DNA from: Candidatus Berkelbacteria bacterium
GTDB lineage: Bacteria > Patescibacteriota > UBA1384 > DTJR01
Length of the DNA stretch: 64,000 nucleotides
Direction of reading: 5' to 3'
NCBI GenBank assembly: GCA_026397175.1
Contig: JAPLVK010000021.1
Location: forward strand, 56,989 to 120,988
Positions 1 through 64,000 of this stretch are shown piece by piece. Made by a program: the position numbers and the translations under genes. Numbering within the stretch: the first letter of the stretch is position 1; every line of letters begins with the position of its first letter. Under the pieces are notes generated by a model. It made no database searches and was not told the origin of the DNA. It saw only the letters and a program-made list of their open reading frames with translations.

Positions 1-549
1 AATAATGGTGTCAACGGCAATAGCGGTTTTTCCGGTTCCTCTGTCGCCAATAATCAACTCTCTTTGACCGCGACCGATTGGAATGATTGAATCAATCGCC
101 TTAATTCCGGTCTGAAGTGGCTTCCTAACTGATTCTCTCTCAATAACTCCCGGCGCCACTTTTTCGATTTCCATCATTTTCTCGGCTTTAATCGCGCCTT
201 TGCCGTCGATTGGATTGCCCAAAGTGTCAATAACTCGGCCGATCAAGTTTTTGCCGGCGGGGACTTTGGCAATTTCCCCGGTTGATTCAACTTCATCGCC
301 CGATGAAATACCGATATAGTCGCCCAAAATAACCGCGCCGATAATGCCTTCTTCCAAGCTCAAAACCATGGCCGAAACCGAGCCCGACTTTGTTTTTATT
401 TTTAGAAGCTCGCCTGATTTGGCTTGGGACAATCCAAAAATTCGCGCAATCCCATCGGCAACTTCTACGATTTCGCCGACTTTTTGCGATTTTATTTTGT
501 CGTCAAATTCCAAAATTTCTTTTTTTAATTCCTGTACAATATCACTCAT
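1..549 (-). CDS. atpA: F0F1 ATP synthase subunit alpha, N-terminal part (gene continues beyond the window edge)
   Basis: Reverse-strand translation starts [12 protein letters not shown] and contains the P-loop region [36 protein letters not shown]. The ATG at 549-547 overlaps the atpH stop (ATGA). The six-frame track missed it because it is truncated by the window edge. Confidence 0.9.
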   Translation of the reverse strand, partial: [183 protein letters not shown]

Positions 550-941
550 CTTCCACCCGCCATTTTTAATCTTAATTGATTTAGTTGCCCTCTCCACGAC
601 AGATCAATCATTTCATCTTGAACCCTGATTTTGATTCCTCCTAAAATATTTTTGTCTGTCTGACTAGTAAGATCGACCTTACTTTCATATTTTTCTTCGA
701 GCCGTTTCTGAATTAGTTTCAGATCTTGCTCGTTTAAGACCTCCATCGAATAAACATATGCAGAAAGTTTATTGTTGCTTGCCGACATTTTCTCTTTGAT
801 TTGAACGAGAAGATTATCCATTTGTCCCAATTTTTTCTGCTTTTGAAGTTCAAACCATAAGGCCTTCGCAAAATCGCCGACATTTTGAAAGTTAATTTTT
901 GAAGCCGTAATTTCCGCCAGTTTCGAAATTGATTTTTTCAT
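546..941 (-). CDS. atpH: F0F1 ATP synthase subunit delta (OSCP)
   Basis: 131 aa. It sits in the conserved atpB-E-F-H-A gene order, and its length and composition are typical of a delta subunit. Confidence 0.75.
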   Translation of the reverse strand: MKKSISKLAEITASKINFQNVGDFAKALWFELQKQKKLGQMDNLLVQIKEKMSASNNKLSAYVYSMEVLNEQDLKLIQKRLEEKYESKVDLTSQTDKNILGGIKIRVQDEMIDLSWRGQLNQLRLKMAGGR

Positions 942-1420
942 TTTATTTTTTCAATTTCCTTTGCGATTTGAGTTTTTTCTTGTTTTGTTTCAAGAATTTT
1001 TTCGGTCGCCGTCGCTACCAAATCAGCTATCTCTTTTTTGGCCTTTGTGAAAATTTGGTCTTGCTCGATTTTTGCTTGATTTCGAGCGGCAACTAAAATT
1101 TCTTCGGATTTCGTCTGCGCCTTCGAAATTGCTTTCGATGCTTCTTCTTCCATCGATTTCTTGGTTTCTTGCACAATTTTTTCTGCGTCCTGATTGGCTT
1201 TATTTATCAATTTTCTGGTTTTCTCTTCGGTTTCTTGCAATATCTTTTGTGATAATTCCGAGTCCTTTAGGCCTTTGGCAATTTTGTCTTGTCTTTCTTT
1301 TAGGATTTTTAAGATCGGATTATACAAAAACTTATACAGCAAAAACATCAGAATCAAAAAATTGATAATCTGTGCGATTAGGAGCTTTCCATCAATGCCC
1401 AGTGCCGAAAGTGCATCCAT
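938..1420 (-). CDS. atpF: F0F1 ATP synthase subunit B
   Basis: An N-terminal TM helix is followed by a long charged coiled coil (EKIVQETKKSMEEEASKAISKAQ...). Operon context supports the call. Confidence 0.8.
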   Translation of the reverse strand: MDALSALGIDGKLLIAQIINFLILMFLLYKFLYNPILKILKERQDKIAKGLKDSELSQKILQETEEKTRKLINKANQDAEKIVQETKKSMEEEASKAISKAQTKSEEILVAARNQAKIEQDQIFTKAKKEIADLVATATEKILETKQEKTQIAKEIEKIK

Positions 1421-1422
1421 TT

Positions 1423-1686
<264 letters not shown>

Positions 1687-1719
1687 TTATTTTTTGTTTT
1701 TGATTTTATCAGCTATCGT

Positions 1720-1775
1720 TTTACCCTTTACCCTTTACCCTTTTAACTTTTCACTTTCCCCTTTTCACTTTCCCC
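1720..1775. repeat. Short tandem repeats in the atpB-atpE intergenic region
   Basis: Three copies of TACCCTT (about 1722-1742) and two copies of TTTTCACTTTCCCC (about 1746-1773) on the + strand, which is GGGAAAGTGAAAA x2 and GGGTAAA x3 on the coding strand. Confidence 0.7.
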
Positions 1776-2512
1776 TAATGTATTTCCGCCGTCGCTCCTT
1801 TTATAAAAACCAGTGCCAGCATTGTAAAAACCAAGGCCTGAATAAATCCGACAAAAAGCTCAAGGAAAAAAAACGGAAGAGGCGCGACTAGCGGAACAAG
1901 AAAAGCAACAACAACCAACAAAACCTCTCCGGCAAAAACATTGCCAAAAAGTCGAAATGAAAACGAGATAATTCTAGCAAACTCCCCGATAAGTTCAAGT
2001 ATACCGACAAAAAAATTAATTGGACTCGAGAAGTTTATAAATTTTTTTCCATATTTAACAATTCCGATTGCCGCAACACCAAAGACCTGAACTGCAATCA
2101 TGGTGATAACAGCCAAAGCCAAAGTGGTGTTTAAGTCGGCATTTCCCGATCTAAAAAGCGGGATAAGAGTTGCATGGCCATTTTTAATCGTGTGTAGCCC
2201 GATTGTTCCGACTCCGGGGACAAGGCCGATCCAGTTGTTGGCGATAACGAAAATAAAAATGGTGGCGACGAGCGGGAAATATTTTCTCGTTTTTTCTTCG
2301 TCTTCGATAACACTGTTGGCGGTATTAAACAGAAACTCGATAATTGTTTCAAAAAAATTCTGGATTCCCTCTGGGATTGCTTTAATTTTATCCGTAGCCA
2401 ACACTGCTAGAATAATCAACAAAACGGAAACAACCCACGACAACAATATACTGTTGGTTATAGGCAAGGGTCCGATATGCCCGATTTTTTCGGCGACAAT
2501 AGAAATTTCCAT
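1775..2512 (-). CDS. atpB: F0F1 ATP synthase subunit A
   Basis: 245-aa polytopic membrane protein at the head of the atp operon (…FLELFVGFIQALVFTMLALVFI…). Confidence 0.8.
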   Translation of the reverse strand: MEISIVAEKIGHIGPLPITNSILLSWVVSVLLIILAVLATDKIKAIPEGIQNFFETIIEFLFNTANSVIEDEEKTRKYFPLVATIFIFVIANNWIGLVPGVGTIGLHTIKNGHATLIPLFRSGNADLNTTLALAVITMIAVQVFGVAAIGIVKYGKKFINFSSPINFFVGILELIGEFARIISFSFRLFGNVFAGEVLLVVVAFLVPLVAPLPFFFLELFVGFIQALVFTMLALVFIKGATAEIH

Positions 2513-2736
2513 TAGTCCAATTCCTTAATTTTTTCGATTGCGTCTTTAACCGTTTTTCTTAAAATAAAGAAAGAAATAAAAGCTGCAAATACAATGGCCA
2601 CAATGAATAATTTGGGAGTCGTGTTAAAGCGATGATCGAAGTAGCTTCCGAGAAACGCAAACACAACTAGCGGCAAGGCCGTTTCAATTCCAATTTTACC
2701 AATAAATGACAAAGAAAAAAACAGTCCTTTTTTCAT
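2512..2736 (-). CDS. Small two-TM membrane protein upstream of atpB, possibly AtpI/AtpZ-like
   Basis: 74 aa and hydrophobic. Its position immediately 5' of atpB in the operon is the main evidence. Confidence 0.45.
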   Translation of the reverse strand: MKKGLFFSLSFIGKIGIETALPLVVFAFLGSYFDHRFNTTPKLFIVAIVFAAFISFFILRKTVKDAIEKIKELD

Positions 2737-2818
2737 GTTCTATAGGGATTTATGTCTCCCTAATCAAAATAGCAAAATAAGGTTGGCAAATCAACCTTCT
2801 TCTGATACTCTGGTTTTG

Positions 2819-3472
2819 ATGTTATATATGATGGCTTCGCCAATCGGCAATCTTGATGATCTCACTCTAAGGCAAAGTAACATTTTGTCTTGTGTTGATT
2901 TTGTGTTGGCGGAGGACACCAGAAATTCTAAAAAAATTCTAGACAAACTAAATATCAAAAAAGAACTGATTTCATTTCACGAACATTCAAACGAATCAAA
3001 ACTTTTAACTATTATAGAGATGTTAAAGGCCGGCAAATCAGCAGCGTATTTGAGTGATGCGGGAACTCCCAATATTTCAGACCCTGGGGGAAAACTGGTG
3101 GAGTTTGCTTTAAAAAACGATATTGCAGTTTCTCCAATCCCCGGACCGAGTTCTTTAACTACTCTAATTTCCGTTGCACCCTTTGCTTGTTCAAATTTTG
3201 TATTTTTAGGTTATTTTCCAAAGAAAAAAGGCAGAGAAAAAATTATTGAAAAAATCAAAAATTACGACATGCCGGTTTTCTTTTTTGAATCCCCTTATCG
3301 GATTAAAAAAACCCTCAATCATCTTAAAGAACGCCTCGAGGGCTATCATATCCTAATCGGCCGCGAATTGACTAAAAAGTTTGAAGAAATTATATTTTGC
3401 GATTTAAATAATCCTGGCCTGCAAAACATCACTGAAAAAGGCGAATTTGTGTTTGCTTTAGTCAAGATATAA
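2819..3472 (+). CDS. rsmI: 16S rRNA (cytidine1402-2'-O)-methyltransferase RsmI (tetrapyrrole-methylase family)
   Basis: MASPIGNLDDLTLRQ…LAEDTR…SDAGTPNISDPG motifs. The start is probably the ATG at 2819; the ORF-track start at 2735 lies upstream. Confidence 0.8.
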   Translation: MLYMMASPIGNLDDLTLRQSNILSCVDFVLAEDTRNSKKILDKLNIKKELISFHEHSNESKLLTIIEMLKAGKSAAYLSDAGTPNISDPGGKLVEFALKNDIAVSPIPGPSSLTTLISVAPFACSNFVFLGYFPKKKGREKIIEKIKNYDMPVFFFESPYRIKKTLNHLKERLEGYHILIGRELTKKFEEIIFCDLNNPGLQNITEKGEFVFALVKI

Positions 3473-3495
3473 TCAATCGCTCCCATATTTGTCTT

Positions 3496-3533
3496 TACTT
3501 TATGAACTTTATACTTTATAAACTTTAAAAACT
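3496..3533 (+). promoter_or_regulatory. AT-rich UP-like repeat motif (ACTTTATGAACTTTATACTTTATAAACTTT) directly upstream of a TTGCAC-17-TATAAT promoter
   Basis: The same roughly 38-nt motif recurs at 47947-47985 and 60778-60815, in each case directly 5' of a -35/-10 pair. Confidence 0.55.
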
Positions 3534-3608
3534 CATCCTTGCACTTGATTTTTTAAATATGTATAATAAAGAAAGTTAACGAACTAATTTATTTTTTGTA
3601 GGAGGATT

Positions 3609-4871
3609 ATGGGTAAGGTGAAAATTCACAAAGGGTTTATCGGTGCAATTACAGCGGTGGCAGTAATTGCTGTTTTGGCCGGTACGGCTATTCGGCTTCA
3701 GTCAATTTCTGCGGATACCACAACCCCTGACGCTACCGGCAATGGTCTTAAGGGCGAATATTTTAAAACCGTGAGCCCGACCGGAACGCCGGAATTTACA
3801 TGCCTGGTTAAGAAATTAGAATTCAACTGGATAGCGACCCAGCCGACATCAGCTCACGATGGCTGCACGCCTCAAACCGGAGCAGTTGGCATTGATAATT
3901 TCTCTGTTAAATACACGGGACAAGTCCAGCCACAATATAGCGACACCTATACATTTTACGCGCTTACAGATGACGGAGTAAAGGTTTGGGTAAATAGTCA
4001 ATTGATAATTAACACATGGACAAATCAAACCAGTTCCGTCGAGTCAAAAGGTACAATTGCTCTACAGGCGGGTAAAAAATATCCGATAAAAATCGAATAT
4101 TATAATGGTGTCGGAAATGCACAGATGCAACTTTTATGGTCAAACTCCCATTCGCTCACAGCGTTCACTTCTCATCAAGTAAAACAAACTATTCCGCAAA
4201 GTCGGCTTTATACTGACTGGACTCCGCCGTCTGCATCAGCCACTGCTTCGCCGTCTACGACAGTCATGACCGAAACATTTAAAGGTGGGACGCAGGGTGT
4301 AAGCAAATACACGGCGCTTTACTTGCCGGCTGATACCACCGCGATTGCTACAAAACAACTTCAAGATGCCGGTCTCACGGTTTGGGCATTCAACAGAAGG
4401 TATGTTGAGGACTGGAATACTGATATTGTCGGCCTTAATCATGGTGTTGGCTACTATGTCGGGAATCCGTCCGGTGTAGATAAGACAGTTACGGTTAATC
4501 AACAAGTGGCTGAAAGTGCATCCAATATTTATATGCGAAAAGGTTGGAATTTACTGGCCAATAGCTCGACGAAAGCCGTGTCGCTTGCCGACTTGAAGTA
4601 TTATCTTAACCCGACCTGTACCCAAACAACCAATGCAAGCGGAAAAATTGTCAACTCCAATTGCACCGTTGGGGCCTCAACAACCCCGATCAGTGATTTA
4701 TTTCAGGGTACTGATGTAAATGCATATCTGGCCTACACGACAATTTACGAGATAAAAAATCCCGAAGCACAAACCGCAAGTGAGGCCTTTGACCAAGTGA
4801 CTGTTACGGCCAGCAACGCCAGTACTCTGACTATTCCCGCTCAAACGATGTTTTGGTTATATATCTGGTAA
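3609..4871 (+). CDS. N-terminally membrane-anchored surface protein with a PA14 domain and a shared C-terminal 'GYYV-GWNLL-FWxY' domain
   Basis: N-terminal TM helix (GAITAVAVIAVLAGTAI). PA14-like block GLKGEYF…FSVKYTGQ…DDGVKVWVN…YPIKIEYYN. The C-terminus (GYYVGNPSG, GWNLLANSS, FWLYIW) is shared with ORFs 4912, 6180, 8141 and 38306. Confidence 0.7.
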   Translation: MGKVKIHKGFIGAITAVAVIAVLAGTAIRLQSISADTTTPDATGNGLKGEYFKTVSPTGTPEFTCLVKKLEFNWIATQPTSAHDGCTPQTGAVGIDNFSVKYTGQVQPQYSDTYTFYALTDDGVKVWVNSQLIINTWTNQTSSVESKGTIALQAGKKYPIKIEYYNGVGNAQMQLLWSNSHSLTAFTSHQVKQTIPQSRLYTDWTPPSASATASPSTTVMTETFKGGTQGVSKYTALYLPADTTAIATKQLQDAGLTVWAFNRRYVEDWNTDIVGLNHGVGYYVGNPSGVDKTVTVNQQVAESASNIYMRKGWNLLANSSTKAVSLADLKYYLNPTCTQTTNASGKIVNSNCTVGASTTPISDLFQGTDVNAYLAYTTIYEIKNPEAQTASEAFDQVTVTASNASTLTIPAQTMFWLYIW

Positions 4872-4911
4872 ATTTAAATTGGGGGTATTGGACATTATCT
4901 AAAGGAGGACT

Positions 4912-6165
4912 GTGAAAAAAATAGGGCTGCAAAAAACATTTATTTTTGGGATAACGGCGGTTGCTCTTGTGGCGATTGCAACTGGTGCCATTATTCGTTT
5001 GCAGTCAATTTCGGCAAGCACGGACACCGCGAGTGTATCATGCGTTGCCGGCTCAACGGCCGTTCAAACCGATTTAAGCGCCGAAGAAGCAAGTTCTTTT
5101 GGTGCATCCGCCAAGGCCTATACAGTTCATACTACTCAAGGGTGGGGCAGATCTAACGGTGGGGACTTTCGGCTGGTAGTGGCGGCGCAAGAACAAAGTC
5201 GTCTAGGTAGTGGGGGACTTGTGCGATTTACCGTCGCTCTTGGCAATTTGAATAATTTTGTTTATGCGGAAAAAACAGGGAGAATAATCCTAAAATTTTC
5301 CAATAGCCAACAAACCATTTTTGAGTACGGTGATCCCCAGCTTGCAACGGGTAAATATTTGATTAAGCAAGCGAACTGGTCGGTTCTTGACTATTCGGTT
5401 TCCGTTAACGCCGAAATGAGATGGGGAACCGGTAATTATCTTCAGGGCTGTGTTTCAAACGCAATCAATTTGCAAGAGGCCTTAGGATTAGTGCCGACAG
5501 CGACATCAACTGCAACAGCGACTGCGACAACATCCCTAACCGCTTCCGCAACCGCAACAACCGTGTCAACTCAAACTACGCTTGATGTTTTAAGCGGCTA
5601 TAACGCGGTTTATTTACCCGACACTCAAAACGCGCTTTTAACCCAGCAATTAAAAGATGTCGGCATGAGTGTCTTTGAATTTAATCATAAATCGTTGAAA
5701 AGTTGGGACAATGATTCAAATGTCTTTTACCATGGAATTGGCTACTATGTCTATAATCCCGGGGCCGAAACCTCCGTCTTGGTCAATTCAGCCCCACAAA
5801 CTCCAGAGACATATTATGATCGTTATATCCAAAACGGTTGGAATCTTCTCTCGAACGGCTCGACAAGTGATAAAAAATTGAGTGATCTGGTTTATTATGT
5901 TAATAATCTTTGCACGATTGTAAGTGATAAAAATGGCAACCCAACCAGTACTGCCGCTTGCGATAGTTTATTGTCTTACAAATTGTCCGATCTTATAACT
6001 TCTAACGCGCAGACAACCCGCGGATATGCCACCTTGTATATAATCAAAGATCCTCACGGTCAAACGGCAACGGACGCCTTCGAGCAAGTGGATGTTACCG
6101 ACCAGAACAAGGATTCAATCGTGATTCCAGCAGGAAAGTTGTTCTGGTTCTATTTATTTGAATAG
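4912..6165 (+). CDS. Paralogous membrane-anchored surface protein (shared C-terminal domain)
   Basis: N-terminal TM helix almost identical to ORF 3609 (AIIRLQSISA). Contains a TATATAT linker, then GYYVYNPGAETS, GWNLLSNGS and LFWFYLFE. Confidence 0.65.
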   Translation: MKKIGLQKTFIFGITAVALVAIATGAIIRLQSISASTDTASVSCVAGSTAVQTDLSAEEASSFGASAKAYTVHTTQGWGRSNGGDFRLVVAAQEQSRLGSGGLVRFTVALGNLNNFVYAEKTGRIILKFSNSQQTIFEYGDPQLATGKYLIKQANWSVLDYSVSVNAEMRWGTGNYLQGCVSNAINLQEALGLVPTATSTATATATTSLTASATATTVSTQTTLDVLSGYNAVYLPDTQNALLTQQLKDVGMSVFEFNHKSLKSWDNDSNVFYHGIGYYVYNPGAETSVLVNSAPQTPETYYDRYIQNGWNLLSNGSTSDKKLSDLVYYVNNLCTIVSDKNGNPTSTAACDSLLSYKLSDLITSNAQTTRGYATLYIIKDPHGQTATDAFEQVDVTDQNKDSIVIPAGKLFWFYLFE

Positions 6166-6179
6166 TTTAAGGAGAAATT

Positions 6180-7742
6180 TTGGCAAACAGGGCTTCAAAG
6201 ATCTATATTGCCGGACTTGCTGCAATAGTTGTTTCTGTTTTGGGAGTTATCACTCTATCAACGGCGTCTTCTCTTGTGCCGAAGTCATCTTCTAATCTTT
6301 TGGAGTCAATTTGTGACGGTCAAAAATCATTTTATCTGCCTTCAGAGCTCTTAAATTTAGAGAAAAAGAAATATTCAAAAAATGCGCGCGGTTTCAAATT
6401 TATTGATAATAATTATGATAGTTTTAGGATTGTGATTGACTTCGGTCGCGCCTCAAAAGACAACAACGAAATTGAATTCGTTCTTTATTTGACCAATTTA
6501 TCTCAAGAAAAAGTTGATCTTGAAAATCTTGGAATAAAACTTGAATCTTCCGATAAATCCCAAATTACTCTTTCGCCAAATGATAATAATTTAGAGCTCA
6601 TAAAAAATCAGACAAAAGTTTTTAAAGCAAAACAAAATTTACCGAAAGACGATCAGGAAAGTTCAATGTCATATGATCTTATTGTTTCAAACAAAAACAA
6701 TAATGTCTGCACTGGTAAAATTCCCGAAATTGTAAAAATTGAACCGAAAAATCTTGATAATTTCAATGTCTTACAAGCAGACAACTTGGCTGTTTCGTCA
6801 AGGGAATTTGGGGATTTTGAAATTCCACCCGGTTTTAGCCCGATTGGTTTTTCCGATTTTCGACAATTGAAGCCATTTAAAGATAAAGGCCTAACAATTA
6901 TTGGTTATAATCTCAAAGGGCACGAATGGACAATTATTTCCAAAAACAATGATTTTTTGGCCGAACCGGGTGTCGGTTATTTTGTTTTGAATCCAACCGA
7001 AAAGACGATTTTGGTTGATGCCGGATTTCCCTTTTTCACTCCGGACGATATTGCGCGAAATACAGTCCGAAAGGGCTGGAATCTTATCTACAACGATACA
7101 GGAAATAATGCTTCCCCAAAAGAAATTAGTATCTCGATTTATCCGGGTTATAATCAATCGCGGGATTTTGAGGTCTCTTCCTATTCTCTACAGGATCTAA
7201 TTGACAAAAAAATTGCTTCAGGTGATATTTATATCGTTGATCCCGGAGATGCCTCGGTTTTAGGCCGAAAAACCGCACTTTCTTCCTCGACATTTTTAAT
7301 CCCTCAAGATGGTGTTTTCTGGTTTTATTTGTTTGATGAACCGCAAAATCTGGAGTTGAAAGTTCCTAATTTTCAATTTGAACTAACAGGCGGTGGCGAT
7401 ACATATAAATCGGGCGATTTTGTGCCTTTAACATTTAAAATTACCAATAACGATAACAAGTCGCATCAATTGCTTTTACCCGGCATCAAGGATCCCTGTT
7501 TTCTCGGCCTAACTGTTCTTAATTCATCAAACAATGTTGTTTATAATGACTTAGAAAATAAAACATGTCCTTTGTGGCCGTCAATTGTTGAAGTTTCACA
7601 AGGGGCGAAAGAAGAGTATAATTATTCTTGGGCTATACCAAAAAATTTGAAAGGCGATTTTACTTTAAAGGCCTATTTTAATTATTCTCGTCTCAATTCA
7701 TCGAATATGTTATATAATGAAAGTAAGATAAAAGTTGAATGA
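6180..7742 (+). CDS. Paralogous membrane-anchored surface protein (shared C-terminal domain plus extra C-terminal module)
   Basis: TTG start 5 nt after AAGGAG. Motifs GVGYFVLNPTEK, GWNLIYNDTG and VFWFYLFDEP are followed by a roughly 130-aa extension. Confidence 0.6.
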   Translation: MANRASKIYIAGLAAIVVSVLGVITLSTASSLVPKSSSNLLESICDGQKSFYLPSELLNLEKKKYSKNARGFKFIDNNYDSFRIVIDFGRASKDNNEIEFVLYLTNLSQEKVDLENLGIKLESSDKSQITLSPNDNNLELIKNQTKVFKAKQNLPKDDQESSMSYDLIVSNKNNNVCTGKIPEIVKIEPKNLDNFNVLQADNLAVSSREFGDFEIPPGFSPIGFSDFRQLKPFKDKGLTIIGYNLKGHEWTIISKNNDFLAEPGVGYFVLNPTEKTILVDAGFPFFTPDDIARNTVRKGWNLIYNDTGNNASPKEISISIYPGYNQSRDFEVSSYSLQDLIDKKIASGDIYIVDPGDASVLGRKTALSSSTFLIPQDGVFWFYLFDEPQNLELKVPNFQFELTGGGDTYKSGDFVPLTFKITNNDNKSHQLLLPGIKDPCFLGLTVLNSSNNVVYNDLENKTCPLWPSIVEVSQGAKEEYNYSWAIPKNLKGDFTLKAYFNYSRLNSSNMLYNESKIKVE

Positions 7743-8140
7743 TAATGAACCAAAGTAGCAGAAATTCCTTGATTGCCATATCTGTCCTTGCCGGCGCCAT
7801 AATCTTAGTCGGATCAATTATTTATAAATCAAATTTTACCATTCAGGCAAGCTCCGAAACAACCCCTGCAACGCCCAACAAATCCGTCCCCTTAAAGACC
7901 GGTTGGAATTCTCTGACAAACGGCCCCAAGACCGCAACCTTACAAAGTAGAATTATCACGATTAACGGAAGTTTGATTTCGATCGAAGAAGCAAAGACAA
8001 GGGGAGTGATTGATAGCGTTGCAAGCACAAAAGATGGTACAATATTAAATGAGAACAATAAGATATTGCCGAAAGAGGGCTTTGAAATTTTTGTTAAAGA
8101 CATCACCTTGTCGCCGGCTTTTTATCCGGAGGAAATTTAA
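7739..8140 (+). CDS. Small secreted or membrane-anchored protein within the surface-protein cluster
   Basis: N-terminal TM or signal segment (LIAISVLAGAIILVGSIIY) and a GWNSLTNG motif. Confidence 0.45.
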   Translation: MIMNQSSRNSLIAISVLAGAIILVGSIIYKSNFTIQASSETTPATPNKSVPLKTGWNSLTNGPKTATLQSRIITINGSLISIEEAKTRGVIDSVASTKDGTILNENNKILPKEGFEIFVKDITLSPAFYPEEI

Positions 8141-9256
8141 TTGAAAAATTTTATGGGATTGGAAGAAAAAGTCAAAAATCATTCGGCCTTGTCGAAGAAA
8201 AAGTACGCCACCGTTGCTGCTATTGCAATTGTCTTGGGGCTTGGTCTTGTTGCTGGCGGTGTCTTGTTAAATTCAAGTCAAACCCAAATTTTTGCCAGCA
8301 CCGACACTCCGCCGACTCCGGCAATTCCAACTCGTTCTGCTCCGCCAACACCTCCGATCCCATCAAGGACGGGAAACTTTTCGTTTGCCGCTGGCTGGAG
8401 CATGATTTCGGGTGATGCGCTATATGGATATGATTTAACCAATTTCTTAAAGGCCGGGCTGACTCTTTATAGTTTTAACGATCCAAAGGTGGCAAATCGC
8501 GATTGGACAGTTAAGGGTTTGGTTGCCGATACAAGCTGTGCAGCAGGACAAAGTTGTCCTCCGACACCGAGTTCTCCAACCAATACATCAGTCATATTTT
8601 ATCCCCAGCCACCATTCGGTTATTATGTCTATAACCCCGGGACCGCTGAAGCTAAGGTTGATCTAAAACCGGGCAGTGCCCCTGATTTATCAAATCAGAT
8701 GGTGGCACGGGGCTGGCACACACTCTATTGGCCGGGCGAGGCGACAACTAAAGATGAACTTCTAAAAAATATCACTTTAAAATATGCAGACGGAACAATA
8801 CTGACTGCAGCGCAAGCGGTCGCAAGCGACCAACACAAGGCAAGTATCGAGATTTATGTGGTTACCGATGAACACTCGATTGATGTTACTGCCTCTTCGA
8901 AACTTTTGACTTCTACCGATTCAAGCGCCGAGATCAGTAAAATCCCCAAAAACAGTTATTTCTGGCTTTATTTGAGACGAACACAGTATCGGGTAACGGA
9001 TGTATATTTGGCCAGCCAAAGCATTTCGACCGCCGAAAAAGAAGCGATTGATGTTTGGCTTAAGGCGAATAATTATACTGACTGTGGAGACGCAGCCGGA
9101 ACAATTTACACCGGCAGCAGTTGTCTATTTGACGAAGCAACCAACACAACGCGTGATAAATACGAATATCTTGTCAATAAATTCCCAGATAAGCCATGGT
9201 TTGCAGCATCAACTCCGCCAACTCCGGCCACTCCATCGGCAACTTCTACGAGCTAA
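8141..9256 (+). CDS. Paralogous membrane-anchored surface protein with Pro/Thr-rich linkers (shared C-terminal domain)
   Basis: TM helix, repeated PPTPAIPTRSAPPTPPIPS, then FGYYVYNPGTAEA, GWHTLYWPG and YFWLYLRR. Confidence 0.6.
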   Translation: MKNFMGLEEKVKNHSALSKKKYATVAAIAIVLGLGLVAGGVLLNSSQTQIFASTDTPPTPAIPTRSAPPTPPIPSRTGNFSFAAGWSMISGDALYGYDLTNFLKAGLTLYSFNDPKVANRDWTVKGLVADTSCAAGQSCPPTPSSPTNTSVIFYPQPPFGYYVYNPGTAEAKVDLKPGSAPDLSNQMVARGWHTLYWPGEATTKDELLKNITLKYADGTILTAAQAVASDQHKASIEIYVVTDEHSIDVTASSKLLTSTDSSAEISKIPKNSYFWLYLRRTQYRVTDVYLASQSISTAEKEAIDVWLKANNYTDCGDAAGTIYTGSSCLFDEATNTTRDKYEYLVNKFPDKPWFAASTPPTPATPSATSTS

Positions 9257-9259
9257 CAA

Positions 9260-10102
9260 ATGAACTCCAACAAAGTAATTGATACGCATTGTCATTTGAA
9301 TTTCAAATCATTTCAGGATGATTTTATTTTAGTTGCTAAAAAAGCACGGGAGTCGGGAGTTGAAAAAATAATTATTCCCGGTTCGGATTCGCAGACATCT
9401 TTTCAGGCCCTTGAAAACGCAAAAGCAATTAATCTCGCATTGTCATCCCGACCAGGTTTGGGGGTGGAACCCAAACCTCAGAAAATGTGGAGGGATCTTC
9501 CCCTTTTTGCCTACGCGGCTGTTGGAGTTCATCCGATTCACACCGACAGGAACGGATTCGAAACGATCGAGAAATTGGCGGAACTTCCGGAGGTAGTAGC
9601 GATCGGCGAAACGGGGCTCGATCAATTTCATAATCGAGATAATATCGCCGAACAGTTGGAGTTGCTCGGTAAACATGTTGATCTGGCACTCAAGATAAAT
9701 AAGCCGGTTATTTTTCACAATCGAGAATCGGATGCAGAGTTTTTGACATTTCTTAAATCGCTGCAGAAATTGCCGAGAGGTGTTTTCCATTGTTTTTCAA
9801 GCGATCATCATTTTGCAAAAGAAATAATCGAAATGGGATTTATGATTTCATTTACGGGGAATATAACTTGGGGTAATAAGAAGCTGAAAAAAGTAATAGA
9901 GAGAACGCCGCTTGAACGCATTATGATCGAAACCGATTCACCCTATCTTGTGCCGGAACCATTTAAATCTCAAGGCGTTGAACGAAACGAGCCGGCATAT
10001 GTTCTGGAAGTTGCCAAGAAAATTGCCCAAATTAAAAATATTAAGTTAGAAGAAGTTTGTAGCCAAACCACCCAAAACGCGATTGAGTTTTTTGGACTTT
10101 AA
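9260..10102 (+). CDS. tatD: TatD-family metal-dependent hydrolase (DNase)
   Basis: VIDTHCHLNF…GVHPIHT…AIGETGLD…IFHNRES…FHCFSSD…ETDSPYL, which are TatD signature residues. Confidence 0.85.
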   Translation: MNSNKVIDTHCHLNFKSFQDDFILVAKKARESGVEKIIIPGSDSQTSFQALENAKAINLALSSRPGLGVEPKPQKMWRDLPLFAYAAVGVHPIHTDRNGFETIEKLAELPEVVAIGETGLDQFHNRDNIAEQLELLGKHVDLALKINKPVIFHNRESDAEFLTFLKSLQKLPRGVFHCFSSDHHFAKEIIEMGFMISFTGNITWGNKKLKKVIERTPLERIMIETDSPYLVPEPFKSQGVERNEPAYVLEVAKKIAQIKNIKLEEVCSQTTQNAIEFFGL

Positions 10103-10282
10103 ATTTTATTGACATTCGCGAGATCCGTTTTAGGAATATTCAATTATGGATATTTGATTTCGTGTACCTTTTTCTCGATCGAGAAAAAGGTACACGAAAG
10201 TTCTGATATAAGTTGCAAAATTTGGCACTATTTTGATTATATTTTAGATCGAAGATTATCTTTTTAATTAAAAAACAAAACG

Positions 10283-10318
10283 GCCCGTCTCGAAAAATCG
10301 AGACGGGCCGGTGAATCT
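10283..10318 (-). terminator. Rho-independent terminator for the minus-strand gene ending at 10324
   Basis: On the minus strand, hairpin GGCCCGTCTCG-ATTTTT-CGAGACGGGCC is followed by GTTTTGTTTTTT. A second perfect inverted repeat (GTGTACCTTTTTCTCGATCGAGAAAAAGGTACAC) lies at about 10163-10196. Confidence 0.7.
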
Positions 10319-10323
10319 AGGAG

Positions 10324-11145
10324 CTACTGTCGTGCCAAAGGGTCAACCAACCCGGGCATCATGTCAATGCGATAACCGACCCACTCGAGTCGGGTAGCCG
10401 GCTGTACTTCATAGAAACGCTTGCTGACCAGACGGTCCACAGTCAGTTCCGCGAGGATGCTCGGTGATTTCTTGTTATCACGCATCCCGTAGAAACTGTT
10501 GCGAATCCGCCACAACATATGGTCAATGTGTACGCGATGCTCATCGGGGTTTTCCCCGGGACCGGAAACAATGTGTGCAGCGAGGTTAGAGATCTCGCCA
10601 AAGACGGGATGGCTATCCACGACATCATCACAGGTGTTGAGGGTTTCGCTGGTGAGTAGATCCGCCAAAAAGTCGGGCGGATAGAGCGCGTATCTGTTCC
10701 CGCTATCTGTGAAGTAATGTTTCCGATCCCTCGGAAGGTAGATCCAGGCGAGCGATTCGAAGACGCCGAGCAGCATGCCAGCCAGATACTCGGTCCCCCA
10801 GAATTTTGATGGCCACTTGTCGCTTGGTTCGATGATGGGATTGCATAGTCCGCGCAGCACTTGCCAATCGTTTGTGGCAACAGTGCACATAAGGCACAAG
10901 CCGGCGACATCCTCCGTTTCGTTTGTGGCCAGCATCATGCTCGTGATTGCTTGCTCGACCGGGAACTCATCGAGTGATACTGCATCCCAACCATCGCGCA
11001 GCGCCTTGAACACGCTAGTTAACAGCGCTTTGCCTTGTGGGTCTTGTGCTAGCGTTGTGTCCCCACTGGTCTCGTAGGCGTTCACCAGCTCGACCAGTGT
11101 TTCGACTCCACCTTTGCGACCAAACTGTCTCACATCCATGGTCAT
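10324..11145 (-). CDS. Hypothetical protein in a GC-rich island (no recognisable domain)
   Basis: 273-aa ORF at about 55-58% GC, in a locus of about 35% GC, with its own terminator and promoter region. I recognise no motifs in it. Confidence 0.55.
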   Translation of the reverse strand: MTMDVRQFGRKGGVETLVELVNAYETSGDTTLAQDPQGKALLTSVFKALRDGWDAVSLDEFPVEQAITSMMLATNETEDVAGLCLMCTVATNDWQVLRGLCNPIIEPSDKWPSKFWGTEYLAGMLLGVFESLAWIYLPRDRKHYFTDSGNRYALYPPDFLADLLTSETLNTCDDVVDSHPVFGEISNLAAHIVSGPGENPDEHRVHIDHMLWRIRNSFYGMRDNKKSPSILAELTVDRLVSKRFYEVQPATRLEWVGYRIDMMPGLVDPLARQ

Positions 11146-11169
11146 CTCCTCCTAAGAGATGGATTCCCT

Positions 11170-11250
11170 ACTCCCGCGATTAACAGAAACAGGGTTGCGA
11201 TTTCAATCCCCGATTAAGGGATCGTCCGCTTGTCCCGATTAAGGACTTGC
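11170..11250. promoter_or_regulatory. Three direct repeats of CCCGATTAAGG-like sequence in the promoter region of the GC-rich gene 10324-11145
   Basis: tcccgcgattaacag, tccccgattaagggatcg and tcccgattaaggacttg, spaced about 30 bp apart. Confidence 0.45.
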
Positions 11251-11381
11251 GAATTGCCAAAATCATACTCTTTTTTCAAAATTATCAAGTGTTCTGATGT
11301 TTTTGTTGCAAGGATTGATTTTCGTATTGATTTAAGCTATACTCAACAGGTTACAAGGAGCCAATAACATCTTTTTCAAAA

Positions 11382-13205
11382 ATGATCCGAAATGTCGCTA
11401 TCATTGCCCATGTAGATCACGGAAAAACCACACTTGTTGATGGTTTGTTAAAGCAGTCCAAAACATTTCGCGACAACGAAGCGGAAATGGGTCAGACGCT
11501 TATTATGGACTCGAATGATCAAGAGCGGGAGCGCGGAATCACGATTTTGGCCAAGAATACGGCGGTTGAATATAACGGTGTCAAAATTAACATTATTGAT
11601 ACTCCGGGCCACGCCGATTTTGGCGGAGAAGTTGAACGCACTTTAAATATGGCCGATGGCGCGATTTTGGTTATTGACGCGCAAGAAGGCCCGATGCCGC
11701 AAACCAAATTTGTTTTAAAAAAAGCCCTCGAAATCGGTCTTAAAATAATTGTGGTTATCAACAAAATTGACAAGAAAAATGCTCGAGTTGATGAGGTCAT
11801 CGAGCGAACTTCGGATTTATTTTTAGATCTCGCCCATCACGAATCACATCTTGATTTTCCTACCTTTTATTCAATTGCCAAACAGGGCAAGGCCTGGTCT
11901 AAGATGCCGGAAAATTTTGATGAGCCGGCGGACTTAAGCGATATTTTTGAAGCGATTATTAAATATGTCCCCGAACCAAAATCAGATCCCGACGGGCCTT
12001 TTCAAATGCTCGTTTCAGCCCTTGATTGGGATTCGTATCAGGGTAAATATGCTATCGGTAAAATTAGTCGAGGCAAAGCAAGACAGGGGTTGTCTGTCGC
12101 ACTTATTTGCGATAATGGTGTTTTAGAAAATACAAAAATTGACAAGGTCTTTATCAGCGTCGGGCTCAAGAGAGTGGAAGATAAAGAGGCGCGATCGGGC
12201 GATATTGTTGCCATCACCGGAATTAAAAATGCCGGAATTGGCGACACGATTGCCGATGCGCAAAATCCCGAACCGTTGCCTCGAATCAAAATCGAAGAGC
12301 CGACGCTCTCGATGGCGGTCTCCGCCAACACTTCTCCTTTTGCTGGGCGCGAAGGTCAGTTTGTAACCGGTCGCCAGATTCTGGAGCGGATTAAAAAAGA
12401 GCTCGAGACAAATGTCTCTTTAAAATTAAAAATTAACGATCAAGGTGAATATATTTTATCGGGCCGGGGCGAGTTGCATTTATCGGTTTTTATCGAAAAC
12501 TTGCGCCGCGAGGGCTTTGAGCTTCAAATTGGAAAACCGGAAGTGATTACCAAAACAGTTGACGGTGAAGTACAGGAGCCGGTTGAGGAGTTGACGATTG
12601 ATGTTGAGGACAATTTTGCCAACAATGTGATCGCCGAAGTTATCAAAAGGAAAGGAACCCTTCACTCGCAAATGCCATTGCACGATGGCAGTACAAGATT
12701 GGTTTTTGAAATTACAACTAGGGGTCTTTTAGGACTTCGAAATCAACTTTTGACCCTGTCCCGCGGCACGGCCGTTGCCAGCTCATTATTTTTGCGATTT
12801 GAAAAAATTGGTTCAGCCATTGCTCGACTTCGAAACGGTGTTTTGATTGCGGCGGAGGACGGCAAGGCCGTGGTTTATGGTTTAGACATTGCCCAAGGCC
12901 GAGGAATCACATTTATTGAGCCGCAAACCCAAGTTTATCACGGCATGATTATTGGTTTAAATTCAAAAGAAAGCGATATTGAAATTAATGTGGCCAAAGA
13001 AAAACATTTAACAAATATTAGGGCTTCAAGCTCGGATATTGCCACCATTTTAACAAAAGCCACAATTTTAACATTGGAACAATGTATTGATTTTTTAGAA
13101 GATGATGAGCTTTTGGAAGTTACGCCAAAGTCACTTCGTCTTCGCAAAAAAATCCTCGACCCGACTTTACGCTCTCGGGCGAGAAATCGCATATCCTCGA
13201 ACTAA
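11382..13205 (+). CDS. typA: Ribosome-binding GTPase TypA/BipA
   Basis: [15 protein letters not shown]…[14 protein letters not shown]…NKIDK. It is 607 aa with the EF-G-like domain order. Confidence 0.9.
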
Positions 13206-13236
13206 TTTTGACTTTTAACATTTAACCTTTGACTTC

Positions 13237-13276
13237 AGGAAAATTGTCTTCAGGTATTGACAATTTTCCTGTTATG
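13237..13276. promoter_or_regulatory. 13-bp perfect inverted repeat (CAGGAAAATTGTC…GACAATTTTCCTG) overlapping a TTGACA -35 element upstream of the phd-like/iscSU genes
   Basis: The inverted repeat is seen directly in the sequence. TTGACA at 13263 overlaps its right arm. Confidence 0.5.
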
Positions 13277-13327
13277 TATAATGTTATATATAATTATGAA
13301 ATAAAAGGATGGGGCGGAAGGTTATAG

Positions 13328-13558
13328 ATGAAAAATATCAATATCAATCAGCTTCAGTCGCAAATTTCGCGAGTGATGAAAGATGTTGAAGGGGGAGAAA
13401 CATACGAGGTTATGCGCTACTCTAAACCGGTAGCTGTAATTACCGCCAAAGACAAAAGTAAAAAAAATTCGGATGATAAATGCGATTCATGCGCTCAAAA
13501 GATGGATCAAATTATCATGCTTTTAAGTTTAAAAGGCGACAAAATTGATGCAAAATAA
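13328..13558 (+). CDS. Phd/YefM-family antitoxin-like small protein (orphan, no toxin partner)
   Basis: The N-terminus INQLQSQISRVMKDVEGGETYEVMRYSKPVAVI matches the Phd/YefM fold. No toxin ORF is adjacent. Confidence 0.5.
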   Translation: MKNININQLQSQISRVMKDVEGGETYEVMRYSKPVAVITAKDKSKKNSDDKCDSCAQKMDQIIMLLSLKGDKIDAK

Positions 13559-14777
13559 ACAAGTTTATTTAGATTACGCTTCGACCACACCAACCGATCC
13601 AAAGGTTGTTCAGGCCATGCTGCCTTATTTTAGTGATGTTTTTGCCAATCCTTCGGCGCTATATCGCCCCGCTCTAAAAGCAAAAGCTGCAATTGATAAA
13701 TCCCGCCAGATAATCGCTGACTTTTTGGGAGCTAAACCGTCTGAAATCATTTTTACTTCAGGTGGAACGGAATCAGATAATTTAGCAATTTTGGGAATTG
13801 CAAGATTTATTAAAAAAGGGCATATTGTCACTTCTCAAATCGAGCATCCGGCGGTTTTGAATTCTTGCAAGCAGCTTAAAAAAGAAGGGTTTGAAGTCAC
13901 TTATCTTAAACCCGATCATGACGGATTTATTTCTCCACAGGATGTTAAAAAAGCGCTCAAAAAAAATACGATTTTGGTTTCTATAATGTATGCCAATAAC
14001 GAGATTGGGACGATACAGCCGGTAAAAGAAATCTCGAATATTATTCGGGATTTCAAATTATCAAAATTCAAATCTCAAAATTCAAATAAATCTCAATTTC
14101 CAAAATCTAAAAATTTGGGATTTAGTGCTTTGGATTTGATGCTTGAAAAATCGTACCCGCTTTTTCACTCTGATTCTTGCCAGGCGGCCGAATATTTAGA
14201 TATGAATGTTTCGCGCCTTGGCGTTGATCTATTGACTTTTAACGGATCAAAAATTTATGGGCCAAAAGGAATCGGTGTCTTATATATAAAGGAAGGCACA
14301 AAAATTGAACTAATCATTTATGGTGGTGGACAAGAAAATCAAATGCGCTCCGGGACCGAAAATGTTCCGTTGATTGTCGGCATTGCTGAAGCAGTCAAAC
14401 TAATCAAAAAATCAAAAACCGAAAAAGCCCACAGGGATTATTTAATCCGAGAACTCTTAAAAATTAAAGATGTCTCGTTGAACGGATCAATAAAAAATCG
14501 CCTCGATAATAATGTCAATGTTTCAATCAAAGGCGTCGAGGGCGAATCGGCCGTTTTGTATCTCGATCGCGAAGGAATTTTTGTTTCAACCGGTTCGGCC
14601 TGTTCCAGCAAATCGCTCGAGCCCTCACATGTTATTCAAGCCATCGGTGCGGGGCGCGAAGCGGCGCACAGCTCTTTGCGCATAACATTGGGGCGCAAAA
14701 CCACCAAAACAGAGATTGATTATTTTCTAAAAAAAGTTAAAATTATTGTGGAAAATTTAAGAGAAATAAGCGCATAA
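13545..14777 (+). CDS. iscS: Cysteine desulfurase (NifS/IscS family) with an internal low-complexity insertion
   Basis: VYLDYASTTP…FTSGGTESDN…SQIEHPAV…SGSACSS. It is followed by iscU. Confidence 0.85.
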   Translation: MMQNKQVYLDYASTTPTDPKVVQAMLPYFSDVFANPSALYRPALKAKAAIDKSRQIIADFLGAKPSEIIFTSGGTESDNLAILGIARFIKKGHIVTSQIEHPAVLNSCKQLKKEGFEVTYLKPDHDGFISPQDVKKALKKNTILVSIMYANNEIGTIQPVKEISNIIRDFKLSKFKSQNSNKSQFPKSKNLGFSALDLMLEKSYPLFHSDSCQAAEYLDMNVSRLGVDLLTFNGSKIYGPKGIGVLYIKEGTKIELIIYGGGQENQMRSGTENVPLIVGIAEAVKLIKKSKTEKAHRDYLIRELLKIKDVSLNGSIKNRLDNNVNVSIKGVEGESAVLYLDREGIFVSTGSACSSKSLEPSHVIQAIGAGREAAHSSLRITLGRKTTKTEIDYFLKKVKIIVENLREISA

Positions 14778-14781
14778 AAAA

Positions 14782-15219
14782 ATGAAAAGCGATTTTGATG
14801 TCAAAGAACAATCGGGGACTAAATGGATTTATTCTCAAAAAGTTGAAGATCACTTTTTTAGTCCCAGAAATGTCATGACTAGAAATATCAAAAAAACCGG
14901 CTACAACGGGTATGGCGCAGTCGGCTCTCCCGCATGCGGCGATGTTATGCGCGTCTGGTTAAAAATTAAAAACAATAAAATAATTGATTTTAAGTGGAAG
15001 ACATTTGGTTGTGCTTCGGCCATTGCCGCTACCAGCATTTTGTCCGAAATGGCTACTGGAAAATCAATTGATTTGGCCTATAAAATTACCGCCCAAGATA
15101 TTGTTAAAAAACTAGGCGGATTACCGAAGAGAAAAATCCATTGTTCTATATTGGGCGATCAGGCCTTGCGCCTTGCCATCGAGAACTATCGCAATCAGAA
15201 GCCAAAAAAAGTATTATAG
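14782..15219 (+). CDS. iscU: Fe-S cluster assembly scaffold IscU/NifU
   Basis: GAVGSPACGDVMRVWLKI…FKTFGCASAIAATS conserved Cys triad. Confidence 0.85.
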   Translation: MKSDFDVKEQSGTKWIYSQKVEDHFFSPRNVMTRNIKKTGYNGYGAVGSPACGDVMRVWLKIKNNKIIDFKWKTFGCASAIAATSILSEMATGKSIDLAYKITAQDIVKKLGGLPKRKIHCSILGDQALRLAIENYRNQKPKKVL

Positions 15220-15223
15220 AAGT

Positions 15224-16156
15224 GTGAATATTGTCGATTTAATTTTTATTGCGCTGTTTGCTCTGGTAGCCATCTTTTGTTTTAAGATTTCTTTTTTGGT
15301 TGCGCTTGAATCAATAATCTCTTTGGCTCTTAGTTTTTTTATCGGCTCTAAATCGCTAAATTTTTTACTTTCGATTTTGGAAAAGTTTGGTTGGCGCGAA
15401 AATATTTATACGCCTTCTTTGGTTTTGATTTTAGCAATTGTGATTATTTGGGGCGTAATCCAATCATTGTTTTCGATTATTTTTTCTAAAAAAACCGAGG
15501 CAACAATCTTTAGCAAATGTTTTTCTTTTGTTTTTGCTTTTATTTTTGCGCTGATTGTGGCCACGATTGCGTGTCTAACTTTTCCTCCTTTTTTCTCATC
15601 TTCAAATTCCTATGATTGTTTAACCGAGTCGCGCATTTGCTCCCTTTCAAAAAAATTAAATTTATCAAAGTCGCTTGATCTATCGGCGCTTCAAGGCAAT
15701 GTTTTAAATTTTATGACGCCTAAATCAGAAACGGACGCGATAATTTTGCCGGACTATCTTAAAAAAAACGGGCAGAATATGAGTGCAGAAAACGAAATAT
15801 TTAGTTTAGTCAATCAAGAACGAAAAACAAATGATCTCAAAGTGTTAGCAGCGGACGCTAATTTAAATCTTCTAGCTCAAAACTACGCCGAAACAATCCT
15901 CCAGACAAAATATTTTTCCCATTATGATATGTCCAAAAAAATGCCTGACGCACGGGCCAAAGCCGCCAATTATAATTTTAATTATTTCGGAGAAAATCTG
16001 GCAATTGCCGAAAATGTGCAAGTTGCACACAAAATATTGATGGATAGTTCGGCTCACAAAGAAAACATTTTATCGCCGATTTATCAAAGGGTCGGTATTG
16101 CGGTATTTAATCTTAAACCAAATTCGATTTTGGTCGTTGAGGAATTTTCAAACTAG
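15224..16156 (+). CDS. Membrane protein with N-terminal CvpA-like TM region and C-terminal CAP (SCP/YkwD) domain
   Basis: Multiple TM helices, then the CAP block NEIFSLVNQER…YFSHYDM…NYFGENLAI…HKENILSPIYQRVGIAV. A GTG at 15224 is a plausible start; the ORF-track start at 15173 overlaps iscU. Confidence 0.6.
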   Translation: MNIVDLIFIALFALVAIFCFKISFLVALESIISLALSFFIGSKSLNFLLSILEKFGWRENIYTPSLVLILAIVIIWGVIQSLFSIIFSKKTEATIFSKCFSFVFAFIFALIVATIACLTFPPFFSSSNSYDCLTESRICSLSKKLNLSKSLDLSALQGNVLNFMTPKSETDAIILPDYLKKNGQNMSAENEIFSLVNQERKTNDLKVLAADANLNLLAQNYAETILQTKYFSHYDMSKKMPDARAKAANYNFNYFGENLAIAENVQVAHKILMDSSAHKENILSPIYQRVGIAVFNLKPNSILVVEEFSN

Positions 16157-16171
16157 ACATAATTTTTTTAA

Positions 16172-16963
16172 ATGATTTTAAACGGAAAAAAAATCGCAGA
16201 CGAAATATTCAACAGTTTAAAAGAACTTCAGCCGCCCGAAGGAAAATTTGTTGTTATTCAGGTTGGAAATGATCCCGTCAGCAACCTCTATGTTTTGCAG
16301 AAAAAAGCGATGGCAGAAAAACTTAATTTTGTTATCGAGGTGCAAAAATTTGATGAGATTGTTTCGGAAGATGAGCTCAAACAGGAAATCACTCAATTAA
16401 ACAATGACCCAAAAGTGCGGGCAATTATGGTGCAAATGCCGCTGCCGAAAAATATTGATCGAATCAAAATAAGTGAGTTAATTGATGTAAAAAAAGATGT
16501 TGATGGCTTCTCTTATATTTTAGAAAAATCACCCTTCACATTTTTCCCGCCGACGATTTTGGCAATTGATGAAATTTTGCGCTATTACAAAATTTCAAAA
16601 ATAAATAAAAAAATATTAATTGTGGGAGAGGGTTTTTTGGTAGGAAAACCGTTATTTCATTTTTACAAGGACCAGAAACTTGCCGTAAGTGTTTTAAAAA
16701 AAGATGATGCGGACTATGAAAAAAAACTTAAAGAGTCGGACATTATAGTCGTGGCAACCGGCGGAGGAAGGGTTTTTTCAAAAGATGATTTTAAGTCGGG
16801 CGTAACCGTAATTGATGCCAGCACTGTTTCGGACGAAGGAAAAATCAGAGGAGATGTCAATTTAGCTGATTGGCCAAATGGTGTAAATATCGCTCCGGTT
16901 CCGGGAGGAGTCGGCCCGCTAACCGTAGCGATGCTTATGAAAAACTATTATTCTTTATCGTAA
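16172..16963 (+). CDS. folD: Bifunctional methylenetetrahydrofolate dehydrogenase/cyclohydrolase
   Basis: ILNGKKIADEI…VIQVGNDPVSNLYV…VATGGGRV…PVPGGVGPLTVAML. Confidence 0.85.
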   Translation: MILNGKKIADEIFNSLKELQPPEGKFVVIQVGNDPVSNLYVLQKKAMAEKLNFVIEVQKFDEIVSEDELKQEITQLNNDPKVRAIMVQMPLPKNIDRIKISELIDVKKDVDGFSYILEKSPFTFFPPTILAIDEILRYYKISKINKKILIVGEGFLVGKPLFHFYKDQKLAVSVLKKDDADYEKKLKESDIIVVATGGGRVFSKDDFKSGVTVIDASTVSDEGKIRGDVNLADWPNGVNIAPVPGGVGPLTVAMLMKNYYSLS

Positions 16964-17012
16964 AAATAATCTTTGGCTGCTTTGTTTCCCTATAACATTT
17001 TGATATGCTGGA

Positions 17013-18215
17013 TTGGTCATGAAAAAACTCAAAAAAATTAAAGTACTATTTGTCGTTTTCTTTGCGGTCTCGCTTTTTATTTCCGGTTCAATCGGATATT
17101 TTATTGGGCACAAAAATCTTTACCTTAATGGCACAACTCCTCATTTTGTTAATTCAGATAAAAACAAACCGGACAATGTTGATTTTTCTTTGTTTTGGGA
17201 TGCGTATCAAAAAGTCAAAGAAAATTATTATGGCGATATCAATATGCAAAATTATCTTTACGGGGCAATTTCCGGCGCTTATGCCTCGCTCGGTGATCCC
17301 TACACGGCATTTTTGTCGCCCGATTTAAATAAGGAATTTCAGGACGAGCTTTCTGGAGATTTGGAGGGAGTCGGAATCAAAATGGGGGTTTTGGACGGCT
17401 ACCCAACGGTTATCGCGCCACTTGACGGGTCGCCGGCGTATAAGGCAGGTATGAAAGCGAAAGATAAAATTATTAAAGTTGATGATCTTGAAACCAAGGA
17501 TCTTTCGCTTGACTTCGTCGTTTCAAAAATTCGCGGTCCATCCGGCACGAAAGTCAAATTAGCTTTCGTTCGAGATGGTGAAAATAAAATTAGGGAAGTC
17601 GAGCTGACGAGAGCCAAAATTGATGTTAAAACCGTCGAGTTAAATTATAAAGGTGATGTGGCGGTTATTACCATTAATGAATTTGGAGTTGACACGACGC
17701 AGGAATTTAAAAAATTTTCAGGAGAAATTACGGGCAAAAACATTAATAAAGTAATTCTTGATTTAAGAAACAATCCCGGGGGACTTTTGGACGGATCGAT
17801 TGATATTGCCGGATTTATTTTCCCCAAAGATACAATGGTTGTTTCAGAGCAAGGGAAATCCGACAAGGTAGATCACAAATCAACAGGACAAGGTGAGCTA
17901 AAAAATGTTAATTTAGTCGTTTTGGTAAATGGCGGAAGTGCCTCTGCGGCGGAAATTTTGGCTGGGGCCATCAAAGACAACAAACGAGGCCAAATTATTG
18001 GCGAAAAGACATTTGGCAAAGGAACGGTGCAGATTTTGAGTAACTTAAAGGATAACTCCTCGGCCAAAATAACGGTGGCCAAGTGGCTGACTCCATCCGG
18101 GCAAAACATTGACAAAAACGGCATCCAACCGGATATCGAGGTAAAGGACTCGGATAATCCTAATTTTGATACTAATGATCCGATTTTGAATCGTGCTCTT
18201 TTAGAGCTAAAATAA
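17013..18215 (+). CDS. ctpA: Carboxyl-terminal processing protease (S41) with PDZ domain
   Basis: TM anchor, PDZ (GIKMGVLDGYPTVIAPLDGSPAYKAGMKAKDKI), and the S41 core DLRNNPGGLL…VLVNGGSASAAEILAGA. Confidence 0.85.
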   Translation: MVMKKLKKIKVLFVVFFAVSLFISGSIGYFIGHKNLYLNGTTPHFVNSDKNKPDNVDFSLFWDAYQKVKENYYGDINMQNYLYGAISGAYASLGDPYTAFLSPDLNKEFQDELSGDLEGVGIKMGVLDGYPTVIAPLDGSPAYKAGMKAKDKIIKVDDLETKDLSLDFVVSKIRGPSGTKVKLAFVRDGENKIREVELTRAKIDVKTVELNYKGDVAVITINEFGVDTTQEFKKFSGEITGKNINKVILDLRNNPGGLLDGSIDIAGFIFPKDTMVVSEQGKSDKVDHKSTGQGELKNVNLVVLVNGGSASAAEILAGAIKDNKRGQIIGEKTFGKGTVQILSNLKDNSSAKITVAKWLTPSGQNIDKNGIQPDIEVKDSDNPNFDTNDPILNRALLELK

Positions 18216-18340
18216 TTTGATTTTTTCTCCATATAAAGTCATAATTAATCTTTAGGGGAGGAAAAATTAAATTTTCTCGTGTCAGAAATTATTTAAGTAA
18301 ATTCTCAAAACGATCTCTTTTTACTTTTGCTTCTGTATTT

Positions 18341-19405
18341 GTGTTATTTTTGGCTTCCGGCGCTGTTGTTTTAGCCCAAACCGGTCATTTCAAAATTCTG
18401 GCTGATGTTATAGCTCCAAAAGCGGCTTTAGACAATGGAAGTTTACAAGTTTATATCAAAGATAAAGATACTCTTAAACCAGCATCAGGATCTCTTTCTG
18501 TCGAGTTATGGCAAGACAATACTTATATTACGAGATCTGCGGCTATTGCTTCGGAAACGAGCACAATTGCCTATTTCGGAGGTCTTTCAATCGGAACAAC
18601 CTACTATGTTAAATTAGAATCACCAACGCAAATGCCGGTATGCATCGGACAAAGTGTAGTTATTGCCGATGGTCTGCCGACTAAAACAGAACTTATATCA
18701 CCTTGCCAAACAGAATCCAAAACGCCAGAACCCAACAAGACCCAAACAGCAACTCCGGCTCCTACTTCGACCGGTTCTATTATTCCCTCCACCAAATTTG
18801 TCCTAACCGGCACGGTCTATGGCGGAGATGGTGAAACAACTCTACTCGCTGGTGCTACAGTTGACCTTTGGAATATCCCTGCTAACAAAAGCGTCTCTTC
18901 TGTCCAAACGAAGCCAGATGGAACATTCGAACTGCCAGTTGATTTACCATCCGGTAAAACGGTTGTTTTCCCGAAGGACTACTTTTTGCAATTCACAGCT
19001 ACAAATTACACTTCATTCGCAATCAACCCGCTCTCACAGAAATTCCCCAGCAATAATTTCGATGGAGGAAAGTCATACGATATAGGCAAGGTTCATCTTT
19101 ACAAAATACAATCAGCAACTCCAACGCCGACTGCGACAGCTACAATTGTTAAATCAAATCCAGATGTTACTCCAACGGCGGCTGTTGTAGTAAAGAAGTT
19201 TGATGTAGTCGGTTATATCGGATCTGAAACCCCGGAATTTTATCTTGATGGTATCAACTTGCAGCTTGTTATGAAGAGAGGCACCACAACCCATAACTAC
19301 AAGACAGTTACAACTGCCGAGGCGATAGATTCTCGAACCGGAGAGCAAAAAGTTAATTCTTGTTTGCCGATGCGACATACACTCTTATTCCTAAACTTAA
19401 TTTAG
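18341..19405 (+). CDS. Secreted protein with carboxypeptidase-regulatory-like beta-sandwich; probable N-terminal part of a split metallopeptidase gene
   Basis: Signal-like N-terminus. The open frame extends upstream to about 18245 with no ATG. The 3' end overlaps the next ORF by 46 nt in another frame. Confidence 0.5.
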   Translation: MLFLASGAVVLAQTGHFKILADVIAPKAALDNGSLQVYIKDKDTLKPASGSLSVELWQDNTYITRSAAIASETSTIAYFGGLSIGTTYYVKLESPTQMPVCIGQSVVIADGLPTKTELISPCQTESKTPEPNKTQTATPAPTSTGSIIPSTKFVLTGTVYGGDGETTLLAGATVDLWNIPANKSVSSVQTKPDGTFELPVDLPSGKTVVFPKDYFLQFTATNYTSFAINPLSQKFPSNNFDGGKSYDIGKVHLYKIQSATPTPTATATIVKSNPDVTPTAAVVVKKFDVVGYIGSETPEFYLDGINLQLVMKRGTTTHNYKTVTTAEAIDSRTGEQKVNSCLPMRHTLLFLNLI

Positions 19406-22296
19406 ATTTTTCTTCTCCGATTGATATCAATTCTCTGTTTAAAATTGATATCACTTCCCAAGACCTGCAAAACCACGATGGAATCTATTATAAATTTAAA
19501 GAAATTGATTTTGACGACAATATGGCTATTGATGTCTCGGTGAACGATGAGAATGGACCGTTGCCGAAGTCAACAGTTGAGGTTTCTTCTCAAGGATGTT
19601 CAGTCCTTAGATCAAAAAGCCAGATGACCAATAATGATGGCGAAACCAATTTTCTTAATGCTGATTTATTGTGGTTTTTTACTTATTTAAGATTACCGGG
19701 GAGCAAGTGTTTGCCCTATATTGATATCAAGGTTTCAAAAAATGGATATATCACTAAGGTATTAAACTATGATGTCGAGAACCTAAAAAGCGATTCGTTT
19801 AGAGTGAATGGTCAAGTGTCAATAGGAGTAACCCTTCAGAAAACAAAACCAGATCAAAAAGGCATTATTGGTACAGTACTGGATGCCGATAAAAAACCTA
19901 TTGAGGGAGCAGATGTCTATTTGTGGCGAGACAAAGCTATCGGCTTGCCATTATATCTAAAACACTCTGATTCTTCGGGTGGATTTGAATTTGGAGATAT
20001 CACGGGTGGTAACTACATTGTTTCATCATTTCATAAGGATTATTTATCGACCGAAAACAGCAGGCGATTCATAAAATTACGAACAGGTGAAGCGCAGGAA
20101 CTTGAGCTGGTTATGACTAGCTATCCTCACGATTTGGCGGAAAATATCTATTCGTTACCGGTAACTGCGTTTGAGCGCGAGACACAGACACTCGTTTCAG
20201 ATTTAAGTGTCGAATTTGATCAAGGAGGTAAATCAGAAAAGGTCTCTGTCAATTCCGGACGACTTTATATTAATGTAAAACCTGGTGCTTTGAGAGTAAA
20301 AGCTACGCGAAGTAACGAGACACTTACATCTCAAGTAGAAATCCCATCTGATTTTAATGCGTTGAGCGATACGGATAAGCAAAATATTTACGATAAACTT
20401 ACTTTTTATTTTTCTAATCTATCGCACGATACCGTTGACCGTCAAATCATAAAAGTTCTCGATCAAAAAAATCAACCGGTTGCAAATGCCCAGGTGGTTT
20501 TCTCTTATAATGACATCTTGCCTTTCTTCTTGAGTGGAAAAATGGCTGGGCAAACAAACAACAATGGTATTATCAATCTGCCAAACGACTTTCAATATGT
20601 AGATATTAACGATCTTCCGATTGCTATGTCTGTGGTCAAAAAAATAACACAGTTTAAACTCGGTCTTCTCGGGACCTTATCCCTAAAAGTCAAACGCCCA
20701 GATAGCGAAACTATCTATCCGTTTACAGAGCAAGTAAAGGGCGCAGATAAAAATTATGAAATTATTTTAAAAATTCCTGTCCTTTCTGAAAACAGTTCTG
20801 CAACCAGCCATTCTATCAATGTGCAGATCGCTGATCTAATAAAATGGGCTAGTGCAAGCGCAGACGACCTTAAGCCATTATATCTTGAGAAGAAAACAGG
20901 CAAAAATTGGGAAAGAGTTCAAATTCAGCCATCAATCCAAGAGGAGTCGATTTTAAATGGATTGTATAAAAAGCGTTTCAAATCATACCCTCATCCCGAA
21001 AAGGGAATTTATCGAGCGAGGATGGAGGGGAGCGATTACATCAGTGAGGAAAAAGTTTTTGATGATAAAGATGATTTGGGATTCTCGATCAATGGCTGTG
21101 TAAATAATGGAAATTACCATAAAGTTGATTATCCGGGAAATATATTCTTTGTTATGGGTTCGGGCGAATACACGGCTTATCAAAATAATGCAGCGCGAAA
21201 AAAACTTTTTGATAAAATTGCCGGTGACTTGTTGCTAGCCAAGAATCATTCTGTTGATGTCGGGCCATTGGTGGTAATTTGGACAGGCGATATGATCGGC
21301 ATCAATGCTTTTATGACCGACCCGGTTGCAACATGCATGGGAGTAAATAATGCAAGACCGATAAAGTTTACAAGCGAGTTTTTAGCTCTTGCCGAGAAGG
21401 GAAATATGGACTATATTATCAGCCCGGTCGTTATTCATGAGTATGGGCATCAGGTATATGAAGTTCTGAAGACCCAAAATCCGGATTTTTATAATCGTTG
21501 GGTAGATTTGTTTAAAAACATTAAGGGTTCGCAAAATAGTTGTGTGTGGGATCGTCTTAAAGAAGGGAATATTTGGTCAAATTATGTCGGCCTGGGTGGG
21601 CATCCAGACGATGACTATGGAGGTACGCTACCAGGACATGAAATGTTTGCCTCGATGTATTCTTCTTATTTTTCAATTAATTTTCATAACCGGCTTTTGT
21701 CAACAATAAATAATTATTCATCCGGAGAATGCCAGAACACTCTCGCTTATATGTGGACTTTATTTTCGGAAAATGTTGGGGAGCTTGTGAGTGGAGACAA
21801 GATTGCGTTCCAACCTTATGGTGGCGGAGTTAACCGTGCCCGATATTCTTTTTCTCAAATCAAAAGCGGAGCTTGGCGAGCGGATAGGTTTGGTGATCTG
21901 GGTTTATCCGGACAGGTTTCTGTAATGTATCAAAAATTTATCGCTCCGCTTGGAAGTAGTACTCGTACGGCGGCAATCGAAGCTAAGCTCGCGATAATAA
22001 ATAAATTTATTGATCTCAAAACGACAGGACGCCCAAAAGGAAATATTGAGGGCGTTGTGGTTGATAATCAGAACCTCAAAGTTCGTAGAGCTATCGTTAA
22101 AATCGGTCAGAAATATGCGGTTACCGATGATTCTGGCAGATTTTCGATAATTGGTATAGCGGAGGGAAGCCAGAATATATCGAGTATTATATTATTTAAT
22201 ACCGGTGGAAGTTATTTAGTTCAAAAACCTGCCGGCAAGAAGATTGTGATTCAAAAAGACAAGACGGTCTTTGTTAATATTAAAGTAGACAAGTAG
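19360..22296 (+). CDS. Large zinc metallopeptidase (HExxH) with carboxypeptidase-regulatory-like domains; lacks its own signal peptide
   Basis: VVIHEYGHQVYEV HExxH motif. CarboxypepD_reg-like segments (GTVLDADKKPIEGADVYLW…; GNIEGVVVDNQNLKVRRAIV…DDSGRFSI). TTG start with no obvious RBS. Confidence 0.55.
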   Translation: MFADATYTLIPKLNLDFSSPIDINSLFKIDITSQDLQNHDGIYYKFKEIDFDDNMAIDVSVNDENGPLPKSTVEVSSQGCSVLRSKSQMTNNDGETNFLNADLLWFFTYLRLPGSKCLPYIDIKVSKNGYITKVLNYDVENLKSDSFRVNGQVSIGVTLQKTKPDQKGIIGTVLDADKKPIEGADVYLWRDKAIGLPLYLKHSDSSGGFEFGDITGGNYIVSSFHKDYLSTENSRRFIKLRTGEAQELELVMTSYPHDLAENIYSLPVTAFERETQTLVSDLSVEFDQGGKSEKVSVNSGRLYINVKPGALRVKATRSNETLTSQVEIPSDFNALSDTDKQNIYDKLTFYFSNLSHDTVDRQIIKVLDQKNQPVANAQVVFSYNDILPFFLSGKMAGQTNNNGIINLPNDFQYVDINDLPIAMSVVKKITQFKLGLLGTLSLKVKRPDSETIYPFTEQVKGADKNYEIILKIPVLSENSSATSHSINVQIADLIKWASASADDLKPLYLEKKTGKNWERVQIQPSIQEESILNGLYKKRFKSYPHPEKGIYRARMEGSDYISEEKVFDDKDDLGFSINGCVNNGNYHKVDYPGNIFFVMGSGEYTAYQNNAARKKLFDKIAGDLLLAKNHSVDVGPLVVIWTGDMIGINAFMTDPVATCMGVNNARPIKFTSEFLALAEKGNMDYIISPVVIHEYGHQVYEVLKTQNPDFYNRWVDLFKNIKGSQNSCVWDRLKEGNIWSNYVGLGGHPDDDYGGTLPGHEMFASMYSSYFSINFHNRLLSTINNYSSGECQNTLAYMWTLFSENVGELVSGDKIAFQPYGGGVNRARYSFSQIKSGAWRADRFGDLGLSGQVSVMYQKFIAPLGSSTRTAAIEAKLAIINKFIDLKTTGRPKGNIEGVVVDNQNLKVRRAIVKIGQKYAVTDDSGRFSIIGIAEGSQNISSIILFNTGGSYLVQKPAGKKIVIQKDKTVFVNIKVDK

Positions 22297-22382
22297 TATT
22301 TGCAAACCGATTCCAGACCTGATATTCAACCAAAAAGTTGAAGTGAAATTAAGGCGTGAAATGCCTGAAATAAGATAGAAAG

Positions 22383-22420
22383 AGAAAAAGGCCGGCTCCA
22401 GCGGAGCCGGCCTTGGTGGA
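22383..22420 (-). terminator. Rho-independent terminator for the GC-rich gene 22437-22859
   Basis: On the minus strand, GGCCGGCTCC-GCTG-GAGCCGGCC is followed by TTTTTCTCTTTC. Confidence 0.75.
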
Positions 22421-22436
22421 CGGTGCGACCGACTCT

Positions 22437-22859
22437 TCATGGGCCGGTGAACTGGACACGGAAACATAGTGTCCAGATCGCTCGATCTTTATCTGCGGCG
22501 AAGATTGCGCTAATCCAGCCCTCGCGGGCCGAACCGGCACTGATTCTATAACCGCTCTCGCTGCGTTCAACCTTGAGACCGGGCGAAGCGAGAACGACAA
22601 GGGGTGTATTTCCCTCGAATAATGCCACTCCCTCGGCGGGGTACCATGTCCTGTACCATCCTGCCATCTTGATCTCAAGCTGGCCTGTAACCAGCTCGGA
22701 TTCCCCGGGATTGGAAGGTGTGCCGACCAAAATCGGGTCGGCATAGTACCCCCGTGCCCGCTCTGTCATTGGCAGCATTCTGCCGACTTGGATCCCGCTC
22801 GCCTGTGTCGTAGTTATGAAGCAGGCGAGTACGACAAAAATCATCGCGATTATCTTCAT
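22437..22859 (-). CDS. Small secreted protein in a GC-rich island (signal peptide, unknown function)
   Basis: The likely start is the ATG at 22859, 7 nt after GAGGAAG. Signal peptide MKIIAMIFVVLACFITTTQASG. About 58% GC. The ORF-track start at 22868 is a GTG two codons upstream. Confidence 0.55.
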   Translation of the reverse strand: MKIIAMIFVVLACFITTTQASGIQVGRMLPMTERARGYYADPILVGTPSNPGESELVTGQLEIKMAGWYRTWYPAEGVALFEGNTPLVVLASPGLKVERSESGYRISAGSAREGWISAIFAADKDRAIWTLCFRVQFTGP

Positions 22860-23093
22860 TTCAAACACTTCCTCGTTGGAAGATTACAGGGCAACATCTA
22901 GCGCCCTTAGAAATAAGACAGCTCATTTCTAAAAGAACAAGATAAATTACTATACCATAAAAACCCCAAAATATCAACCTGATTATAGCTTTTTGATGGT
23001 CTTAACGAAAGCTTTTAAGTCTCAAACTTGTATTTAGAAATGGAACTTGGGCTTGCATTTCAATTTGTGGTATCATATATGCGAGGAGGATAA

Positions 23094-24371
23094 ATGACCG
23101 ATGATTTAAATGTACAAAAGAAGGACGAAACCCCAATGGGGCCAAGGGAAAATGGTTTTGGTAATCAAATAAGCGATACGCCCCAAAAATCGCCACTCGA
23201 GGAAGCAAGCTCAACGCCGGATTCAGCTCCCGAAACGCCGGGTTTGGGTGTTTCTCAAAATCAAGATATAGCTGAACCGCAAGATTCCCCAAGTGACCAA
23301 ACTCCCTCCGAAGAAACCGCCCAAGCTCCCGACACCGACGAATTTTTAAAAAGTATTCTTGACGAAAAAAATCCTCCTGCCGAACCAGCCCCGAGCGCCG
23401 ATTCTCAACCGGTTTCTTCGGAGCCGCCAAAGACCGCAGAGACCCCAATCGTTCCGGAACTTCACGATGCGCCCGCACAGAACGATAATTCTATGGGTTT
23501 AAATCAGCCCACACCTCCCGAAGCGCCGACCCCTCAAGCTTTAACTCCCGAAACCCCAGCTCCAGGCGATTCTGCCTTGCCGCAACCGCCCGATCTTTCC
23601 ACACCCGATACCGGTATGGCTCAAGAAGCACCGATAGCACAAAGCCCAAACGAACCACCCCAAGAGCCCAAGATCAAAGATGAAATCGGGAACTTGGACG
23701 GAATCGTTTCAAGTCAAAAAGATAACCCAGACAAACCCGCATCAAGTGATATTTTTTCTGCTCCCAAAAATCCCGGGACTCCTAAATCGTCTTCTCTAAA
23801 ATTAATTCTTTTTGTCGGAGTCGCACTTATTGTTGTTGCTGCCGGCTATATTGGTATCAGCAAGTTATTCTCAAAACCAAGCACAACTACGGATTTGACA
23901 TCTTTGTCGGGTCAGACATCTGTGGCAGAAATTACCCAAAGTGCTACTGCAGCTATCGCGACACCCGATCAACAAAGAAAAGAGGACTTAAAGACCATCC
24001 AGCAGGCGCTTCTTAATTATTACGCTGCTCATGGGCAATACCCAATCGCAGCCGAAATTGTAATGTTGGGCACCTCGGGAAATATTCTGGAAAAGGAGCT
24101 GGTCCCGTCATATCTTAATAAAATTCCTGCCGACCCGATAGCCACCAAAAATTACGCCTATAAATCAGACGGCACGACATTCATTCTTTCGGCGGTTTTG
24201 GATGACGCGACGGATTCGGAGGGTGTCGTCGAAGGTGGACTGACTCTTTATAAAGTTACAAACTCCACAACCACAACCCAAGCGGCAAGCTCAACTGGCA
24301 CAACTGATTCGAGTTCAAGCGTAGATAATGCTTCATCTTCTACCTTGCCGACAAGCGCAACAGGCCTTTAA
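23094..24371 (+). CDS. Membrane protein with long Pro/acidic disordered N-terminal region, central TM helix and type IV pilin-like C-terminal domain
   Basis: TM LILFVGVALIVVAAGYIGI. C-terminus DLKTIQQALLNYYAAHGQYP…YAYKSDGTTFILSAVLDD resembles pilin or pseudopilin globular domains. Confidence 0.5.
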   Translation: MTDDLNVQKKDETPMGPRENGFGNQISDTPQKSPLEEASSTPDSAPETPGLGVSQNQDIAEPQDSPSDQTPSEETAQAPDTDEFLKSILDEKNPPAEPAPSADSQPVSSEPPKTAETPIVPELHDAPAQNDNSMGLNQPTPPEAPTPQALTPETPAPGDSALPQPPDLSTPDTGMAQEAPIAQSPNEPPQEPKIKDEIGNLDGIVSSQKDNPDKPASSDIFSAPKNPGTPKSSSLKLILFVGVALIVVAAGYIGISKLFSKPSTTTDLTSLSGQTSVAEITQSATAAIATPDQQRKEDLKTIQQALLNYYAAHGQYPIAAEIVMLGTSGNILEKELVPSYLNKIPADPIATKNYAYKSDGTTFILSAVLDDATDSEGVVEGGLTLYKVTNSTTTTQAASSTGTTDSSSSVDNASSSTLPTSATGL

Positions 24372-24395
24372 AATACAAGTTACAAAAGGAGCACC

Positions 24396-24956
24396 ATGAT
24401 CGCATGGATAATTATCGGAATTTTAGTTGTTATTGTTTTGTATTTGATTTTAATTTATAACTCTTTGATTACGCTCAAAACCAGATCAGAAGAGGCGTGG
24501 AGCGACATTACGGTTCAGCTAAAGCGCAGATACGATTTGATTCCGAATCTTGTTAACGCGGTTAAGGCCTACGCAAAACACGAGAGAGAACTTTTCGAAA
24601 AAGTGACGCAGGCCCGAACCGCCGCCATTTCGGCCAAAGGCATCAAAGATCAGCAAAAGGCCGAAAATCAAATTTCCGAATCGTTAAAATCAATTTTCGC
24701 CGTGGCCGAGAATTATCCCAATCTTAAAGCCAACGAAAATTTTCTTAATTTACAAGGAGAGTTAATGGACACGGAAAACAAAATCGAGGCCTCACGAAGA
24801 TTTTACAATGCGAATGTCCGCGACTTTAACATCAAAATTCAGTCATTTCCCAGCAGTATAATTGCCAATTCGTTTAAATTTACGCAAAAGGATTTGTTCG
24901 AGGTTGAGGCCTCCCAAAAAGATGTTATTCAAAATCCACCCAAAGTTGAGGTTTAG
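24396..24956 (+). CDS. lemA: LemA-family membrane protein
   Basis: N-terminal TM helix then LITLKTRSEEAWSDITVQLKRRYDLIPNLV…NYPNLKANENF, the LemA signature. Confidence 0.8.
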   Translation: MIAWIIIGILVVIVLYLILIYNSLITLKTRSEEAWSDITVQLKRRYDLIPNLVNAVKAYAKHERELFEKVTQARTAAISAKGIKDQQKAENQISESLKSIFAVAENYPNLKANENFLNLQGELMDTENKIEASRRFYNANVRDFNIKIQSFPSSIIANSFKFTQKDLFEVEASQKDVIQNPPKVEV

Positions 24957-25442
24957 ATGAAAAAAGTCCTCATTATTTTCGGGATTTTAATTTTGGCTCT
25001 AGTTGGTTATTTTACTTATCAGTCATATTCCGGCAAACCCAAGACGCCAAATATTTCGGAAAGTTTTACCGATAAGGGGTTTAGTATTTCCGGGCTTGGA
25101 AAGTCAATTGATACCGAGTATGTCAGCGACCCGATGAATTCTGATTTCGGAGTTGCAATTTATCCCAATTCGCAGCCGGCCGCAAATGTGCAATCGGCGG
25201 GCAAAGTTGATATCGGAGGTGAAAAGGCCTTAATTGGTACATTTAGGACTTCCGACTCGTTAGCCAAAGTGGTAACATTTTACACAAAACAAATGGGTTC
25301 GCAGGCGGTAACGGGGGATGTTGAGTCAAACGGTGTAACTTATAAAATTATCAAAAACCAAAATAACCAAGGCACGGTTATCAGTGTTTACACTCAAGAC
25401 AATTCAACTTTGTTTATTCTCGTCAAGCCGATTAAGACATAA
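24957..25442 (+). CDS. Hypothetical membrane-anchored protein
   Basis: N-terminal TM helix. Starts 1 nt after the lemA stop. No recognised domain. Confidence 0.4.
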   Translation: MKKVLIIFGILILALVGYFTYQSYSGKPKTPNISESFTDKGFSISGLGKSIDTEYVSDPMNSDFGVAIYPNSQPAANVQSAGKVDIGGEKALIGTFRTSDSLAKVVTFYTKQMGSQAVTGDVESNGVTYKIIKNQNNQGTVISVYTQDNSTLFILVKPIKT

Positions 25443-25557
25443 AATTTTTCTCAAATTAACTCCGGGTCTGATTTTTTTATTTGTATTAGTAAAATGCATA
25501 AGTTGACACAACCAACAAGAATTGTATAATTCTTGTTGATACTAAAAAGGGAGAAAA

Positions 25558-25800
25558 ATGAAGACAAAAACAGTCAACATATCTTTGCCAAATAAACTTT
25601 TAGAGGAAATTGACCGCAAGGCGAAAGAGGAGTACAAGAGTCGCAGCGAATTAATCAGAGAGGCAGCGCTTCAGTATATTCAGGGCCGAGATAATTGGGA
25701 GCTATTTCGAATTGATGCAGCACAGAGAGCCAAAAATTTTGGAATCAAAACCGAAGATGATGTTGAGAAAATGGTTGACTCCACGCGGAAATTTCTTTGA
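25558..25800 (+). CDS. Ribbon-helix-helix (CopG/Arc-like) DNA-binding protein
   Basis: VNISLPNKLLEEIDRKAKEEYKSRSELIREAALQYI has the beta-strand-helix-helix pattern. Confidence 0.6.
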   Translation: MKTKTVNISLPNKLLEEIDRKAKEEYKSRSELIREAALQYIQGRDNWELFRIDAAQRAKNFGIKTEDDVEKMVDSTRKFL

Positions 25801-25877
25801 AAATTCTGTTCAAATCTGGTTAAATCAAATAGAAGAGAGAAAATTTATCAATTAAATAATTAGTCAATTCAACAATT

Positions 25878-27635
25878 ATGGCGGAAAATAAAACCTGCAA
25901 ACAGTGCAAAAAAGAATTTGTCGTCACCGACGATGATCTAGCATTTTATAATAAAATCTCACCAACCTTTGATGGGAAAGTTTTTGAAATTCCCGCGCCA
26001 ACTTTGTGTCCAGATTGCAGAAACAGGCGGCGGCTCGGTGTACGGAATGTAACAAACCTCTACAAGAGGAAATGCGATCTTTGCGGCAGAGAAATGGTTT
26101 CAATGTATTCGCCCGATAAAACCGATCTAAAGGTTTACTGTTCTGATTGTTGGTGGTCTGATAAATGGAGCCATTCTGATTTTGCCCAAGATTATGACCC
26201 CAGTAAAAGCTTTATTGAACAAATTACCGAACTAAAACAAAAAGTACCGGCTCCTGCGTTGATGCATGCCGGCGATGAAAACAGTGATTATATAAATCTA
26301 GCCAATGACAACAAGAGTTGTTATTTGGTTTTTCTCTCTGGCAGAAATGAAGATACTTATTATGGTTATTGGTCGGAGGATAGCAAAAATTGCTGTGATG
26401 TTTCATACAACTCTTTTTGCGAGCTTTGCTACGAAGGAATAAATTTGGGTCGATGCTACAACGCTCACTGGGCTATTATGTGTCGCGATTGCCGCGATTG
26501 TTATTTCATCGAGGACTCATCAAATTGCTCTGACTGCATAATGTGTAGCCGACTTGCTCACAAACAATATTGTTATAAAAACAAACAACTTACGAAAGAA
26601 GAATACGAAATAATAAAAGCAGAGCTGATAGCCGGGCTCGAAACCAAGCTCGATGAATACAAAAAAGAATTTCACGAAATAGTAATTACTCAACCGAAAA
26701 AATACTCGCAAATTTTGAGATCTGAAAATTGTACAGGGGACAATATTTTCGATTCCAAAAATTGTCAACATTGTTTTATGACTTCGATGGCAGAGGACTG
26801 CAAATTTTGCTATGACTTAAATCGCGGCAAGGACTCTTATGATATAACCGGTTTTGGTATTCCAATCGAGCTTGTTTACGAATCGCAAAATGTTGGTTTG
26901 GGGTCGGGGCGTTGTGCTTTTATTAGCTTTGCTTATCAGCTCGCCGATTCTTATTATAGTGAGCACTGTTATTATTCAAAATATCTATTCGGCTGCGTTG
27001 GAGCCAAAAACCACGCTGAATATTGTATTTTGAACAAGCAGTATACAAAAGAAGAATACGAGAAGAAAGTTGCTGAAATAATCACAAACATGATGGCGAC
27101 CCCACTCCGCCCAGGCTCCGCGGGGCAGGGATGGGGTGAGTTTTTCCCTGCTGGTTTCTCTTCGTTTGGCTACAACGAAACGATGGCAATCGAATATTAC
27201 CCGATGCCCAAGGAAGAAGCCGAAAAACTCGGTTATTTTTGGTTTGAACAAAATAGCGATATTGAATTTAATGGCGTATCTTACGAACCGTTGCCAATTG
27301 AAAAATATAAAAACGATGAAACGGAGAGGCAGAAACTTTTGGGTGGAGTATTAAAATGTATCAAAACTGGTCGTCCATTTAAAATTATGCCTCAAGAGCT
27401 TCTATTTTATATCAAAAATAATCTTCCAATTCCAAAAGTGCATTGGGAGCAGAGAATGACCGACCGGCTGAATTTGATCAACCGAAATATACTCTATCAT
27501 CGTCAGTGTGACTGTGAGCAGGGTGGCCACGATCATGACGGAAAAAAATGCGAGAGAGAATTCGAGACAACCTACTCGCCAAATCAGCCAGAAAAGGTAT
27601 ATTGCGAGAATTGTTACTCGTGGGAAGAAAAATGA
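25878..27635 (+). CDS. Cys-rich protein, tandem paralog 1 (multiple CxxC zinc-ribbon-like motifs, internal repeat)
   Basis: 585 aa. N-terminal CKQCKKEF…CPDCRNRR…CDLCGRE…CSDCWW. Repeated C…C…LNKQYTKEEYE blocks. C-terminal CDCEQGGHDHDGKKCE…CENCY. Confidence 0.6.
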   Translation: MAENKTCKQCKKEFVVTDDDLAFYNKISPTFDGKVFEIPAPTLCPDCRNRRRLGVRNVTNLYKRKCDLCGREMVSMYSPDKTDLKVYCSDCWWSDKWSHSDFAQDYDPSKSFIEQITELKQKVPAPALMHAGDENSDYINLANDNKSCYLVFLSGRNEDTYYGYWSEDSKNCCDVSYNSFCELCYEGINLGRCYNAHWAIMCRDCRDCYFIEDSSNCSDCIMCSRLAHKQYCYKNKQLTKEEYEIIKAELIAGLETKLDEYKKEFHEIVITQPKKYSQILRSENCTGDNIFDSKNCQHCFMTSMAEDCKFCYDLNRGKDSYDITGFGIPIELVYESQNVGLGSGRCAFISFAYQLADSYYSEHCYYSKYLFGCVGAKNHAEYCILNKQYTKEEYEKKVAEIITNMMATPLRPGSAGQGWGEFFPAGFSSFGYNETMAIEYYPMPKEEAEKLGYFWFEQNSDIEFNGVSYEPLPIEKYKNDETERQKLLGGVLKCIKTGRPFKIMPQELLFYIKNNLPIPKVHWEQRMTDRLNLINRNILYHRQCDCEQGGHDHDGKKCEREFETTYSPNQPEKVYCENCYSWEEK

Positions 27636-29359
27636 ATAAAACATGCAAACAGTGTAGCAAAGAGTTCATAGTCGAAGATGACGACCTTGCTTTCTATAAA
27701 AAAATCTCCCCGACTTTTGCAGGCAAGACTTTTGAGATTCCAGCGCCGACTTTGTGTCCTAAATGCCGGCTGATACGAAGAATGATTTGGCGAAATGAAA
27801 GAAGGCTCTACAAAGCGAACTGTAATTTATGCAAGAAAGATATTGTCTCGGTTTATTCTCCTAATAAAAAATTTAAAATATTGTGCCGGGATTGCTTTTG
27901 GTCTGATAAATGGGATCAGTTTCAATATGTGCTTGATTACGATCTAGAAAAACCTTTCTTCGAGCAATTTAAAACTCTGATGAAAAGTTCCTACTTGGTT
28001 AATTTATATTCGACCAATTGTGAAAATAGTGAGTTTGTAAATCAAGAGATGAATTCTAAGGACTGCTATTTGTGCACCGGAGGGAATGATAATATCGAAT
28101 GCTACTATTTAGAGAGCTGTATTCACGATACGAACTGTGTTGATTGCTACGGTGTCGGTTTTTCCGAGAAAGTTTCAAATAGCGAATTTTGCACGGTCTG
28201 CTTTTCCAGTCAATATCTTTTCAATTGCCACATGTGCCATAACTGTGTTTTATGCGATGATTGCACGGGCTGCGACCACTGTTTTGGATCAAAAAATTTA
28301 CGATACCAAAAATATCATTTTTTTAATGAGCCATTGTCGAAGGATGAGTATTTCAGTAGGGTCGGCGAATGCTTAAAGAATCCCGAACAACTTGAGAAGA
28401 ATAAGCAAAGATTTTCCGAGCACAAATTAAAATATCCTTACAAATATATGCTGACTATATCCTCCACCGACGATTGTAGTGGGGATGTTTTGATGAACTG
28501 TAAAAATACTGCGAAAAGTTACTACTGCTATAAAACAGAAAATACAAAATATTCTTACATTCTCGACTCAATGAAGGATGTCATGGATATTTTATCAACT
28601 GGTACTGGGGAGCTTTGTTTTGACTGTGCCTCTTCGAGTAATATCTATGGATCATGTTTTATTGACGCTTGCGAGAAAGTGAGAAATTCATATTACTCTT
28701 TTAACTGCACTAATTGTCACAATTTATTTGGTTGTGTAAGTTTAAATCATAAGGAATATTGCATACTAAATAAACAATATTCCAAAGAAGAATATGAGCG
28801 ACGAGTAGGGCAAATTATCAATCATATGCAAGAAACAGGTGAGTGGGGTGAATTCCTGCCGATCTCAAATTCACCCTTTTGTTTTAACGAGACAAACGCA
28901 AAAGAGCATTTCAACCTTGATTGCTCTGAGGCGAAACGAATCGGATCTTGCTGGCTGGACAAAGATTTCTCATCGAAATACTCAGGACCGATTTATACCC
29001 CTAAGGCACTCTCTAATTACCTGATAGGGGAAAATCCTCAAGCAGAAAATGAAATCGCAAAGTGCTTGCAAGGGGTTTTAAAATGTAAGGTCACGGGACA
29101 ATATTTTAAGATTATTCCGCAAGAATTAGTAGCTTGTATTAAGCAGAGAATTGAACTTCCCACAGAACACCCCGACCAACGCCACAAGGAACGTCTTGCA
29201 AAATTTAACAAGATGAATCTGTATAGTCGGCAATGTATGTGCGAAGAAACAAAGCATGGGCATAACGGACGATGCAAGGTAGAATTTGAAACCACCTACG
29301 CCCCGGATCGGCCCGAGCGGGTTTATTGCGAAAGTTGTTATCAAAAGGCGGTGATATGA
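27632..29359 (+). CDS. Cys-rich protein, tandem paralog 2
   Basis: The ATG at 27632 overlaps the stop of paralog 1 (ATGA). MNKTCKQCSKEF… is collinear with paralog 1 throughout, including CILNKQYSKEEYERR. Confidence 0.6.
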   Translation: MNKTCKQCSKEFIVEDDDLAFYKKISPTFAGKTFEIPAPTLCPKCRLIRRMIWRNERRLYKANCNLCKKDIVSVYSPNKKFKILCRDCFWSDKWDQFQYVLDYDLEKPFFEQFKTLMKSSYLVNLYSTNCENSEFVNQEMNSKDCYLCTGGNDNIECYYLESCIHDTNCVDCYGVGFSEKVSNSEFCTVCFSSQYLFNCHMCHNCVLCDDCTGCDHCFGSKNLRYQKYHFFNEPLSKDEYFSRVGECLKNPEQLEKNKQRFSEHKLKYPYKYMLTISSTDDCSGDVLMNCKNTAKSYYCYKTENTKYSYILDSMKDVMDILSTGTGELCFDCASSSNIYGSCFIDACEKVRNSYYSFNCTNCHNLFGCVSLNHKEYCILNKQYSKEEYERRVGQIINHMQETGEWGEFLPISNSPFCFNETNAKEHFNLDCSEAKRIGSCWLDKDFSSKYSGPIYTPKALSNYLIGENPQAENEIAKCLQGVLKCKVTGQYFKIIPQELVACIKQRIELPTEHPDQRHKERLAKFNKMNLYSRQCMCEETKHGHNGRCKVEFETTYAPDRPERVYCESCYQKAVI

Positions 29360-29691
29360 AAAAAATTTGTAAGTAGAATGAAAAAATCCCCCGCAAGTGA
29401 GGTATATAAACCTCGTGCCGAGGATCTCTGGTACAATAATATCATAATAGAATAAAATCTTCTATGCAGATAGACATCAAAAAATTCAAGCGAATAAAAA
29501 AAAGAAGCAGTCGAGTTTTATCTTGAAATTGCGTCGCAAATAAAAAAATCCTCCATATCGGAAATCTAGAGGAGGATTAATTGGCACTTGTCTGCGGTTT
29601 ATGTTTTAACCGCGAGAGGACTAAAGCCCTCACAAGCACCATCTACATTATGGCAGAAAATAATGCAAAGTCAATAAGATAAAGGTTTACG

Positions 29692-31764
29692 GTGGATAAA
29701 CAAGAAGCAAAAAAAAGAATCGAGGTTCTAAAAAAAGAAATCGATGAAAATCGGTATCTTTATCATGTGCAGGATAAACCGCGCGTTTCGGATGCGGTTG
29801 ATGATTCGCTCAAGCACGAGCTGGCAAAATTAGAGGAGCAATTTCCGGAGCTGGTAACTGATGATTCGCCGACGCAGCGCGTCGGCGGCAAACCGCTTGA
29901 TAAATTTGTCAAAGTTAGGCACTCAACACCGATGATTTCTTTAAATGATGTTTTTTCGTTTGATGAACTAAAAGCGTGGGAAGCTCGCCTTATTAAATTA
30001 GCCGGTGAGAAAAAAATTCGCGAATCAGGTTTCTACTGCGAATTAAAAATGGATGGATTGGCGGTAGCGCTGATTTACACAAACGGCACATTCACGCTTG
30101 GCGCAACACGCGGCGACGGACAGGTGGGGGAGGATGTAACAAATAATTTAAAAACGATAGAATCGATTCCGCTCGGTATAAAAATTAAAAATCAAAAATC
30201 CGCCGAGGAGAGTCCAGCCCTCTGGACGGCGTCAAATATCAAAATTGAGGAAGCGGAATTACCAGATGAATTCGAAATTAGGGGTGAGATTTATTTGTCA
30301 AAAAATGATTTTGAAAAATTAAATGAAGAGCAGAAAAAAAAGGGTGGGCAAATTTATGCGAACCCCCGCAACATTGCCGCGGGTTCAATTCGCCAGCTTG
30401 ACCCAAGTATTGCCGCATCACGAAATCTAAAATTTATGTCTTATCAAGTTGCCACAGAAATCGGATTAAAAAACCATTCCGAAGAGCACGAGCTAGTGGA
30501 GAAGTTAGGTTTTCAAGCAAACACGAACAATAATAAATTATGTAAAACAATCGAAGAAGTTAATGGATTTTTCGTTCATTGGAATAAACACCGAGAGGGA
30601 CTTCCATATCAAATCGACGGACTGGTTATTGGAATAAATGACCGGAAGCTTTTTAAGTCGCTCGGAATTGTCGGCAAAGCACCCAGAGCACAAATTGCAT
30701 TTAAATTTGCCGCCGAAGAAGCGACAAGCGTTGTAAAAAATATTATTGTTCAAGTTGGCCGAACGGGAAAATTAACACCCGTGGCAATTCTGGAACCGAC
30801 CGTCGTTGCCGGCTCGACCGTTTCTCGTGCCACGCTTCATAACGAGGACGAAATAAATCGCAAGGATATTAAAATCGGCGACACGGTTATTATCCGTAAA
30901 GCGGGCGATGTAATTCCCGAAGTTAAGGAAGTGATTAAAAGAATGCGATCAGGCAAAGAGAAAAAATTTTCGATGCCAAAGTCGTGTCCGGTTTGCGGAG
31001 GTGAAATTGTTAAAAGAGAAGGCGAAGTTGATTCGTATTGCAAAAACAAAAATTGCGCTATTGTCGAAATGCGCCAAATCGGACACTTTGTCTCGAAAGG
31101 GGCATTCGAGATTGATGGGCTTGGGCCAAAAATTATCGAACATTTAATTACCGAAGGTCTTATTAAAGACGCATCGGATATTTTTGATCTTAAAGTGGGG
31201 GATTTGGAACCGCTCGAGCGATTTGGCGAAAAATCAGCGCAAAATATAATCTTGGCAATTGACGAGAAGAGGGAAGTCGAACTCGACCGATTTATTTATT
31301 CGCTTGGAATTCGCCATGTCGGATCAACGATGGCAATGGACATCGCCAAGCAATTCGGAAATATAAATGACTTTCTCTCGGCCAAAGAAGGGGACTTTAA
31401 TAAAATGTATGGGGTGGGGGACAAGGTTGCGCAAAGCATTATCGAATATATAGGCGATGAGAAAAGTCAAAACTTTATAAAACGATTGATTGAGTTTGGC
31501 GTAAAAGTCAAAAATTACCACTCCCCTGTTTTGAAAAATAAATTAAGCGGAAAAACATTTATTGTTACTGGAACGCTTACGAGCATGACACGCGAGGAAG
31601 CACACAAAAAAATCATTCAATTTGGCGGCGAAGTTTCCGCTTCCATTTCCCAAAATACAAATTATTTGATTGTAGGCGATGAGCCGGGCTCAAAGCTCGA
31701 CAAGGCAAAACGGTTAGGTGTCAAAATCATCAGTGAAAAAGAATTTTTTGAAATATTGAAGTAG
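29692..31764 (+). CDS. ligA: NAD-dependent DNA ligase
   Basis: KxDG adenylation motif (CELKMDGLAV), Zn finger CPVCGGEIV…C, HhH and BRCT regions. 690 aa. Confidence 0.9.
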   Translation: MDKQEAKKRIEVLKKEIDENRYLYHVQDKPRVSDAVDDSLKHELAKLEEQFPELVTDDSPTQRVGGKPLDKFVKVRHSTPMISLNDVFSFDELKAWEARLIKLAGEKKIRESGFYCELKMDGLAVALIYTNGTFTLGATRGDGQVGEDVTNNLKTIESIPLGIKIKNQKSAEESPALWTASNIKIEEAELPDEFEIRGEIYLSKNDFEKLNEEQKKKGGQIYANPRNIAAGSIRQLDPSIAASRNLKFMSYQVATEIGLKNHSEEHELVEKLGFQANTNNNKLCKTIEEVNGFFVHWNKHREGLPYQIDGLVIGINDRKLFKSLGIVGKAPRAQIAFKFAAEEATSVVKNIIVQVGRTGKLTPVAILEPTVVAGSTVSRATLHNEDEINRKDIKIGDTVIIRKAGDVIPEVKEVIKRMRSGKEKKFSMPKSCPVCGGEIVKREGEVDSYCKNKNCAIVEMRQIGHFVSKGAFEIDGLGPKIIEHLITEGLIKDASDIFDLKVGDLEPLERFGEKSAQNIILAIDEKREVELDRFIYSLGIRHVGSTMAMDIAKQFGNINDFLSAKEGDFNKMYGVGDKVAQSIIEYIGDEKSQNFIKRLIEFGVKVKNYHSPVLKNKLSGKTFIVTGTLTSMTREEAHKKIIQFGGEVSASISQNTNYLIVGDEPGSKLDKAKRLGVKIISEKEFFEILK

Positions 31765-31851
31765 GCCATTTTTTGACAGTACTGATTTTTATATTAACTC
31801 CGATATTGTATCCGATATCAACTCAATACTACTCCAATATCGCGTTCTCTG

Positions 31852-31880
31852 TGCGATCGCACATATAGTGCGATAAATTA
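31852..31880. repeat. Direct repeat copy A (TGTGCGATCGCACATATAGTGCGATAAATT) containing the 12-bp palindrome GTGCGATCGCAC
   Basis: A near-identical copy lies at 32510-32541. The two copies flank the Cas2-fold gene. Confidence 0.7.
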
Positions 31881-31947
31881 GTTCTTCGTCCGTTTGTTGA
31901 CTTTAATTAATTAAATCTAAGTTTTAATCTGAATTTAAAGAACAAAA

Positions 31948-32472
31948 TTAGTCCAAACGGAAAAGACGCATTAGCTTCTCTTGTTGTGGGAGGTGGTCCG
32001 TGTTCAAATATGCTACGAATGGCGCAACACCGATGTTTTGACAGAGCACCGCGATTTCCTCTTGGCATTCGTAGGGATAAACCCACAAGCTTTTTTGAAT
32101 TTGGTAAAAATTAAATTCTATAAGTTTTCTTCGCAAATAATTTCTTCGTCCCTTATATTTTTCGGGTATATCATAACAAACCAAATGCCAATTTCCGTCC
32201 CAACTGTCCTTCGGTTCAATTGTGATTTCTTCTACTTCGATTTGTTTTAATAGTCGCTCACCTTTCTTGGTCAATCTGATTTCTTCACCGGACAAATATA
32301 TTGCTTTATCATTATAAAGTTTTTTAATTGTCTTTTTGTATCTATATCTCTTGTCTTTATTCAACGGCTTCAATATTTGCAACAAATTTGGAGCAAGAAT
32401 AATTGCTCCAGTAGCAAATGTTATGAGTCCAATCGTCTTAAGAATATCTTTTTGATTTTGCGAAATTGTCAT
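31948..32472 (-). CDS. Membrane-anchored protein with C-terminal Cas2/VapD-like fold
   Basis: C-terminal roughly 85 aa (WHLVCYDIPEKYKGRRNYLRRKLIEFNFYQIQKSLWVYPYE…MRLFRL) follows the Cas2 pattern LVxYDI…RR…LRK…G.R.Q.SV. N-terminal TM helix. No CRISPR array is present. Confidence 0.5.
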   Translation of the reverse strand: MTISQNQKDILKTIGLITFATGAIILAPNLLQILKPLNKDKRYRYKKTIKKLYNDKAIYLSGEEIRLTKKGERLLKQIEVEEITIEPKDSWDGNWHLVCYDIPEKYKGRRNYLRRKLIEFNFYQIQKSLWVYPYECQEEIAVLCQNIGVAPFVAYLNTDHLPQQEKLMRLFRLD

Positions 32473-32509
32473 TAATTTAATTTTACACTGTTTTAGTTAA
32501 TATCGCACT

Positions 32510-32541
32510 TTATGTGCGATCGCATATAAAGTGCGATAAAT
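32510..32541. repeat. Direct repeat copy B (TGTGCGATCGCATATAAAGTGCGATAAATT) upstream of the Cas2-fold gene
   Basis: Same palindrome plus GTGCGAT half-site as copy A. Confidence 0.7.
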
Positions 32542-32689
32542 TGATGTTGTGATTCAGAAGTGTTCGTATTGATTATGTTGTATCTTTTTTGCTAAAATTT
32601 AAAAAACTGCCGTCAAGAGACCGAATTTTGCCCTTCGTTTGGTGTCAACATAAAAAATATTTTTGGTTCACAAAGGACGAAGGCCCGGC

Positions 32690-32880
32690 CGCATCGCAGC
32701 GGCCGGGCCCCAGTAGAGTCGGATCACCTCCCGCAACCTCGGCGAGGTTGTATTTGGATGCAATAGCTACTACGGTTGACCGCGCGACATGTCTGAGCGA
32801 AGAGAGTTATGTCTCTTAGTATTGCATCTGTAAGTCGCGCCGAAAACACAGCCATAGTATTACTTCCGAGCGGGGATGTG
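32690..32880. ncRNA. GC-rich, hairpin-dense intergenic element; candidate structured RNA of unidentified class
   Basis: GGCCCGGCCGC-ATCGCA-GCGGCCGGGCC hairpin, CAACCTC-GGC-GAGGTTG hairpin, GCGCGAC…GTCGCGC long-range pair. About 60% GC in an AT-rich spacer. I could not match it to tmRNA, RNase P or SRP by eye. Confidence 0.25.
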
Positions 32881-32993
32881 AAACAACTATTTTAAATTTA
32901 ATACTTTTTTGCATCGCTTATTAAAGTAAAATTTTAGCAGAACAAACGCATTGCGTTTTGTCGGGTAAATGGTAAGATTAAGTCGAGGTAAAA

Positions 32994-33299
32994 ATGTTGA
33001 AAAGAGACGATGTTTTGCAAGTAGCGAAACTGGCGCGTTTGGAATTGTCTGACGCGCAGGTTAAAAAATTCTCCGAACAATTAAACAGTGTTTTTGAATT
33101 GTTTAAAAAAATTGAAAAAGTTGAACTTGATAATGTTGAAGAGACCTCACAAGTAACTGGCTTAAGAAATGTTTTTAAAAAAGATGAAATTAAATGCGAC
33201 GAGCAGGCGACAACTTGCAGTACAGACAATCTTTTGTCAAATATCCCCTATCGTGAAGAAAATAAAATTATTGTGCCGAGAATTATCGAGGAAAGGTAA
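32994..33299 (+). CDS. gatC: Asp/Glu-tRNA amidotransferase subunit C
   Basis: VLQVAKLARLELSDAQVKKFSEQLNSVFELFKKI. Start of the gatCAB operon. Confidence 0.85.
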   Translation: MLKRDDVLQVAKLARLELSDAQVKKFSEQLNSVFELFKKIEKVELDNVEETSQVTGLRNVFKKDEIKCDEQATTCSTDNLLSNIPYREENKIIVPRIIEER

Positions 33300-34786
33300 T
33301 GGAATTATTAACATTTTCAATTTCAGAGGTCTCGAAAATGCTTGCGGAGAAGAAAATAACTTCGCAGGAATTAACGGAATCGATTTTTGAGCGCATCAAA
33401 AAAGTGGAGCCAAAAATCTCGGCATTTGTTACACTTTTAAAAAAATCAGCATTAAAACAGGCCAAGGACTCTGATCAAAGAAGGTCAGATGGAAAAATCT
33501 TAAGCAAACTCGACGGTATTCCGATTGCGCTTAAAGATCTGCTTTGCACTAAAGGAGTCGAGACAACCGCTTCGTCAAATATCTTAAAGGGCTTTGTTCC
33601 GCCATATAACGCCACGGTCGTGAATTTACTTGAGCAAGCCGGTGCAGTTATTGTGGGAAAAACAAATTTGGATGCATTTGCACACGGTTCATCGACCGAA
33701 AACTCTGACTTTAAAACAACCAAAAACCCATGGGATACAAGCAGAGTTCCAGGTGGATCGTCCGGCGGTTCGGCCGCCGCAGTAGCGGCGGATGAATGTT
33801 TGGGTGCGATCGGAACAGACACGGGCGGATCAATTCGCCAGCCAGCCAGTTTATGTTCGGTTGTAGGACTTAAGCCAACATACGGTCGTGTATCTAGATA
33901 CGGCGTTATTGCTATGGCCTCAAGTTTAGATGTTGTTGGCCCGATTGCCAAGACGACCGAAGATGCGGCGTTAATTCTGGAAATAATTGCCGGACACGAT
34001 AAACTTGATGCAACAACGCTTAATGTGCCTGTGCCAAAATACTCAGAAAATTTGGATAAAGATATTAAAGGTCTAAAAATCGGGATTCCGAAAGAATATT
34101 TCGCAACTGGTATGGACGAAGATGTCGAAAAAGTTATTAGAGATACGATCGAAAAGATGAAAAAGATGGGAGCTGAAATTTACGAGATTTCACTTCCCCA
34201 TAGCGATTATGCTTTGGCGACTTATTATATTTTGCAGCCGGCAGAGGTAAGCTCGAATTTATCGCGATATGACGGAATTAAATATGGTTTTTCGACGCTC
34301 CGAGACAATAAAAATCAAGCGTTAGAGGATGTTTATTTCAAATCCAGGGGAGAAGGGTTTGGGGCGGAGGCCAAAAGACGCATTATGCTTGGCACTTATG
34401 TTTTGTCTGCCGGATATTACGACGCCTATTACCGAAAAGCGCTGAAATTGCGTACTTTGGTAAAGAATGATTTTGAAAGGGTCTTTGACAAATCGGCGAA
34501 TGGCGTTGATGTGATCGTAACACCGGTCTCGCCTACCCCGGCTTTTAAAATTGGAGAAAAATCAGACGACCCGGTCAAAATGTATTTAAGCGATATTTAT
34601 ACGGTACCAATCAATCCCGCAGGAGTTCCGGCAATTTCAACACCGGTCGGTTTCGTTTCTCGCGATGGTAAAAAATTGCCAGTCGGTCTTCAAATTATCG
34701 GCCCAGTCCTGGGTGAGCAAATTATTTTAAATGTTTCACACCAGCTTGAGCAAAATTTATCAATTAAAGACAAACCGGAATTATGA
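33299..34786 (+). CDS. gatA: Asp/Glu-tRNA amidotransferase subunit A (amidase)
   Basis: Amidase signature GGSSGGSAAAVAA…GTDTGGSIRQPAS. 495 aa. Confidence 0.9.
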   Translation: MELLTFSISEVSKMLAEKKITSQELTESIFERIKKVEPKISAFVTLLKKSALKQAKDSDQRRSDGKILSKLDGIPIALKDLLCTKGVETTASSNILKGFVPPYNATVVNLLEQAGAVIVGKTNLDAFAHGSSTENSDFKTTKNPWDTSRVPGGSSGGSAAAVAADECLGAIGTDTGGSIRQPASLCSVVGLKPTYGRVSRYGVIAMASSLDVVGPIAKTTEDAALILEIIAGHDKLDATTLNVPVPKYSENLDKDIKGLKIGIPKEYFATGMDEDVEKVIRDTIEKMKKMGAEIYEISLPHSDYALATYYILQPAEVSSNLSRYDGIKYGFSTLRDNKNQALEDVYFKSRGEGFGAEAKRRIMLGTYVLSAGYYDAYYRKALKLRTLVKNDFERVFDKSANGVDVIVTPVSPTPAFKIGEKSDDPVKMYLSDIYTVPINPAGVPAISTPVGFVSRDGKKLPVGLQIIGPVLGEQIILNVSHQLEQNLSIKDKPEL

Positions 34787-35214
34787 TGGCTAAATTTCAA
34801 AAACCAAATAACGATTCATCAAATCCTCTATCAATGTTTGAGCGATTGATCGGTTCTTGGATTGACAAGCTTTTTTCAAAAAATAATTTTGCAGTTTTTT
34901 CTAAAGGTGAAATAAATAAAAGATGGGGCGAGATTGAAAAAATGGATCCGCAGCTTGCCGTGATTGAAGCCGATAAATTGGTTGATACGGTTTTAAAAAG
35001 AGCTGGATTAAAAGGAGAGTCAATGGCGGAGCGATTACGCAAGACCGAAAGCCAAATCCCCCACTTTGTTTATCAGGACATGTGGGATGCGCACAAATTA
35101 AGGAATCGTTTGGTTCACGAAGTGGATCATTCGGCGAATCATTACGAATCACAACAAGCGGTTTGGAAAATGAAAAAATATTTGCTAACACTCGGAGTTT
35201 TTAAAAATGAATGA
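34783..35214 (+). CDS. HEPN-like small protein (RNxxxH motif) embedded between gatA and gatB
   Basis: AHKLRNRLVHEVDH matches the Rx4H HEPN/DUF86-type motif. It overlaps gatA by ATGA and gatB by 8 nt. Confidence 0.4.
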   Translation: MMAKFQKPNNDSSNPLSMFERLIGSWIDKLFSKNNFAVFSKGEINKRWGEIEKMDPQLAVIEADKLVDTVLKRAGLKGESMAERLRKTESQIPHFVYQDMWDAHKLRNRLVHEVDHSANHYESQQAVWKMKKYLLTLGVFKNE

Positions 35215-36655
35215 ATTTACCACAATGGATTCGACGCAGCTCACCACGAGAATCGGGCTTGAAATTCATGTTCAGCTTAATACAAAAAGCAAAATGTTTT
35301 GTGGTTGCTCTAATGATGCCGAAGACATGAAGCCAAACACAATTTTGTGTCCGATATGCTTTGGCATGCCAGGGACCCTGCCCGTGCCGAATCGCGAGGC
35401 AGTTGAAAAAACCGTGAGAATTGGTCTTGCCTTAAATTCAAAAATTGCCAAATTTTCGAAATTTGATCGCAAACACTATTTTTACCCTGACCTTCCGAAG
35501 GGCTATCAGATTAGCCAATACGACATGCCATTTTGTATTGGTGGGGAATCAACTGTAGCAGGGGAAACGATCCGATTTAACCGCGTGCATCTCGAAGAAG
35601 ATGCGGGCAAACTTTTGCACCTAAAAGGCGTAAATTATTCGATTGTAGATTTAAATCGTGCCGGGACACCGCTAGCCGAAATGGTTACAGAGCCGGATAT
35701 TACGAGTCCCGAGATGGCACGAGAGTTTTTGAAGGAATTAAGGGATCTTTTAAGATCAATTGGGGTTAGCGATGCTGATATGGAGAAAGGGCAGATGAGA
35801 TGCGATGCGAATATCTCGATAACTCGAAATTCAAAAACCAGCGACCAGCGACTAGTAACTAGCAATCCAGCCGCAATGTCAGTAATTGTGGAGATTAAAA
35901 ATCTCAATTCATTTAAATTTGTCGAAAAAGCGCTTAGCTACGAAGAAAAACGGCTCACAGAGGACTTTGAAAATTGGCCGATCAAAGTAACCAAGGTAAC
36001 TCGTGGTTTTGATTCAAATTCGGGCAAGACATATGTGCTTCGCGAAAAAGAAGAAGCCAAGGACTACCGATATTTTCCGGAACCGGACATTCCGCCGATT
36101 TATTTGCATGAAGAATTTAATATCGAAGAGATTAAAAAGTCCCTGCCGGTTTTGCCAGCACAAATTAAAGAAAAATTAATTGAGTTTGGTGTTAATCCAG
36201 ATGACACATTAGTTTTATTAAAAGACCAGAAACTGCTAAAATCGATTCTTGAATTAATTGAAAAAAAACCAGACAGGGTCGCCAAAATATCAAAAGTTAT
36301 TTTAAATTTAGTATCAGCTCGGAAACTAAATATTAGACAACTTATTGATTTGGATGAAACTATTGAAACCAATCAAGTCCCATCAAATATCGTAAGGCAA
36401 ATCGTTGACGATATTTCCTCCGAAGATCAAATGCCATCCAATATTTATCTTGGAAAATTTAAAAATACCGGTGAGGGTTTATCGGACATACTGGCAATGA
36501 TTCTTAAGGACAACCAAGATGCGGTTGATAAATATAAGTCGGGCAAAACACAGGTTCTGGGGTTTTTGGTTGGGCAAGTGATGAAATCAACTCAAGGAAA
36601 ATTTGATCCGAATCAAATCAGAAAAGAAATTATTGAGAAAATAAATCTCGCTTAA
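35207..36655 (+). CDS. gatB: Asp/Glu-tRNA amidotransferase subunit B
   Basis: GLEIHVQLNTKSKMFCGC…CPICFGMPGTLP…HLEEDAGK, the GatB signature. Confidence 0.9.
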   Translation: MNEFTTMDSTQLTTRIGLEIHVQLNTKSKMFCGCSNDAEDMKPNTILCPICFGMPGTLPVPNREAVEKTVRIGLALNSKIAKFSKFDRKHYFYPDLPKGYQISQYDMPFCIGGESTVAGETIRFNRVHLEEDAGKLLHLKGVNYSIVDLNRAGTPLAEMVTEPDITSPEMAREFLKELRDLLRSIGVSDADMEKGQMRCDANISITRNSKTSDQRLVTSNPAAMSVIVEIKNLNSFKFVEKALSYEEKRLTEDFENWPIKVTKVTRGFDSNSGKTYVLREKEEAKDYRYFPEPDIPPIYLHEEFNIEEIKKSLPVLPAQIKEKLIEFGVNPDDTLVLLKDQKLLKSILELIEKKPDRVAKISKVILNLVSARKLNIRQLIDLDETIETNQVPSNIVRQIVDDISSEDQMPSNIYLGKFKNTGEGLSDILAMILKDNQDAVDKYKSGKTQVLGFLVGQVMKSTQGKFDPNQIRKEIIEKINLA

Positions 36656-36693
36656 TTTTGATTTTAAAAAATTTTTGCGAGGAAAGGATTTAG

Positions 36694-37005
36694 ATGGCGG
36701 AAGAAGAAAAAATAAAAAAACCTTCCAGGAAAGTCCGATTAGCGAGGGAGTTTAATAGTCAATTCATCCAAACATTTTCGACACTTTTGACATCGGCTTT
36801 TGGTTTGGTTGCGGCTTTTGCATGGAATGATTTGGTTAAAGCGGCAATTGATCGTTATATTTCTTCTGGACAAGGTATGATTTCCAGATTGATTTACGCT
36901 CTTTTGGTAACGATCTTGGCGGTTTTGGTTTCATACCAGCTTGGAAAGATTGCAGCACTGTATAAAATTGAAGAAGAGGACTCAAAAGATAAAGAAGAGG
37001 ACTAG
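36694..37005 (+). CDS. Small two-TM membrane protein with acidic C-terminal tail
   Basis: Hydrophobic segments plus the EEEDSKDKEED tail. Function unknown. Confidence 0.4.
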   Translation: MAEEEKIKKPSRKVRLAREFNSQFIQTFSTLLTSAFGLVAAFAWNDLVKAAIDRYISSGQGMISRLIYALLVTILAVLVSYQLGKIAALYKIEEEDSKDKEED

Positions 37006-37078
37006 GCCAATTGATTAAGCAAATTTTTTTTAAAAATGCTACAATAAAAGTTGAAAAAGGGGATTTTAAAGGAGATTT

Positions 37079-38266
37079 ATGAATGTACAAAATAGGCCTC
37101 TGATTGTTTTTCTCGTAATCTTGAGTTTTTTGACGGGAATCATTGGGGGGATCGGGGGAATAGCTTTGGTAGCAAGTTCTAAAACGCTTCAAAAAAGTGT
37201 CGGCATAAAGACCGATTCCGGCATAGCTTTTCCGGCACAAGAAAAAGTTGAAAGCATTTCAGTCAAAGAGGACTCCGCTGTTGTCAGTTCTGTAAAAAAG
37301 GTCTCGCCGGCCGTTGTCAGCGTTGTTTTTACCAAAGATATTCAAGTGATCAATCCTTTTGGATCCCAATTTGGAATGCCGGATCAGTCGGTTCAGCAGC
37401 AACAGGGCGGAGGAAGCGGATTTATTTTGACTTCAGAAGGACTGATTGCAACCAACAAACATGTGGCTGATGTTGACGGAGCGAAATACACCGTTATTAC
37501 CCAAGAAGGAAAAAAATATGATGCGACGGTTTTAGCTAAAGATCCAAGCAGTGATTTTGCCATTTTAAAAATTGATGCCAAGGGTTTACCGGTTGTAGAA
37601 TTTGGCGATTCGGACAATCTTGATATTGGGCAAAGAGTGATTGCTATCGGAAACGCGCTCGGTGAATTTCAAAACACCGTAACTGTCGGGGTGCTATCCG
37701 GAAAGGAAAGAACCTTGACGGCAACCGATTCATCCGGTGGACAATCAGAACCACTCGAAGGACTTTTGCAAACCGATGCGGCAATTAACGAAGGCAATTC
37801 CGGCGGACCACTTCTAAATTTAAAAGGTCAGGTTATCGGAATTAATACGGCGACTGCGGCAAAGGGTCAGGCCGAGGGCTTGGGTTTTGCAATTCCGATC
37901 AATTCTCTTAAGTCGGCGGTTGATTCAATTAAGAAAACCGGAAAAATAGTCAGACCATATCTTGGAGTCAGATATGTAGTGGTTGACAGTAAAATTTCGG
38001 CAATCAAAGGAATGAAAAACGATAGTGGAATTCTGATAGTGGGAGGTACGAATCAGCCGGCTATTGTTATCGGCTCTCCGGCCGACAAAGCTGGGCTAAA
38101 AGAAGGGGATGTGATTCTAAAAGTTAACAATGATGATGTCGGCAAAGACAAGTCGCTTGTTGGAGTGTTGACTAAATATCAACCAAACGACGAAGTAACA
38201 TTGCATATCCTAAGAGATGGGAAAGAGATGGATGTAAAGGCCCGACTGGGAGAAATGCCTTCGTAG
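37079..38266 (+). CDS. htrA: HtrA/DegP-family serine protease with PDZ domain
   Basis: TM anchor, GSGFILTSEGLIATNKHV (His), DFAILKI (Asp), GNSGGPLLNLKGQVIGINTA (Ser), C-terminal PDZ. Confidence 0.85.
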   Translation: MNVQNRPLIVFLVILSFLTGIIGGIGGIALVASSKTLQKSVGIKTDSGIAFPAQEKVESISVKEDSAVVSSVKKVSPAVVSVVFTKDIQVINPFGSQFGMPDQSVQQQQGGGSGFILTSEGLIATNKHVADVDGAKYTVITQEGKKYDATVLAKDPSSDFAILKIDAKGLPVVEFGDSDNLDIGQRVIAIGNALGEFQNTVTVGVLSGKERTLTATDSSGGQSEPLEGLLQTDAAINEGNSGGPLLNLKGQVIGINTATAAKGQAEGLGFAIPINSLKSAVDSIKKTGKIVRPYLGVRYVVVDSKISAIKGMKNDSGILIVGGTNQPAIVIGSPADKAGLKEGDVILKVNNDDVGKDKSLVGVLTKYQPNDEVTLHILRDGKEMDVKARLGEMPS

Positions 38267-38305
38267 AAAAATTTAGTTTTCCGTGAGAAGATAATTGAGG
38301 GGAAA

Positions 38306-40825
38306 ATGAGAAAAGAAGTTAACGCAGTTACTATCGGAATTTTATCTATTTTAATTGTGGGGGGGATGGCCTCTCTTGCTTTGAAGTATAAAATCTTTGC
38401 CGATTCGGAAACGATGGGGCTTAATCCGAATATAAAATTAAGCCAGATCTCCACTTTCGTAAATCCGGATATCAAAAATGGCTCCGTTGATGCTAATGTT
38501 GGCGATAAAAAACCAATTGGCACTGTCGAAATAAATGTTCCGAGGAATGAATCGAAAAGCTTTTCGGTACTTTTGGAAAATCAATCTGCAAGTTCTATCA
38601 ATGATTTAACTTTAAAGAAAAGTGATTTAACTGGAGTTGGCGCGCAAAGTAGCTCAAAGATTTCGCAAAATTTAATTGATGATCGTGTCGTGCATAAGTG
38701 GACACAAAAAACAATTAATTGGTATACGGACAAGCCAAGCGATGACAATAATAATGTAAATGTTGATGAGCTTTTAGTTAAAAATGATAAAACAGATTTT
38801 TTCTCAACGAAAATTGGAACTTCGGTTAATAGCTTGTTAACAAGTGGTGGGTCTGTTCAGGGTTTTTTCTCTAGCCCAAACGGATCGGCAGAAAAAATTC
38901 AGACATCCGTTGCACAAGCTCAAAGCAAAAAATTCTTTTTTACACTGGAACCCTCCGCGGCTGATGCCGGACAATATCAGGCCCCAGTATCTTTTGTTGA
39001 CAAGGACAAAAACACAATCATCGCGCAGTTTAATTTAAAGGTTAATATTTTAGATATTGATTTGGTAAAGCCAAGTCAAGCCAAAACACCACTAAATTAT
39101 GGATGTTTCACCAATGATAGAATTTCTATCGGCAAAGACCCTTCTGCGAGAAGTGATACTTATATCAGTAAGGACCTTTTTGAAAAAAGGCTTAAAATCA
39201 TTAAAAATCAAGGTTGTGAATCGCTAATATTAAGATTTGGTCCTGATGCGGATAATTTAGCTGCGCTAGAGCTGATTTCAAATTATGGTTTTGCTGGTCC
39301 GGTTATTTTGAATTATTACTATCCTGATGATTCGATCAATAAATATAGACAAGACCCGATTGCATCAAGCGACTCCCAAGCTGCTTTTAAAAATATAGTT
39401 AATCAGATTCAAAATGACAAGAAAATATCCATACCAATTATGTTCTATGGATACGATGAACCGAACAGTGATACGGAATATCCGTTAGCAGTTACAAGAA
39501 CGAATAATATTATCAAAATTGTCAAAGAAGTTCTCGGAAGCAATCTTTCAAAAAGTAATGCAAAAGCTAATGTAACTATGGCTTCGCAACCGAAAATCGC
39601 CGATCAATTAACACAGGAAAATTTCGGTTTTAAGATGGATATGACAATCGAAGATTATTCGAAACCCGGTTTCTTAAAAAGAGTTGATAATTTTAATTCG
39701 GGGTCGCTCACTCCTCTGTCAGGCCAAAGCTATTATTTTCAAGGTTGGCAAGCGCTGCCTTTGACGGATCGTTATTTGGGAGGACTTGCACTAATAAAAT
39801 CAGGTTATCGCGGCGCTTTTATGAATGTAATTTACGGCTACCAAAATGCTAATGTTAGACCGATTTACGACGACAGTCAAATCACAACTTGGCAAGCGCA
39901 ATTTCTTACTTATTATCCTGCAAGTGACGGATTTATCCCAACCTTAGAATCCGAGGGTTTGCGTGAAGGGAATTTGGACTTAAAGTATTACCTGACTTAT
40001 TTGGATCGAAAAGAGAAAATTCAGTCCCAGTGCCCAGAAGTTGCTTCGCAATTTTCTTCACTTGAACAGTCAATTCAAAGCCAAATGAATAAATATACTA
40101 TAGACACGAATCAATATACGGTTCCTGCTAATTTGAGTCCGGCGGATTTTGATAAAACCAGATCTCTTCTTGAGCAATATGTGATCGATTTTAACTCAAG
40201 ATGTGTTACGAGAAAGGTAGATATTACCTCGGGATTTTCGGTCATAGGGGCTGACGGAAGCGCGCCCAGCCAAGCGGTTGTTCAAGGGGATATGACTGGC
40301 CTTGCATTTGAAGGAGACAAAGTTAATTTAAGTGGCAAAAAAGGTGATTGGACAAAAACATCAAGTGGACAATTTGAATTAAATCCGGGACAGGCCTATT
40401 ATCTTTTTGAACCGTTAAATTCGGGCGCGAAACAAGTCCAATTTAGCGTTGATCCGACCTCAACTCTTTCAAGACCACTGACTTTAGGGTGGAATTTACT
40501 CTGGTCACCATACAACACGGTTCTAGGCCAAATCAATACGGTTATTACGAATCCGTCAAAAACATGCAAAAAAATCGTTAATTTACAGGCCCTAACCACT
40601 CTCAAAGCTGCTTCAAATGGTGACTATGCTTCGAGATTGGTTTATGTTATTACAAACGACAAGGCGCAGTTGGCGAAAGATGCATTCAAAATTTTAGGTT
40701 ATTCAATTACGCAGTCAACATACCCATACATCGAAAAAATTCCCGCCAATACAGCATTTTGGTATTATATTTTTCAAACTCCAAATGCCGACGACGCTGC
40801 TTTTAACAATATTACTTGTCAATAG
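38306..40825 (+). CDS. Large (839-aa) membrane-anchored surface protein, remote paralog of the 3.6-9.3 kb family (shared C-terminal domain)
   Basis: N-terminal TM helix. C-terminus FELNPGQAYYLFEP…LTLGWNLLWSPYN…NTAFWYYIFQTP. Confidence 0.6.
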   Translation: MRKEVNAVTIGILSILIVGGMASLALKYKIFADSETMGLNPNIKLSQISTFVNPDIKNGSVDANVGDKKPIGTVEINVPRNESKSFSVLLENQSASSINDLTLKKSDLTGVGAQSSSKISQNLIDDRVVHKWTQKTINWYTDKPSDDNNNVNVDELLVKNDKTDFFSTKIGTSVNSLLTSGGSVQGFFSSPNGSAEKIQTSVAQAQSKKFFFTLEPSAADAGQYQAPVSFVDKDKNTIIAQFNLKVNILDIDLVKPSQAKTPLNYGCFTNDRISIGKDPSARSDTYISKDLFEKRLKIIKNQGCESLILRFGPDADNLAALELISNYGFAGPVILNYYYPDDSINKYRQDPIASSDSQAAFKNIVNQIQNDKKISIPIMFYGYDEPNSDTEYPLAVTRTNNIIKIVKEVLGSNLSKSNAKANVTMASQPKIADQLTQENFGFKMDMTIEDYSKPGFLKRVDNFNSGSLTPLSGQSYYFQGWQALPLTDRYLGGLALIKSGYRGAFMNVIYGYQNANVRPIYDDSQITTWQAQFLTYYPASDGFIPTLESEGLREGNLDLKYYLTYLDRKEKIQSQCPEVASQFSSLEQSIQSQMNKYTIDTNQYTVPANLSPADFDKTRSLLEQYVIDFNSRCVTRKVDITSGFSVIGADGSAPSQAVVQGDMTGLAFEGDKVNLSGKKGDWTKTSSGQFELNPGQAYYLFEPLNSGAKQVQFSVDPTSTLSRPLTLGWNLLWSPYNTVLGQINTVITNPSKTCKKIVNLQALTTLKAASNGDYASRLVYVITNDKAQLAKDAFKILGYSITQSTYPYIEKIPANTAFWYYIFQTPNADDAAFNNITCQ

Positions 40826-41738
40826 AAAAAATCGCATAGCGGTCATATCCGCCGAGATCTTTTAGAACCTTGGTTTTAAGGTTCTTTTTAGTTGCCATTT
40901 TTATAATGGAATTTTTTTGTTTATACCCGATTTCCAGGATTGCTTGGCCATTTTTAGATAATTTTTCCGGTAAATTTTCGATTAATTTAGCAATAAGTTC
41001 AAGGCCATCCTTGCCACCATTTAGAGCCAATGCCGGCTCGAAGGGTAGTTTTTTTGTTTCTTCTGGTGATAAATATGGAAGATTGGCAATAATTAGGTCA
41101 AATTTTTTTGGTAATTTTGGATTTGAAAAAAGATCGGACTTCAGGAACTTTATTTTGTTTTCTACATTGTGAAATCGAGCATTTTGCTTAGCAATTTGCA
41201 GCGCCTTTGGTGAGATGTCAGATGCAAAGGGTTGAATTACGAATTTAGAATTATGAATGATAGGATTGCCAGAGCAATCCTTTATAATTGAAATTATTAT
41301 ATTTCCTGATCCAGTTCCGATATCCAGAATGTTAAATCCTGTATTTATTCGTAATTCACCCGCCTGCATTCGCTGGCGCGAAGCAGCTGCGGGCAGGTAA
41401 TTCGTAATTCTAGATTCTATAAATCTTGTAGCAATTTCTATGATTTTTTCCGTTTCCGGGCGGGGGATTAAGACCGAATCATTGGCTGTAAATTCACGAT
41501 CGTGAAATGAGCACTTTCCTAGCACATATTGGATTGGAATGCCCGACAGAACTTCTTTCTCAATTTGCTTGAATTTCTTTAAATTATCTGCAGATAATTT
41601 AATTTTATCTTTGTCTAAAAACAATTTTTCGGGTGTAATTTTTAATAAATCACAAATCAATTTTTCTGTGATATTGCTCGGGAGATGAGAGTCATTAATT
41701 AGTCGAGAGATATTCTTCAAGCTTGTTCTTTCTGTCAA
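40812..41738 (-). CDS. prmC: Release factor glutamine N5-methyltransferase PrmC/HemK
   Basis: DIGTGSGNI…DLIIANLPY (NPPY-type motif). It overlaps prfA upstream. Confidence 0.8.
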   Translation of the reverse strand: MTERTSLKNISRLINDSHLPSNITEKLICDLLKITPEKLFLDKDKIKLSADNLKKFKQIEKEVLSGIPIQYVLGKCSFHDREFTANDSVLIPRPETEKIIEIATRFIESRITNYLPAAASRQRMQAGELRINTGFNILDIGTGSGNIIISIIKDCSGNPIIHNSKFVIQPFASDISPKALQIAKQNARFHNVENKIKFLKSDLFSNPKLPKKFDLIIANLPYLSPEETKKLPFEPALALNGGKDGLELIAKLIENLPEKLSKNGQAILEIGYKQKNSIIKMATKKNLKTKVLKDLGGYDRYAIFSIDK

Positions 41739-42585
41739 TATCTTGTAACTCGCTGATGACCGGATCTAAATTTCCATCCAGTATCTTTTGCATATTATTC
41801 CAAGACCTTGGAATGCGGTGGTCGGTTATTCTGTCTTGCGGATAATTATAAGTTCGTATTTTTTCACTTCGATCTCCGGTTTTAACCATCGAAAGCCGTT
41901 TCTCACTATTTTCTTTTAATTTTTCATCCTGATCTGCTTGCCAAATTTTAGCTCGCAAAATCCCCATTGCTTTTTCTTTGTTTTTTAACTGCGATCTTTC
42001 GTCCTGGCAGGTTACGACAATATTGGTAGGCAGATGAGTGATTCGAACGGCCGAATCGGTTGTATTAACGGACTGGCCGCCATGTCCTCCGGCGCGATAA
42101 ACATCAATTTTTAAGTCCTCACTTTTAATCTCAACCAATTTTCCTTCAATTTCGGGCAAAACAACGACGGTTGCCGCGGAGGTGTGAATTCGTCCTTGTT
42201 TTTCTGTTTTCGGGACTCGTTGTACTCGATGAACTCCCGCCTCATATTTCATTGATCCGTACACATTTTGGCCCGAAATTGTGGCTAAAAATTCTTTAAG
42301 TCCGCCGATATTATTATCTTTTTTGTCGTTAATAGCTATTTTCCAACCATTTTTCTCGGCAAATTTTAAATACATTCGCGCAAGCTCTGCTGCAAATAAT
42401 TCTGCTTCTTCCCCACCGGTTCCGGCTCTAATCTCTAAAATTGCGTTTTTTGCATCTCCCTCTTCCGGTTTAACAATTTCTCCTTCCAGTTTTTTTATTT
42501 CATCGCGAATTAACTCGGAAAATTCCGGGTCGCTTGATTGCTTGAGCATTTCGATGTTTTTTTTGAGTTCTTCTATTTTATCCAT
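41695..42585 (-). CDS. prfA: Peptide chain release factor 1
   Basis: GGQ motif (RAGGHGGQSVNTTDSAVRITHLPT) and an RF1-type tripeptide region RVPKTEKQGRIHTSAATV. Confidence 0.85.
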   Translation of the reverse strand: MDKIEELKKNIEMLKQSSDPEFSELIRDEIKKLEGEIVKPEEGDAKNAILEIRAGTGGEEAELFAAELARMYLKFAEKNGWKIAINDKKDNNIGGLKEFLATISGQNVYGSMKYEAGVHRVQRVPKTEKQGRIHTSAATVVVLPEIEGKLVEIKSEDLKIDVYRAGGHGGQSVNTTDSAVRITHLPTNIVVTCQDERSQLKNKEKAMGILRAKIWQADQDEKLKENSEKRLSMVKTGDRSEKIRTYNYPQDRITDHRIPRSWNNMQKILDGNLDPVISELQDIDRKNKLEEYLSTN

Positions 42586-42655
42586 TGCATTTATCTTAAC
42601 AAAAAATTATGAATTGATTCAATTTTAATTCATAAATAGTTTAATGAGTTGCGAA

Positions 42656-42946
42656 TTATTTCTTAGTATCTTGATCTGTTTTTGCTTCGTCTTTTGACTT
42701 CTTCTGGCTTTCTTGTTGCAGCTTGACATCTTGTTTTAGGGACTCTGACTTTTTAAGCCGAGCCATAAAACGGTCAACTCTTCCTGCGGTGTCAACCAGT
42801 TTTTTGTTGCCGGTATATAACGGGTGGCAATTTGAACAAATCTCAACTTGGATATTGTCGTTGGTTGAGCCAATTTCAAATTCAGCGCCACACGAGCACT
42901 TTACTTTCGCATTGTTGTAATATTTGGGATGGATATTTTGTTTCAT
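42656..42946 (-). CDS. rpmE: 50S ribosomal protein L31 with Lys-rich C-terminal extension
   Basis: MKQNIHPKYY…CSCGAEFEI…CSNCHPLYTG. The start is at 42946 after AAAGGAAA; the ORF-track start at 42982 is too far upstream. Confidence 0.8.
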   Translation of the reverse strand: MKQNIHPKYYNNAKVKCSCGAEFEIGSTNDNIQVEICSNCHPLYTGNKKLVDTAGRVDRFMARLKKSESLKQDVKLQQESQKKSKDEAKTDQDTKK

Positions 42947-43087
42947 TATTTTTCCTTTTATCTGACGAAATGATGGTACCATATCTTAATTTGTTTTTCA
43001 AGAATTCATTGCGTAATTTGGGTGTAAACAGATTGACAGCCATGTAATAATCTGCTATCATTTTGTTCTAAGAACCTTGAAAATTAT

Positions 43088-43186
43088 TCTTGAAGCCCCA
43101 GTGGTTATCTTTTTCTTGTCATTGCGAAGAGCTCCGCCAGCCGGCGGAGCGATGTGGCAATCTAAGATGGTCAGCGGGGCTTCAAG
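43088..43186. promoter_or_regulatory. 12-bp inverted repeat (TCTTGAAGCCCC…GGGGCTTCAAGA) enclosing an inner hairpin, at the 5' boundary of the GC-rich DGR target
   Basis: Arms at 43088-43099 and 43175-43186. Inner CTCCGCC-AGCC-GGCGGAG hairpin at about 43131-43148. Confidence 0.45.
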
Positions 43187-43246
43187 AATCCTGAACCCAC
43201 CACCTTGAAAGAAGGAGTGGGCAGGCAATAAAAGGAGGTGCTGACC

Positions 43247-43880
43247 GTGGGTGACACCACGCTCGGCGAAGCGCTCCGGCAGATAGCTGGACCGCTGAAA
43301 GATCTGCACGAGAAGCTGTCTGGTGAGGAAGGGCTTGTGTGGCTGGAGAAGCTGAAGAAGTTTCTTCGCAAGGAGAACCCCTGGGCCGAGGTGCAGAAGG
43401 TGGTTGTGGCTTTGCTCAAGTTCGTCAAGACGGTCGAGCTGCCGGCGGTCGGGGCATTCAAGCCCGAAGATCACTTCAAGGTCACTCCCGAGCGGGAACG
43501 CAAGACCGCCAAGGTGGTCATCGGCTATGTCAGCGATAATGTCAAGGCGCTCATCAAGGGCAGGTTGGAGCCGGAAGAGGCACAGGCCACTATCCGTATT
43601 CACGAACTCTGCCAGGCGTCCGTAGACGACCCGATTCTGGCCGAGCTAGGTGAGAATGTCAAGACGGGGCTCAATCGGATGTTCCAGATAATAGAGGAGC
43701 AAGGCCGTGGCCAAGAGGGCGACCTTCTGGTTGACGGCCGTGCCAACATCTTCTACATCGAGGGTACCGATTGGGCGGTCCTCTGCGACTGGCGCGCCGG
43801 CCCGCGGCTGGAACCTCTACGCCAGTCCGGTCTCTTCTCCGCGCAGTTGGAGCGCTGTCTACCGGGTCTTCTCCCGCTGA
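43247..43880 (+). CDS. DGR target (variable) protein, GC-rich; C-terminal VR. Reading frame disrupted or ambiguous by a 1-nt indel inside the VR
   Basis: GTG at 43247 sits 8 nt after AAAGGAGG. It is in frame with the AAC codons of the TR up to about 43804. After a 1-nt insertion relative to the TR, the TR-equivalent frame reads GWNLYASPVSSPRSWSAVYRVFSR and stops at 43878-43880. The ORF-track frame instead reads through to 43996. Confidence 0.6.
43771..43877 (+). repeat. DGR variable repeat (VR)
   Basis: Aligns to TR 44245-44353 with about 20 mismatches, every one at a TR adenine (A to C/T/G), no non-A substitutions, and a single 1-nt insertion near 43805. A GGGGC-TTTGT-GCCCC hairpin lies 20 nt downstream (43896-43910). 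Confidence 0.85.
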
Positions 43881-44244
43881 TTCTCTGGTATTTTGGGGCT
43901 TTGTGCCCCCTGTATCCGAGCCCCCCTTGTCCCTGTGACCCTTTGAAATCCCGCCTTTGGCGGGAAAGTAGAAGGGTCACTTTTCTGTTAAAATAAAAAT
44001 GAAGTTTGTGAAAGGCAACGGCTAGCCTTCGACCTTGCTCGGGCCAGGCGGCTTTTGCCCACAACTTTAGATTTTTGTTACAGAGAGTTGCTTTGGGTAC
44101 GCCTTGAGCGAGAATGGTTGCAAAAATCTCAAAAAATGAAGAGAATCGGTGCTTCCCATCAAGAGATTTTAGATCTCAATTAATATTCAGCGGAGCGATG
44201 TTGTATTTTGCCCGCAGTGATTATGAACGGCGGGTGGCACAAAC

Positions 44245-44353
44245 TTGGGCGGTCAACTGCAACTGGAACGCCGACAACGGCTGGAACCTCAACGCCAATC
44301 CGATCTCTAATCCGAACAGTTGGAACGCTGACAACCAGGTCTTCTCCCACGAC
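44245..44353 (+). repeat. DGR template repeat (TR), adenine-rich AAC-codon template
   Basis: aac tgc aac tgg aac gcc gac aac ggc tgg aac ctc aac gcc aat ccg … AAC-rich. Matches the VR except at adenines. Confidence 0.85.
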
Positions 44354-44749
44354 TCACTTCTTTTCTTCCGCTTCGGCGGAAGTTTTTGAAATGATTTTCT
44401 TTCTCCAACCACCAGTCATTCTCCCGATATTTTCTATTTCTTTGCCGATCTGGACAAATTGATTATTTGGAATAAGCTTTAGTTCCCAACAGTATTGAAT
44501 AAAAAAACGCAAAGAATCAATATATGACAAAGCGTCTTCGAGCAAGTGCACTTTTTTATTCAGAGGCGAGAATGAAGTTTTTTGAGCAATATCTAAAAGA
44601 TCAATAAAAAGAGAATCAATTTTGTGTCCCAAACCAAAGCGTTCACACTTTGGCATATTGCGCTGAATTTGAATCCAGCTTTTATAAGCATTTTTGATAT
44701 GTTCAATGATAGGTAAAGTGGGGTTATCGTGAAAAGAATTATTAGTCAT
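44354..44749 (-). CDS. avd: Four-helix-bundle protein of the Avd / 23S-rRNA-IVS family (DGR accessory variability determinant-like)
   Basis: KCERFGLGHKIDSLFIDLLDIAQKTSF…YCWELKLIPNNQFVQIGKEIENIGRMTGGW matches the IVS/Avd family pattern. It abuts the TR and diverges from the RT, with a 21-nt overlap of 5' ends. Confidence 0.65.
   Translation of the reverse strand: MTNNSFHDNPTLPIIEHIKNAYKSWIQIQRNMPKCERFGLGHKIDSLFIDLLDIAQKTSFSPLNKKVHLLEDALSYIDSLRFFIQYCWELKLIPNNQFVQIGKEIENIGRMTGGWRKKIISKTSAEAEEKK
44365..44392 (+). terminator. Hairpin plus T-run immediately 3' of TR (CTTCCGC-TTCG-GCGGAAG-TTTTT)
   Basis: Seen in the + strand sequence. Only the + strand has the T-tract. It lies inside the 3' end of the oppositely oriented avd-like ORF. 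Confidence 0.5.
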
Positions 44750-45751
44750 AAATTTGAAGAAATAATCTCAATTAATAATTTGTTTTTAGCATGGCAGGAA
44801 TTTGCTGAAAATAAAAGGAAACGAGCTGATGTACGGGCGTTTTCGCATAATTTGATGGGTAATGTTCTTGCTCTCCATCAGGATCTTAGCAATTTTAGAT
44901 ATCATCATGCAGATTACGAGGAATTTTATATTACCGATCCGAAGCCAAGAGTTATTCACAAAGCAACAGTGCGGGATCGTCTGCTGCATCGTGCGATTTA
45001 TCGGGTTCTCTATCCACTATTTAATTCAACATTTGTCTTTGATAGTTATTCCTGCCGGAAGGAAAAAGGAACGCACAAAGCGTTTAAACGGCTGGTTAAA
45101 ATTGCGAGACAGCAAAGTAAAAATTACTCTGGTTCTTGTTGGGCGTTAAAGTGCGATGTAAAAAAGTTTTTTCATAGCATTGACCATCAGGTTTTGGTTA
45201 ATCTCTTGTCGCAAAGAACTTCCGATGAGCGGCTAATTAATTTACTCAAAGAAATTATTGAAAGTTTTGCGGTTTGCGGGCGGAACGCAAACCTAAACAA
45301 TAAAAAAGGAATACCCCTCGGAAATTTGACTTCACAATTATTTGCCAATATTTACATGGACCCGCTTGATAAATTTGTCAAACACAAACTTAAAGCCAAA
45401 TATTATCTGCGATACGCTGACGATTTTATGATCTTAGCCAAAAATTCTGAAGTTTTACGAGATTATTTACAAGAAATTGATCATTTCTTAACCAATCATC
45501 TTAAACTTTCGCTTCATCCCGACAAAATCACTTTTCGCAAACTGAACTGGGGCTTGGATTTTGTCGGCTATGTTACATATCCAAAATTCAATTTGCCGAG
45601 ACCGAAAACTGTCGAAAGAATGTTTAGAAATCTTGAAGAAATAAAGAGAAATAGACCCGAGAAATTAAATAAAAGTTTGCAGTCATATCTTGGTTATCTT
45701 GAACATGTAGATGCCAAAGCAATTTCTGATTATTTGAAATTGCTTTATTAA
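44729..45751 (+). CDS. DGR reverse transcriptase (RT domains only, 340 aa)
   Basis: N-terminal NLFLAWQEFAENKRKR…YEEFYITDPKPRVIHKATVRDRLLHRAIY. RT motif C is RYADDFMIL. No maturase or endonuclease domain. GTG start. Confidence 0.85.
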   Translation: MKRIISHKFEEIISINNLFLAWQEFAENKRKRADVRAFSHNLMGNVLALHQDLSNFRYHHADYEEFYITDPKPRVIHKATVRDRLLHRAIYRVLYPLFNSTFVFDSYSCRKEKGTHKAFKRLVKIARQQSKNYSGSCWALKCDVKKFFHSIDHQVLVNLLSQRTSDERLINLLKEIIESFAVCGRNANLNNKKGIPLGNLTSQLFANIYMDPLDKFVKHKLKAKYYLRYADDFMILAKNSEVLRDYLQEIDHFLTNHLKLSLHPDKITFRKLNWGLDFVGYVTYPKFNLPRPKTVERMFRNLEEIKRNRPEKLNKSLQSYLGYLEHVDAKAISDYLKLLY

Positions 45752-45862
45752 ATATGTTCATTGAACGAGACCTCTTGATATTTTTTTCACTTTAGGGTTT
45801 AATTCAGTTATAGAAAGTTGATTTATTTCAAATTTTCTCCTATAATCAAGAGAGGATTTTTT

Positions 45863-46708
45863 ATGTCAGTAAAAATACCAGAAGTCAAAGAGTTATTTAA
45901 GGCCGGTGTTTATTTTGGACACCAAAGATCAAGAACCGACGCAAGAAGTTCGGAGTATATTTATGGTTTTCAAAATAAAATTGCGGTAATTGATTTAGAA
46001 AAAACCCGCGAGCTTTTAGTGGGCGCATTTAGTTTTCTCGAGGGAAAAGCTCAAAACGGTGCTATGATTTTGTTTGTCGGCACAAAACTTCAGGCCAAAG
46101 ATAAAGTCAAAGAAGTTGCCGAAAAATTAGGGATGCCTTATGTAGTCGAAAGATGGCCCGGTGGACTTCTGACAAATTATGAAATTGTGACAAAAAGTAT
46201 CAAAAAAATGCTTAAAACCGAAGCGGATATCGCCGAAAATAAATATGAATATTTGACTAAAAAAGAACGGCTCAAAATCGAGAAAGACCTCAACAAGCAG
46301 CATTTGACATTTGGGGGATTAAGAAAATTAGATCGATTGCCGGATGTTGTTTTTATCGTTGATGCGAGCCAAGAAAATAGCGCGATCAGAGAAGCGAAAC
46401 GCAAAGATATTCCGCTGGTTGCAATTTGCGACACGAACGCCAATCCGCGCGAAATCGATTATCCAATTTTGGCTAACGATGATTCAAGAAATTCGATTGA
46501 TTTGATTATGGGATTGGTTGAGCAAACCATTAGAGAAAATTATAAAGCGAAAGTTCAAGCGAATGATGCAAATACAAAAGAACGATTAGAAAAAAATCTT
46601 AACAAGCCCGAAGAAAAAAAAGAAGAGAAGAAAATGCCTCAATCTGTTAAGGAAACGAAAAAACCAGAAGCGAAAAAAGCAAAAAAGGAAAAAGATGGAA
46701 AAAATTAA
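45863..46708 (+). CDS. rpsB: 30S ribosomal protein S2 with Lys/Glu-rich C-terminal tail
   Basis: MSVKIPEVKELFKAGVYFGHQRSRTDARS…. The promoter TTGATT-17-TATAAT lies upstream. The true start is likely 45863, not the ORF-track start at 45818. Confidence 0.85.
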   Translation: MSVKIPEVKELFKAGVYFGHQRSRTDARSSEYIYGFQNKIAVIDLEKTRELLVGAFSFLEGKAQNGAMILFVGTKLQAKDKVKEVAEKLGMPYVVERWPGGLLTNYEIVTKSIKKMLKTEADIAENKYEYLTKKERLKIEKDLNKQHLTFGGLRKLDRLPDVVFIVDASQENSAIREAKRKDIPLVAICDTNANPREIDYPILANDDSRNSIDLIMGLVEQTIRENYKAKVQANDANTKERLEKNLNKPEEKKEEKKMPQSVKETKKPEAKKAKKEKDGKN

Positions 46709-47153
46709 AGTACTTAGAGAAAAAACCGGTGCCGGAGTGATGGATGTTAAGCGAGCACTCGATGAAGCAAAAGGGGACGAAAAGAAAGCCGAAGAAATTT
46801 TGAAGGCAAGAGGTCTTGAAATTGCCGACAAAAAGTCGCAGCGAGAAACCGCCAATGGCTTAATTGACAGTTACATTCATCTTGGTAAAATCGGTGTCTT
46901 GGTTGAAGTAAGTTGCGAAACGGACTTTGTTGCCAGAAACGATGAATTTAAAAAGTTTGTCCACGAAATTGCTCTTCAGGTTGCACAATCGCAAGCGAAA
47001 AATGTAGATGAATTGTTAAAAGAAGAGTTGTTCAAGGAGCCGGGAAAAACAGTTGAAAATATGCTGAAAGAAACAATCGGCAAAATCGGTGAAAACATTA
47101 AAATCAAACGATTTGTTAAATTTGTTTTAAGCGAATCTACGATCGTGTGTTAA
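46695..47153 (+). CDS. tsf: Elongation factor Ts (short form)
   Basis: KVLREKTGAGVMDVKRALDEAKGD…NGLIDSYIHLGKIGVLVEVSCETDFVARN. Confidence 0.85.
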   Translation: MEKIKVLREKTGAGVMDVKRALDEAKGDEKKAEEILKARGLEIADKKSQRETANGLIDSYIHLGKIGVLVEVSCETDFVARNDEFKKFVHEIALQVAQSQAKNVDELLKEELFKEPGKTVENMLKETIGKIGENIKIKRFVKFVLSESTIVC

Positions 47154-47173
47154 CTTAAATCGGGAGGGTTGTT

Positions 47174-47887
47174 GTGATTCAACCTCAATATAAAAGGATT
47201 CTACTGAAGCTTTCCGGCGAGGCCTTTATGGGAAAGCGTGAGACAGGAATTGATTTTGAAGCTGTTACGCAGTTAGCCAAAGAAATTTTAGAAGTCAAAA
47301 AACTCGGTGTTGATGTTGCGATTGTAAATGGCGCCGGAAATTTATTCAGAGGAAAATCGGGGGCTAAACATGGTATGGATCAGGCCTCGGCGGATTATAT
47401 CGGCATGGTTGCAACGGTTATGAACTCTCTGGCTTTGCAAAATGCGATCGAAAATGTTGGCGGGGAAACAAGAGTGATGTCGGCGCTTGAGATTTCAAAA
47501 GTCGCCGAACTCTATATTAGACGCCGCGCAATTAGACATATGGAAAAAGACAGAATTGTTATTTGTGCCTGCGGTACCGGCAATCCATTTTTTACAACCG
47601 ATACGGCTGGGGTATTGCGTGCCTTAGAGTTAAACTGCGAAATCATGCTCAAGGCCTCAAATGTTGATGGCGTTTACGATAGCGATCCTGACGAGAACAA
47701 GTTGGCCAAAAAATTTGAAAAAATTTCGTATCAGGACTTTGTGGAAAAAAATCTCCAAGCACTTGATCAAACTGCGGTTGCTCTGGCTCGCGAGAAGAAC
47801 TTGCCGATAGAAATTTTCAATTTTTTCGAAAACGGCAACCTCAAGAAAGTCGTTTGTGGGGAAAGAATAGGGACCCTGATACGATAG
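47174..47887 (+). CDS. pyrH: UMP kinase
   Basis: KRILLKLSGEAF…VIVNGAGNLFRG…ADYIGMVATVMNSLALQ…ICACGTGNPFFTTDTAG. Confidence 0.9.
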   Translation: MIQPQYKRILLKLSGEAFMGKRETGIDFEAVTQLAKEILEVKKLGVDVAIVNGAGNLFRGKSGAKHGMDQASADYIGMVATVMNSLALQNAIENVGGETRVMSALEISKVAELYIRRRAIRHMEKDRIVICACGTGNPFFTTDTAGVLRALELNCEIMLKASNVDGVYDSDPDENKLAKKFEKISYQDFVEKNLQALDQTAVALAREKNLPIEIFNFFENGNLKKVVCGERIGTLIR

Positions 47888-47990
47888 TTCATAAAGTTTT
47901 AAAGTTCATAAAGTTTGTAAAGTGAATACAAATGTCTGAAATTCCCTACTTTATAAACTTTCTACTTTATGAACTTTACGAACTCGATAA
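47883..47990. promoter_or_regulatory. Palindromic cluster of AACTTTAYRAACT repeat units (both orientations) upstream of the frr promoter TTGCGT-17-TAAAAT
   Basis: AGTTCATAAAGTTTTAAAGTTCATAAAGTTT … ACTTTATAAACTTTCTACTTTATGAACTTTACGAACT. Same motif family as 3496-3533 and 60778-60815. Confidence 0.55.
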
Positions 47991-48042
47991 CAGTTGCGTA
48001 AATGTCCTCTTCTAGATAAAATGAATTTGTAGGATAATTTAT

Positions 48043-48612
48043 TTGGAGTTTGATATGTATCAAAATGAAATCAAGAATCTTAAGGTAAAGTTTGATCAAG
48101 TTATCGAGAAGTTAAAAGAGGACTTTGTGTCAATTAGAACGGGTAGGGCTTCAACTGGGCTGGTTGAAAACATTATGGTTTCATACTACGGGACGATAAC
48201 ACCCCTTAAACAAATGGCTTCGCTCACAACTCCGGATGCCGCTCAAATTGTTGTTATACCTTGGGACAAAAACTCAATTGGTGACATAGAACTGGCGATT
48301 AGGAACTCTGATCTTGGATTATCTCCGGTTAATGATGGCAAATCAGTCAGAATAATTTTGCCCCAAATGACTCAAGAAAGACGCGAAGAGTTAACCAAAA
48401 ATATTTCAAGAAAAAGCGAAGAAGCCAGGGTGGCGCTAAGAAATGTGCGAGGGGATGCATGGGACAAAATCAAAAAGATGGAAAAAGATGGGCTAATAAC
48501 CGAGGATGATAGATATTCGGCCGAGGAAGAATTAAATAAAGTTATTGACGAGCATAACAAAAAAATTGGCGAAATTTTAGAGGCCAAAGAGAAAGAGATT
48601 AAGGCAATATAA
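48043..48612 (+). CDS. frr: Ribosome recycling factor
   Basis: FVSIRTGRASTGLVENIMVSYYGTITPLKQMASL…RNVRGDAWDKIKKMEKDGLITEDD. Confidence 0.9.
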   Translation: MEFDMYQNEIKNLKVKFDQVIEKLKEDFVSIRTGRASTGLVENIMVSYYGTITPLKQMASLTTPDAAQIVVIPWDKNSIGDIELAIRNSDLGLSPVNDGKSVRIILPQMTQERREELTKNISRKSEEARVALRNVRGDAWDKIKKMEKDGLITEDDRYSAEEELNKVIDEHNKKIGEILEAKEKEIKAI

Positions 48613-49664
48613 TGTTTTGGCTCACACTGCTGGCATTTTTGGTAATCTTAGGACTTTTGGTTTTTGTTCATGAACTTGGACATTTTTTGATGGCAAAAGC
48701 AAACGGTGTTAAAGTCGAAGAATTTGCTTTTGGCTTTCCGCCAAAATTAATTTGTAAAAAAAGAGGGGAAACCAAATATTGTATAAACCTGATTCCTTTT
48801 GGCGGTTATGTAAAAATGCTTGGAGAAGAGCGGGACGAACATTCAAGCCGTTCTTTTTCAAGAAAAAAGCCCAGGCAAAAATTTTTAATTATTGTGGCCG
48901 GGGTTTTGATGAATTTTATACTAGCTGGATTTTTGCTTGGAATCGGCTATATGGTCGGGATGTCGCCGATTCGTCTTAATCCGGAGCAATTAGGTGGACA
49001 GCAAAATCATCAAGTTATTGTCGCGCAGATTCAAAGCGACTCGCCCGCGCAGGTGGCCGATTTAAAATCGGGCGATATAATTTTGGGCTTTGAAACAGTT
49101 GATGCCTTTAGGGCGTTTACTGTTTCCAAATCAAATCAGGACATTACACTTTTGATAAAAAGAGATGGCGAAAATTTAGAAAAGCAAATCCATGTTTCCC
49201 AAAATAGCGTGGCTCCGATTGGCGTTGGAATTGTTGATGTGCCGAGTGTGAAGCTACCGTTTTTTAAGGCAATATATTTTGGATTTAAAGAAATGCTATT
49301 TACCACCGGCTATGTCTTTGTCATTTTACTTTCCTTTTTAAAGGGAATATTTTTTAAGGGCCAAATTGCAAACGAAGTGGCTGGCCCAATCGGGATTTTC
49401 AATATTACCGGTGAAGCCGTGAAAATGGGAATCGCATATCTTATTCAACTTGCTGCGATTTTGTCTATTAACTTGGGACTGGTCAACATCCTACCGTTTC
49501 CGGCACTAGACGGTGGAAGGGCAGTTATCATTGCCGCGGAGGGAGCCACGGGCAAGAAAGTCATCAAAACAGAAATCGAAAATTTCCTCCACATGATCGG
49601 GTTCATAATTTTGATTTTGTTTATTTTGTTCATAACATTTAGAGAAGTCATCGCGCTGCTCTAA
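48612..49664 (+). CDS. rseP: RIP metalloprotease RseP (site-2 protease) with PDZ domain
   Basis: HELGHFLMAK HExxH in TM1, PDZ segment, C-terminal LDGG motif (PFPALDGGRAV). Confidence 0.85.
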   Translation: MFWLTLLAFLVILGLLVFVHELGHFLMAKANGVKVEEFAFGFPPKLICKKRGETKYCINLIPFGGYVKMLGEERDEHSSRSFSRKKPRQKFLIIVAGVLMNFILAGFLLGIGYMVGMSPIRLNPEQLGGQQNHQVIVAQIQSDSPAQVADLKSGDIILGFETVDAFRAFTVSKSNQDITLLIKRDGENLEKQIHVSQNSVAPIGVGIVDVPSVKLPFFKAIYFGFKEMLFTTGYVFVILLSFLKGIFFKGQIANEVAGPIGIFNITGEAVKMGIAYLIQLAAILSINLGLVNILPFPALDGGRAVIIAAEGATGKKVIKTEIENFLHMIGFIILILFILFITFREVIALL

Positions 49665-49680
49665 AATAACGAAAGAGGGG

Positions 49681-50499
49681 ATGGAATATCCAATTGTCGT
49701 TGCTAACTGGAAAATGAATTTAACGCTTTCGGAGGCGCTTATTTTGAGCGGGCAAATTTTTCGTAATGTGGAAAATATTAAGCATGTTGATATTGTGCTT
49801 TGTCCGCCAGCTGTTTTTTTGTATCCGGTTATTGATGGCTTAAGAACAAAAACCAAAAACCTTTATTTTGGTTTGCAAAACGCAATGAGCGAAAAAGAAG
49901 GCGAATTTACCGGCGAAACATCATTAAATATGGTTAAAAATGTTTGCGATTTCGCGATTGTGGGCCACTCCGAAAGACGAAGGTTGTTTTTGGAAACGGA
50001 CGAGATGGTTAATAAAAAAGTTAAATTTTGTTTGCAAAATTCAGTCAAGCCGATAGTTTGTATCGGCGAGCAAGAACGGTTTCATTTGGAAGATCATTTT
50101 GACAAAGAAATCGAGAGAATGAAAAAACAAGGTGGAATTTTGACGCAAATTGATACGGCGCTTGAAGGTGTTAGCGAAAAAGACCTATCGAAGATTTGTA
50201 TTACTTATGAACCGATTTGGGCGGTGGGGACCGATAATGCCGCAAGCGGTGTTTATGCGGCGGCAATTTCTTACATCATCAAAAATCATCTAAAAGAAAA
50301 ATTTTCAGATCACGCTTCGGATATAAGGGTCCTCTATGGCGGGTCTGTTAATAGCCAAAATGTAAGGGAGTTTATGATGCAGCCGAACATTGACGGCCTG
50401 TTGGTCGGCAGAGCAAGTTTGAATTTTAAGGAATTTTGTGAGATATGTCAAATAGCATCGCAAGTCAAAAGCGGCAATACGAGCTTCAAAGATAATTAG
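49681..50499 (+). CDS. tpiA: Triosephosphate isomerase
   Basis: VVANWKMN…IVGHSERRRLF…ICIGEQE…ITYEPIWAVGT…YGGSVN. Confidence 0.9.
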   Translation: MEYPIVVANWKMNLTLSEALILSGQIFRNVENIKHVDIVLCPPAVFLYPVIDGLRTKTKNLYFGLQNAMSEKEGEFTGETSLNMVKNVCDFAIVGHSERRRLFLETDEMVNKKVKFCLQNSVKPIVCIGEQERFHLEDHFDKEIERMKKQGGILTQIDTALEGVSEKDLSKICITYEPIWAVGTDNAASGVYAAAISYIIKNHLKEKFSDHASDIRVLYGGSVNSQNVREFMMQPNIDGLLVGRASLNFKEFCEICQIASQVKSGNTSFKDN

Positions 50500-50504
50500 C
50501 CAAA

Positions 50505-51626
50505 ATGGAAAATCAATTCAAAAGGATTATGCGGCTTCCATCGCATCGTCAGCTAAAAAGAGCCGATTTTCGGGGTAAAAAAGTTCTGGTCCGTTTTGAT
50601 TTGAATGTTCCGATCGAGGGTGGAAAAATTTTAGATGACAGCAGGATTTTAGCGGCCCTGCCGACTTTGAAAAAAATAATAGAGCGAGGCGCAAAGCAGG
50701 TAAATATTATTTGTCATTTGGGTCGCCCCATTGGTCTTGATAAAAACTTTTCTACGATTTATATTGCTGATGAATTGTCTAAATTGTTTCGATCAAAAAA
50801 CAAAGCAAAAAAGATTGAAACGGACGAAAAAAGTCCGGCGCTGAAACATTATTATCAAATTACCGATAAAATCAATCTTTTTGAAAATTTAAGATTTGAT
50901 TCTCGCGAAGAAAAAAATTCTACAGAGTTTGCTAAAGAACTAGCAGGGCTCGGTGATGTTTTTGTTCAGGACGCGTTTGCCAATATTCACAGAGCCCACA
51001 CTTCGATGGTTAAGTTGCAAGAGTGTCTGCCGACATTTGCCGGATTACTTTTGGAAAAAGAAATTAATGTTTTGTTTCGGCTTTTGTCAATTGCCGAAAA
51101 GCCATTTGTTGTGATAATTGGTGGAGTGAAAATCGAGGATAAAATTCCGATCATAGAATCACTTTCTCAAAAAGCCGATGCGGTTCTGGTGGGTGGCGTA
51201 ACCGGCAACGAATGGGTCGCGCAAAATCTGCCGACAAAAGAAAATATATTTTTGCCAAATGATGGGGTTAACAAGTTTGGCGCGATTGTTCCGGTAACCA
51301 AAGAGACCGTAAAAAATGGTGTTTTTGATATCGGACCACAAACGATTTTGCTTTTTAAAGGAATTCTATCTTCCGCTAAAACCGTTTTTTGGAATGGTAA
51401 TTTGGGGATGACCGAAAACAAAAGATTTATTCATGGCACCAACGAAATCGCGAGATTTGTGGCAAAGATAAAGGCGGAAAAGGTGGCATCTGGCGGCAAT
51501 ACGGCAGATGTAATTGATGATTTGGGTTTGAGGGAAGCATTTAATTTTATTTCAACCGGCGGCGGCGCAACCTCCGATTTAATCTGCGGTAAAAAATTAC
51601 CGGCATTGGAAATGCTATTAAAATAA
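50505..51626 (+). CDS. pgk: Phosphoglycerate kinase
   Basis: KKVLVRFDLNVP…ICHLGRP…NLRFDSREEKN…VIIGGVKIEDKIP…FWNGNLGMTE…STGGGAT. Confidence 0.85.
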   Translation: MENQFKRIMRLPSHRQLKRADFRGKKVLVRFDLNVPIEGGKILDDSRILAALPTLKKIIERGAKQVNIICHLGRPIGLDKNFSTIYIADELSKLFRSKNKAKKIETDEKSPALKHYYQITDKINLFENLRFDSREEKNSTEFAKELAGLGDVFVQDAFANIHRAHTSMVKLQECLPTFAGLLLEKEINVLFRLLSIAEKPFVVIIGGVKIEDKIPIIESLSQKADAVLVGGVTGNEWVAQNLPTKENIFLPNDGVNKFGAIVPVTKETVKNGVFDIGPQTILLFKGILSSAKTVFWNGNLGMTENKRFIHGTNEIARFVAKIKAEKVASGGNTADVIDDLGLREAFNFISTGGGATSDLICGKKLPALEMLLK

Positions 51627-51669
51627 ATCTGATTGTAAAATTAAAAATTTTAAATTAAAAATTTAGTAT

Positions 51670-52506
51670 ATGGCTCTAAAGCAAATATTAAACGAGGCAT
51701 ATAGTGATAAACACGCTATTGGTGGTTTTAATTTTTTTAACTATGAATCGGCTAAAGCGATAGTGCAGGCAGCCAAAACAACAAAAAAACCGACAATTCT
51801 GATGGTTTCGGAAAAATCCGTGGATTATTATGGACTTGATAATTTAATTTTTTCCTTTAATAAAGTCAAAAAGGATTCGGAAGCACAAATATTTTTGCAT
51901 TTAGATCACGGCTCAAATTTAGAACTTATTAAAGAGTGCATAAATAGTGGATTCGACTCGGTGATGTTTGACGGGTCAAATTTGGCTCTTGATCAAAACA
52001 TTGCGCTGTCAAAAGATCTTCGAAAATTGGCGCATAAAAAAAGTGTGGTTTTTGAAGCGGAAATCGGCCATATCGGAGGCCGCGAGGACTACCAAATAAC
52101 CTCCGCTGTATTTAAAACAAATCCAGCCGAAGCATTGATGTTTTACGATCAAGTTCAACCGGACATGCTGGCGGTCGCGATCGGCAACATCCACGGACCG
52201 TTAACGGCAATCGAAGAGCTGGACTTTAGTTTGCTGGCAAAAATTCAAGACACGGTTAAGAGACCGCTGGTTTTGCACGGCTGCTCAAATCGCAAACCGC
52301 AAGAGTATCAAGTGGCGATTTCGGAAGGCGTGGTCAAAATTAATATTGATACCGAACTTCGCGAAGCGTTTGTTGATGGAATAAAAGATGCGCTTCACAA
52401 AAAGGAAAACGATCCTCGCGAAATTTTAAATTTATCAAGTTTATTTATTTCAAAACGCACTCAAGAAAAAATCGAACTCTTTGCGAAAGGGTGTTGTTCT
52501 CGATAA
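51670..52506 (+). CDS. fba: Class II fructose-bisphosphate aldolase
   Basis: AIGGFNFFNYESAKAIVQAA…LHLDHG…VMFDGS…EAEIGHIGG…VAIGNIHGP…LVLHGCS. Confidence 0.85.
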   Translation: MALKQILNEAYSDKHAIGGFNFFNYESAKAIVQAAKTTKKPTILMVSEKSVDYYGLDNLIFSFNKVKKDSEAQIFLHLDHGSNLELIKECINSGFDSVMFDGSNLALDQNIALSKDLRKLAHKKSVVFEAEIGHIGGREDYQITSAVFKTNPAEALMFYDQVQPDMLAVAIGNIHGPLTAIEELDFSLLAKIQDTVKRPLVLHGCSNRKPQEYQVAISEGVVKINIDTELREAFVDGIKDALHKKENDPREILNLSSLFISKRTQEKIELFAKGCCSR

Positions 52507-52599
52507 AGATTAGGGAATCATTATTTTATGTAATAGAGCATTTTGATTTTTAAGCTAAGATCTGATATATTCCAAAAGTAAAACCTTACAAAGGAGTTT

Positions 52600-53799
52600 A
52601 TGAAAACCGAAAAAAAGCAAATTTCTAAAAATAGAATTAAGCTGACCATAACGATTGACCCAGAACAGATGGAAAGGCATTTTGAAGAGGAGTATAATCG
52701 GCTCGCCCCATCGGTTAGTTTGCCCGGATTTAGGCCCGGTAAAGCACCAAAAGTTATGACGATTGAAGCAATCGGCCAGACGCGACTTTCACAATCGGCG
52801 TTAGAGCGCGGAGTGGACGAGGGCTACAAAGCAGCTTTAATGGAGTACAAAACATTTCCGGTTACACAGCCATCCGTTTCAATCTCTAAACATCCGTCTT
52901 TTTCGGGATCAGGCGATCAAAACCAACTGGTTTTTGAAGTTGAATTTGATATTTTACCCGAGGCCAAAATCGGCAATTACAAAAAATTGAAAGTTGATAA
53001 AATTGACCCTAAAAACCTGGAAGTCAACGACGAAGAAGTTAGCAAGATTCTCGACTATTTGCGCCGTCAATCAGCCGAATTTACACCGATTGACAGAGAA
53101 AGCAAAATTGGTGATTGGGCCGAGATTTCGTTTGAGGGCAGCATTAAGCATGTTGTTAAGGAAAAATTAACCAGCAAGAACTTTCCGATGGTTATTGGCG
53201 AGACAAAAATAATTCCCGGATTTGAAGAAAAACTTTTGGGGATGAAAAAAGGCGAAAACAATGAGTTTGAAATCAAGATTCCGAAGGACTTTACCGACAA
53301 GGAATTTGCTTCTCAAACCGTGTCGTTCAAACTGACCTTGGATGATCTAAAGGAAATGAAACTACCGGAATTAAATAACGAATTTGTGGCAAAATTCGGG
53401 CTTAAAAATATTAACGAGCTAAAAGCAAATGTCAGAAAAAGTTTGGTTGAAGAAAAAAAACAACAACAGAAACAAGTGCAAGTGGCGCAAATTTCGGAGC
53501 AACTACTCAAGATCATATCAGTTGATATTCCGCAGTCGTTGATAGAAAACGAAAAAGCCAGAATGAAATCGGCAATGCAAAACGACTTATCGCAGCGCGG
53601 GACAACGATCGAAAAATATCTTGATAATATTAAATTGACCGAAGATAAATTAGAAGAGGATCTTAAACAGCAATCAAAGAGAAATATTTTGCTCGGTGTC
53701 GCCATCGGCGAAATTGCTAGAAAAGAAAATATAGAAATGTCGGGGCCAAAATCAAGTGAAAAGGTCTTCGACTTTTTGATCGAAACAAACTCTCGCTAA
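52600..53799 (+). CDS. tig: Trigger factor
   Basis: N-terminal ribosome-binding region (LPGFRPGKAPKVMTIEAIGQ), central FKBP-like region, C-terminal helical arm. 399 aa. Confidence 0.8.
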   Translation: MKTEKKQISKNRIKLTITIDPEQMERHFEEEYNRLAPSVSLPGFRPGKAPKVMTIEAIGQTRLSQSALERGVDEGYKAALMEYKTFPVTQPSVSISKHPSFSGSGDQNQLVFEVEFDILPEAKIGNYKKLKVDKIDPKNLEVNDEEVSKILDYLRRQSAEFTPIDRESKIGDWAEISFEGSIKHVVKEKLTSKNFPMVIGETKIIPGFEEKLLGMKKGENNEFEIKIPKDFTDKEFASQTVSFKLTLDDLKEMKLPELNNEFVAKFGLKNINELKANVRKSLVEEKKQQQKQVQVAQISEQLLKIISVDIPQSLIENEKARMKSAMQNDLSQRGTTIEKYLDNIKLTEDKLEEDLKQQSKRNILLGVAIGEIARKENIEMSGPKSSEKVFDFLIETNSR

Positions 53800-54665
53800 A
53801 TCTGCAATTTTAGATCTACTAATCCGTTTTCACTAACTTTAAAAGTTCTCTCTTTTTTTGATTTAGAGACCATTTTGTAAAATCCTGGACTTGCCAGCAT
53901 GTAAATCTTTCCTTGTCGGTTAGTTTTTGTTTGAGCCAAAGGATCACCTTTTGAATTATAAAACTGAATGACTTCCCGGGACATTTTTTTATTATTTGTA
54001 GATGTCAGAGTCAATCCACTTTTTTTGCAAGAAATAAAAATCACTAAAGTTGCAATCAAACACAATGAAGCTTCAATTGTCACAGATGTTCCCCAAAAAA
54101 TGCTTGCGCAATACGAAAGTAAAATTCCTGCAAGAGCCAAGATCAACCAAATAAAATTATTCGCAATCATAAATTTTAAGACGCCAAAATTGACTCTTAT
54201 GTCTTCGATTTCTTTGGTCTCAAGGGTTAGGTCGGTTTCACTGGAACTGTTTTTAATCTCGATTTCTTTAGATAGTGCGGATTGAAATCCAAAACGATCG
54301 GCCGATAAAAAGTACTTTCCCGGTTCAACGAAAAAATCAAATTCGCCATTACGGCTTGTAAATGTATGAGAGACAATTTTTTCCGAACTGTCCGAAAGTG
54401 TTACCTTTAAATAAGCCACTGGTTTTTTGGATTGATCTTCAATAAAACCGCGAATTTTGTGATGTCCGTGCTTTTTGGTTTTTTTGAAAGTTGAAAACTT
54501 CAACCAGTTTATATAATCACTAAATTTTGATGAGATAAGAAGCAGACACGCAATTAAAACCAAAACAAAATAAATTATCAAAACGATTTTAACCGTTTCG
54601 CCTTGTTCAATTGTCCTCTGTGCCGTCTGCGTAATTGATTCAAACAAAATTCCTCCTAATATCAT
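53796..54665 (-). CDS. Hypothetical membrane protein with two carboxypeptidase-regulatory-like segments flanking TM helices
   Basis: VAYLKVTLSDSSEKIVSHTFTSRNGEFDFFVEPGKYFL and KGDPLAQTKTNRQGKIYMLASPGFYKM, plus 3-4 TM helices. Confidence 0.4.
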   Translation of the reverse strand: MILGGILFESITQTAQRTIEQGETVKIVLIIYFVLVLIACLLLISSKFSDYINWLKFSTFKKTKKHGHHKIRGFIEDQSKKPVAYLKVTLSDSSEKIVSHTFTSRNGEFDFFVEPGKYFLSADRFGFQSALSKEIEIKNSSSETDLTLETKEIEDIRVNFGVLKFMIANNFIWLILALAGILLSYCASIFWGTSVTIEASLCLIATLVIFISCKKSGLTLTSTNNKKMSREVIQFYNSKGDPLAQTKTNRQGKIYMLASPGFYKMVSKSKKERTFKVSENGLVDLKLQI

Positions 54666-54717
54666 TATAGCTTGATAGACAGTTTTTTAAAATAAAAAAA
54701 TCATAATGTGCATTATC

Positions 54718-54930
54718 CCGTTTCTGGAAATAAAATATGTCTTTTCGCTTCTAGCGGAAGCTCGCAAACTTGTCGAGAGGGTTTGCCAGAAAGAAAAGAC
54801 ATATTTTATGCTCCAGAAACAGCGTGCGGGGTAGGGAATTATTAAAACCGTAGGGGCTGCCTCGCAATTAAGCCCCTTTGGTTTTAATAATAGTCCCGCA
54901 AGCTGCAAGCTTGCAACTTGTGTAAAGCAC
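54718..54930. promoter_or_regulatory. Inverted-repeat-dense divergent promoter region upstream of clpP
   Basis: 23-nt arms CTGGAAATAAAATATGTCTTTTC / GAAAAGACATATTTTATGCTCCAG (54733-54755 and 54797-54820). Inner GCTTCTAGCGGAAGC hairpin. AGGGGCT…AGCCCCT hairpin. 12-bp palindrome TGCAAGCTTGCA (about 54903-54916). Confidence 0.5.
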
Positions 54931-54983
54931 ACTTGACTTTTTGGCTGTAAATTGATTAAATAAAGCAAATTACTGGAGATAAA

Positions 54984-55559
54984 ATGTCATATTTGATCCC
55001 TACGGTTATCGAGAAGAGTCAGTTTGGTGAGCGTGCCTACGATATTTATTCTCGGCTTTTAAAAGAGCGCATCATTTTTTTGGGTGGGCCGATTGATGAT
55101 GATGTTTCAAATATAATTATTGCTCAACTTTTATTTTTGCAATCAGAATCGAACAAAGAAGATATTAAACTGTACATCAATTCTCCCGGTGGTTCCGTTA
55201 CGGCAACTCTGGCAATTTACGATACGATGAAACATATCGCCTGCGATGTCTCGACCGTTTGTGTGGGGCAGGCGGCATCCGGCGCGGCGCTTTTGCTAAC
55301 TGGTGGTAAAAAAGGCAAAAGATTTGCGTTGCCGAATTCGCGTGTGATGATTCATCAACCGCTAGGCGGAGTCGAAGGGCAAGCGACCGATATCCAGATC
55401 CACGCCGAAGAAATTATTAAAATCAAGAGTCGGCTTAACGAAATTTTGGCCAAAGAAACCGGTAAAACCAAGAAGCAAGCCGAGGCCGATACCGAGCGCG
55501 ATCGATTTATGACCGCCGACGAAGCGAAAAAATATGGGATAATTGATAAAGTTATCTAG
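54984..55559 (+). CDS. clpP: ATP-dependent Clp protease proteolytic subunit
   Basis: [23 protein letters not shown]…[14 protein letters not shown]…RVMIHQP, the Ser-His-Asp triad context. Confidence 0.9.
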
Positions 55560-55675
55560 TTCGTAAAGTGACATTTTGGTGTCATCCTCGAGCCGGAAGA
55601 ATTCCGACATCAGGGATCTAGATTCCCGCTTTTGCGGGAATGATAAGGAATTAATAAAGTTAATAAAGGAATAAA

Positions 55676-56644
55676 ATGAAAGTACAAGAAATATTTGACC
55701 TAGCTATTAAAGTCGGTATTGAAAATGATCCTCGCGGTACAAAAGAGGTTGCAAATTATTTAAAGTCAGTTAGAAAAGACTACAGCGAGTTACCGGAAAA
55801 AAAGAAAAAAGAATTCGACAAAGAAAAACTGACAAACCCTTACTCGGATTCCAAATTTCAAGCCGGTGATAAAAATAAAGCGGTTAAAAGGGTCATGGTT
55901 GGTATTGATATCGGCACGGGTGGAGTTTTACTCGCCAAAGAATTAGAGCGCCAAGGCAAAAAAATCGATCTCATCATTGCCCACCACCCGGTTGGCAAAG
56001 CACTGGCCGATTTGCACGAGGTCATGGATTTGCAAACTTCTGTTTATGCTAAAGGCGGTGTGCCGGAAAATATTGCCGAAGGCATTTTGCGAGAGGGAAT
56101 CGAAAGTGTTGCCAGAAGAATTGCTCCAGTTAACCATTATGAATCACCGATGACCGCCGAACTCCTTGGCATTTCGATGATTAATATTCATACTCCGGCC
56201 GACAATGCAGTTTGGAAGTTTGTGAGTGACTATATTGAAAAGAAAAACCTTAAAAGAGTTGGTGAACTAGTCGATATTCTTAAGGAAATTCCGGAATACA
56301 AGAAAGCAACCGAACTTGGCGCTGGTCCGGTAATCTTTTCGGGTAGCGAAAAGTCACGGCTTGGCAAGGTTTTGGTAAGTGGCATGACTGGCGGGACCGA
56401 TGGCAAGGCCCACGAAAAACTTTACGAGAGAATGGCACATTATGGAATCGGGACTGAAGTAGCGATGCATGTTGGCGACGAGGATCGCGACGAGGCCATC
56501 AAGCATTATATAAATATCGTTATTGCCGGACACATTGCCTCGGATTCGCTCGGTCTTAATATCATTATGGACGAACTCGAGAAAAAGGGAATCGAAATTA
56601 TTCCATGCTCTGGCTACATCAGATATTCCAGAGTCAAAAAATAA
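55676..56644 (+). CDS. Nif3-family (YqfO/DUF34) dinuclear metal-centre protein
   Basis: DLIIAHHPVGK…NIHTPADNAV… matches the Nif3 pattern. 322 aa. Confidence 0.65.
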   Translation: MKVQEIFDLAIKVGIENDPRGTKEVANYLKSVRKDYSELPEKKKKEFDKEKLTNPYSDSKFQAGDKNKAVKRVMVGIDIGTGGVLLAKELERQGKKIDLIIAHHPVGKALADLHEVMDLQTSVYAKGGVPENIAEGILREGIESVARRIAPVNHYESPMTAELLGISMINIHTPADNAVWKFVSDYIEKKNLKRVGELVDILKEIPEYKKATELGAGPVIFSGSEKSRLGKVLVSGMTGGTDGKAHEKLYERMAHYGIGTEVAMHVGDEDRDEAIKHYINIVIAGHIASDSLGLNIIMDELEKKGIEIIPCSGYIRYSRVKK

Positions 56645-56647
56645 AAT

Positions 56648-57148
56648 TTGGAGGGCACAATGGATTTTTTAGAACTAGTCAAAAAAAGGCGATCAGTCAG
56701 GGCTTATCAAAACAAGTCAATTCCCGATCGTGAATTAAGTAAAATCTTGGAGGCAGCGCGTCTCGCGCCGTCTGGCTTTAACGCGCAGGCCTATAAAATT
56801 ATCGTAATAAAAGACGAAAAATCGAGAGAAAAATTGGGCGAGCTCGCCAAGCAACCCTACATCTCCAAAGCCCCGATCATTTTGGCAGCCGTCAACACAA
56901 AATTAGACGATAAATATTCTCCGCTTGATATTGCAATTGCGCTCGATCATATAATGCTTGCCGCGGCAGAACTTGGTATTGGCACGGTTTTTGTTGGCGC
57001 TTATCATAACGAAGAAATCCGCGATTTTGTGGGCGCGCCGAATACGGCCGAAATGGTTGCCTTGATGCCGCTTGGTTATCCTGCCGACAAAGAAATTGCT
57101 AAAAAAAGAAAAGAAATATCTGAACTTATAAGTCAAGAAAAATTCTAA
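56648..57148 (+). CDS. Nitroreductase-family protein
   Basis: RRSVRAYQNKSIPDRELSKILEAARLAPSGFNAQAYKIIVIKDEKSREKL. Confidence 0.7.
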   Translation: MEGTMDFLELVKKRRSVRAYQNKSIPDRELSKILEAARLAPSGFNAQAYKIIVIKDEKSREKLGELAKQPYISKAPIILAAVNTKLDDKYSPLDIAIALDHIMLAAAELGIGTVFVGAYHNEEIRDFVGAPNTAEMVALMPLGYPADKEIAKKRKEISELISQEKF

Positions 57149-57214
57149 TCACTCTTTTTTAATCGAGTAAATCCCCTGATTTTCGAATAAATGTTATAAT
57201 TAAAAAAAGAGGTT

Positions 57215-57670
57215 TTGTTTATGAACATCGAAGAATACATGAAGGATGCGCCTTTGCAAATTGATTCGTTTGTTTCGCGCGCAAACGCCACTTTTACATT
57301 TGTGGTTTGCGCGCTTTATCTTTTTACACCCTTGAAATGGCCAATATTTCCATTGTTTCTTGATTTTTATGTGCGCGGATTTATGACGCCGGAGTACTCG
57401 CTTTTGTCGCTTTTTAATGCAAAATTGTTAAAATTTCTGCATATCGGAGGTCACAGGGTCTTTGCACCACCCAAGATTTTTGCGGCAAAAGTCGGTTTCG
57501 TTTTTTCATTTTTGGCCTTTATTTTTTATATTTCGGGCTATGATATTTTGGCAATTATCTTTATCGGTCTTTTGGCAATTTTCTCGTTTTTGGATGCATT
57601 TGTTGATTATTGCGCAGCGTGTCATTTGCACTCTTATTTTGTACAAAAGAAAATTTTTAAATCGTTTTAG
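57215..57670 (+). CDS. Hypothetical polytopic membrane protein (DUF4395-like)
   Basis: Four predicted TM helices. CAACH near the C-terminus. Confidence 0.4.
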   Translation: MFMNIEEYMKDAPLQIDSFVSRANATFTFVVCALYLFTPLKWPIFPLFLDFYVRGFMTPEYSLLSLFNAKLLKFLHIGGHRVFAPPKIFAAKVGFVFSFLAFIFYISGYDILAIIFIGLLAIFSFLDAFVDYCAACHLHSYFVQKKIFKSF

Positions 57671-57753
57671 AAATGGGCAAACTGTTGATTTTTTCTGATT
57701 TTTGTTATAGGATAATTTTGCGCTTAAGCGCTTTTTAGTTTGGGAGGATAATC

Positions 57754-58455
57754 ATGACCGAAAAATACAGACAATTTGCAGCAGGACAAAATGCAGTGAA
57801 TAATTTGCTCTCGGGCAAATATTCGCTGACTCGGGCCATGAAACCACCGGCCAAGAAAATTCTTGGCTGCATAGACGACGGAATCGAAGAAGCGCAAAGC
57901 AGGGCGGCGGGATCGTACATTCTTCTCGGGGAAGACGAAGCGATGAAGTTGGTTTGGCAAAACGGCTTTGAGTACATCGGATTTCACGATGACTGCGGAG
58001 CTGTCAAGAAATACCTTGAAGATAAGGGTGTTTTCGAACCATCGTCCGAGCAAGTAAACCAAGAGTCCAAACGGTGGGCGAAGCGTTTGGCTCAACTCAC
58101 GAAATGCAAAGCCAAAAAGATGGAATTGACTCGCGGTCATCATCACGAGGCGCGCATTGCATACTACGATGGCACTGGCAAGATGACCAGCACGATGGGG
58201 CTGCCCAAGGGATTTATTATTTCAAGGGGAGTTTTGCGCCGCGACTACGCATGTTCCGAGATGGTAACGGCAACCGATATCGCCTTCAACCATGGCTTCA
58301 ACGAACTATATTCTCCAGAACGCTCGTTTATTTGGGCGGCTCTCGGCAAAGATCAAAACCACGCCGCAGAGCTTGAAGGGGAACTCAAACCCATACTTTC
58401 TCGTCTCACGCATTTTGAGTTGGGAGCGATCAAGGTCATCGCGATTTCTCTCTAG
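57754..58455 (+). CDS. Hypothetical protein with beta-carbonic-anhydrase-like Cys…HxxCG arrangement (very tentative)
   Basis: LGCIDDGIEE … FHDDCGAVKK resembles beta-CA CxDxR / HxxCG metal-binding motifs but lacks the Arg. Intermediate GC. Confidence 0.3.
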   Translation: MTEKYRQFAAGQNAVNNLLSGKYSLTRAMKPPAKKILGCIDDGIEEAQSRAAGSYILLGEDEAMKLVWQNGFEYIGFHDDCGAVKKYLEDKGVFEPSSEQVNQESKRWAKRLAQLTKCKAKKMELTRGHHHEARIAYYDGTGKMTSTMGLPKGFIISRGVLRRDYACSEMVTATDIAFNHGFNELYSPERSFIWAALGKDQNHAAELEGELKPILSRLTHFELGAIKVIAISL

Positions 58456-58507
58456 CGTCTCTGCCACCAAATCCAACCTACGAGGTCGGATTTAGAGGTG
58501 AGATTCT

Positions 58508-58627
58508 TCACAGGCGATCGGAGTCCTTATTTTTTTAAGGATCTCGATCGCCTGTTTTGTTATACAAATTTTCCGATCGGAAAATTTGTATAACAAAACA
58601 GGCGATCGAGATCCTTAAAAAAATAAG
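58508..58627. repeat. 120-bp perfect palindrome (60-bp arms, no spacer) centred on CCGATCGG
   Basis: ATCGGAGTCCTTATTTTTTTAAGGATCTCGATCGCCTGTTTTGTTATACAAATTTTCCGA|TCGGAAAATTTGTATAACAAAACAGGCGATCGAGATCCTTAAAAAAATAAGGACTCCGAT. It contains multiple CGATCG sites and TGTTATACAAA (DnaA-box-like, 7/9 match to TTATCCACA). Confidence 0.85.
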
Positions 58628-58639
58628 GACTCCGATTGG

Positions 58640-58900
58640 CAAAACTGCTGACAGCTAAGAGATGTTAGTGGTAGATATATAAATTTTCTGTACGGAAAAA
58701 TCGTATATTTTAACAGTTTTATTTTTTAATTTATATTTTTATTTATGATCACATTTATACAAAAAGAAACGATCGTTCCGTTTTGTATAACAGAATTTAT
58801 ATTTTTTGTTTTTAAAATTTTTAAATTGCAAAAATTTGCATTGGGGGTTTAAATTTGATTCAATAAAATACTCACCTGATATGGTGAGAAGTCGCAACTT
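58640..58900. other. Extremely AT-rich tract (about 20% GC) with degenerate copies of palindrome sub-motifs
   Basis: TTTTCTGTACGGAAAAATC (58672-58690) is a degenerate copy of TTTTCCGATCGGAAAA. TATACAAAAAGAAACGATCGTTCCGTTTTGTATAAC (58760-58795). A TTGCAA-17-TTAAAT promoter for the downstream operon at about 58827-58857. Confidence 0.5.
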
Positions 58901-58924
58901 GACATCGAAATGGAGGCAAGAGAA

Positions 58925-59707
58925 ATGAACGGTAATTTTTTGGGTCGTTTGTCATTGAAGGATATCGTCGCGATGACCGAGGTGGTATCTCCAGAGATCA
59001 TTGCCGAGGAGATTGTCCAAGGTGGTCTGGTTCATATCCGCAATGTGGCTGATGGCGAGGAGGCGTATCACTACTCGAGCGGTAACTGGGGACCGATGTA
59101 TGTAACTGTCAAAGGGGGGTGCAGCAACCAGAACTTGTTCAAATTTATGGCACGCCAGCTTTCTCTGCGTGTCAGCGACATCACCGACTTCGATTTCGTT
59201 GCTGGGCTTGTAACTGGTGGCGTTCCGCCCTCGATCTACCTGCGGGACTGGGTGCAGGAAATGCAAGACAGGGAAATTCCCTGGGTTTACATTCGGGACA
59301 CACGCAAGCTTGGCGGCACCAAGGAGCATGTGACCGGACTCTATATGCCGAACGGCCAGCGTAGTTTGTTCATACCCGAGGGCGCAGTTGGGTTAGTGGT
59401 GGAAGAACTGGTGAACTATGCCAACTCGACTACCAATGGGGCTATTTTGCTCCGGAGTGAAGAGTGTAAGTGTGGCTGTCGCCGGGGTGTAACCATCTTG
59501 GATTATGACAACCCTGTAGCGCACAAATATCGTGCCAAGTACAATGTCGAACTGACTAGCGTGGTCAAGATGACCGAAGTGCTGGATGCTATCCAGCGGA
59601 TTGGTCTCTACTCTGACGATTTGGTCGAGGATGCCCGCTGGTCACAACGCGACCCGCAGGAATGGATGGGTTTCTACGGTCTCGAGAAGACGGAACTCAA
59701 GAAGTAA
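58925..59707 (+). CDS. Type-I phosphoribosyltransferase-like protein with degenerate PRPP loop, GC-rich
   Basis: YHYSSGNWGPMYVTVKG (compare OPRT FxLSSGxxSPxYxD), VAGLVTGGVPPS, and a PRPP-loop position reading LVVEELVNYANS instead of VxDVxTTGGS. GGAGG RBS. The likely start is 58925; the ORF-track start is 58910. Confidence 0.5.
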   Translation: MNGNFLGRLSLKDIVAMTEVVSPEIIAEEIVQGGLVHIRNVADGEEAYHYSSGNWGPMYVTVKGGCSNQNLFKFMARQLSLRVSDITDFDFVAGLVTGGVPPSIYLRDWVQEMQDREIPWVYIRDTRKLGGTKEHVTGLYMPNGQRSLFIPEGAVGLVVEELVNYANSTTNGAILLRSEECKCGCRRGVTILDYDNPVAHKYRAKYNVELTSVVKMTEVLDAIQRIGLYSDDLVEDARWSQRDPQEWMGFYGLEKTELKK

Positions 59708-59756
59708 CCATAGGTGCGTGATTAAGCGCCTGAATGATTAATAGGGATGTGTAAAC

Positions 59757-60503
59757 ATGGATCGTGACGCGATGGTTAAAACTCTGCCACTACTTTTCGT
59801 AGCACTCGACGACTCGTCGCTACCGAAGGTGATGGAGCGTGCCAGTACCGTTACACAGGTGACTGGCAATTACGGCTTCAAGGTCAACCTCGATGCTATG
59901 CTGGGTGTCGGTGTCGAGAACGCGCTCAATGCTGTTGCCCAGTTCGGGAAGCCGATCTTCGCCGACTTCAAGATGTACAATGGTGCTCGGACGATGTCCG
60001 AGATGGTGCAGGCGGCCGCTCGCAGTGGTGCTGTGCTCACCAATGTGTTTGCCGGTAATGCTCCCAACCTTCTCCGGAAAGTGGCCATAGCGGCCTCTGG
60101 TGATGAGGAGCATAAGGTGCCACCGATCTTGGTCTATGGCATCGGCCCCTTGACACACCTAACTGACGAGGACTGCCAGTGTATCTACGGCTGCAATTTT
60201 GAAGCAGCCACAGTACGCCTGGGCGAAATCACGGTGAAGGCAGGTTTGGATGGTTACATTGGCCCGGGCAGAATGAACCGTGCCTTGAACATCTTACAGC
60301 TCCCGCTTCTCAACCCGGCAGTCAGGCCTGACTGGTACGAGGACCCGAAGGCCAATGACCAGGAGCAGACGGTAACGCCAACCCAAGCGATTGTCGTTGC
60401 CGAGAAAAAGGTTGTACTCGTCTGCGGCAGCCCAATCTTCAAGAGCCCAGACCCGGAAGCGGCGCTCAAGAGGATTCTCGACGAGATCGCCAGAGCCGCC
60501 TAA
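59757..60503 (+). CDS. OMP-decarboxylase-superfamily (ribulose-phosphate-binding barrel) protein with non-canonical catalytic motif, GC-rich
   Basis: LLFVALDD…GFKVNLDAML…IFADFKMYNGART (DxK kept, downstream Asp replaced) …LVYGIGP…VVLVCGSPIFKSPDP, resembling the PyrF/KGPDC/HPS family. Confidence 0.5.
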   Translation: MDRDAMVKTLPLLFVALDDSSLPKVMERASTVTQVTGNYGFKVNLDAMLGVGVENALNAVAQFGKPIFADFKMYNGARTMSEMVQAAARSGAVLTNVFAGNAPNLLRKVAIAASGDEEHKVPPILVYGIGPLTHLTDEDCQCIYGCNFEAATVRLGEITVKAGLDGYIGPGRMNRALNILQLPLLNPAVRPDWYEDPKANDQEQTVTPTQAIVVAEKKVVLVCGSPIFKSPDPEAALKRILDEIARAA

Positions 60504-60537
60504 TCGGCCAAACCGCCTGACACAAGGAGGAATCAAT

Positions 60538-60717
60538 ATGTGTCTGGCTAATCCGTCAGGTCTTACCTCGCGCGACACAGCGAGTAGTATCTCCGACATT
60601 GCGAAGACCTGCTGCGTCTGTGGCTACGAACTCGACCCGGGTGACTATGATCCCGAGAAGAGCCCATTTGCCCAGAAGCACAAAACCAGGGTTTTATGCT
60701 CCACTTCGAGCAAGTAG
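60538..60717 (+). CDS. Small Cys-containing protein (59 aa) ending the GC-rich operon
   Basis: MCLANPSGLTSRDTASSISDIAKTCCVCGYELDPGDYDPEKSPFAQKHKTRVLCSTSSK. The ATG lies 8 nt after AGGAGG. Confidence 0.4.
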   Translation: MCLANPSGLTSRDTASSISDIAKTCCVCGYELDPGDYDPEKSPFAQKHKTRVLCSTSSK

Positions 60718-60730
60718 CTTACCATTCAGG

Positions 60731-60770
60731 GCCAGCACCCGCATCTTATCGGGGTTGCTGGCTCTTTTTT
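60731..60770 (+). terminator. Rho-independent terminator of the GC-rich operon
   Basis: GCCAGCACCCG-CATCTTAT-CGGGGTTGCTGGC followed by TCTTTTTTT. Confidence 0.75.
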
Positions 60771-60777
60771 TACCCCT

Positions 60778-60858
60778 CACTTTATAAACTTTTAACTTTA
60801 CGAACTTTATGAACTATCTTTTTGTTGACATCCTTTCAAAAATTTAGTATTCTCATTC
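60778..60858 (+). promoter_or_regulatory. rRNA promoter: UP-like ACTTTATAAACTTTTAACTTTACGAACTTTATGAACT motif plus TTGACA-17-TATTCT
   Basis: The motif is at 60778-60815. TTGACA is at about 60825, with a -10 element 17 nt later. The 16S gene begins about 300 nt downstream. Confidence 0.55.
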
Positions 60859-61312
60859 TTGGAGGCAATTTGGCTTACAATTTTTGACATTAGATAGAAC
60901 ATAAAGCAGAGCAAGCCCAGCTTTCTGCTGGGCTATTATAGTCAAAAAAAACCAAAAGCCCTGAAATTTGACAAATGGATTTCCTGTTAACCCATTAGAC
61001 CTGGGAGCATTTAAATATGCATTAACGGGAAAAATCATCGGTTTGACAAAACCAGATGAGGAAGTGTTGAGGACACTTTACAGAAAAAATCCTCGTCAAT
61101 TCAAATTGAATTAAAGAGCCAGAATTGCTTTCAAGGCAATTCACTCAAATTCTTTACTAAGAGTTTGATCCTGGCTCAGGATGAACGCTAGCGGTGTACC
61201 TAAAACATGCAAGTCGTACGCTTGTAAAAGCGTGGCGAACGGGTGAGTAACGCGTGGGAATCTGCCTCAATCCGGGAAATACCTTGCCGAAAGGTGAGTT
61301 AATGTCCCATGA

Positions 61313-61739
61313 GATGGTAGCTAGTCATTGGTAGTTAGTTACTGGTAAAATGAGTTCATGATTTATAATGGACTCGATGTCTATAAACGAGCATACAAGT
61401 TGGCAATAGAAATACATAAGTTCTCCTTAGAACTTCCAAGATATTTACATAATGATATCGGAAGTCAAATAAGAAGATCCTCAAGATCGATTCCTTCTCA
61501 AATAGCAGAAGGTTTCTCTAGAAATAAATCAGATAAAGACAAGAAAAATTTCTTAAGAGATGCTCTTGGCTCAAACGAAGAAATGCTCTTCAATCTCAAG
61601 TTTATGAGAGATACGGATCTTATAAATTTAGAGAAGTATGAGTATTTCTTTAGCGAGTATGTTATCTGCGGAAAGCAGCTAATGAACTTGATGAAAAGTA
61701 TAGATACCAGAAACTAGCGACTAGCGACTAGTTACCATC
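61313..61739 (+). other. Intervening sequence (IVS) in 16S rRNA: 14-bp extended stem (GATGGTAGCTAGTC / GACTAGTTACCATC) closing a roughly 400-nt loop that encodes a protein
   Basis: The stem halves lie at 61313-61326 and 61726-61739. Flanking rRNA sequence is continuous with the conserved 16S 5' domain. Confidence 0.65.
61358..61717 (+). CDS. Four-helix-bundle protein of the rRNA-IVS family, encoded inside the 16S IVS
   Basis: YKRAYKLAIEIHKFSLELPRYLHNDIGSQIRRSSRSIPSQIAEGFSR is the family signature (…GLxSQIRRAAVSIPxNIAEG…). Same family as the Avd-like ORF at 44354-44749. Confidence 0.7.
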   Translation: MIYNGLDVYKRAYKLAIEIHKFSLELPRYLHNDIGSQIRRSSRSIPSQIAEGFSRNKSDKDKKNFLRDALGSNEEMLFNLKFMRDTDLINLEKYEYFFSEYVICGKQLMNLMKSIDTRN

Positions 61740-62279
61740 AAAGCTCCGGCGGATTGAGAGGAGCCTGCGTCCTATCAGCTTGTTGGTGGGGTAAAAGCCT
61801 ACCAAGGCAACGACGGGTAGCTGGTCTGAGAGGATGGTCAGCCACAATGGGACTGAGACACGGCCCATACACCTACGGGTGGCAGCAGTTAGGAATCGTA
61901 CACAATGGGGGAAACCCTGATGTCGTGACACCGCGTGAAGGATGAAGGTTTTCGGATCGTAAACTTCTTTTCTATGGGAGGATTATGACTTAACCATAGG
62001 AATAAGCATCGGCTAACTACGTGCCAGAAGCCTCGGTAATACGTAGGATGCGAGCGTTATCCGGTCTTATTGGGCGTAAAGAGCGCGTAGGCGGCCCGGC
62101 AAGTCCAATCTTAAATCCCATGGCTCAACCATGGAGCTGGATTGGATACTACCTGGCTTGAACACTTGCAGGGGTATGCGGAATCTACGGTGTAGGAGTA
62201 AAATCCATTGATATCGTAGAGAACACCAATGGCGAAGGCAGCTTGCTAGGCATTCACTGACGCTGAGGCGCGAAAGCGT

Positions 62280-62313
<34 letters not shown>

Positions 62314-62816
62314 ACGCCGTAAACGATGCGGACTAGGTATTGGGATCATCGACCGTCCTTGTACCAAAGCAAACGCGTTAAGTCCGCCGCCTGGGGAGTA
62401 CGAGCGCAAGCTTAAAACTCAAAGGAATTGGCGGGGGCTCGCACAAGCGGTGGAACATGTGGTTTAATTCGACAGTAAGCGGAGCACCTCACCAAGGTTT
62501 GACATCTATGGAATCCTGATGAAAGTCGGGAGTGCCCGCAAGGGAGCCGTAAGACAGGTGCTGCACGGTCGTCGTCAGCTCGCGGCATGAGCTGTTCCGT
62601 TAACTCGGGACACGAGCGCAACCCCGATCGTCTGTTAAATTTCCACACGTGTTACAATGGCCGGTACAGAGGGTTGCAATATCGCGAGATGGAGCTAATC
62701 CCTAAAGCCGGTCCCAGTTCGGATTGGAGTCTGAAACTCGACTACATGCAGTCGGAATTGCTAGTAACCGTAGATCAGAACGATCCGGTGAATACGTCCT
62801 CGAGCCTTGCACACAA

Positions 62817-63647
62817 ATGTAAAGACGCATGGCAGTTTGATTAACTAAGTCGTGGAAATCGACTCCTCCGATACGCCATCGGAGCGTAGCTTAAAGCAGG
62901 TCCAACCTCGTGAGAGATGGACTAGAGGGCTAAATGGCAATTTGCAGCGGGCAGGCGAAAACCTGTACTGACTTATGTTAGGCGGTTGTGGCCTAGGGAA
63001 AGTACAATAAAAAGGTTGCTCGATGTAGAAAATAGCTAATCAAATGATCCATGGAGATCTTGCCTATGATAACGCAAACAAGGGCAAGAAGTCAGCCTGT
63101 TCATAGTAGACGCTGTGGTATAATGTATTTACCATGACGCAGCGTCAAAGGGACAGACCTAAGATTCTGTCACCAGAATATCTAGTCGGCTTAACTGATG
63201 GCGAAGGTTGCTTTTATGTTAACATTCGCCCGCCGCGATCAAAAAATGGCTTGCCTCAAGTAGAATTTCATTTCTACATTAAGTTAAGAGGCGACCACTT
63301 GGATCTTCTAAAAAAAGTCCAAAAATCTTTTGGTTGCGGAGCAGTGTATCGCCAAGCCGAGAAGCGAGCAAATCATAGCGAATGCTATCGGTTTGAAATA
63401 AACTCGCGAAAAGATATAAATCGTGTACTAGTACCGTTTTTCTTGCACTATCCCTTGCAGGGTCCGAAATCAAATGATTTTGCGACCTTCTGTAAAATTT
63501 TCAACCTTGTTTTGCAAGGTGAGAATAGTACAGAAAAGGGACTAGTTAAAATTAAACGGTTGAAAGAAAAAATGAATCTTGGGGCCCGCCGAGTGTGGAA
63601 AATCCGCTTGCTCGGTGGCAACGTGAAGTAGCGTTAACTATCACAAT
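62817..63647 (+). mobile_element. Insertion of 831 nt (probable intron) in 16S between …CCTTGCACACA and CCGCCCGTCA… (E. coli position about 1400), carrying a LAGLIDADG homing endonuclease
   Basis: Conserved 16S sequence breaks at 62816 and resumes at 63648. Insertions at this site with homing endonuclease ORFs are known in CPR 16S genes. Confidence 0.65.
63134..63631 (+). CDS. LAGLIDADG-family homing endonuclease (single-motif, 165 aa)
   Basis: YLVGLTDGEGCFYVNI is the LAGLIDADG motif. The size resembles I-CreI-type homodimeric enzymes. Confidence 0.75.
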   Translation: MTQRQRDRPKILSPEYLVGLTDGEGCFYVNIRPPRSKNGLPQVEFHFYIKLRGDHLDLLKKVQKSFGCGAVYRQAEKRANHSECYRFEINSRKDINRVLVPFFLHYPLQGPKSNDFATFCKIFNLVLQGENSTEKGLVKIKRLKEKMNLGARRVWKIRLLGGNVK

Positions 63648-64000
63648 CCGCCCGTCAAGGCAGGAAAGCCGGCAATGCCCGAATCACGATTTTTTCGTGA
63701 CACGGCAGGGTCGGTAATCAGGCCTAAGTCGTAACAAGGTATCCGTAGGGGAATCTGCGGATGGATCACCTCCTTTCTAGGGAGATAAACCCTGCGCCTC
63801 TTGGCGCAGCGGAAGATTATGGTTGATTTCCGGATTTATCCGGAATATCTCATCTGGTTTTGTCAGATCGAAAAATTTCGATTAGTACTATTTGGTTGGA
63901 AATCATAAATTCAAAACAGTTTAAAATTTGAGATTTAAAATTTATTTGATTTTTGGTGCTTTGGATTTGGTGCTTAAATTACTGCGTATCTAGTAGCTAA

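Follow-up and report, generated by a model that had tools for sequence, protein, structure and literature searches.

Five predicted proteins of the window (the whole 64-kb stretch of DNA that was analysed, from a small, uncultured Candidatus Berkelbacteria bacterium), four of them (A, B, C and D) encoded in a tandem array and the fifth (E) further downstream, have in common one collinear C-terminal domain that is uncatalogued in Pfam, NCBIfam and the PDB sequences. The domain is present in one copy per protein, at the C-terminal side of many unrelated N-terminal parts (heads), which makes it possible to suggest that this tail is a cargo-independent sorting or anchoring module. The reading that we favour, tentatively and as somewhat short of probable, is that the tail serves surface retention, docking or assembly on the producer's envelope and that the heads are cargo.

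The tandem array and its fifth gene

The array follows an rsmI-type methyltransferase gene (2735..3472, plus strand, as for all features described below except atpB), its invariant upstream neighbour, which stands between it and the divergent atpB (1775-2512, minus strand) of the ATP synthase operon. A putative promoter and ribosome-binding site (3539..3605) could be read from the sequence before gene A: a -35 element TTGCAC (3539-3544), a 17-nt spacer, a -10 element TATAAT (3562-3567) and AGGAGG (3600-3605). The -10 element is perfect, while the -35 element is weak and matches at only 3/6 positions, so that the promoter is absent from the list of a consensus scan; its earlier description as very strong is unsupported.

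Protein A (3609..4871; 420 aa; domain HMM E=4.5e-43) consists of a putative signal peptide (~1-35, ...SISA|DT), a lectin-type PA14 head, a Thr/Ala/Pro linker and the C-terminal domain at residues 233-420 (nt 4305-4868). The PA14 domain that had been assigned to one protein was confirmed in the head of A only (PF07691, residues 90-180; score 83.8 bits, cut-off 24, E=1.3e-23). In protein B (4912..6165; 417 aa; BLASTP and domain HMM), the putative signal peptide is followed by a "B/C head" of ~150 aa with two invariant Cys (C44 and C180 in the B-type alignment), a Thr/Ala linker and the domain at residues 228-417 (nt 5593-6162). The head of B is homologous to that of protein C (hhalign 96%, E=3.5e-9), which is encoded at 6180..7742 (520 aa; domain HMM) and possesses an N-terminal hydrophobic signal, the B/C head, the shared domain at residues 217-389 (nt 6828-7346) and a C-terminal extension of 131 aa with a weak Ig-like (BsuPI) signal; all C-type orthologues have such an extension, of 131-140 aa. 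Protein D (8141..9256; 371 aa, TTG start; NCBI MCX6809854.1, "hypothetical protein") is without a head. Its long conserved n-region (LExKV) and hydrophobic segment end in ...IFA|ST and are followed by a stretch rich in Pro; the shared domain occupies residues 84-283 (nt 8390-8989), behind which come an extension containing Cys and finally a Pro/Thr tail. Linkers of the Pro/Thr type, as reported before, are visible as Thr/Ala/Pro-rich linkers in A, B and D. The tatD-family hydrolase gene (9260..10102), the invariant downstream neighbour, lies 3 nt downstream of D and is probably co-transcribed with it.

The array had been described as four genes, and a conserved fifth gene, S (7739..8140; 133 aa), was overlooked within it. 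The start codon of S and the stop codon of C overlap in ATGA, and D begins immediately after S ends; because the genes overlap or abut, translational coupling is suggested at both junctions. Protein S has an N-terminal signal of the same type as its neighbours (...FTIQA|SS) and a part of 85 aa (KTGWNSLTN ... ILPKEGFEIFV) that is similar to the latter half of the shared domain, for which hhalign with the domain profile gave P=1.6e-4 and a probability of 50%. In all 20 metagenome loci whose upstream sequence is available, S lies upstream of D, and the domain HMM also matched one of the S proteins.

The gene of protein E (38306..40825; 839 aa; domain HMM) immediately follows that of an HtrA-type protease (37079-38266); the protein comprises a signal (...KIFA|DS), a head of ~600 aa and the shared domain at residues 642-827 (nt 40229-40786). 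The E-type profile matched PDB 8K2F, 8K2L and 8K2J over ~85 residues only (E=6.8e-6, for 8K2F, to 4.5e-3), and a GH123 N-terminal domain was detectable in two E-type relatives, not in E itself. The head of E thus looks like a distant relative of GH123-like beta-N-acetylgalactosaminidases, as judged from these sequence matches.

The shared domain and its family

All 10 pairwise BLASTP comparisons among A-E aligned the C-terminal region (141 bits for A-B, 29-47 bits for the remaining pairs), and the ORF check, BLASTP and the HMM together bear out the five ORFs with a common C-terminal block recorded in the earlier note. The block is collinear and real, but its length is ~175-190 aa, not ~130 aa, and the motifs called invariant are conserved with deviations in C (GYFVLNP), E (AYYLFEP) and D (RGWHTLYW). 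The positions that are invariant, in the numbering of the A domain, are W38, Y51, P56, G81, W82, Y149, I178, P179, F184, W185 and Y187, and the first strand (xGFNxI) is among the best-conserved segments. Since the conserved positions of the tail are Gly or aromatic and its profile contains no conserved polar or catalytic set, the tail appears to be non-enzymatic. Most domains have 0 or 2 Cys, consistent with disulphide pairs, which we take as a hallmark of export.

The AlphaFold model of the domain of A is confident (pLDDT 92.1) and beta-rich, with ~13 strands, and Foldseek found no neighbour of it in PDB or BFVD; against PDB, the best result was E=0.2 with TM<=0.2, and neither chaperone-usher pilins nor other chains were matched. 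Sequence searches agree that this is not a named domain: the five proteins gave no tail match in Pfam and NCBIfam at E<=1, Pfam searches with 62 domain sequences revealed no family in more than one member, and the PDB sequences contained no match. CWB2, SLH, LysM, GW/SH3b, choline-binding, LPXTG, PEP-CTERM (and related), T9SS CTD and dockerin modules were considered as identities of the tail, and none was matched in Pfam/NCBIfam. Two relatives carry a genuine dockerin besides the tail.

A profile of the five domains, built as the earlier note had proposed, retrieved a small family of 192 proteins (clusters at 50% identity) at E<=1e-3 among 1.84 billion representatives, with the window's own proteins ranking first. 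The 62-sequence profile, applied to the window, detected exactly A, B, C, D and E and nothing else. The named sources belong without exception to the CPR bacteria: Candidatus Berkelbacteria, candidate division WS2 and MAGs labelled as Saccharibacteria. No relative of the domain was found in phage or viral contigs. The view of the family as lineage-restricted and extracytoplasmic is therefore upheld, the named sources being limited to CPR bacteria and export hallmarks being present.

In ~109 of the 148 complete members, the domain ends at most 16 residues from the C-terminus, and among the members examined it was never N-terminal, internal or repeated. BLAST clustering divided the heads into many unrelated types, including PA14, GH123-N, papain-family protease, beta-helix, GHL15, GH42, GH141, CBM4_9, Laminin_G_3 and the purple-acid-phosphatase N domain, in agreement with the proposed architecture of a variable head and a constant C-terminal tail. 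Members with enzyme heads occur outside the operon, as E does. Family-wide, the heads are mostly enzymes or carbohydrate-binding modules, so the tail behaves like a generic module for display or assembly and not like the part that adheres.

The same composition of heads raises the question of whether the tail is itself a new carbohydrate-binding module, which would bring the secreted enzymes and lectins to a polysaccharide substrate, for instance glycans of a host wall, and not to the producer's own surface. Like many modules of this kind, the tail is C-terminal behind a linker; it is beta-rich with conserved Trp and Tyr, aromatic residues make up 12.5% of it and 9.2% of the heads, and most identifiable heads are carbohydrate-active or carbohydrate-binding. 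Nevertheless, we regard this explanation as very improbable: the heads also include a papain-type protease and a phosphatase-type module, the tail's strictly single C-terminal placement is unlike that of many carbohydrate-binding modules, the best-conserved members D, B and C contain no enzyme and belong to a core operon with coupled translation, and no CBM family was matched in Pfam by the 62 domain sequences.

Probable export signal and conservation of the locus

The N-terminus follows a common pattern, namely, a basic n-region, ~19 (~19-21) hydrophobic residues, [IVF]-x-A and then [DS]. The [IVF]xA[DS] ending satisfies the -3/-1 rule for signal peptidase I. An unrelated large secreted protein of the window shares this ending, which the HtrA and S41 proteases encoded in the window, both membrane-anchored, lack. 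What had been taken for an N-terminal TM anchor is, to judge from this pattern, probably a cleaved Sec signal peptide. A type IV pilin-like (class III) signal was also considered and rejected: in the A and B types, (K/R)GF precedes the helix but position +5 is not Glu, the G|F-x-x-x-E motif is wholly missing from types C, S, D and E, and no pilin family of Pfam was matched.

The gene order atp operon, rsmI, B-type, C-type, S, D-type, tatD is invariant in ~30 related loci, across which the tandem genes are one-to-one orthologues. Wherever a locus extends far enough, a single gene separates the array from the atp operon, and tatD follows D in 19/20 metagenome loci with downstream sequence. Between genomes, B-type heads are 37-39% identical and B-type tails 28-35%; D is the most conserved member, with 35-45% identity in the domain and 39-53% over the whole protein. 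Invariant synteny, coupled junctions and heads that are no more variable than tails indicate that the operon has core status. An expanded, fast-varying adhesin repertoire is thus not borne out, as the heads of orthologues are conserved like their tails.

These data also bear on the possibility, in line with the earlier note, that an uncleaved N-terminal TM helix holds the proteins and that together they serve as a repertoire for attachment to a host, bound by either the heads or the distal tail. The hydrophobic segment is long, the orthologues of each group have conserved n-regions, and the proline-rich stretch of D, typical of wall-spanning stalks, directly follows the hydrophobic segment, an arrangement most readily understood with an N-terminal anchor. 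PA14 domains are known from adhesins. All CPR bacteria in culture are described as episymbionts (PMC11623550). We consider such a repertoire improbable, given the ending after the helix that sets these proteins apart from the anchored proteases, the syntenic one-to-one orthologues with conserved heads, and the many heads that are hydrolases and not adhesins; moreover, the truly hypervariable protein of the window is a separate DGR target at 43238-43996.

Possible surface retention or filament formation, and known systems

According to the retention reading, the proteins would be Sec-exported, modular products of a Berkelbacteria-type CPR bacterium, with a signal peptide, a paralogue-specific head, a flexible Thr/Ala/Pro linker and one beta-rich domain of ~180 aa. 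After removal of the signal peptide at [IVF]-x-A|[DS], the C-terminal domain would hold the protein on its own cell envelope, where the head could work as a lectin, glycosidase or protease; the domain might bind a wall polymer or else the core proteins. The operon of rsmI, (A) B C S D and tatD would encode the conserved, probably abundant core of a surface system, in which D would be a head-less form on a proline-rich stalk, S a half-domain accessory produced in step with D, and A and E cargo sharing the same handle. Several observations count against retention. Known wall-binding modules are usually repeated and the tail is single; the pI of the domain spans 4.8 to 9.2, so it is not uniformly basic, as would be expected for binding of an anionic wall polymer; and relatives in phages or viruses, which might be expected for a wall-binding module, were not found.

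Among known systems, the chaperone-usher tip adhesins FimH and PapG have the same layout of a head plus a C-terminal domain, with an N-terminal lectin domain and a C-terminal pilin domain that plugs into the polymer. Chaperone-usher pili need a periplasmic chaperone and an outer-membrane usher, and their pilin domain adopts a small Ig fold that is incomplete, whereas the present domain is without a structural match in Foldseek. Cellulosomal dockerin enzymes and T9SS C-terminal domains also place one module, independent of its cargo, at the very C-terminal end of secreted enzymes and lectins that are otherwise unrelated, but the tail matches neither Dockerin_1 nor any T9SS sorting domain; CPR bacteria are generally held to lack the outer membrane that T9SS requires.

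In Bacillus SLH-domain proteins, one anchoring module is likewise combined with varied functional domains, and members are scattered. The CWB2 family of Clostridioides difficile is comparable in that paralogues with Sec signals share an anchoring module and differ in the functional domain (protease or adhesin), and in that some genes form a core locus together with that of the main surface-layer protein and the rest lie elsewhere; such scattering is a feature of CWB2 or SLH proteins in Firmicutes (Willing et al. 2015, PMC4973711). CWB2 and SLH modules differ from the present tail in forming three tandem repeats at either protein end and binding defined anionic wall polymers; the tail is a single domain of ~180 aa, always C-terminal, variable in charge and without sequence similarity to them.

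The Pam pilins of Candidatus Mycosynbacter amalyticus (PamA, PamB, PamE and PamT) are former hypothetical proteins found in CPR bacteria only, very abundant and with paired cysteines (Troman et al. 2026, bioRxiv 10.64898/2026.03.03.709456). According to the same preprint, a Pam pilin consists of a Sec signal, a beta-sandwich N-terminal domain, a donated linker strand and, at the C-terminus, a better-conserved domain that forms an open, truncated Ig-like barrel; the operon includes several paralogues, among them the C-terminal-domain-only form PamT, and consistently adjoins ATP synthase genes; and the accessory proteins PamC, PamD and PamR (PapD/FimC-like chaperones and a terminator) combine a signal peptide with a C-terminal TM helix. 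Our comparison is based on this published description (PamA and PamB are WP_260763287.1 and WP_260763280.1).

By analogy, the proteins studied here might be subunits of a CPR-specific filament of the Pam type, with the tail as a pilin domain whose open groove is completed by a strand of the next subunit; B, C and D would form the fibre, A and E would show heads on it, and S would be a cap or minimal chaperone. We see in this a strong rival of the retention reading, though one on the unlikely side. The CPR lineage, the layout of signal, head and C-terminal domain, the paired cysteines, the paralogues in one operon with junctions suggestive of coupled translation, the head-less D, the well-conserved first strand and the proximity of the atp operon all conform to it. 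However, a search for a signal combined with a C-terminal hydrophobic helix, as in PamC, PamD and PamR, revealed only one small polytopic membrane protein in the window and the flanks of the ~30 loci, and neither the operon proteins nor their neighbours matched PapD-type families of Pfam. The long low-complexity Thr/Ala/Pro linkers contrast with the single linker strand of Pam pilins, as do the many head types, which include enzymes encoded away from the operon, and the confident model found no chaperone-usher pilin. No sequence link emerged: searches returned no named Saccharibacteria or Mycosynbacter protein, and PDB sequence and Foldseek searches gave no Pam match, although PDB 25PZ and 25QA may not be released.

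The likeness to Pam leaves room for a related proposal, which we rate as unlikely, that the rsmI-tatD operon encodes an undescribed surface polymer of Berkelbacteria-type CPR bacteria, a fibre or coat, built from a domain fold without a solved neighbour and without PapD-like chaperones. D, which would be anchor-only and yet is best conserved, fits a structural subunit better than an anchor, and S would perhaps cap or prime it. If the polymer exists, it would display enzymes and lectins via the same domain, and its genes would be located in the genome where Saccharibacteria have their Pam pilus locus.

The tandem genes and their common C-terminal domain

The region 3609-9256 does contain tandem related genes, although not four, as the earlier note had counted, but five tightly packed ORFs on the plus strand; the window derives from a MAG named Candidatus Berkelbacteria bacterium. 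They encode protein A (3609-4871, 420 aa), protein B (4912-6165, 417 aa, GTG start), protein C (6180-7742, 520 aa, TTG start), the small protein S (7739-8140, 133 aa) and protein D (8141-9256, 371 aa, TTG start; MCX6809854.1). The spacing is 40 nt between A and B, 14 nt between B and C and 0 nt between S and D, C and S overlap by 4 nt, and a tatD-type gene starts 3 nt past D. Orthologue alignments back the start codons given for B and D. A sixth related gene, for protein E (38306-40825, 839 aa; MCX6809881.1), lies 29 kb from the array; the gene directly upstream of it, across a 40-nt gap, encodes, to judge by its sequence, a PDZ-containing serine protease of the HtrA type (37079-38266). The members looked up in the database (B, D and E) are annotated as 'hypothetical protein'.

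Is the C-terminal block of A, B, C, D and E a genuine common domain? Every pair of proteins aligns there in BLASTP, with bit scores of 141 for A-B and 29-47 for the other pairs. The block, hereafter the tail, is about 175-190 aa long rather than the ~130 aa first estimated; in the MAFFT alignment of the five blocks 11 positions are invariant, most of them Trp, Tyr, Phe, Gly or Pro, and the three motifs previously described as invariant are conserved in it but not invariant. When 1.84 billion representative proteins were searched by HMMER with a profile built from the five blocks, only 192 reached E<=1e-3 and 118 reached E<=1e-10, the top matches being B, A and C themselves, and a 62-sequence profile matches exactly five ORFs within the window. 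Each protein carries one copy. Of the 148 complete members, 73 have a copy that runs to the final or penultimate residue, and in about 109 no more than 16 residues follow it. The exceptions are orthologues of C (C-type), with a ~135-aa extension, and long orthologues of D (D-type), with 70-90 aa.

The earlier note did not recognise the tail as a named domain, and in line with this Pfam and NCBIfam gave no match to it on the five proteins, no consistent Pfam match was present among 62 domain sequences, and no PDB sequence match was found. Since none of these resources provides a link and the looked-up members are annotated as hypothetical, the family appears to be undescribed, and a description of it was not found in the literature; the general kind, modular exported proteins with a common C-terminal display or assembly module, is already known. 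In IMG/VR, D-type and B-type patterns found no relative of the tail in phages or viruses. A word-indexed protein search retrieved almost exclusively close relatives of the D-type and, later, of the B-type, and these told little about taxonomy. The structure of the A domain was predicted confidently by AlphaFold2 from the 62-sequence alignment (mean pLDDT 92.1, pTM 0.87; all five models at least 90.7), and the model contains some 13 beta-strands along with two short helices. Its motifs look as if they repeat twofold (GW..., GYYV against GWNLL..., FWxY), but an internal duplication was rejected, the halves aligning over only 9 columns with 10% probability (hhalign). Cysteines in the domain mostly number 0 or 2, a pattern consistent with extracytoplasmic disulphides.

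N-termini and heads

Almost all members begin with a basic n-region, ~19-21 hydrophobic residues, a short spacer and a conserved [IVF]-x-A-[DS]-[TSV] ending, such as ISADT, IFADS, IQASS or IFAST. The [IVF]-x-A-[DS] ending agrees with the -3/-1 rule for signal peptidase I. It recurs in an unrelated large secreted protein of the window (18245-22296; CarboxypepD_reg, Big_1; ...FKILADV) and is missing from the window's HtrA and S41 proteases, both of which are expected to remain membrane-anchored. On these grounds we infer with moderate confidence that the N-terminal 'TM anchor' of the earlier note is a cleaved signal peptide, although in D the proline-rich stretch immediately past the helix points to a retained anchor. 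The (K/R)IQ(R/K)GF motif in A/B-type signals might be read as YSIRK-like or prepilin-like, but Pfam lends this no support and the motif is limited to one orthologue group, so we take it as orthologue conservation. The 18245-22296 protein, which lacks the shared tail, has a signal ending FKILA followed by DV and is split over the overlapping frames 18245-19405 and 19360-22296, which may reflect a frameshift or an assembly error; related loci likewise place it after the gene for the S41 protease.

The heads, that is, the parts ahead of the tail, differ widely. The PA14 domain reported in A is present, D-type proteins have a bare Pro-rich stretch ahead of the domain, and the heads of other members reach about 1,150 aa and form numerous BLAST clusters without relation to one another. 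In a set of 50 long members, Pfam identified PA14 in six, the GH123 N-terminal domain in two, and a papain-family protease, beta-helix, GHL15, GH42, GH141, CBM4_9, Laminin_G_3, purple-acid-phosphatase N domain and fn3 in one case each. A profile of the E head and seven relatives matches recently solved beta-N-acetylgalactosaminidases over a short stretch only (8K2F, E=6.8e-6), which suggests that E is more likely to be a glycosidase than an adhesin. Across their full length B and C are paralogous, their heads aligning with 96% hhalign probability, both conserved Cys included. In two B-type metagenome relatives, P0198 and P0199, a genuine type-I dockerin (Dockerin_1, E about 7e-8) lies between the B/C head and the tail, which hints at docking of the cohesin-dockerin type somewhere in the lineage. 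The heads of B and C and the extensions of C and D gave no Pfam match above threshold (a weak BsuPI signal in the C extension fell below it), and a PDB profile search with B-type proteins gave no match.

The earlier note described the regions ahead of the tail as variable, but between orthologues B heads are 37-39% and B tails 28-35% identical (D tails, 36-45%); the heads are thus not hypervariable. Judged from these sequences, 'variable head, constant tail' is domain shuffling among paralogues, not diversifying selection. We regard an N-terminally anchored repertoire of adhesins for host attachment as improbable. In the window, true hypervariability lies with a protein that has no relation to the surface family, the product of ORF 43238-43996 in a diversity-generating retroelement (43238-45751). 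Its 71-nt template repeat (44278-44348) and the variable repeat within that ORF (43805-43875) are 85% identical, every mismatch being an A in the template, and the reverse transcriptase ORF occupies 44729-45751 (RVT_1, E=1.1e-27).

Conservation of the locus and other features of the window

A genome scan with the D-type alignment found D-type relatives in five species genomes, including Berkelbacteria, candidate division WS2 ADurb.Bin280 and two MAGs labelled 'uncultured Saccharibacteria'; 24 more metagenome contigs also carry them. Throughout these genomes and contigs the layout is the same: a divergent ATP synthase operon, rsmI, one or two B-type genes (with or without PA14), usually a C-type gene, S, one or two D-type genes and tatD. 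S lies ahead of D in all 20 loci having upstream sequence, and tatD follows D in 19 of the 20 having downstream sequence. S weakly resembles the domain's second half (hhalign P=1.6e-4), and one S orthologue matches the domain HMM.

The otherwise syntenic tatD-typA region is broken in the window by a 273-aa ORF on the minus strand (10324-11145), which has no Pfam match and lies in a locally GC-richer stretch (0.46 vs about 0.38-0.40). A 425-aa ORF (23094-24371) is acidic and rich in Pro and Ser over its N-terminal half; it gives a weak match, right at the cut-off, to the type-II-secretion/type-IV-pilin G-like domain T2SSG (E=3.5e-4). Two tandem paralogous ORFs, 25878-27635 (585 aa) and 27548-29359 (603 aa), overlap by 88 nt and both have an N-terminal treble-clef zinc-finger (zf_Tbcl) segment. 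The 16S rRNA gene (61153-62851) measures 1699 nt against a 1533-position model and thus carries inserted sequence; about 280 nt downstream is a LAGLIDADG homing-endonuclease ORF (63134-63631, E=2.4e-21).

Proposed surface retention and comparison with known systems

Our leading, though tentative, reading of the tail is that it is a cargo-independent module holding signal-cleaved exported proteins on the cell surface; once the signal is removed, the tail would retain the protein there irrespective of its cargo. Several features suggest this reading: the tail occurs once per protein and strictly C-terminally, the heads span a wide range of enzymes and lectins, cargo genes are scattered, linkers are flexible, and the tail lacks a conserved polar or catalytic residue set. 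It fits less well with a tail charge that is not uniformly basic and with D, the most conserved member, which carries no cargo. Electrostatic wall binding by the tail found no support (pI 4.8-9.2, median 6.8). That the tail is instead a new substrate-targeting carbohydrate-binding module seems to us slightly less probable even than the adhesin repertoire.

CPR bacteria rely on contact with other cells, and their surface machinery is almost entirely annotated as 'hypothetical protein'. The finding gives a conserved four-to-five-gene module, probably highly expressed; a new domain family, modelled with high confidence, that has no detectable relative and no Pfam entry; and a recognition rule for the exported surface proteome of the lineage, namely a signal ending in [IVF]xA before [DS] together with the C-terminal domain. 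It is a solid, well-delimited entry to the CPR cell surface, with a function that we infer.

Could the operon proteins be subunits of a filament? Two filaments (Pam pili) of the Saccharibacterium Ca. Mycosynbacter amalyticus were solved in a 2026 preprint (10.64898/2026.03.03.709456). Pam pilins had been hypothetical proteins and are confined to CPR bacteria. [quoted passage not shown] Compared by that description only, the Berkelbacteria operon shares the CPR restriction and the atp adjacency with Pam and appears to share the other general traits, and the first tail strand falls within the best-conserved segment. However, the linkers are long and of low complexity, enzyme heads are numerous, Foldseek gave no link of the tail model to chaperone-usher pilins, and neither the window nor the related loci contained a gene combining a signal with a C-terminal TM helix, as in the PamC and PamD chaperones and the PamR terminator. 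We consider a Pam-type filament somewhat less likely than surface retention, and its main rival. The common place beside the atp operon makes a candidate link to the sole experimentally solved CPR-specific filament: if the link is true, the Pam system gains a new class with different assembly logic, and if it is false, the tail represents a surface-anchoring module of a new kind. For the preferred reading, in which the tail may hold varied exported proteins at the surface, the closest working analogy is the C. difficile CWB2 family, in which one wall-anchoring module is common to many paralogues whose functional domains vary, proteases and adhesins among them, and several of these paralogues lie at a core surface-layer locus (PMC4973711).

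Follow-up and report, generated by a model that had tools for sequence, protein, structure and literature searches.

The window, i.e., the whole 64,000-nucleotide stretch of DNA that was analyzed, carries a ribbon-helix-helix (RHH) gene followed in the same orientation by two cysteine-rich genes, ORF1 and ORF2. The features of the locus are as follows:

25503-25530, + strand: sigma-70-type promoter of putative function, TTGACA-16 nt-TATAAT (12/12), 28 nt upstream of the RHH start
25513-25538, no strand assigned: putative RHH operator, perfect 11-nt inverted repeat CAACAAGAATT-gtat-AATTCTTGTTG, overlapping the -10 box
25558-25800, + strand: RHH gene, 80 aa, CopG/VapB antitoxin type, with a Shine-Dalgarno-like GGGAG upstream
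25878-27635, + strand: ORF1, 585 aa, Cys-ladder multi-zinc family (predicted); AF2 model pLDDT 85.6, pTM 0.85
25878-26192, + strand: ORF1 N-terminal double zinc-ribbon module (aa 1-105), basic (pI 8.1), pLDDT >90
26250-26693, + strand: ORF1 solenoid module S1 (aa 125-272), period-3 Cys ladder, ending with CYKNKQLTKEEYE and a long helix (aa 240-271, DSSP)
26694-27107, + strand: ORF1 solenoid module S2 (aa 273-410), ending with CILNKQYTKEEYE and a helix (aa 391-407)
27108-27341, + strand: ORF1 middle domain (aa 411-488), acidic (pI 4.4), pLDDT ~90
27342-27635 (stop codon included), + strand: ORF1 C-terminal zinc module (aa 489-585), a homologue of the N-terminal one
27632-29359, + strand: ORF2, 575 aa, ORF1 paralog with the same architecture; AF2 model pLDDT 87.5, pTM 0.89

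An earlier note on this DNA had read an RHH gene and two ORFs with an ATGA overlap here, and all of them are present in the sequence. The overlap of the ORF1 TGA with the ORF2 ATG suggests translational coupling, and the length of ORF2 was counted from this ATG. A longer in-frame start at ATG 27548 was rejected, being unsupported by homologues and by gene calls on identical contigs. A 'Candidatus Berkelbacteria' MAG protein with the annotation 'zinc-ribbon domain containing protein' is 100% identical to ORF1.

Aligned over their full lengths, ORF1 and ORF2 are 41% identical (E 9e-137) and share 26 Cys-Cys columns, in agreement with the earlier description of collinear paralogs with more than 25 conserved cysteines. 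Cysteine accounts for 6.2% of ORF1 (36 residues) and 8.2% of ORF2 (47 residues), vs a median of 1.0% in the other window ORFs of at least 200 aa. The paired CxxC motifs that had been proposed at the N-terminus were located in both proteins, with ribbons A (C7/C10/C44/C47) and B (C66/C69/C88/C91) in ORF1 and their counterparts in ORF2 (C5/C8/C42/C45 and C64/C67/C85/C88). The four ribbon-A cysteines are invariant in the family alignment. The N-terminal ~95 aa proved to recur as a homologous copy over the C-terminal ~95 aa (hhalign probability 98.8%, E 7.6e-17), a relationship absent from the earlier note. In ORF1, ribbon A' of this copy is degenerate (C494, H522) and ribbon B' is intact (C544, C546, H551, H553, C558, C576, C579); the CxC...H...C...CxxC cluster described previously was found here, with C544, C558, C576, and C579 invariant across the family. 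These terminal ribbons very likely bind zinc or another metal, by analogy with related small archaeal CxxC-x17-CxxC proteins that bind zinc as determined by ICP-MS (PMC12704099).

Between the ends, modules S1 and S2 are homologous to each other by profile-profile alignment (hhalign probability 99.9%, E 7.6e-32). The earlier reading of two internal repeat modules thus stood, but the end motif it had quoted for both is exact only for the second (CILNKQYTKEEYE in ORF1, CILNKQYSKEEYE in ORF2), the first ending with CYKNKQLTKEEYE in ORF1 and a degenerate HFFNEPLSKDEYF in ORF2. The autocorrelation of central cysteines peaks only at multiples of 3 (~1,000-1,850 on-register vs ~30-210 off-register), and period-3 runs such as CHMCHNCVLCDDCTGCDHC occur in ORF2. 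The middle domain that follows S2 in ORF1 contains the highly conserved motifs EWGEFFP and FGYNET. The ends are better conserved than the center, with moderate contrast (entropy ~1.0-1.6 vs 2.0-2.5 bits). Neither a transmembrane segment nor a signal peptide was predicted in ORF1 or ORF2.

Pfam and NCBIfam searches of both proteins returned weak zinc-finger matches only: PF13451 (zf_Tbcl) on ORF1 aa 6-52 (25.8 bits, gathering cut-off 24), and, below cut-offs, PF23477 (zf_Tbcl_2) on the ORF1 C-terminal module and TIGR04272. These 'probable treble clef' families resemble the terminal modules in their paired CxxC...CxxC, and ORF2 ribbon B has exactly the 17 residues between CxxC pairs that characterize TIGR04272 (CxxC-x17-CxxC). 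However, they are single small domains of unknown function, whereas here two ribbons form each ~95-aa module and such modules sit at both ends of 570 aa. About 400 aa of the family protein were matched by no family model, and no explanatory Pfam, PDB, PADLOC, or literature match was found for the body of the proteins. The AF2 models were confident for both proteins and show strands recurring with period 3, in ORF2 at aa 181-235 and 340-382. The top 50 Foldseek matches of the ORF2 model in the PDB were all left-handed beta-helix (LbH) proteins, including GlmU, LpxD, LpxA, gamma-carbonic anhydrase, DapD, and YrdA, none of them significant (best E 0.05, TM-scores <0.2, rmsd 10-22 Å). The only PDB sequence touched by the family profile in the center was the Tenebrio molitor antifreeze protein (1ezg; E 7.8, not significant), a Cys-ladder 12-residue beta-helix that is also a narrow solenoid with regularly spaced cysteines. 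That protein is small, secreted, and disulfide-bonded. The proteins studied here carry no signal peptide and, by prediction, reside in the cytoplasm, so that metal ligation seems likelier than disulfide bonding. We found neither a significant structural analogue nor an informative domain fusion for the family. Hence, the earlier statement that no known family could be assigned agrees with our searches of Pfam, NCBIfam, PADLOC, PDB sequences, and Foldseek, none of which gave a significant assignment or confident homology to a characterized housekeeping zinc-finger family.

Far from being restricted to this genome, the family is massively conserved elsewhere. We counted at least 6,837 matches among 90%-identity clusters. 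At 50% identity there were 5,418 clusters, of which 2,316 matched at E ≤ 1e-30; nearly all of the 5,418 are 545-600 aa long with full-length matches. Taxonomy was assessed on the best-scoring matches, where CPR/Patescibacteria were the source of all 78 best genome loci and of every named match. Judged by these sequence matches, ORF1 and ORF2 belong to a very large, unnamed, and uncharacterized family, so far seen in CPR/Patescibacteria only. At least two copies lie within ~±8 kb in 65 of the 78 loci, all on the same strand, and the largest array seen comprises 19 full-length copies on one 42-kb contig. Same-strand tandem arrays are the rule for this family, and the window locus is a minimal two-gene array, conserved in its chromosomal position (LemA ... 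LigA-GatCAB).

Orthologues of ORF1 share 58-75% identity and those of ORF2 74.5% (locus L090) and 61% (L092, which has the same 4-bp overlap); L090, L091, and L092 all show 1-4 bp of overlap with the paralog that follows. In one genome pair, the ORF1 orthologue was 65% identical, compared with 65.6% for GatA, 59% for LigA, and 50.5% for GatB. The best match of a copy within its own locus had a median identity of 44% (maximum 57%), and 89% of the copies were more closely related to a protein from another genome. With ORF1 as conserved as GatA and array members sharing ~44% identity, the family looks cellular and ancient.

The assignment of the upstream gene to the RHH type was confirmed (PF01402 RHH_1, 43.6 bits vs a cut-off of 20.5, E 2.4e-11), with weaker HicB_lk_antitox and RHH_5 matches above their cut-offs and a match to phrog_15666 (E 1e-13). 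The predicted protein resembles a VapB-type antitoxin whose toxin gene is missing: it shares with CopG/VapB-type antitoxins and autorepressors the RHH_1 domain, the short length, and a promoter overlapped by a perfect palindrome, but no toxin partner ORF was found in its flanks and the Cys-rich pair comes next instead. The promoter is the only 12/12 consensus site between 24900 and 29800, and a weaker promoter-like site (9/12) lies immediately before ORF1. With no mismatches allowed, the operator half-site occurs nowhere else in the 64-kb window, and one-mismatch matches occur at chance level. Considering this promoter and palindrome, the RHH protein is probably a local regulator that would bind the operator and control a co-transcribed RHH-ORF1-ORF2 operon. 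No RHH gene was present upstream of the ORF1 orthologues (0/4 loci: L007, L090, L091, L092), and RHH-type genes were among the immediate small neighbors of other arrays only ~4 times across 80 loci. The two such neighbors that we located were in toxin-antitoxin contexts; in L056, a related RHH gene (phmmer E 2.7e-6) and then a PIN toxin gene are inserted between family genes. The RHH gene is a local addition and not a conserved partner of the family. The idea that RHH and Cys-rich genes co-occur across genomes as a unit was therefore not upheld, whereas a role of the RHH protein as regulator of this operon fits the promoter and palindrome.

Another neighbor of the arrays is a gene for a soluble VirD4/TrwB-like ATPase, which adjoins them on the same strand in 28 of 80 loci (median gap 127 bp). 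All of the ATPases closest to this type (at least 51% identity, plus L098) have a family gene 20-190 bp away. When loci were seeded with the ATPase, the family was present in 13 of 80; among the 41 of these loci flanked by 2 kb or more on each side, 6 had it within 1 kb. Most arrays have no ATPase nearby, and neither the window nor any of the four orthologous loci has the gene; the link is not obligate. The ATPase matches PF02534, PF10412, and PF12696 above their gathering thresholds, as do VirD4/TrwB/TraD coupling proteins, and TrwB was its only PDB sequence match. It differs from these in lacking a predicted N-terminal transmembrane anchor, in carrying a ~300-aa N-terminal domain of unknown type, and in scoring far below true coupling proteins on NCBIfam equivalogs (50-61 bits vs a cut-off of 250). 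Most patescibacterial T4CP homologues are orphans that may have been exapted (PMC12102498).

Several roles are conceivable. The proteins could be translocated effectors, diversified substrates of the VirD4-like ATPase exported directly or via the patescibacterial T4SS into the host cell, in whose reducing cytoplasm zinc and solenoid domains would work. The ATPase genes beside the arrays, and the family gene beside every closest ATPase relative, speak for this, as does the apparent specialization of the CPR T4SS for roles other than conjugation (PMC12102498). Tandem paralogs near secretion genes also have a precedent in the VirB2 pilin arrays of Patescibacteria, likewise many divergent head-to-tail paralogs in a reduced genome (PMC12102498). 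However, the family members are predicted cytoplasmic-type zinc proteins and not surface proteins, and they diverged anciently, with housekeeping-level conservation and no evident diversifying selection. Evolution of ORF1 as slow as that of GatA and LigA, and array members that are not recently diversified, are atypical of host-interaction effectors. The ATPase, moreover, is anchorless, scores poorly as a coupling protein, and is missing beside most arrays, the window's included; no secretion signal was identified; and t4cp homologues lie mostly away from virB4, the one of Ca. S. epibionticum being dispensable for epibiotic growth (PMC12102498). We consider export to a host unlikely. About equally doubtful is a metal or redox role, with metal ions or Fe-S clusters stacked along the solenoids and the family serving to store or buffer metal, to transfer electrons, or to sense redox state. 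The 28-47 cysteines per family protein, the 32 alignment columns with at least 50% Cys, the strict period-3 register, and zinc binding by the related small proteins would all suit it. On the other hand, central Cys positions are just 50-95% conserved, S2 has far fewer cysteines than the homologous S1, and many non-Cys residues are invariant or almost so. The long-term maintenance of many distinct orthologous paralogs is also unexpected for a bulk metal store, and neither a ferredoxin-type or radical-SAM-type motif nor a Pfam Fe-S family was detected in ORF1 or ORF2.

Two further possibilities appear much less probable. A novel toxin or defense module, which the earlier note had entertained, would have ORF1 and ORF2 as toxic or anti-phage proteins held in check or regulated by the RHH protein. 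An antitoxin-type gene directly upstream on the same strand with a putative autoregulatory promoter and operator, and the frequency of toxin-antitoxin genes among the small neighbors of arrays, point in that direction. We disfavor it strongly, as the RHH gene is missing from all four orthologous loci and rare beside other arrays, and its relative in L056 is partnered with an ordinary PIN toxin. Neither ORF matched PADLOC, the family had no match in 50,697 phage genomes and one marginal match in IMG/VR, its conservation is housekeeping-like with ancient paralogy, and type II toxins do not resemble proteins of this size (~570 aa) and copy number (up to 19). It is just as improbable that the center consists of divergent LbH acyl-/acetyltransferase or gamma-carbonic-anhydrase-like domains with a different substrate for each paralog. 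The uniform LbH Foldseek matches and the period 3/6 strand pattern hint at such enzymes, as do two genes inside one array for DUF2079 membrane proteins, which we take to be putatively glycosyltransferase-like. The CPR family shares with LbH proteins (GlmU, LpxA/LpxD, gamma-carbonic anhydrase) the short strands every 3 residues and the capping helix after the solenoid. It differs in that Cys at i, i+3, instead of aliphatic or small residues, sets the register, and in that each chain has two solenoids flanked by zinc ribbons. The spacing of 3 is unlike the hexapeptide signature, [LIV]-G-x2-[STAV]-x, the structural matches were not significant, and Pfam Hexapep was silent even at E ≤ 1. As in the earlier note, no motif of an enzyme could be discerned: in the family alignment, no His is invariant within the central modules (residues 125-410), and no catalytic residue is recognizable there.

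Our preferred, still tentative reading (probability of roughly 45%) is that ORF1 and ORF2 are ancient CPR multi-zinc proteins acting as non-enzymatic, metal-stabilized binding scaffolds, and that the RHH gene is a separate repressor element. These soluble ~570-aa proteins contain two internal duplications. The first accounts for a well conserved, mildly basic double treble-clef/zinc-ribbon module at both ends, and the second for a center of two homologous beta-solenoids with cysteines on a strict three-residue register (the 'Cys ladder'), each ending with an NKQY(T/S)KEEYE strand and a long helix, with the acidic conserved middle domain placed after the second. In this genome, the toxin-less VapB-type RHH gene would bring the promoter and palindromic operator and probably controls the operon. 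Array members are old paralogs under purifying selection, often with putative translational coupling. Judged by anatomy and gene context, the scaffolds may dock through their two terminal zinc modules, as common 'handles', to one and the same partner. This could be nucleic acid, whose binding the earlier note had also listed among possible roles, or a cellular machine, in some lineages perhaps the adjacent soluble VirD4-like ATPase. The more variable solenoid surface would give each paralog its own specificity.

The ribbon-helix-helix (RHH) gene and the two tandem Cys-rich genes of the window, here called ORF1 and ORF2, were found as the earlier note had described them and at the same coordinates. 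Together with the elements preceding them, they are laid out as follows.

25503-25530, forward strand: perfect consensus promoter (TTGACA-16-TATAAT), preceding the RHH gene
25513-25538: perfect 11-nt inverted repeat spanning the -10 box, its half-site unique in the window
25558-25800, forward strand: RHH gene, 80 aa
25878-27635, forward strand: ORF1, 585 aa
27632-29359, forward strand: ORF2, 575 aa, its ATG overlapping the ORF1 TGA

The junction between ORF1 and ORF2 reads ...AAAAATGAATAAA... A longer in-frame start for ORF2 at 27548 is not supported: all family members start with M-x-x-K-T-C-K-Q-C, and identical metagenome contigs carry gene calls of 575 aa. The two proteins align end to end with 41% identity (E 9e-137) and contain 36 (6.2%) and 47 (8.2%) Cys, respectively; the median for the other long ORFs of the window is 1.0%. 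With 26 aligned Cys-Cys columns, the tandem Cys-rich paralogy claimed from the sequence was borne out far beyond chance. The assignment of the upstream gene to the RHH class also held (RHH_1/CopG, PF01402, 43.6 bits, E 2.4e-11, gathering threshold 20.5 bits). An AT-rich imperfect palindrome (25842-25877, 21-nt arms, 76% complementary) lies directly 5' of the ORF1 start codon. No obvious Shine-Dalgarno sequence was seen for ORF1, while the RHH gene has GGGAG and ORF2 has GGGAAG.

ORF1 is identical to a 'Candidatus Berkelbacteria' MAG protein whose only annotation is 'zinc-ribbon domain containing protein'. Relatives are numerous: a word-indexed search scored 6,837 or more, and an exhaustive search of 1.84 billion representatives returned 5,418 clusters (50% identity, E<=1e-3), including 2,316 at E<=1e-30, which answers in the affirmative the question of conservation outside this genome raised in the earlier note. 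Almost all clusters are 545-600 aa long, with matches spanning the proteins end to end. At least 576 matches were confirmed in species-representative genomes, where the best 78 loci all (78/78) belong to CPR: Berkelbacteria, WS2, Peribacteria/Peregrinibacteria, Gracilibacteria, Abawacabacteria, Paceibacterota, Nomura-, Staskawicz-, Lipton-, Jorgensen- and Gribaldobacteria, as well as MAGs labelled Saccharibacteria. A phage or viral origin was considered and rejected: tblastn against 50,697 phage genomes gave no match, and IMG/VR gave one marginal partial match. Literature searches using domain names, CPR Cys-rich or zinc-ribbon tandem families and paralog arrays did not return a published description of the family. 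Likewise, we found no family model, solved structure or publication on a Cys-ladder solenoid or on a CPR-wide array expansion. The building blocks are of known kinds (treble-clef zinc ribbons, beta-solenoid, paralog arrays); their combination is new.

When slices of a 63-sequence alignment were compared profile against profile, two internal duplications emerged: residues 1-105 are homologous to 488-585 (98.8% probability, E 7.6e-17) and residues 125-272 to 273-410 (99.9% probability, E 7.6e-32). The architecture is thus [ribbon A - ribbon B] - solenoid 1 - solenoid 2 - middle domain - [ribbon A' - ribbon B']. In ORF1 numbering, ribbon A comprises C7/C10/C44/C47 and ribbon B' C544/C558/C576/C579, and both are invariant across the family; the CxxC...CxxC quartet of ribbon A, which in ORF2 is C5/C8/C42/C45, falls in columns that are invariant or nearly so in two sets of family members, of 63 and 116 sequences. 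Both window proteins retain an intact ribbon B, which most relatives have lost, and ribbon A' is degenerate in the window (C494, H522) and intact in some lineages. Only ribbon A reached a Pfam threshold (zf_Tbcl, PF13451, ORF1 residues 6-52, 25.8 bits, E 1.1e-5, gathering threshold 24 bits); ORF2 stayed below the reporting threshold for this model, though its residues align with those of ORF1. Both proteins missed the thresholds of zf_Tbcl_2 (PF23477; 19.2 and 15.7 bits for ORF1 and ORF2, threshold 27) and of the curated TIGR04272 CxxC-x17-CxxC model (12.9 and 11.6 bits, cut-off 36). The CxxC pairs are spaced by 18 residues in ORF1 and 17 in ORF2. By analogy with small archaeal CxxC-x17-CxxC proteins, which bind zinc by ICP-MS (PMC12704099), the terminal ribbons likely bind zinc. 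The pI is about 8 (mildly basic) for the terminal modules and 4.4-5.6 (acidic) for the centre. No hydrophobic segment occurs in ORF1 or ORF2, where 19-mer hydropathy peaks at 0.75, and a cytoplasmic location is likely.

The central region is marked by a strict Cys periodicity. Over 221 family copies, Cys-Cys autocorrelation peaked solely at lags that are multiples of 3 (1,846 at lag 3, 1,188 at lag 6, 1,796 at lag 9 and 1,725 at lag 12, with off-register lags at roughly 30-210), as exemplified by the ORF2 run CHMCHNCVLCDDCTGCDHC. The AlphaFold2 models were confident (ORF1 pLDDT 85.6, pTM 0.85; ORF2 pLDDT 87.5, pTM 0.89), and in them the end of each central module shows strands in an 'E--E--E--' pattern and then a long helix, indicative of a tight beta-solenoid. 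Foldseek against the PDB gave no significant match, and the top 50 of 50 hits for ORF2 were left-handed beta-helix (LbH) proteins (GlmU, LpxD, LpxA, gamma-carbonic anhydrases; best E 0.05, TM-scores below 0.2). Because Foldseek was not significant, Hexapep gave no Pfam match at E<=1 and no His is invariant in the central modules, we termed the centre an LbH-like Cys-ladder solenoid and did not assign it to the LbH superfamily. Homology to solved structures, sought with a single sequence and the family profile, was rejected since no hit was significant (antibody Fab, E 0.22; LIM protein, E 0.12; TmAFP, E 7.8). The sole PHROGs match was phrog_15341, a family of unknown function (E 5e-6, ORF2 residues 121-318). 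The longest relatives (P0256 of 808 aa, P0247 and P0229) are without a known extra domain. As a metal-binding fold, a Cys-ladder solenoid in the cytoplasm would be unusual and worth solving.

Family genes are mostly found in tandem. In 65 of the best 78 loci, 2-8 copies lie within about +-8 kb, every copy on the same strand. A 42,044-bp metagenome contig (ena:ERZ27250602:k141_1305296, loci L088 and L005) carries 19 full-length and at least three partial copies on one strand over nearly its whole length, with family genes running past both contig ends; nothing breaks the array apart from a pair of DUF2079 genes, one gene of 161 aa and a broken copy split into an 88-aa zf_Tbcl fragment and a 317-aa remainder. 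Loci L006/L089, on a 325-kb contig, were listed alongside this giant array. Against this background, the pair in the window is a minimal array. Its chromosomal context, with LemA upstream and LigA-GatCAB downstream, is conserved in a WS2 genome, where the identity of ORF1 (65%) compares with 65.6% for GatA, 59% for LigA, 72% for LemA and 50.5% for GatB, indicating that ORF1 is constrained like housekeeping genes. Orthologues of ORF2 with 74.5% and 61% identity were found on other Berkelbacteria-like contigs, and in locus L092 the ORF1 orthologue is followed by the ORF2 orthologue with the same 4-bp overlap. The best paralog identity within a locus was 44% at the median and never exceeded 57%, and 89% of 198 copies had a closer relative in another genome; on these sequence comparisons, the array members are old. 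Collinear arrays fixed across species were rejected, as only two array pairs share at least three orthologues at 55% identity or more, both rearranged. The protein ends and the solenoid-cap motif are most conserved, and the solenoid bodies and first helix most variable. This pattern of evolution fits long-maintained, sub-functionalised cellular paralogs and not an arms-race family.

The RHH gene did not turn out to be a conserved partner of the Cys-rich genes, as their pairing in the earlier note had implied. In four loci with an ORF1 orthologue (L007, L090, L091, L092) the gene is missing from the upstream position, and by phmmer only 2 of 80 loci have a related RHH ORF close to an array. In a Pfam census, the small immediate neighbours of arrays were mostly type II toxin-antitoxin genes (PIN, ParE/RelE, MazF, HicA, Phd, RelB, Doc, AbiEii) and included four RHH genes. 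One of the related RHH genes, in locus L056, is followed by a PIN toxin and forms a VapBC-type module inserted between two family genes. Toxin-antitoxin modules (RHH-PIN, HigB/RelE, MazF, HicAB, Phd/Doc, AbiEii) were repeatedly seen between or beside array members (L056, 9872-10504; L045, 7418-7895; other loci). The RHH gene of the window (25558-25800) has no toxin-like ORF of 25 aa or more on either side. The consensus promoter, the inverted repeat over its -10 box and the lack of a terminator-like site between the RHH gene and ORF1 point to an autoregulated promoter, which probably also drives ORF1-ORF2 in this genome. The putative RHH-promoter-operator unit offers a simple regulatory handle in the window.

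Clustering of 715 ORFs from the neighbourhoods of 80 loci yielded two recurrent partners. One is a soluble VirD4/TrwB-like P-loop ATPase of about 700-750 aa, encoded on the same strand in 28 of the 80 loci with a median gap of 127 bp. It scored above the Pfam thresholds of T4SS-DNA_transf, TrwB_AAD_bind and TraG-D_C and fell far short of the NCBIfam cut-offs that define true coupling proteins, lacks a TM anchor, and has TrwB as its sole PDB match, in the P-loop region. Its N-terminal 300-aa domain is of unknown type. ATPase-array loci include L010, L011, L017-L019, L028, L037, L039, L044, L057, L060, L070-L072, L074, L083 and others, with a further set comprising L093-L098 and L103. A survey of 2,918 Patescibacteria genomes reported 5,713 VirD4-type homologues, only 148 of them near virB4, and raised exaptation as a possibility (PMC12102498); the array-side ATPases may belong to this 'orphan T4CP' (type IV coupling protein) population. 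A reciprocal test took the ATPase as seed for 80 metagenome loci. A family gene lay 20-190 bp from every one of the closest relatives of the array-linked ATPase, namely those with at least 51% identity and L098. The family was present in only 13 of the 80 seeded loci, and within 1 kb in 6 of the 41 with adequate flanks, and we rejected the ATPase as an obligate partner. The link is real yet lineage-specific, and tblastn found no T4CP-like gene in the 64-kb window.

The second partner is a TrmB-family HTH regulator, found in 22 of the 80 loci, mainly in the Peribacteria/Gracilibacteria clade, usually divergent and 120-340 bp upstream. Its placement suggests dedicated, block-wise array regulation in this clade. 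This winged-helix protein of about 250 aa was sometimes encoded between array members (TrmB loci: L014, L015, L017-L019, L023, L024 with four copies, L029, L044, L053, L062, L071 and others).

Several other features of the window were recorded. The 174-aa product of the gene at 31948-32472 (reverse strand) combines a wHTH with a PaaX_M/Cas2-like domain (PF20803, E 1e-20; weak Cas2 matches in PADLOC), with no CRISPR context noticed; similar proteins occur near arrays in L035, L042 and L077. The gene at 19360-22296 (forward strand; 1,210 aa on the identical contig L001) encodes, as read by eye, repeated carboxypeptidase-regulatory-like segments and an HExxH motif (VVIHEYGHQ) near the C-terminal third, and its product may be a secreted metalloprotease. 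A GC-rich patch follows at 22300-23090 (about 47% GC vs about 39% in the surroundings), with a minus-strand 143-aa ORF (22437-22868) having a signal-peptide-like N-terminus, then a strong GC hairpin and U-tract. The patch, possibly a foreign gene or structured element, shows unusually stable folding on its minus strand (z -7.1). The 425-aa product of 23094-24371 (forward strand), for which no Pfam match is on record, has an N-terminal half with a long Pro/Ser/Thr/Glu-rich low-complexity stretch, one TM segment, and a C-terminus like the pilin/pseudopilin-like globular domains common in CPR. No Rfam match was found in the flanking gaps (22.2-23.15 kb and 29.3-29.75 kb) and no tRNA gene in the 64-kb window. 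The 16S rRNA gene (61153-62851, forward strand) is complete, its 1,699 nt against a 1,533-nt model indicating about 166 nt of insertions.

Our best guess for the family is a non-enzymatic binding or adaptor role (probability about 0.3-0.45), in which the zinc 'handles' would be constant and the solenoid specific to each paralog. The ATPases beside arrays bring to mind effectors dependent on a T4CP, a reading made improbable by the slow evolution of the family, the solubility of the ATPase and the non-obligate nature of the link. A metal-ladder protein serving in storage or redox chemistry is another reading, which we also consider rather unlikely. An enzyme of the LbH type, in line with the Foldseek hits to GlmU and LpxA, is very improbable given the lack of Hexapep and of an invariant His. 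Equally hard to credit is a toxin or defence module under RHH control, one of the roles proposed from the sequence: an RHH gene does precede the pair here, but it is not a conserved partner, neither ORF1 nor ORF2 matched a toxin family, and PADLOC-DB 2.0 gave zero matches for all three proteins at E<=1.

CPR bacteria, or Patescibacteria, make up a large share of bacterial diversity, with genomes of about 1 Mb and mostly genes of unknown function. The thousands of clusters, the fixed 570-aa architecture, the housekeeping-level conservation and the arrays of at least 19 copies argue for an important lineage-specific role. A wider form of the adaptor reading, which we regard as doubtful, is that these proteins are undescribed, CPR-specific, zinc-ribbon-capped, metal-laddered beta-solenoids whose dozens of ancient paralogs per genome would form a recognition/adaptor repertoire with exapted soluble 'orphan' VirD4-like ATPases. 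The array-side ATPases offer a lead on the role of the thousands of such 'orphan' ATPases, the question left by PMC12102498. If true, the ATPase-linked repertoire would represent a new cellular system, one that might handle the nucleic acids or proteins passing between these bacteria and their host. It would also take up a noticeable share of the coding capacity of some minimal genomes, as on the 42-kb contig made almost entirely of family genes.

What the first reader, a model, noticed from the sequence alone, without database searches (positions are those of the whole stretch)
43088..44400. The DGR target and TR are GC-rich while avd and RT are AT-rich
Within a single functional cassette, the target gene and TR (43.1-44.4 kb) are about 58% GC. 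The accessory gene and RT immediately downstream are about 35% GC, like the host genome. The 5' boundary of the GC-rich block is marked by a 12-bp inverted repeat that encloses a hairpin. This suggests modular exchange of the diversified 'payload' (target+TR) between DGRs, or recent capture of a foreign target. The alternative is an assembly chimera.
Basis: inference. Interest (0 to 1): 0.55.

Follow-up and report, generated by a model that had tools for sequence, protein, structure and literature searches.

The report
GC-rich variable-protein gene in a DGR
The GC-rich block is real and is the variable-protein gene and template repeat of a Patescibacteria diversity-generating retroelement; the same GC-rich codon choice recurs in this kind of gene across dozens of genomes, so it is not a mis-assembly and not a one-off foreign capture.

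Summary
Window 43088-43996 is 57.8% GC, the TR is 56%, and avd and RT are 34-35%. A 13-bp perfect inverted repeat lies at the 5' edge.

An assembly chimera is refuted. Two independent assemblies are 100% identical to the window from rpmE to the RT stop.

Amino-acid or AAC codon demand is refuted. Only third codon positions are shifted (GC3 0.74 against 0.30-0.43 in host genes).

A one-off capture is not supported. In 61 of 68 related loci the homologous gene has a higher four-fold GC than its host. The target value stays near 0.69 whatever the host value (0.16-0.75). RT tracks the host.

Three or more unrelated small target families next to related RTs show the same signature. All homologs found are from Patescibacteria-type genomes.

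Modular exchange does occur. The unit is usually the target body, lying between a conserved leader hairpin and the VR. In deeper swaps it is target+TR+avd against RT.

Avd is inherited with the target yet is AT-rich, so the composition boundary is not a module-origin boundary. A gene-specific force acts on synonymous sites. Its cause is unresolved; my first guess is recombination-linked GC-biased conversion.

The window's VR carries a fixed +1 frameshift.

The parts
43033..43061 (+). Promoter-like site TTGACA-17-TATCAT with TG before the -10 hexamer. It lies in AT-rich DNA outside the conserved cassette.
   Evidence: 11 of 12 matches. Comparable TTGACA-17-TATAAT-like sites lie upstream of the leaders in L090, L097, L101, L105, L121 and L022, read directly from the sequences.
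43086..43189 (+). Leader hairpin of about 104 nt at the 5' edge of the GC-rich block and of the cassette homology. Perfect 13-nt base arms TTCTTGAAGCCCC / GGGGCTTCAAGAA; the apical part varies between loci.
   Evidence: (z = -5.4). Homology with L087 starts at 43083. The same element lies upstream of W-type targets (L087, L019, L020, L090) and of unrelated X-type targets (L098). L097 and L101 carry compensatory changes.
43190..43225 (+). Second small leader hairpin, followed by the Shine-Dalgarno AGGAGG at 43233-43238.
   Evidence: for the fold. One search shows compensatory differences against L087, L019 and L020 (CCACCTT/AAGGAGT against AGCTCTT/AAGAGAT).
43247..43770 (+). Body (non-VR part) of the variable-protein gene, starting at GTG 43247. 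GC 58.5%, GC3 0.74; four-fold sites A .06, C .40, G .35, T .19.
   Evidence: It belongs to a family of 113 proteins with no Pfam domain. AlphaFold2 model pLDDT 92.6.
43771..43880 (+). VR. About 20 substitutions against the TR, all at TR adenines, plus a 1-nt insertion near 43799-43803 that shifts the frame. The frame-corrected stop is TGA 43878-43880; the ORF as it stands runs on to 43996.
   Evidence: The corrected protein aligns end to end with the family and ends ...RVFSR. The identical frameshifted ORF is present in six other assemblies.
43895..43980 (+). GC-rich inverted repeats downstream of the VR: GGGGC..GCCCC at 43895-43909, and a nested hairpin GTGACCCTT..AAGGGTCAC at 43935-43980 followed by a T-run.
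   Evidence: z = -5.5. Its role as the IMH-associated hairpin or a terminator is inferred from published DGR anatomy (PMC5758913).
44010..44244 (+). Conserved non-coding region immediately 5' of the TR; candidate structured 5' domain of the DGR RNA.
   Evidence: conserved blocks with apparent compensatory changes across 37 loci. It is 76-90% identical to L087 where avd and RT are 66-70%. No Rfam match. The left end is approximate.
44245..44353 (+). TR (8 AAC and 2 AAT codons in the target's frame) with the IMH*-like end.
44365..44390 (+). Terminator-like hairpin CTTCCGC-TTCG-GCGGAAG plus a T-run directly after the TR. It lies inside the 3' end of avd on the opposite strand.
   Evidence: It is conserved with compensatory changes across the family.
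44354..44749 (-). avd (131 aa), GC 34.3%, transcribed divergently from RT.
   Evidence: bAvd 6.9e-10; 39.8 bits against a cut-off of 40. It clusters by target type, not by RT.
44729..45751 (+). DGR reverse transcriptase (340 aa), GC 35.2%. It contains LGNLTSQ and YADD. Cassette homology with L087 ends at its stop codon.
   Evidence: the motifs are read directly from the translation.

Best explanation
Shown: the block is the expressed half of a Patescibacteria-type DGR cassette spanning 43083-45751. In order it holds a strong promoter, a conserved leader hairpin, a small variable-protein gene (body plus VR), GC-rich hairpins, a DGR RNA (5' conserved domain, TR, terminator), then avd on the minus strand and RT on the plus strand.

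Shown: the high GC comes from C- and G-ending synonymous codons. This is a standing property of the small variable-protein genes served by this DGR clade. Their four-fold GC stays near 0.7 whatever the host composition, with or without an adjacent RT. Avd and RT have host-like composition.

Shown: it is not a chimera, not driven by amino-acid use, not a one-off capture, and not spill-over of adenine mutagenesis.

Shown: target bodies are replaced by recombination between the conserved leader and the VR. On longer time scales target+TR+avd are re-paired with different RTs.

Inferred: avd shares the target's history but not its composition, so a gene-specific force must hold the target's synonymous sites GC-rich. 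I commit to GC-biased repair or conversion linked to the frequent recombination of the target body as the most likely cause (about 35-40%). Selection on the transcript or the DNA is close behind (about 30%). The confidence of 0.6 covers the whole statement: about 0.85 for the descriptive parts and about 0.35-0.4 for the named cause.
For: Anatomy.

Chimera: L081 and L083, from different sequencing runs, are identical to window 42656-45751. Six runs carry the exact ORF.

Synonymous origin: window target GC1/2/3 is .67/.33/.74 against host GC3 of .30-.43. Over 62 loci, positions 1 and 2 equal host genes. Four-fold sites are A .11, C .44, G .25, T .19 in targets against .21/.27/.25/.28 in host genes (Wilcoxon p from 1e-8 to 1e-11 for A, C and T).

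Autonomy: target GC4 is .694 (sd .12). It is .66.70 and .72 across host terciles spanning .16-.75. The target exceeds the host in 61 of 68 loci and is the top ORF of its locus in 42 of 68. RT GC4 tracks the host (slope .56, r .73); the target barely does (slope .31, r .35). Targets without a nearby RT show the same shift (+.21 against +.17).

Other families: unrelated targets next to RTs 51-65% identical to the window's are also 60-64% GC. Their avd, RT and flanks are 32-44% GC.

Exchange: L008 and L015 are 94-100% identical across the whole cassette except the target body at 74-85%. L087 and L020 show leader 95%, body 32-63%, and VR through TR 85-100%. Window against L087 gives body pS .31, RT pS .76 and avd pS .84. 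W-type targets are polyphyletic on the RT tree.

Avd follows the target type: 42-91% identity within W, 26-32% between W and X, although the RTs are 62-70% identical.
Against: The cause of the codon bias is not demonstrated. GC-biased conversion predicts equal gain of G and C, but only C rises (G .25 in both targets and hosts). It also predicts some rise in GC1 and GC2, and almost none is seen family-wide. There is no GC3 gradient along the gene. The C-terminal domain, which is inherited with TR and avd, is as GC-rich as the swapped part. Some related DGRs do not show the shift at all (L126, L133 and L140 with a 650-aa AAA-ATPase + CLec target; L109). The lower pS of targets is partly an effect of codon bias, because pS saturates at about .45-.7 in these genes. 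Host GC4 was estimated from mechanically called ORFs in flanks of at most 8 kb.
Confidence: 0.6

Rival explanations
1. Selection on synonymous sites of the target transcript or its DNA. Examples would be a long-lived, highly expressed mRNA (strong promoter, 5' stabilising hairpin, GC-rich body, 3' hairpins), or a DNA or RNA property needed for retrohoming.
For: Only wobble positions are shifted; positions 1 and 2 equal host genes. GC4 sits at a set point independent of host. The bias is towards C specifically, not G+C symmetrically. A consensus promoter and a very stable leader hairpin are present. The same signature appears in unrelated families, which suggests convergence. Synonymous divergence is reduced.
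Against: No selected property has been identified. The coding region folds only marginally better than shuffles (z = -1.9). Ribosomal and translation genes in the window show no such bias (rpsB four-fold C .23), so ordinary translational selection is unlikely. Other DGR targets, both in Patescibacteria and in phages, lack the shift.
Confidence: 0.3
2. Target+TR was captured recently from a GC-rich foreign genome, or belongs to a horizontally circulating GC-rich gene pool that stays too briefly in any host to take on its composition.
For: Target GC4 does not track the host. Target bodies have histories decoupled from avd and RT. Cassettes sit in unrelated genomic contexts. The window also holds other GC-rich islands that look acquired.
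Against: All 113 + 17 homologs that carry names are Patescibacteria-type. None is found in 2.9 million viral contigs. The proteins have host-like first and second codon positions, not the amino-acid make-up of GC-rich organisms. Avd and the TR-linked C-terminal domain share one history, yet avd is AT-rich. Target and RT identities are still correlated (Mantel r .49).
Confidence: 0.1
3. Spill-over of DGR adenine mutagenesis. Long cDNAs would read past the TR into the co-oriented target and erode adenines over the whole gene.
For: A is the rarest base at four-fold sites (.06 in the window.11 family-wide). The block's edges roughly match a transcript running from about 43069 to about 44390.
Against: T is depleted as well and G does not rise. 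The family's own A-to-N spectrum in VRs is G 179, T 109, C 59, the opposite of the C excess. A at codon positions 1 and 2 is normal. There is no gradient towards the VR. Targets without a nearby RT or TR show the same bias.
Confidence: 0.04
4. Assembly chimera that joined a GC-rich fragment to an AT-rich genome.
For: The compositional edges are sharp. Several Logan contigs end about 190 nt after the ORF.
Against: Two independent assemblies from different runs span both junctions and are identical to the window over 3096 nt. The TR on the AT-rich side matches the VR on the GC-rich side. The same layout appears in more than 40 other loci.
Confidence: 0.01
5. The GC excess is explained by amino-acid or codon demands (AAC, Cys, Trp and scaffold codons without adenine).
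For: This explains part of the VR (69% GC) and the TR (56% GC). GC-rich invariant flanks of TR and VR are known (PMC5758913).
Against: The 524-nt body outside the VR is 58.5% GC with GC2 .33 and GC3 .74. Family-wide, positions 1 and 2 equal host genes.
Confidence: 0.02

Closest known systems
Diversity-generating retroelements (Bordetella phage BPP-1 mtd-avd-TR-brt as prototype; Patescibacteria/CPR DGRs from published metagenomic surveys)
   Same: An RT with LGxxxSQ and YADD. An Avd-like protein. A TR/VR pair differing only at TR adenines. The VR at the 3' end of the target. GC-rich inverted repeats after the VR. AAC-rich TR.
   Different: avd is inverted and lies between TR and RT. A conserved domain of about 230 nt lies 5' of the TR, and a terminator hairpin follows the TR directly. 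In BPP-1, by my recollection of the literature, the functional spacer is 3' of the TR. A conserved leader hairpin precedes the target. The target has no Pfam domain and no Foldseek match, so a CLec fold is not confirmed. The target body has GC-rich wobble positions, which three phage DGRs checked here lack.
Whole-DGR atypical GC content used as a sign of horizontal transfer (Wu et al. 2018, PMC5758913)
   Same: Composition of DGR DNA differs from the host.
   Different: That work compares the whole DGR with the host; about 20% deviate by 5% or more. Here the split lies inside the cassette, is confined to synonymous sites of the target, and persists across hosts. I found no report of this in two literature searches.
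Gene-conversion antigenic-variation loci with raised GC in AT-rich genomes (for example Borrelia vls; recalled from memory, not tested here)
   Same: A diversified surface-protein locus is much more GC-rich than its AT-rich genome and recombines often.
   Different: A different diversification mechanism (silent cassettes, no RT). The resemblance is only a lead for the biased-conversion idea.
Integron gene cassettes with attC hairpins
   Same: Unrelated ORFs share an imperfect hairpin with a conserved base and a variable centre at one boundary. The ORFs are exchanged between related platforms.
   Different: The hairpin is 5' of the ORF and lies in the likely 5' UTR. There is no integrase and no arrays. 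Exchange can be explained by homologous recombination between conserved flanks. Membership is not proposed.

Membership tests
Diversity-generating retroelement | Reverse transcriptase of the DGR type (RVT_1 with the (I/L/V)GxxxSQ motif and YxDD) | tested here: met
   RVT_1 at 1.1e-27. LGNLTSQ and YADD are read in the translation. The best phage relatives are DGR RTs.
Diversity-generating retroelement | TR/VR repeat pair whose differences fall at TR adenines | tested here: met
   About 105 nt; all roughly 20 substitutions are at TR adenines. One non-canonical 1-nt insertion in the VR. In 33 related loci, 347 of 354 differences are at A.
Diversity-generating retroelement | VR at the 3' end of an intact target ORF | tested here: inconclusive
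   The position is right, but the +1 insertion near 43799 breaks the frame. The corrected protein matches the family end to end. The same frameshift is in all seven assemblies.
Diversity-generating retroelement | Accessory variability determinant (Avd) | tested here: met
   bAvd at 6.9e-10, 39.8 bits, 0.2 bits under Pfam's cut-off. A 120-130 aa ORF holds the same position and strand in related cassettes.
Diversity-generating retroelement | IMH/IMH* ends and a GC-rich inverted repeat downstream of the VR | tested here: met
   VR and TR diverge after GGTCTTCTCCC. Hairpins lie at 43895-43909 and 43935-43980, z = -5.5. Their function is inferred, not tested.
Diversity-generating retroelement | Ongoing diversification (VR heterogeneity among reads or samples) | tested here: not met
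   An identical VR protein sequence occurs in six Logan assemblies and in the window. Read-level data are not available, so low-level activity cannot be excluded.
C-type-lectin-fold DGR variable proteins | Recognisable CLec, FGE-sulfatase or DUF1566 domain, or structural similarity to Mtd or TvpA | tested here: not met
Recently transferred genomic island from a GC-rich donor | Codon and amino-acid composition of a GC-rich donor, relatives in such donors, and composition shared by the co-transferred genes | tested here: not met
   Positions 1 and 2 are host-like. Relatives occur only in Patescibacteria-type genomes. The co-inherited avd is AT-rich.

The most novel reading that the evidence does not exclude
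The small variable-protein genes of this Patescibacteria DGR clade form a pool of exchangeable cassettes. Unrelated ORFs would be slotted between a shared leader hairpin and the VR/TR/avd or RT, with the hairpin acting as a recombination or boundary site rather than only as a 5' UTR element. Their host-independent GC-rich wobble composition would then be the signature of that continual recombination. That would be a bacterial case of strong, locus-specific GC-biased conversion tied to a diversification system.
Probability: 0.2. Interest if true: 0.75.

Novelty: new variant of a known kind. Interest (0 to 1): 0.55.

Why it matters
DGRs are usually treated as cohesive units whose deviation from host GC signals recent transfer. 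Here one half of the cassette keeps a composition of its own in hosts ranging from 16% to 75% four-fold GC, while the other half follows the host.

If the cause is recombination-linked biased conversion, this gives a sharply bounded natural test case for that process in bacteria. If the cause is selection, it points to an unrecognised requirement on DGR target transcripts or target DNA.

In practice, the signature could flag DGR targets and orphan targets in AT-rich Patescibacteria genomes. It also warns against reading within-cassette GC jumps as chimeras or recent captures. The shared leader hairpin and the conserved 5' domain of the TR RNA are candidate functional elements that could be tested in a reconstituted system.

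Tried and rejected
- **Rfam.** No family matched the leader or the region before the TR.
- **First related-loci search.** The 32-sequence alignment was too diverse. A 15-sequence alignment worked.
- **General DGR property.** Three phage DGRs (BalMu-1, FP_Lagaffe and a hankyphage-like phage) have target GC4 at or below RT GC4.
- **Adenine-erosion model.** Rejected on the substitution spectrum and on the depletion of T.
- **Gradient towards the VR.** None was found.
- **R-loop idea (G-rich sense strand).** The window's body has G > C, but the family mean does not. Dropped.
- **Translational selection.** Translation genes in the window are unbiased.
- **Antisense ORF 43058-43603.** Treated as a by-product of GC-rich wobble positions, not as a gene.
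- **Conserved insertion site or empty site.** No other locus shares the rpmE/rpsB context.
- **Phage carriage.** No hits in viral contigs.
- **Leader motif elsewhere in the window.** It occurs only at the DGR.
Full report
**1. The observation**

The window is 40.8% GC. The stretch 43088-43996 is 57.8% GC, the most GC-rich 900-nt window in the 64 kb. Segment values:

| Segment | Coordinates | GC |
|---|---|---|
| 150 nt upstream | 42947-43096 | 30% |
| leader | 43097-43246 | 54% |
| target body | 43247-43770 | 58.5% |
| VR | 43771-43880 | 69% |
| spacer | 43881-44244 | 46.7% |
| TR | 44245-44353 | 56% |
| avd | 44354-44749 | 34.3% |
| RT | 44729-45751 | 35.2% |

.

The inverted repeat exists. 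Perfect 13-nt arms at 43087-43099 and 43176-43188 form the base of a hairpin of about 104 nt with an inner stem GCTCCGCC/GGCGGAGC. As RNA it folds at z = -5.4 against shuffles.

**2. Anatomy**

- The RT matches RVT_1 at 1e-27 and contains LGNLTSQ and YADD. Avd matches bAvd at 7e-10 and lies on the minus strand, divergent from RT.
- VR 43771-43875 and TR 44245-44348 differ at about 20 positions, all at TR adenines. The VR also has one extra base near 43799-43803, which shifts the frame.
- With that base removed, the gene runs from GTG 43247 (preceded by AGGAGG) to TGA 43878-43880. It encodes 210 aa that align end to end with a family of 113 proteins ending ...RVFSR.
- A near-consensus promoter lies at 43033-43061. 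Hairpins follow the VR at 43895-43980 (z = -5.5). A terminator-like hairpin follows the TR at 44365-44390.
- The window comes from a Candidatus Berkelbacteria contig.

**3. Chimera**

The exact frameshifted 249-aa ORF is encoded on contigs from six independent Logan assemblies of different sequencing runs. Two of these contigs (L081, L083) span rpmE to RT and are identical to window 42656-45751 at all 3096 positions. Both compositional junctions are therefore reproduced. So are the frameshift and the exact VR. A chimera is excluded as far as assemblies can show. There is also no sign of current diversification.

**4. Codon or amino-acid demand**

In the window the target body has GC1/GC2/GC3 of .67/.33/.74. 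Host genes have GC3 of .30-.43.

Across 62 loci with homologous targets, codon positions 1 and 2 have the same base composition as flanking host genes, and only position 3 differs. At four-fold sites the target bodies are A .11, C .44, G .25, T .19, against A .21, C .27, G .25, T .28 in hosts (Wilcoxon p about 1e-8 to 1e-11 for A, C and T). RT equals host. Codon demand explains part of VR and TR only.

**5. One-off capture or family property**

A scan of 185,579 species genomes returned 80 loci with homologs, almost all labelled Patescibacteria. The target is more GC-rich than its locus in all 80. Where an RT is adjacent it is more GC-rich than that RT, by up to 30 points. The layout target(+)-TR-avd(-)-RT(+) recurs throughout.

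- Target GC4 averages .694 (sd .12). It is .66, .70 and .72 for host terciles of .16-.44, .46-.59 and .60-.75.
- It exceeds the host in 61 of 68 loci and is the highest of all ORFs of at least 150 aa in its locus in 42 of 68.
- RT GC4 follows the host (slope .56, r .73). The target hardly does (slope .31, r .35).
- Targets with no RT within reach show the same shift (+.21 against +.17).
- There is no gradient along the gene.

Eighty further loci were chosen by RT similarity alone. Only 6 of 42 with enough upstream sequence carry this target family. The closest RTs sit next to unrelated small targets in the same layout: L097 and L098 (64-65% identical), L101 (60%), L105 (54%) and L121 (51%). 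None of these targets matches the family HMM or Pfam. All five are again 60-64% GC with GC4 of .66-.84, while their avd, RT and flanks are 32-44% GC.

Two other target types lack the shift outside the VR: a 650-aa AAA-ATPase with a classical ...GFRVAVVLGT end (L126, L133, L140) and a 240-aa protein (L109). Three phage DGRs lack it as well.

Homologs of the second family are again few, and the only named one is from Berkelbacteria. Neither the first family nor the leader motif occurs in IMG/VR.

**6. Modular exchange**

Target and RT identities are correlated (Mantel r .49, p <= .0005). The window's nearest RT (L087, 70%) also has the nearest target (84% over the body). But the histories are discordant at every scale.

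- **L008 and L015** lie in unrelated flanks. They share a cassette 94-100% identical from about 117 nt upstream of the target to the RT stop, except the target body at 74-85%. Body pS is .43, against .16 for RT and .06 for avd.
- **L087 and L020**: leader 95%, target body 32-63%, VR through spacer, DGR RNA and TR 85-100%, avd 73-93%, RT about 70%.
- **Window and L087**: homology begins exactly at the left arm of the leader hairpin (43083) and ends at the RT stop. The body core 43358-43758 is about 92% identical with pS .31. The TR is about 79%, avd has pS .84 and RT has pS .76.
- **RT neighbour-joining tree**: the window's target type appears in three separate places, with the second type nested beside the window's clade.
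- **Avd**: it groups by target type, not by RT. Identity is 42-91% within the window's type and 26-32% between types, although the RTs are 62-70% identical.

So exchange is real. The units are the target body, between the conserved leader and the VR, or target+TR+avd against RT. The unit is not 'target+TR'.

**7. What the composition split means**

Avd and the TR-linked C-terminal domain travel together, yet avd is AT-rich. The proteins also have the amino-acid-level composition of their hosts. The split therefore cannot be a mark of different origin. A gene-specific force must act on the synonymous sites of the target.

Adenine-mutagenesis spill-over is rejected. T is also depleted, G does not rise, and the family's A-to-N spectrum is G 179 > T 109 > C 59, whereas C is the base that is enriched. 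Ordinary translational selection is unlikely, because rpsB and typA in the window are unbiased.

Two candidates remain:

- **Recombination-linked GC-biased conversion.** In favour: the target body is demonstrably the recombining segment. Against: the C-only gain and the unchanged GC1 and GC2.
- **Selection on the transcript or the DNA.** In favour: a wobble-only shift, a set point independent of host, a strong promoter and a stabilising leader. Against: no property has been identified, and the coding-region fold is only z = -1.9.

I rank them at about .35-.40 and .30. This step is inference.

**8. Comparison and novelty**

The element is a DGR by every structural criterion tested. Activity is not evident. 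The target's fold could not be assigned: pLDDT is 92.6, with no Foldseek hit in PDB or BFVD.

Wu et al. (PMC5758913) used whole-DGR GC against the host as a transfer signal and described GC-rich flanks of TR and VR. [quoted passage not shown] In two full-text searches I found no report of a within-cassette, synonymous-site split that is independent of host. Absence from that library is not proof of novelty.

**9. Verdict**

The thing itself is a typical member of a Patescibacteria DGR clade. That clade's small targets carry a conserved and unexplained GC-rich codon signature and a shared leader hairpin. Interest is moderate.

Noticed in passing
window 43795-43806: The VR has a 1-nt insertion relative to the TR. 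It frameshifts the last 27 or so codons of the variable protein. The same broken ORF is present in all seven assemblies, so the target is a fixed pseudogene or an 'off' state that a new retrohoming event could repair.
   Followed up: partly
window 44010-44244; also the 230 or so nt upstream of the TR in 36 related loci (L002-L080, L087): A conserved non-coding domain lies 5' of the TR, with blocks such as GAGAGTTGC..GGGTA.GCCTT..GAGAG and GAATCGGTGC, and apparent compensatory changes. A terminator hairpin follows the TR directly. It is probably the functional DGR RNA of this clade. There is no Rfam family for it.
   Followed up: partly
window 43086-43189; L098:5-71, L097:2145-2195, L090:5870-5936, L087:5791-5917, L020:7688-7742, L019:3015-3114: The same leader hairpin (conserved base, variable centre) precedes variable-protein genes of two unrelated families, and also a target copy with no RT nearby. 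Homology between cassettes starts exactly at its left arm.
   Followed up: partly
avd genes of the window, L087, L020, L018, L022, L003, L014 against L097, L098, L099, L101: Avd sequence follows the target/TR type (26-32% identity between types), while the adjacent RTs are 62-70% identical. This implies recombination between avd and RT.
   Followed up: yes
model of the frame-corrected protein from window 43247-43880: A confident AlphaFold2 model (pLDDT 92.6) has no Foldseek match in PDB or BFVD and no Pfam domain. The variable protein may not be a canonical C-type-lectin fold.
   Followed up: partly
L090:6001-7484 (Logan SRR22388308): Two tandem GC-rich paralogs of the target sit inside a dcw cluster (between ftsI and a Mur ligase gene), with no avd or RT within 3.6 kb. 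At least three genomes in the GTDB scan hold two or three copies on different contigs.
   Followed up: partly
window 10300-11150, 57800-58450, 58900-60750: There are other gene-bounded GC-rich islands (GC3 .55-.67), including an OMP-decarboxylase-like gene at 59757-60503 and three ORFs with no Pfam hit. Their four-fold composition leans the same way as the target's (C > G, A low) but more mildly.
   Followed up: partly
window 58517-58636 and 10158-10199: There are perfect palindromes with no loop: 60+60 nt between two GC-rich genes, and 21+21 nt beside another GC-rich gene. They may be real hairpin elements or assembly artefacts.
   Followed up: no
window 61153-62851: The 16S rRNA match spans 1699 nt for a 1533-position model, so it holds about 166 nt of inserted sequence.
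   Followed up: no
L082, L084, L085, L086: Four Logan contigs carrying the target all end 192 nt after the frameshifted ORF's stop, just before the TR. This probably reflects graph breaks at the VR/TR repeat.
   Followed up: no
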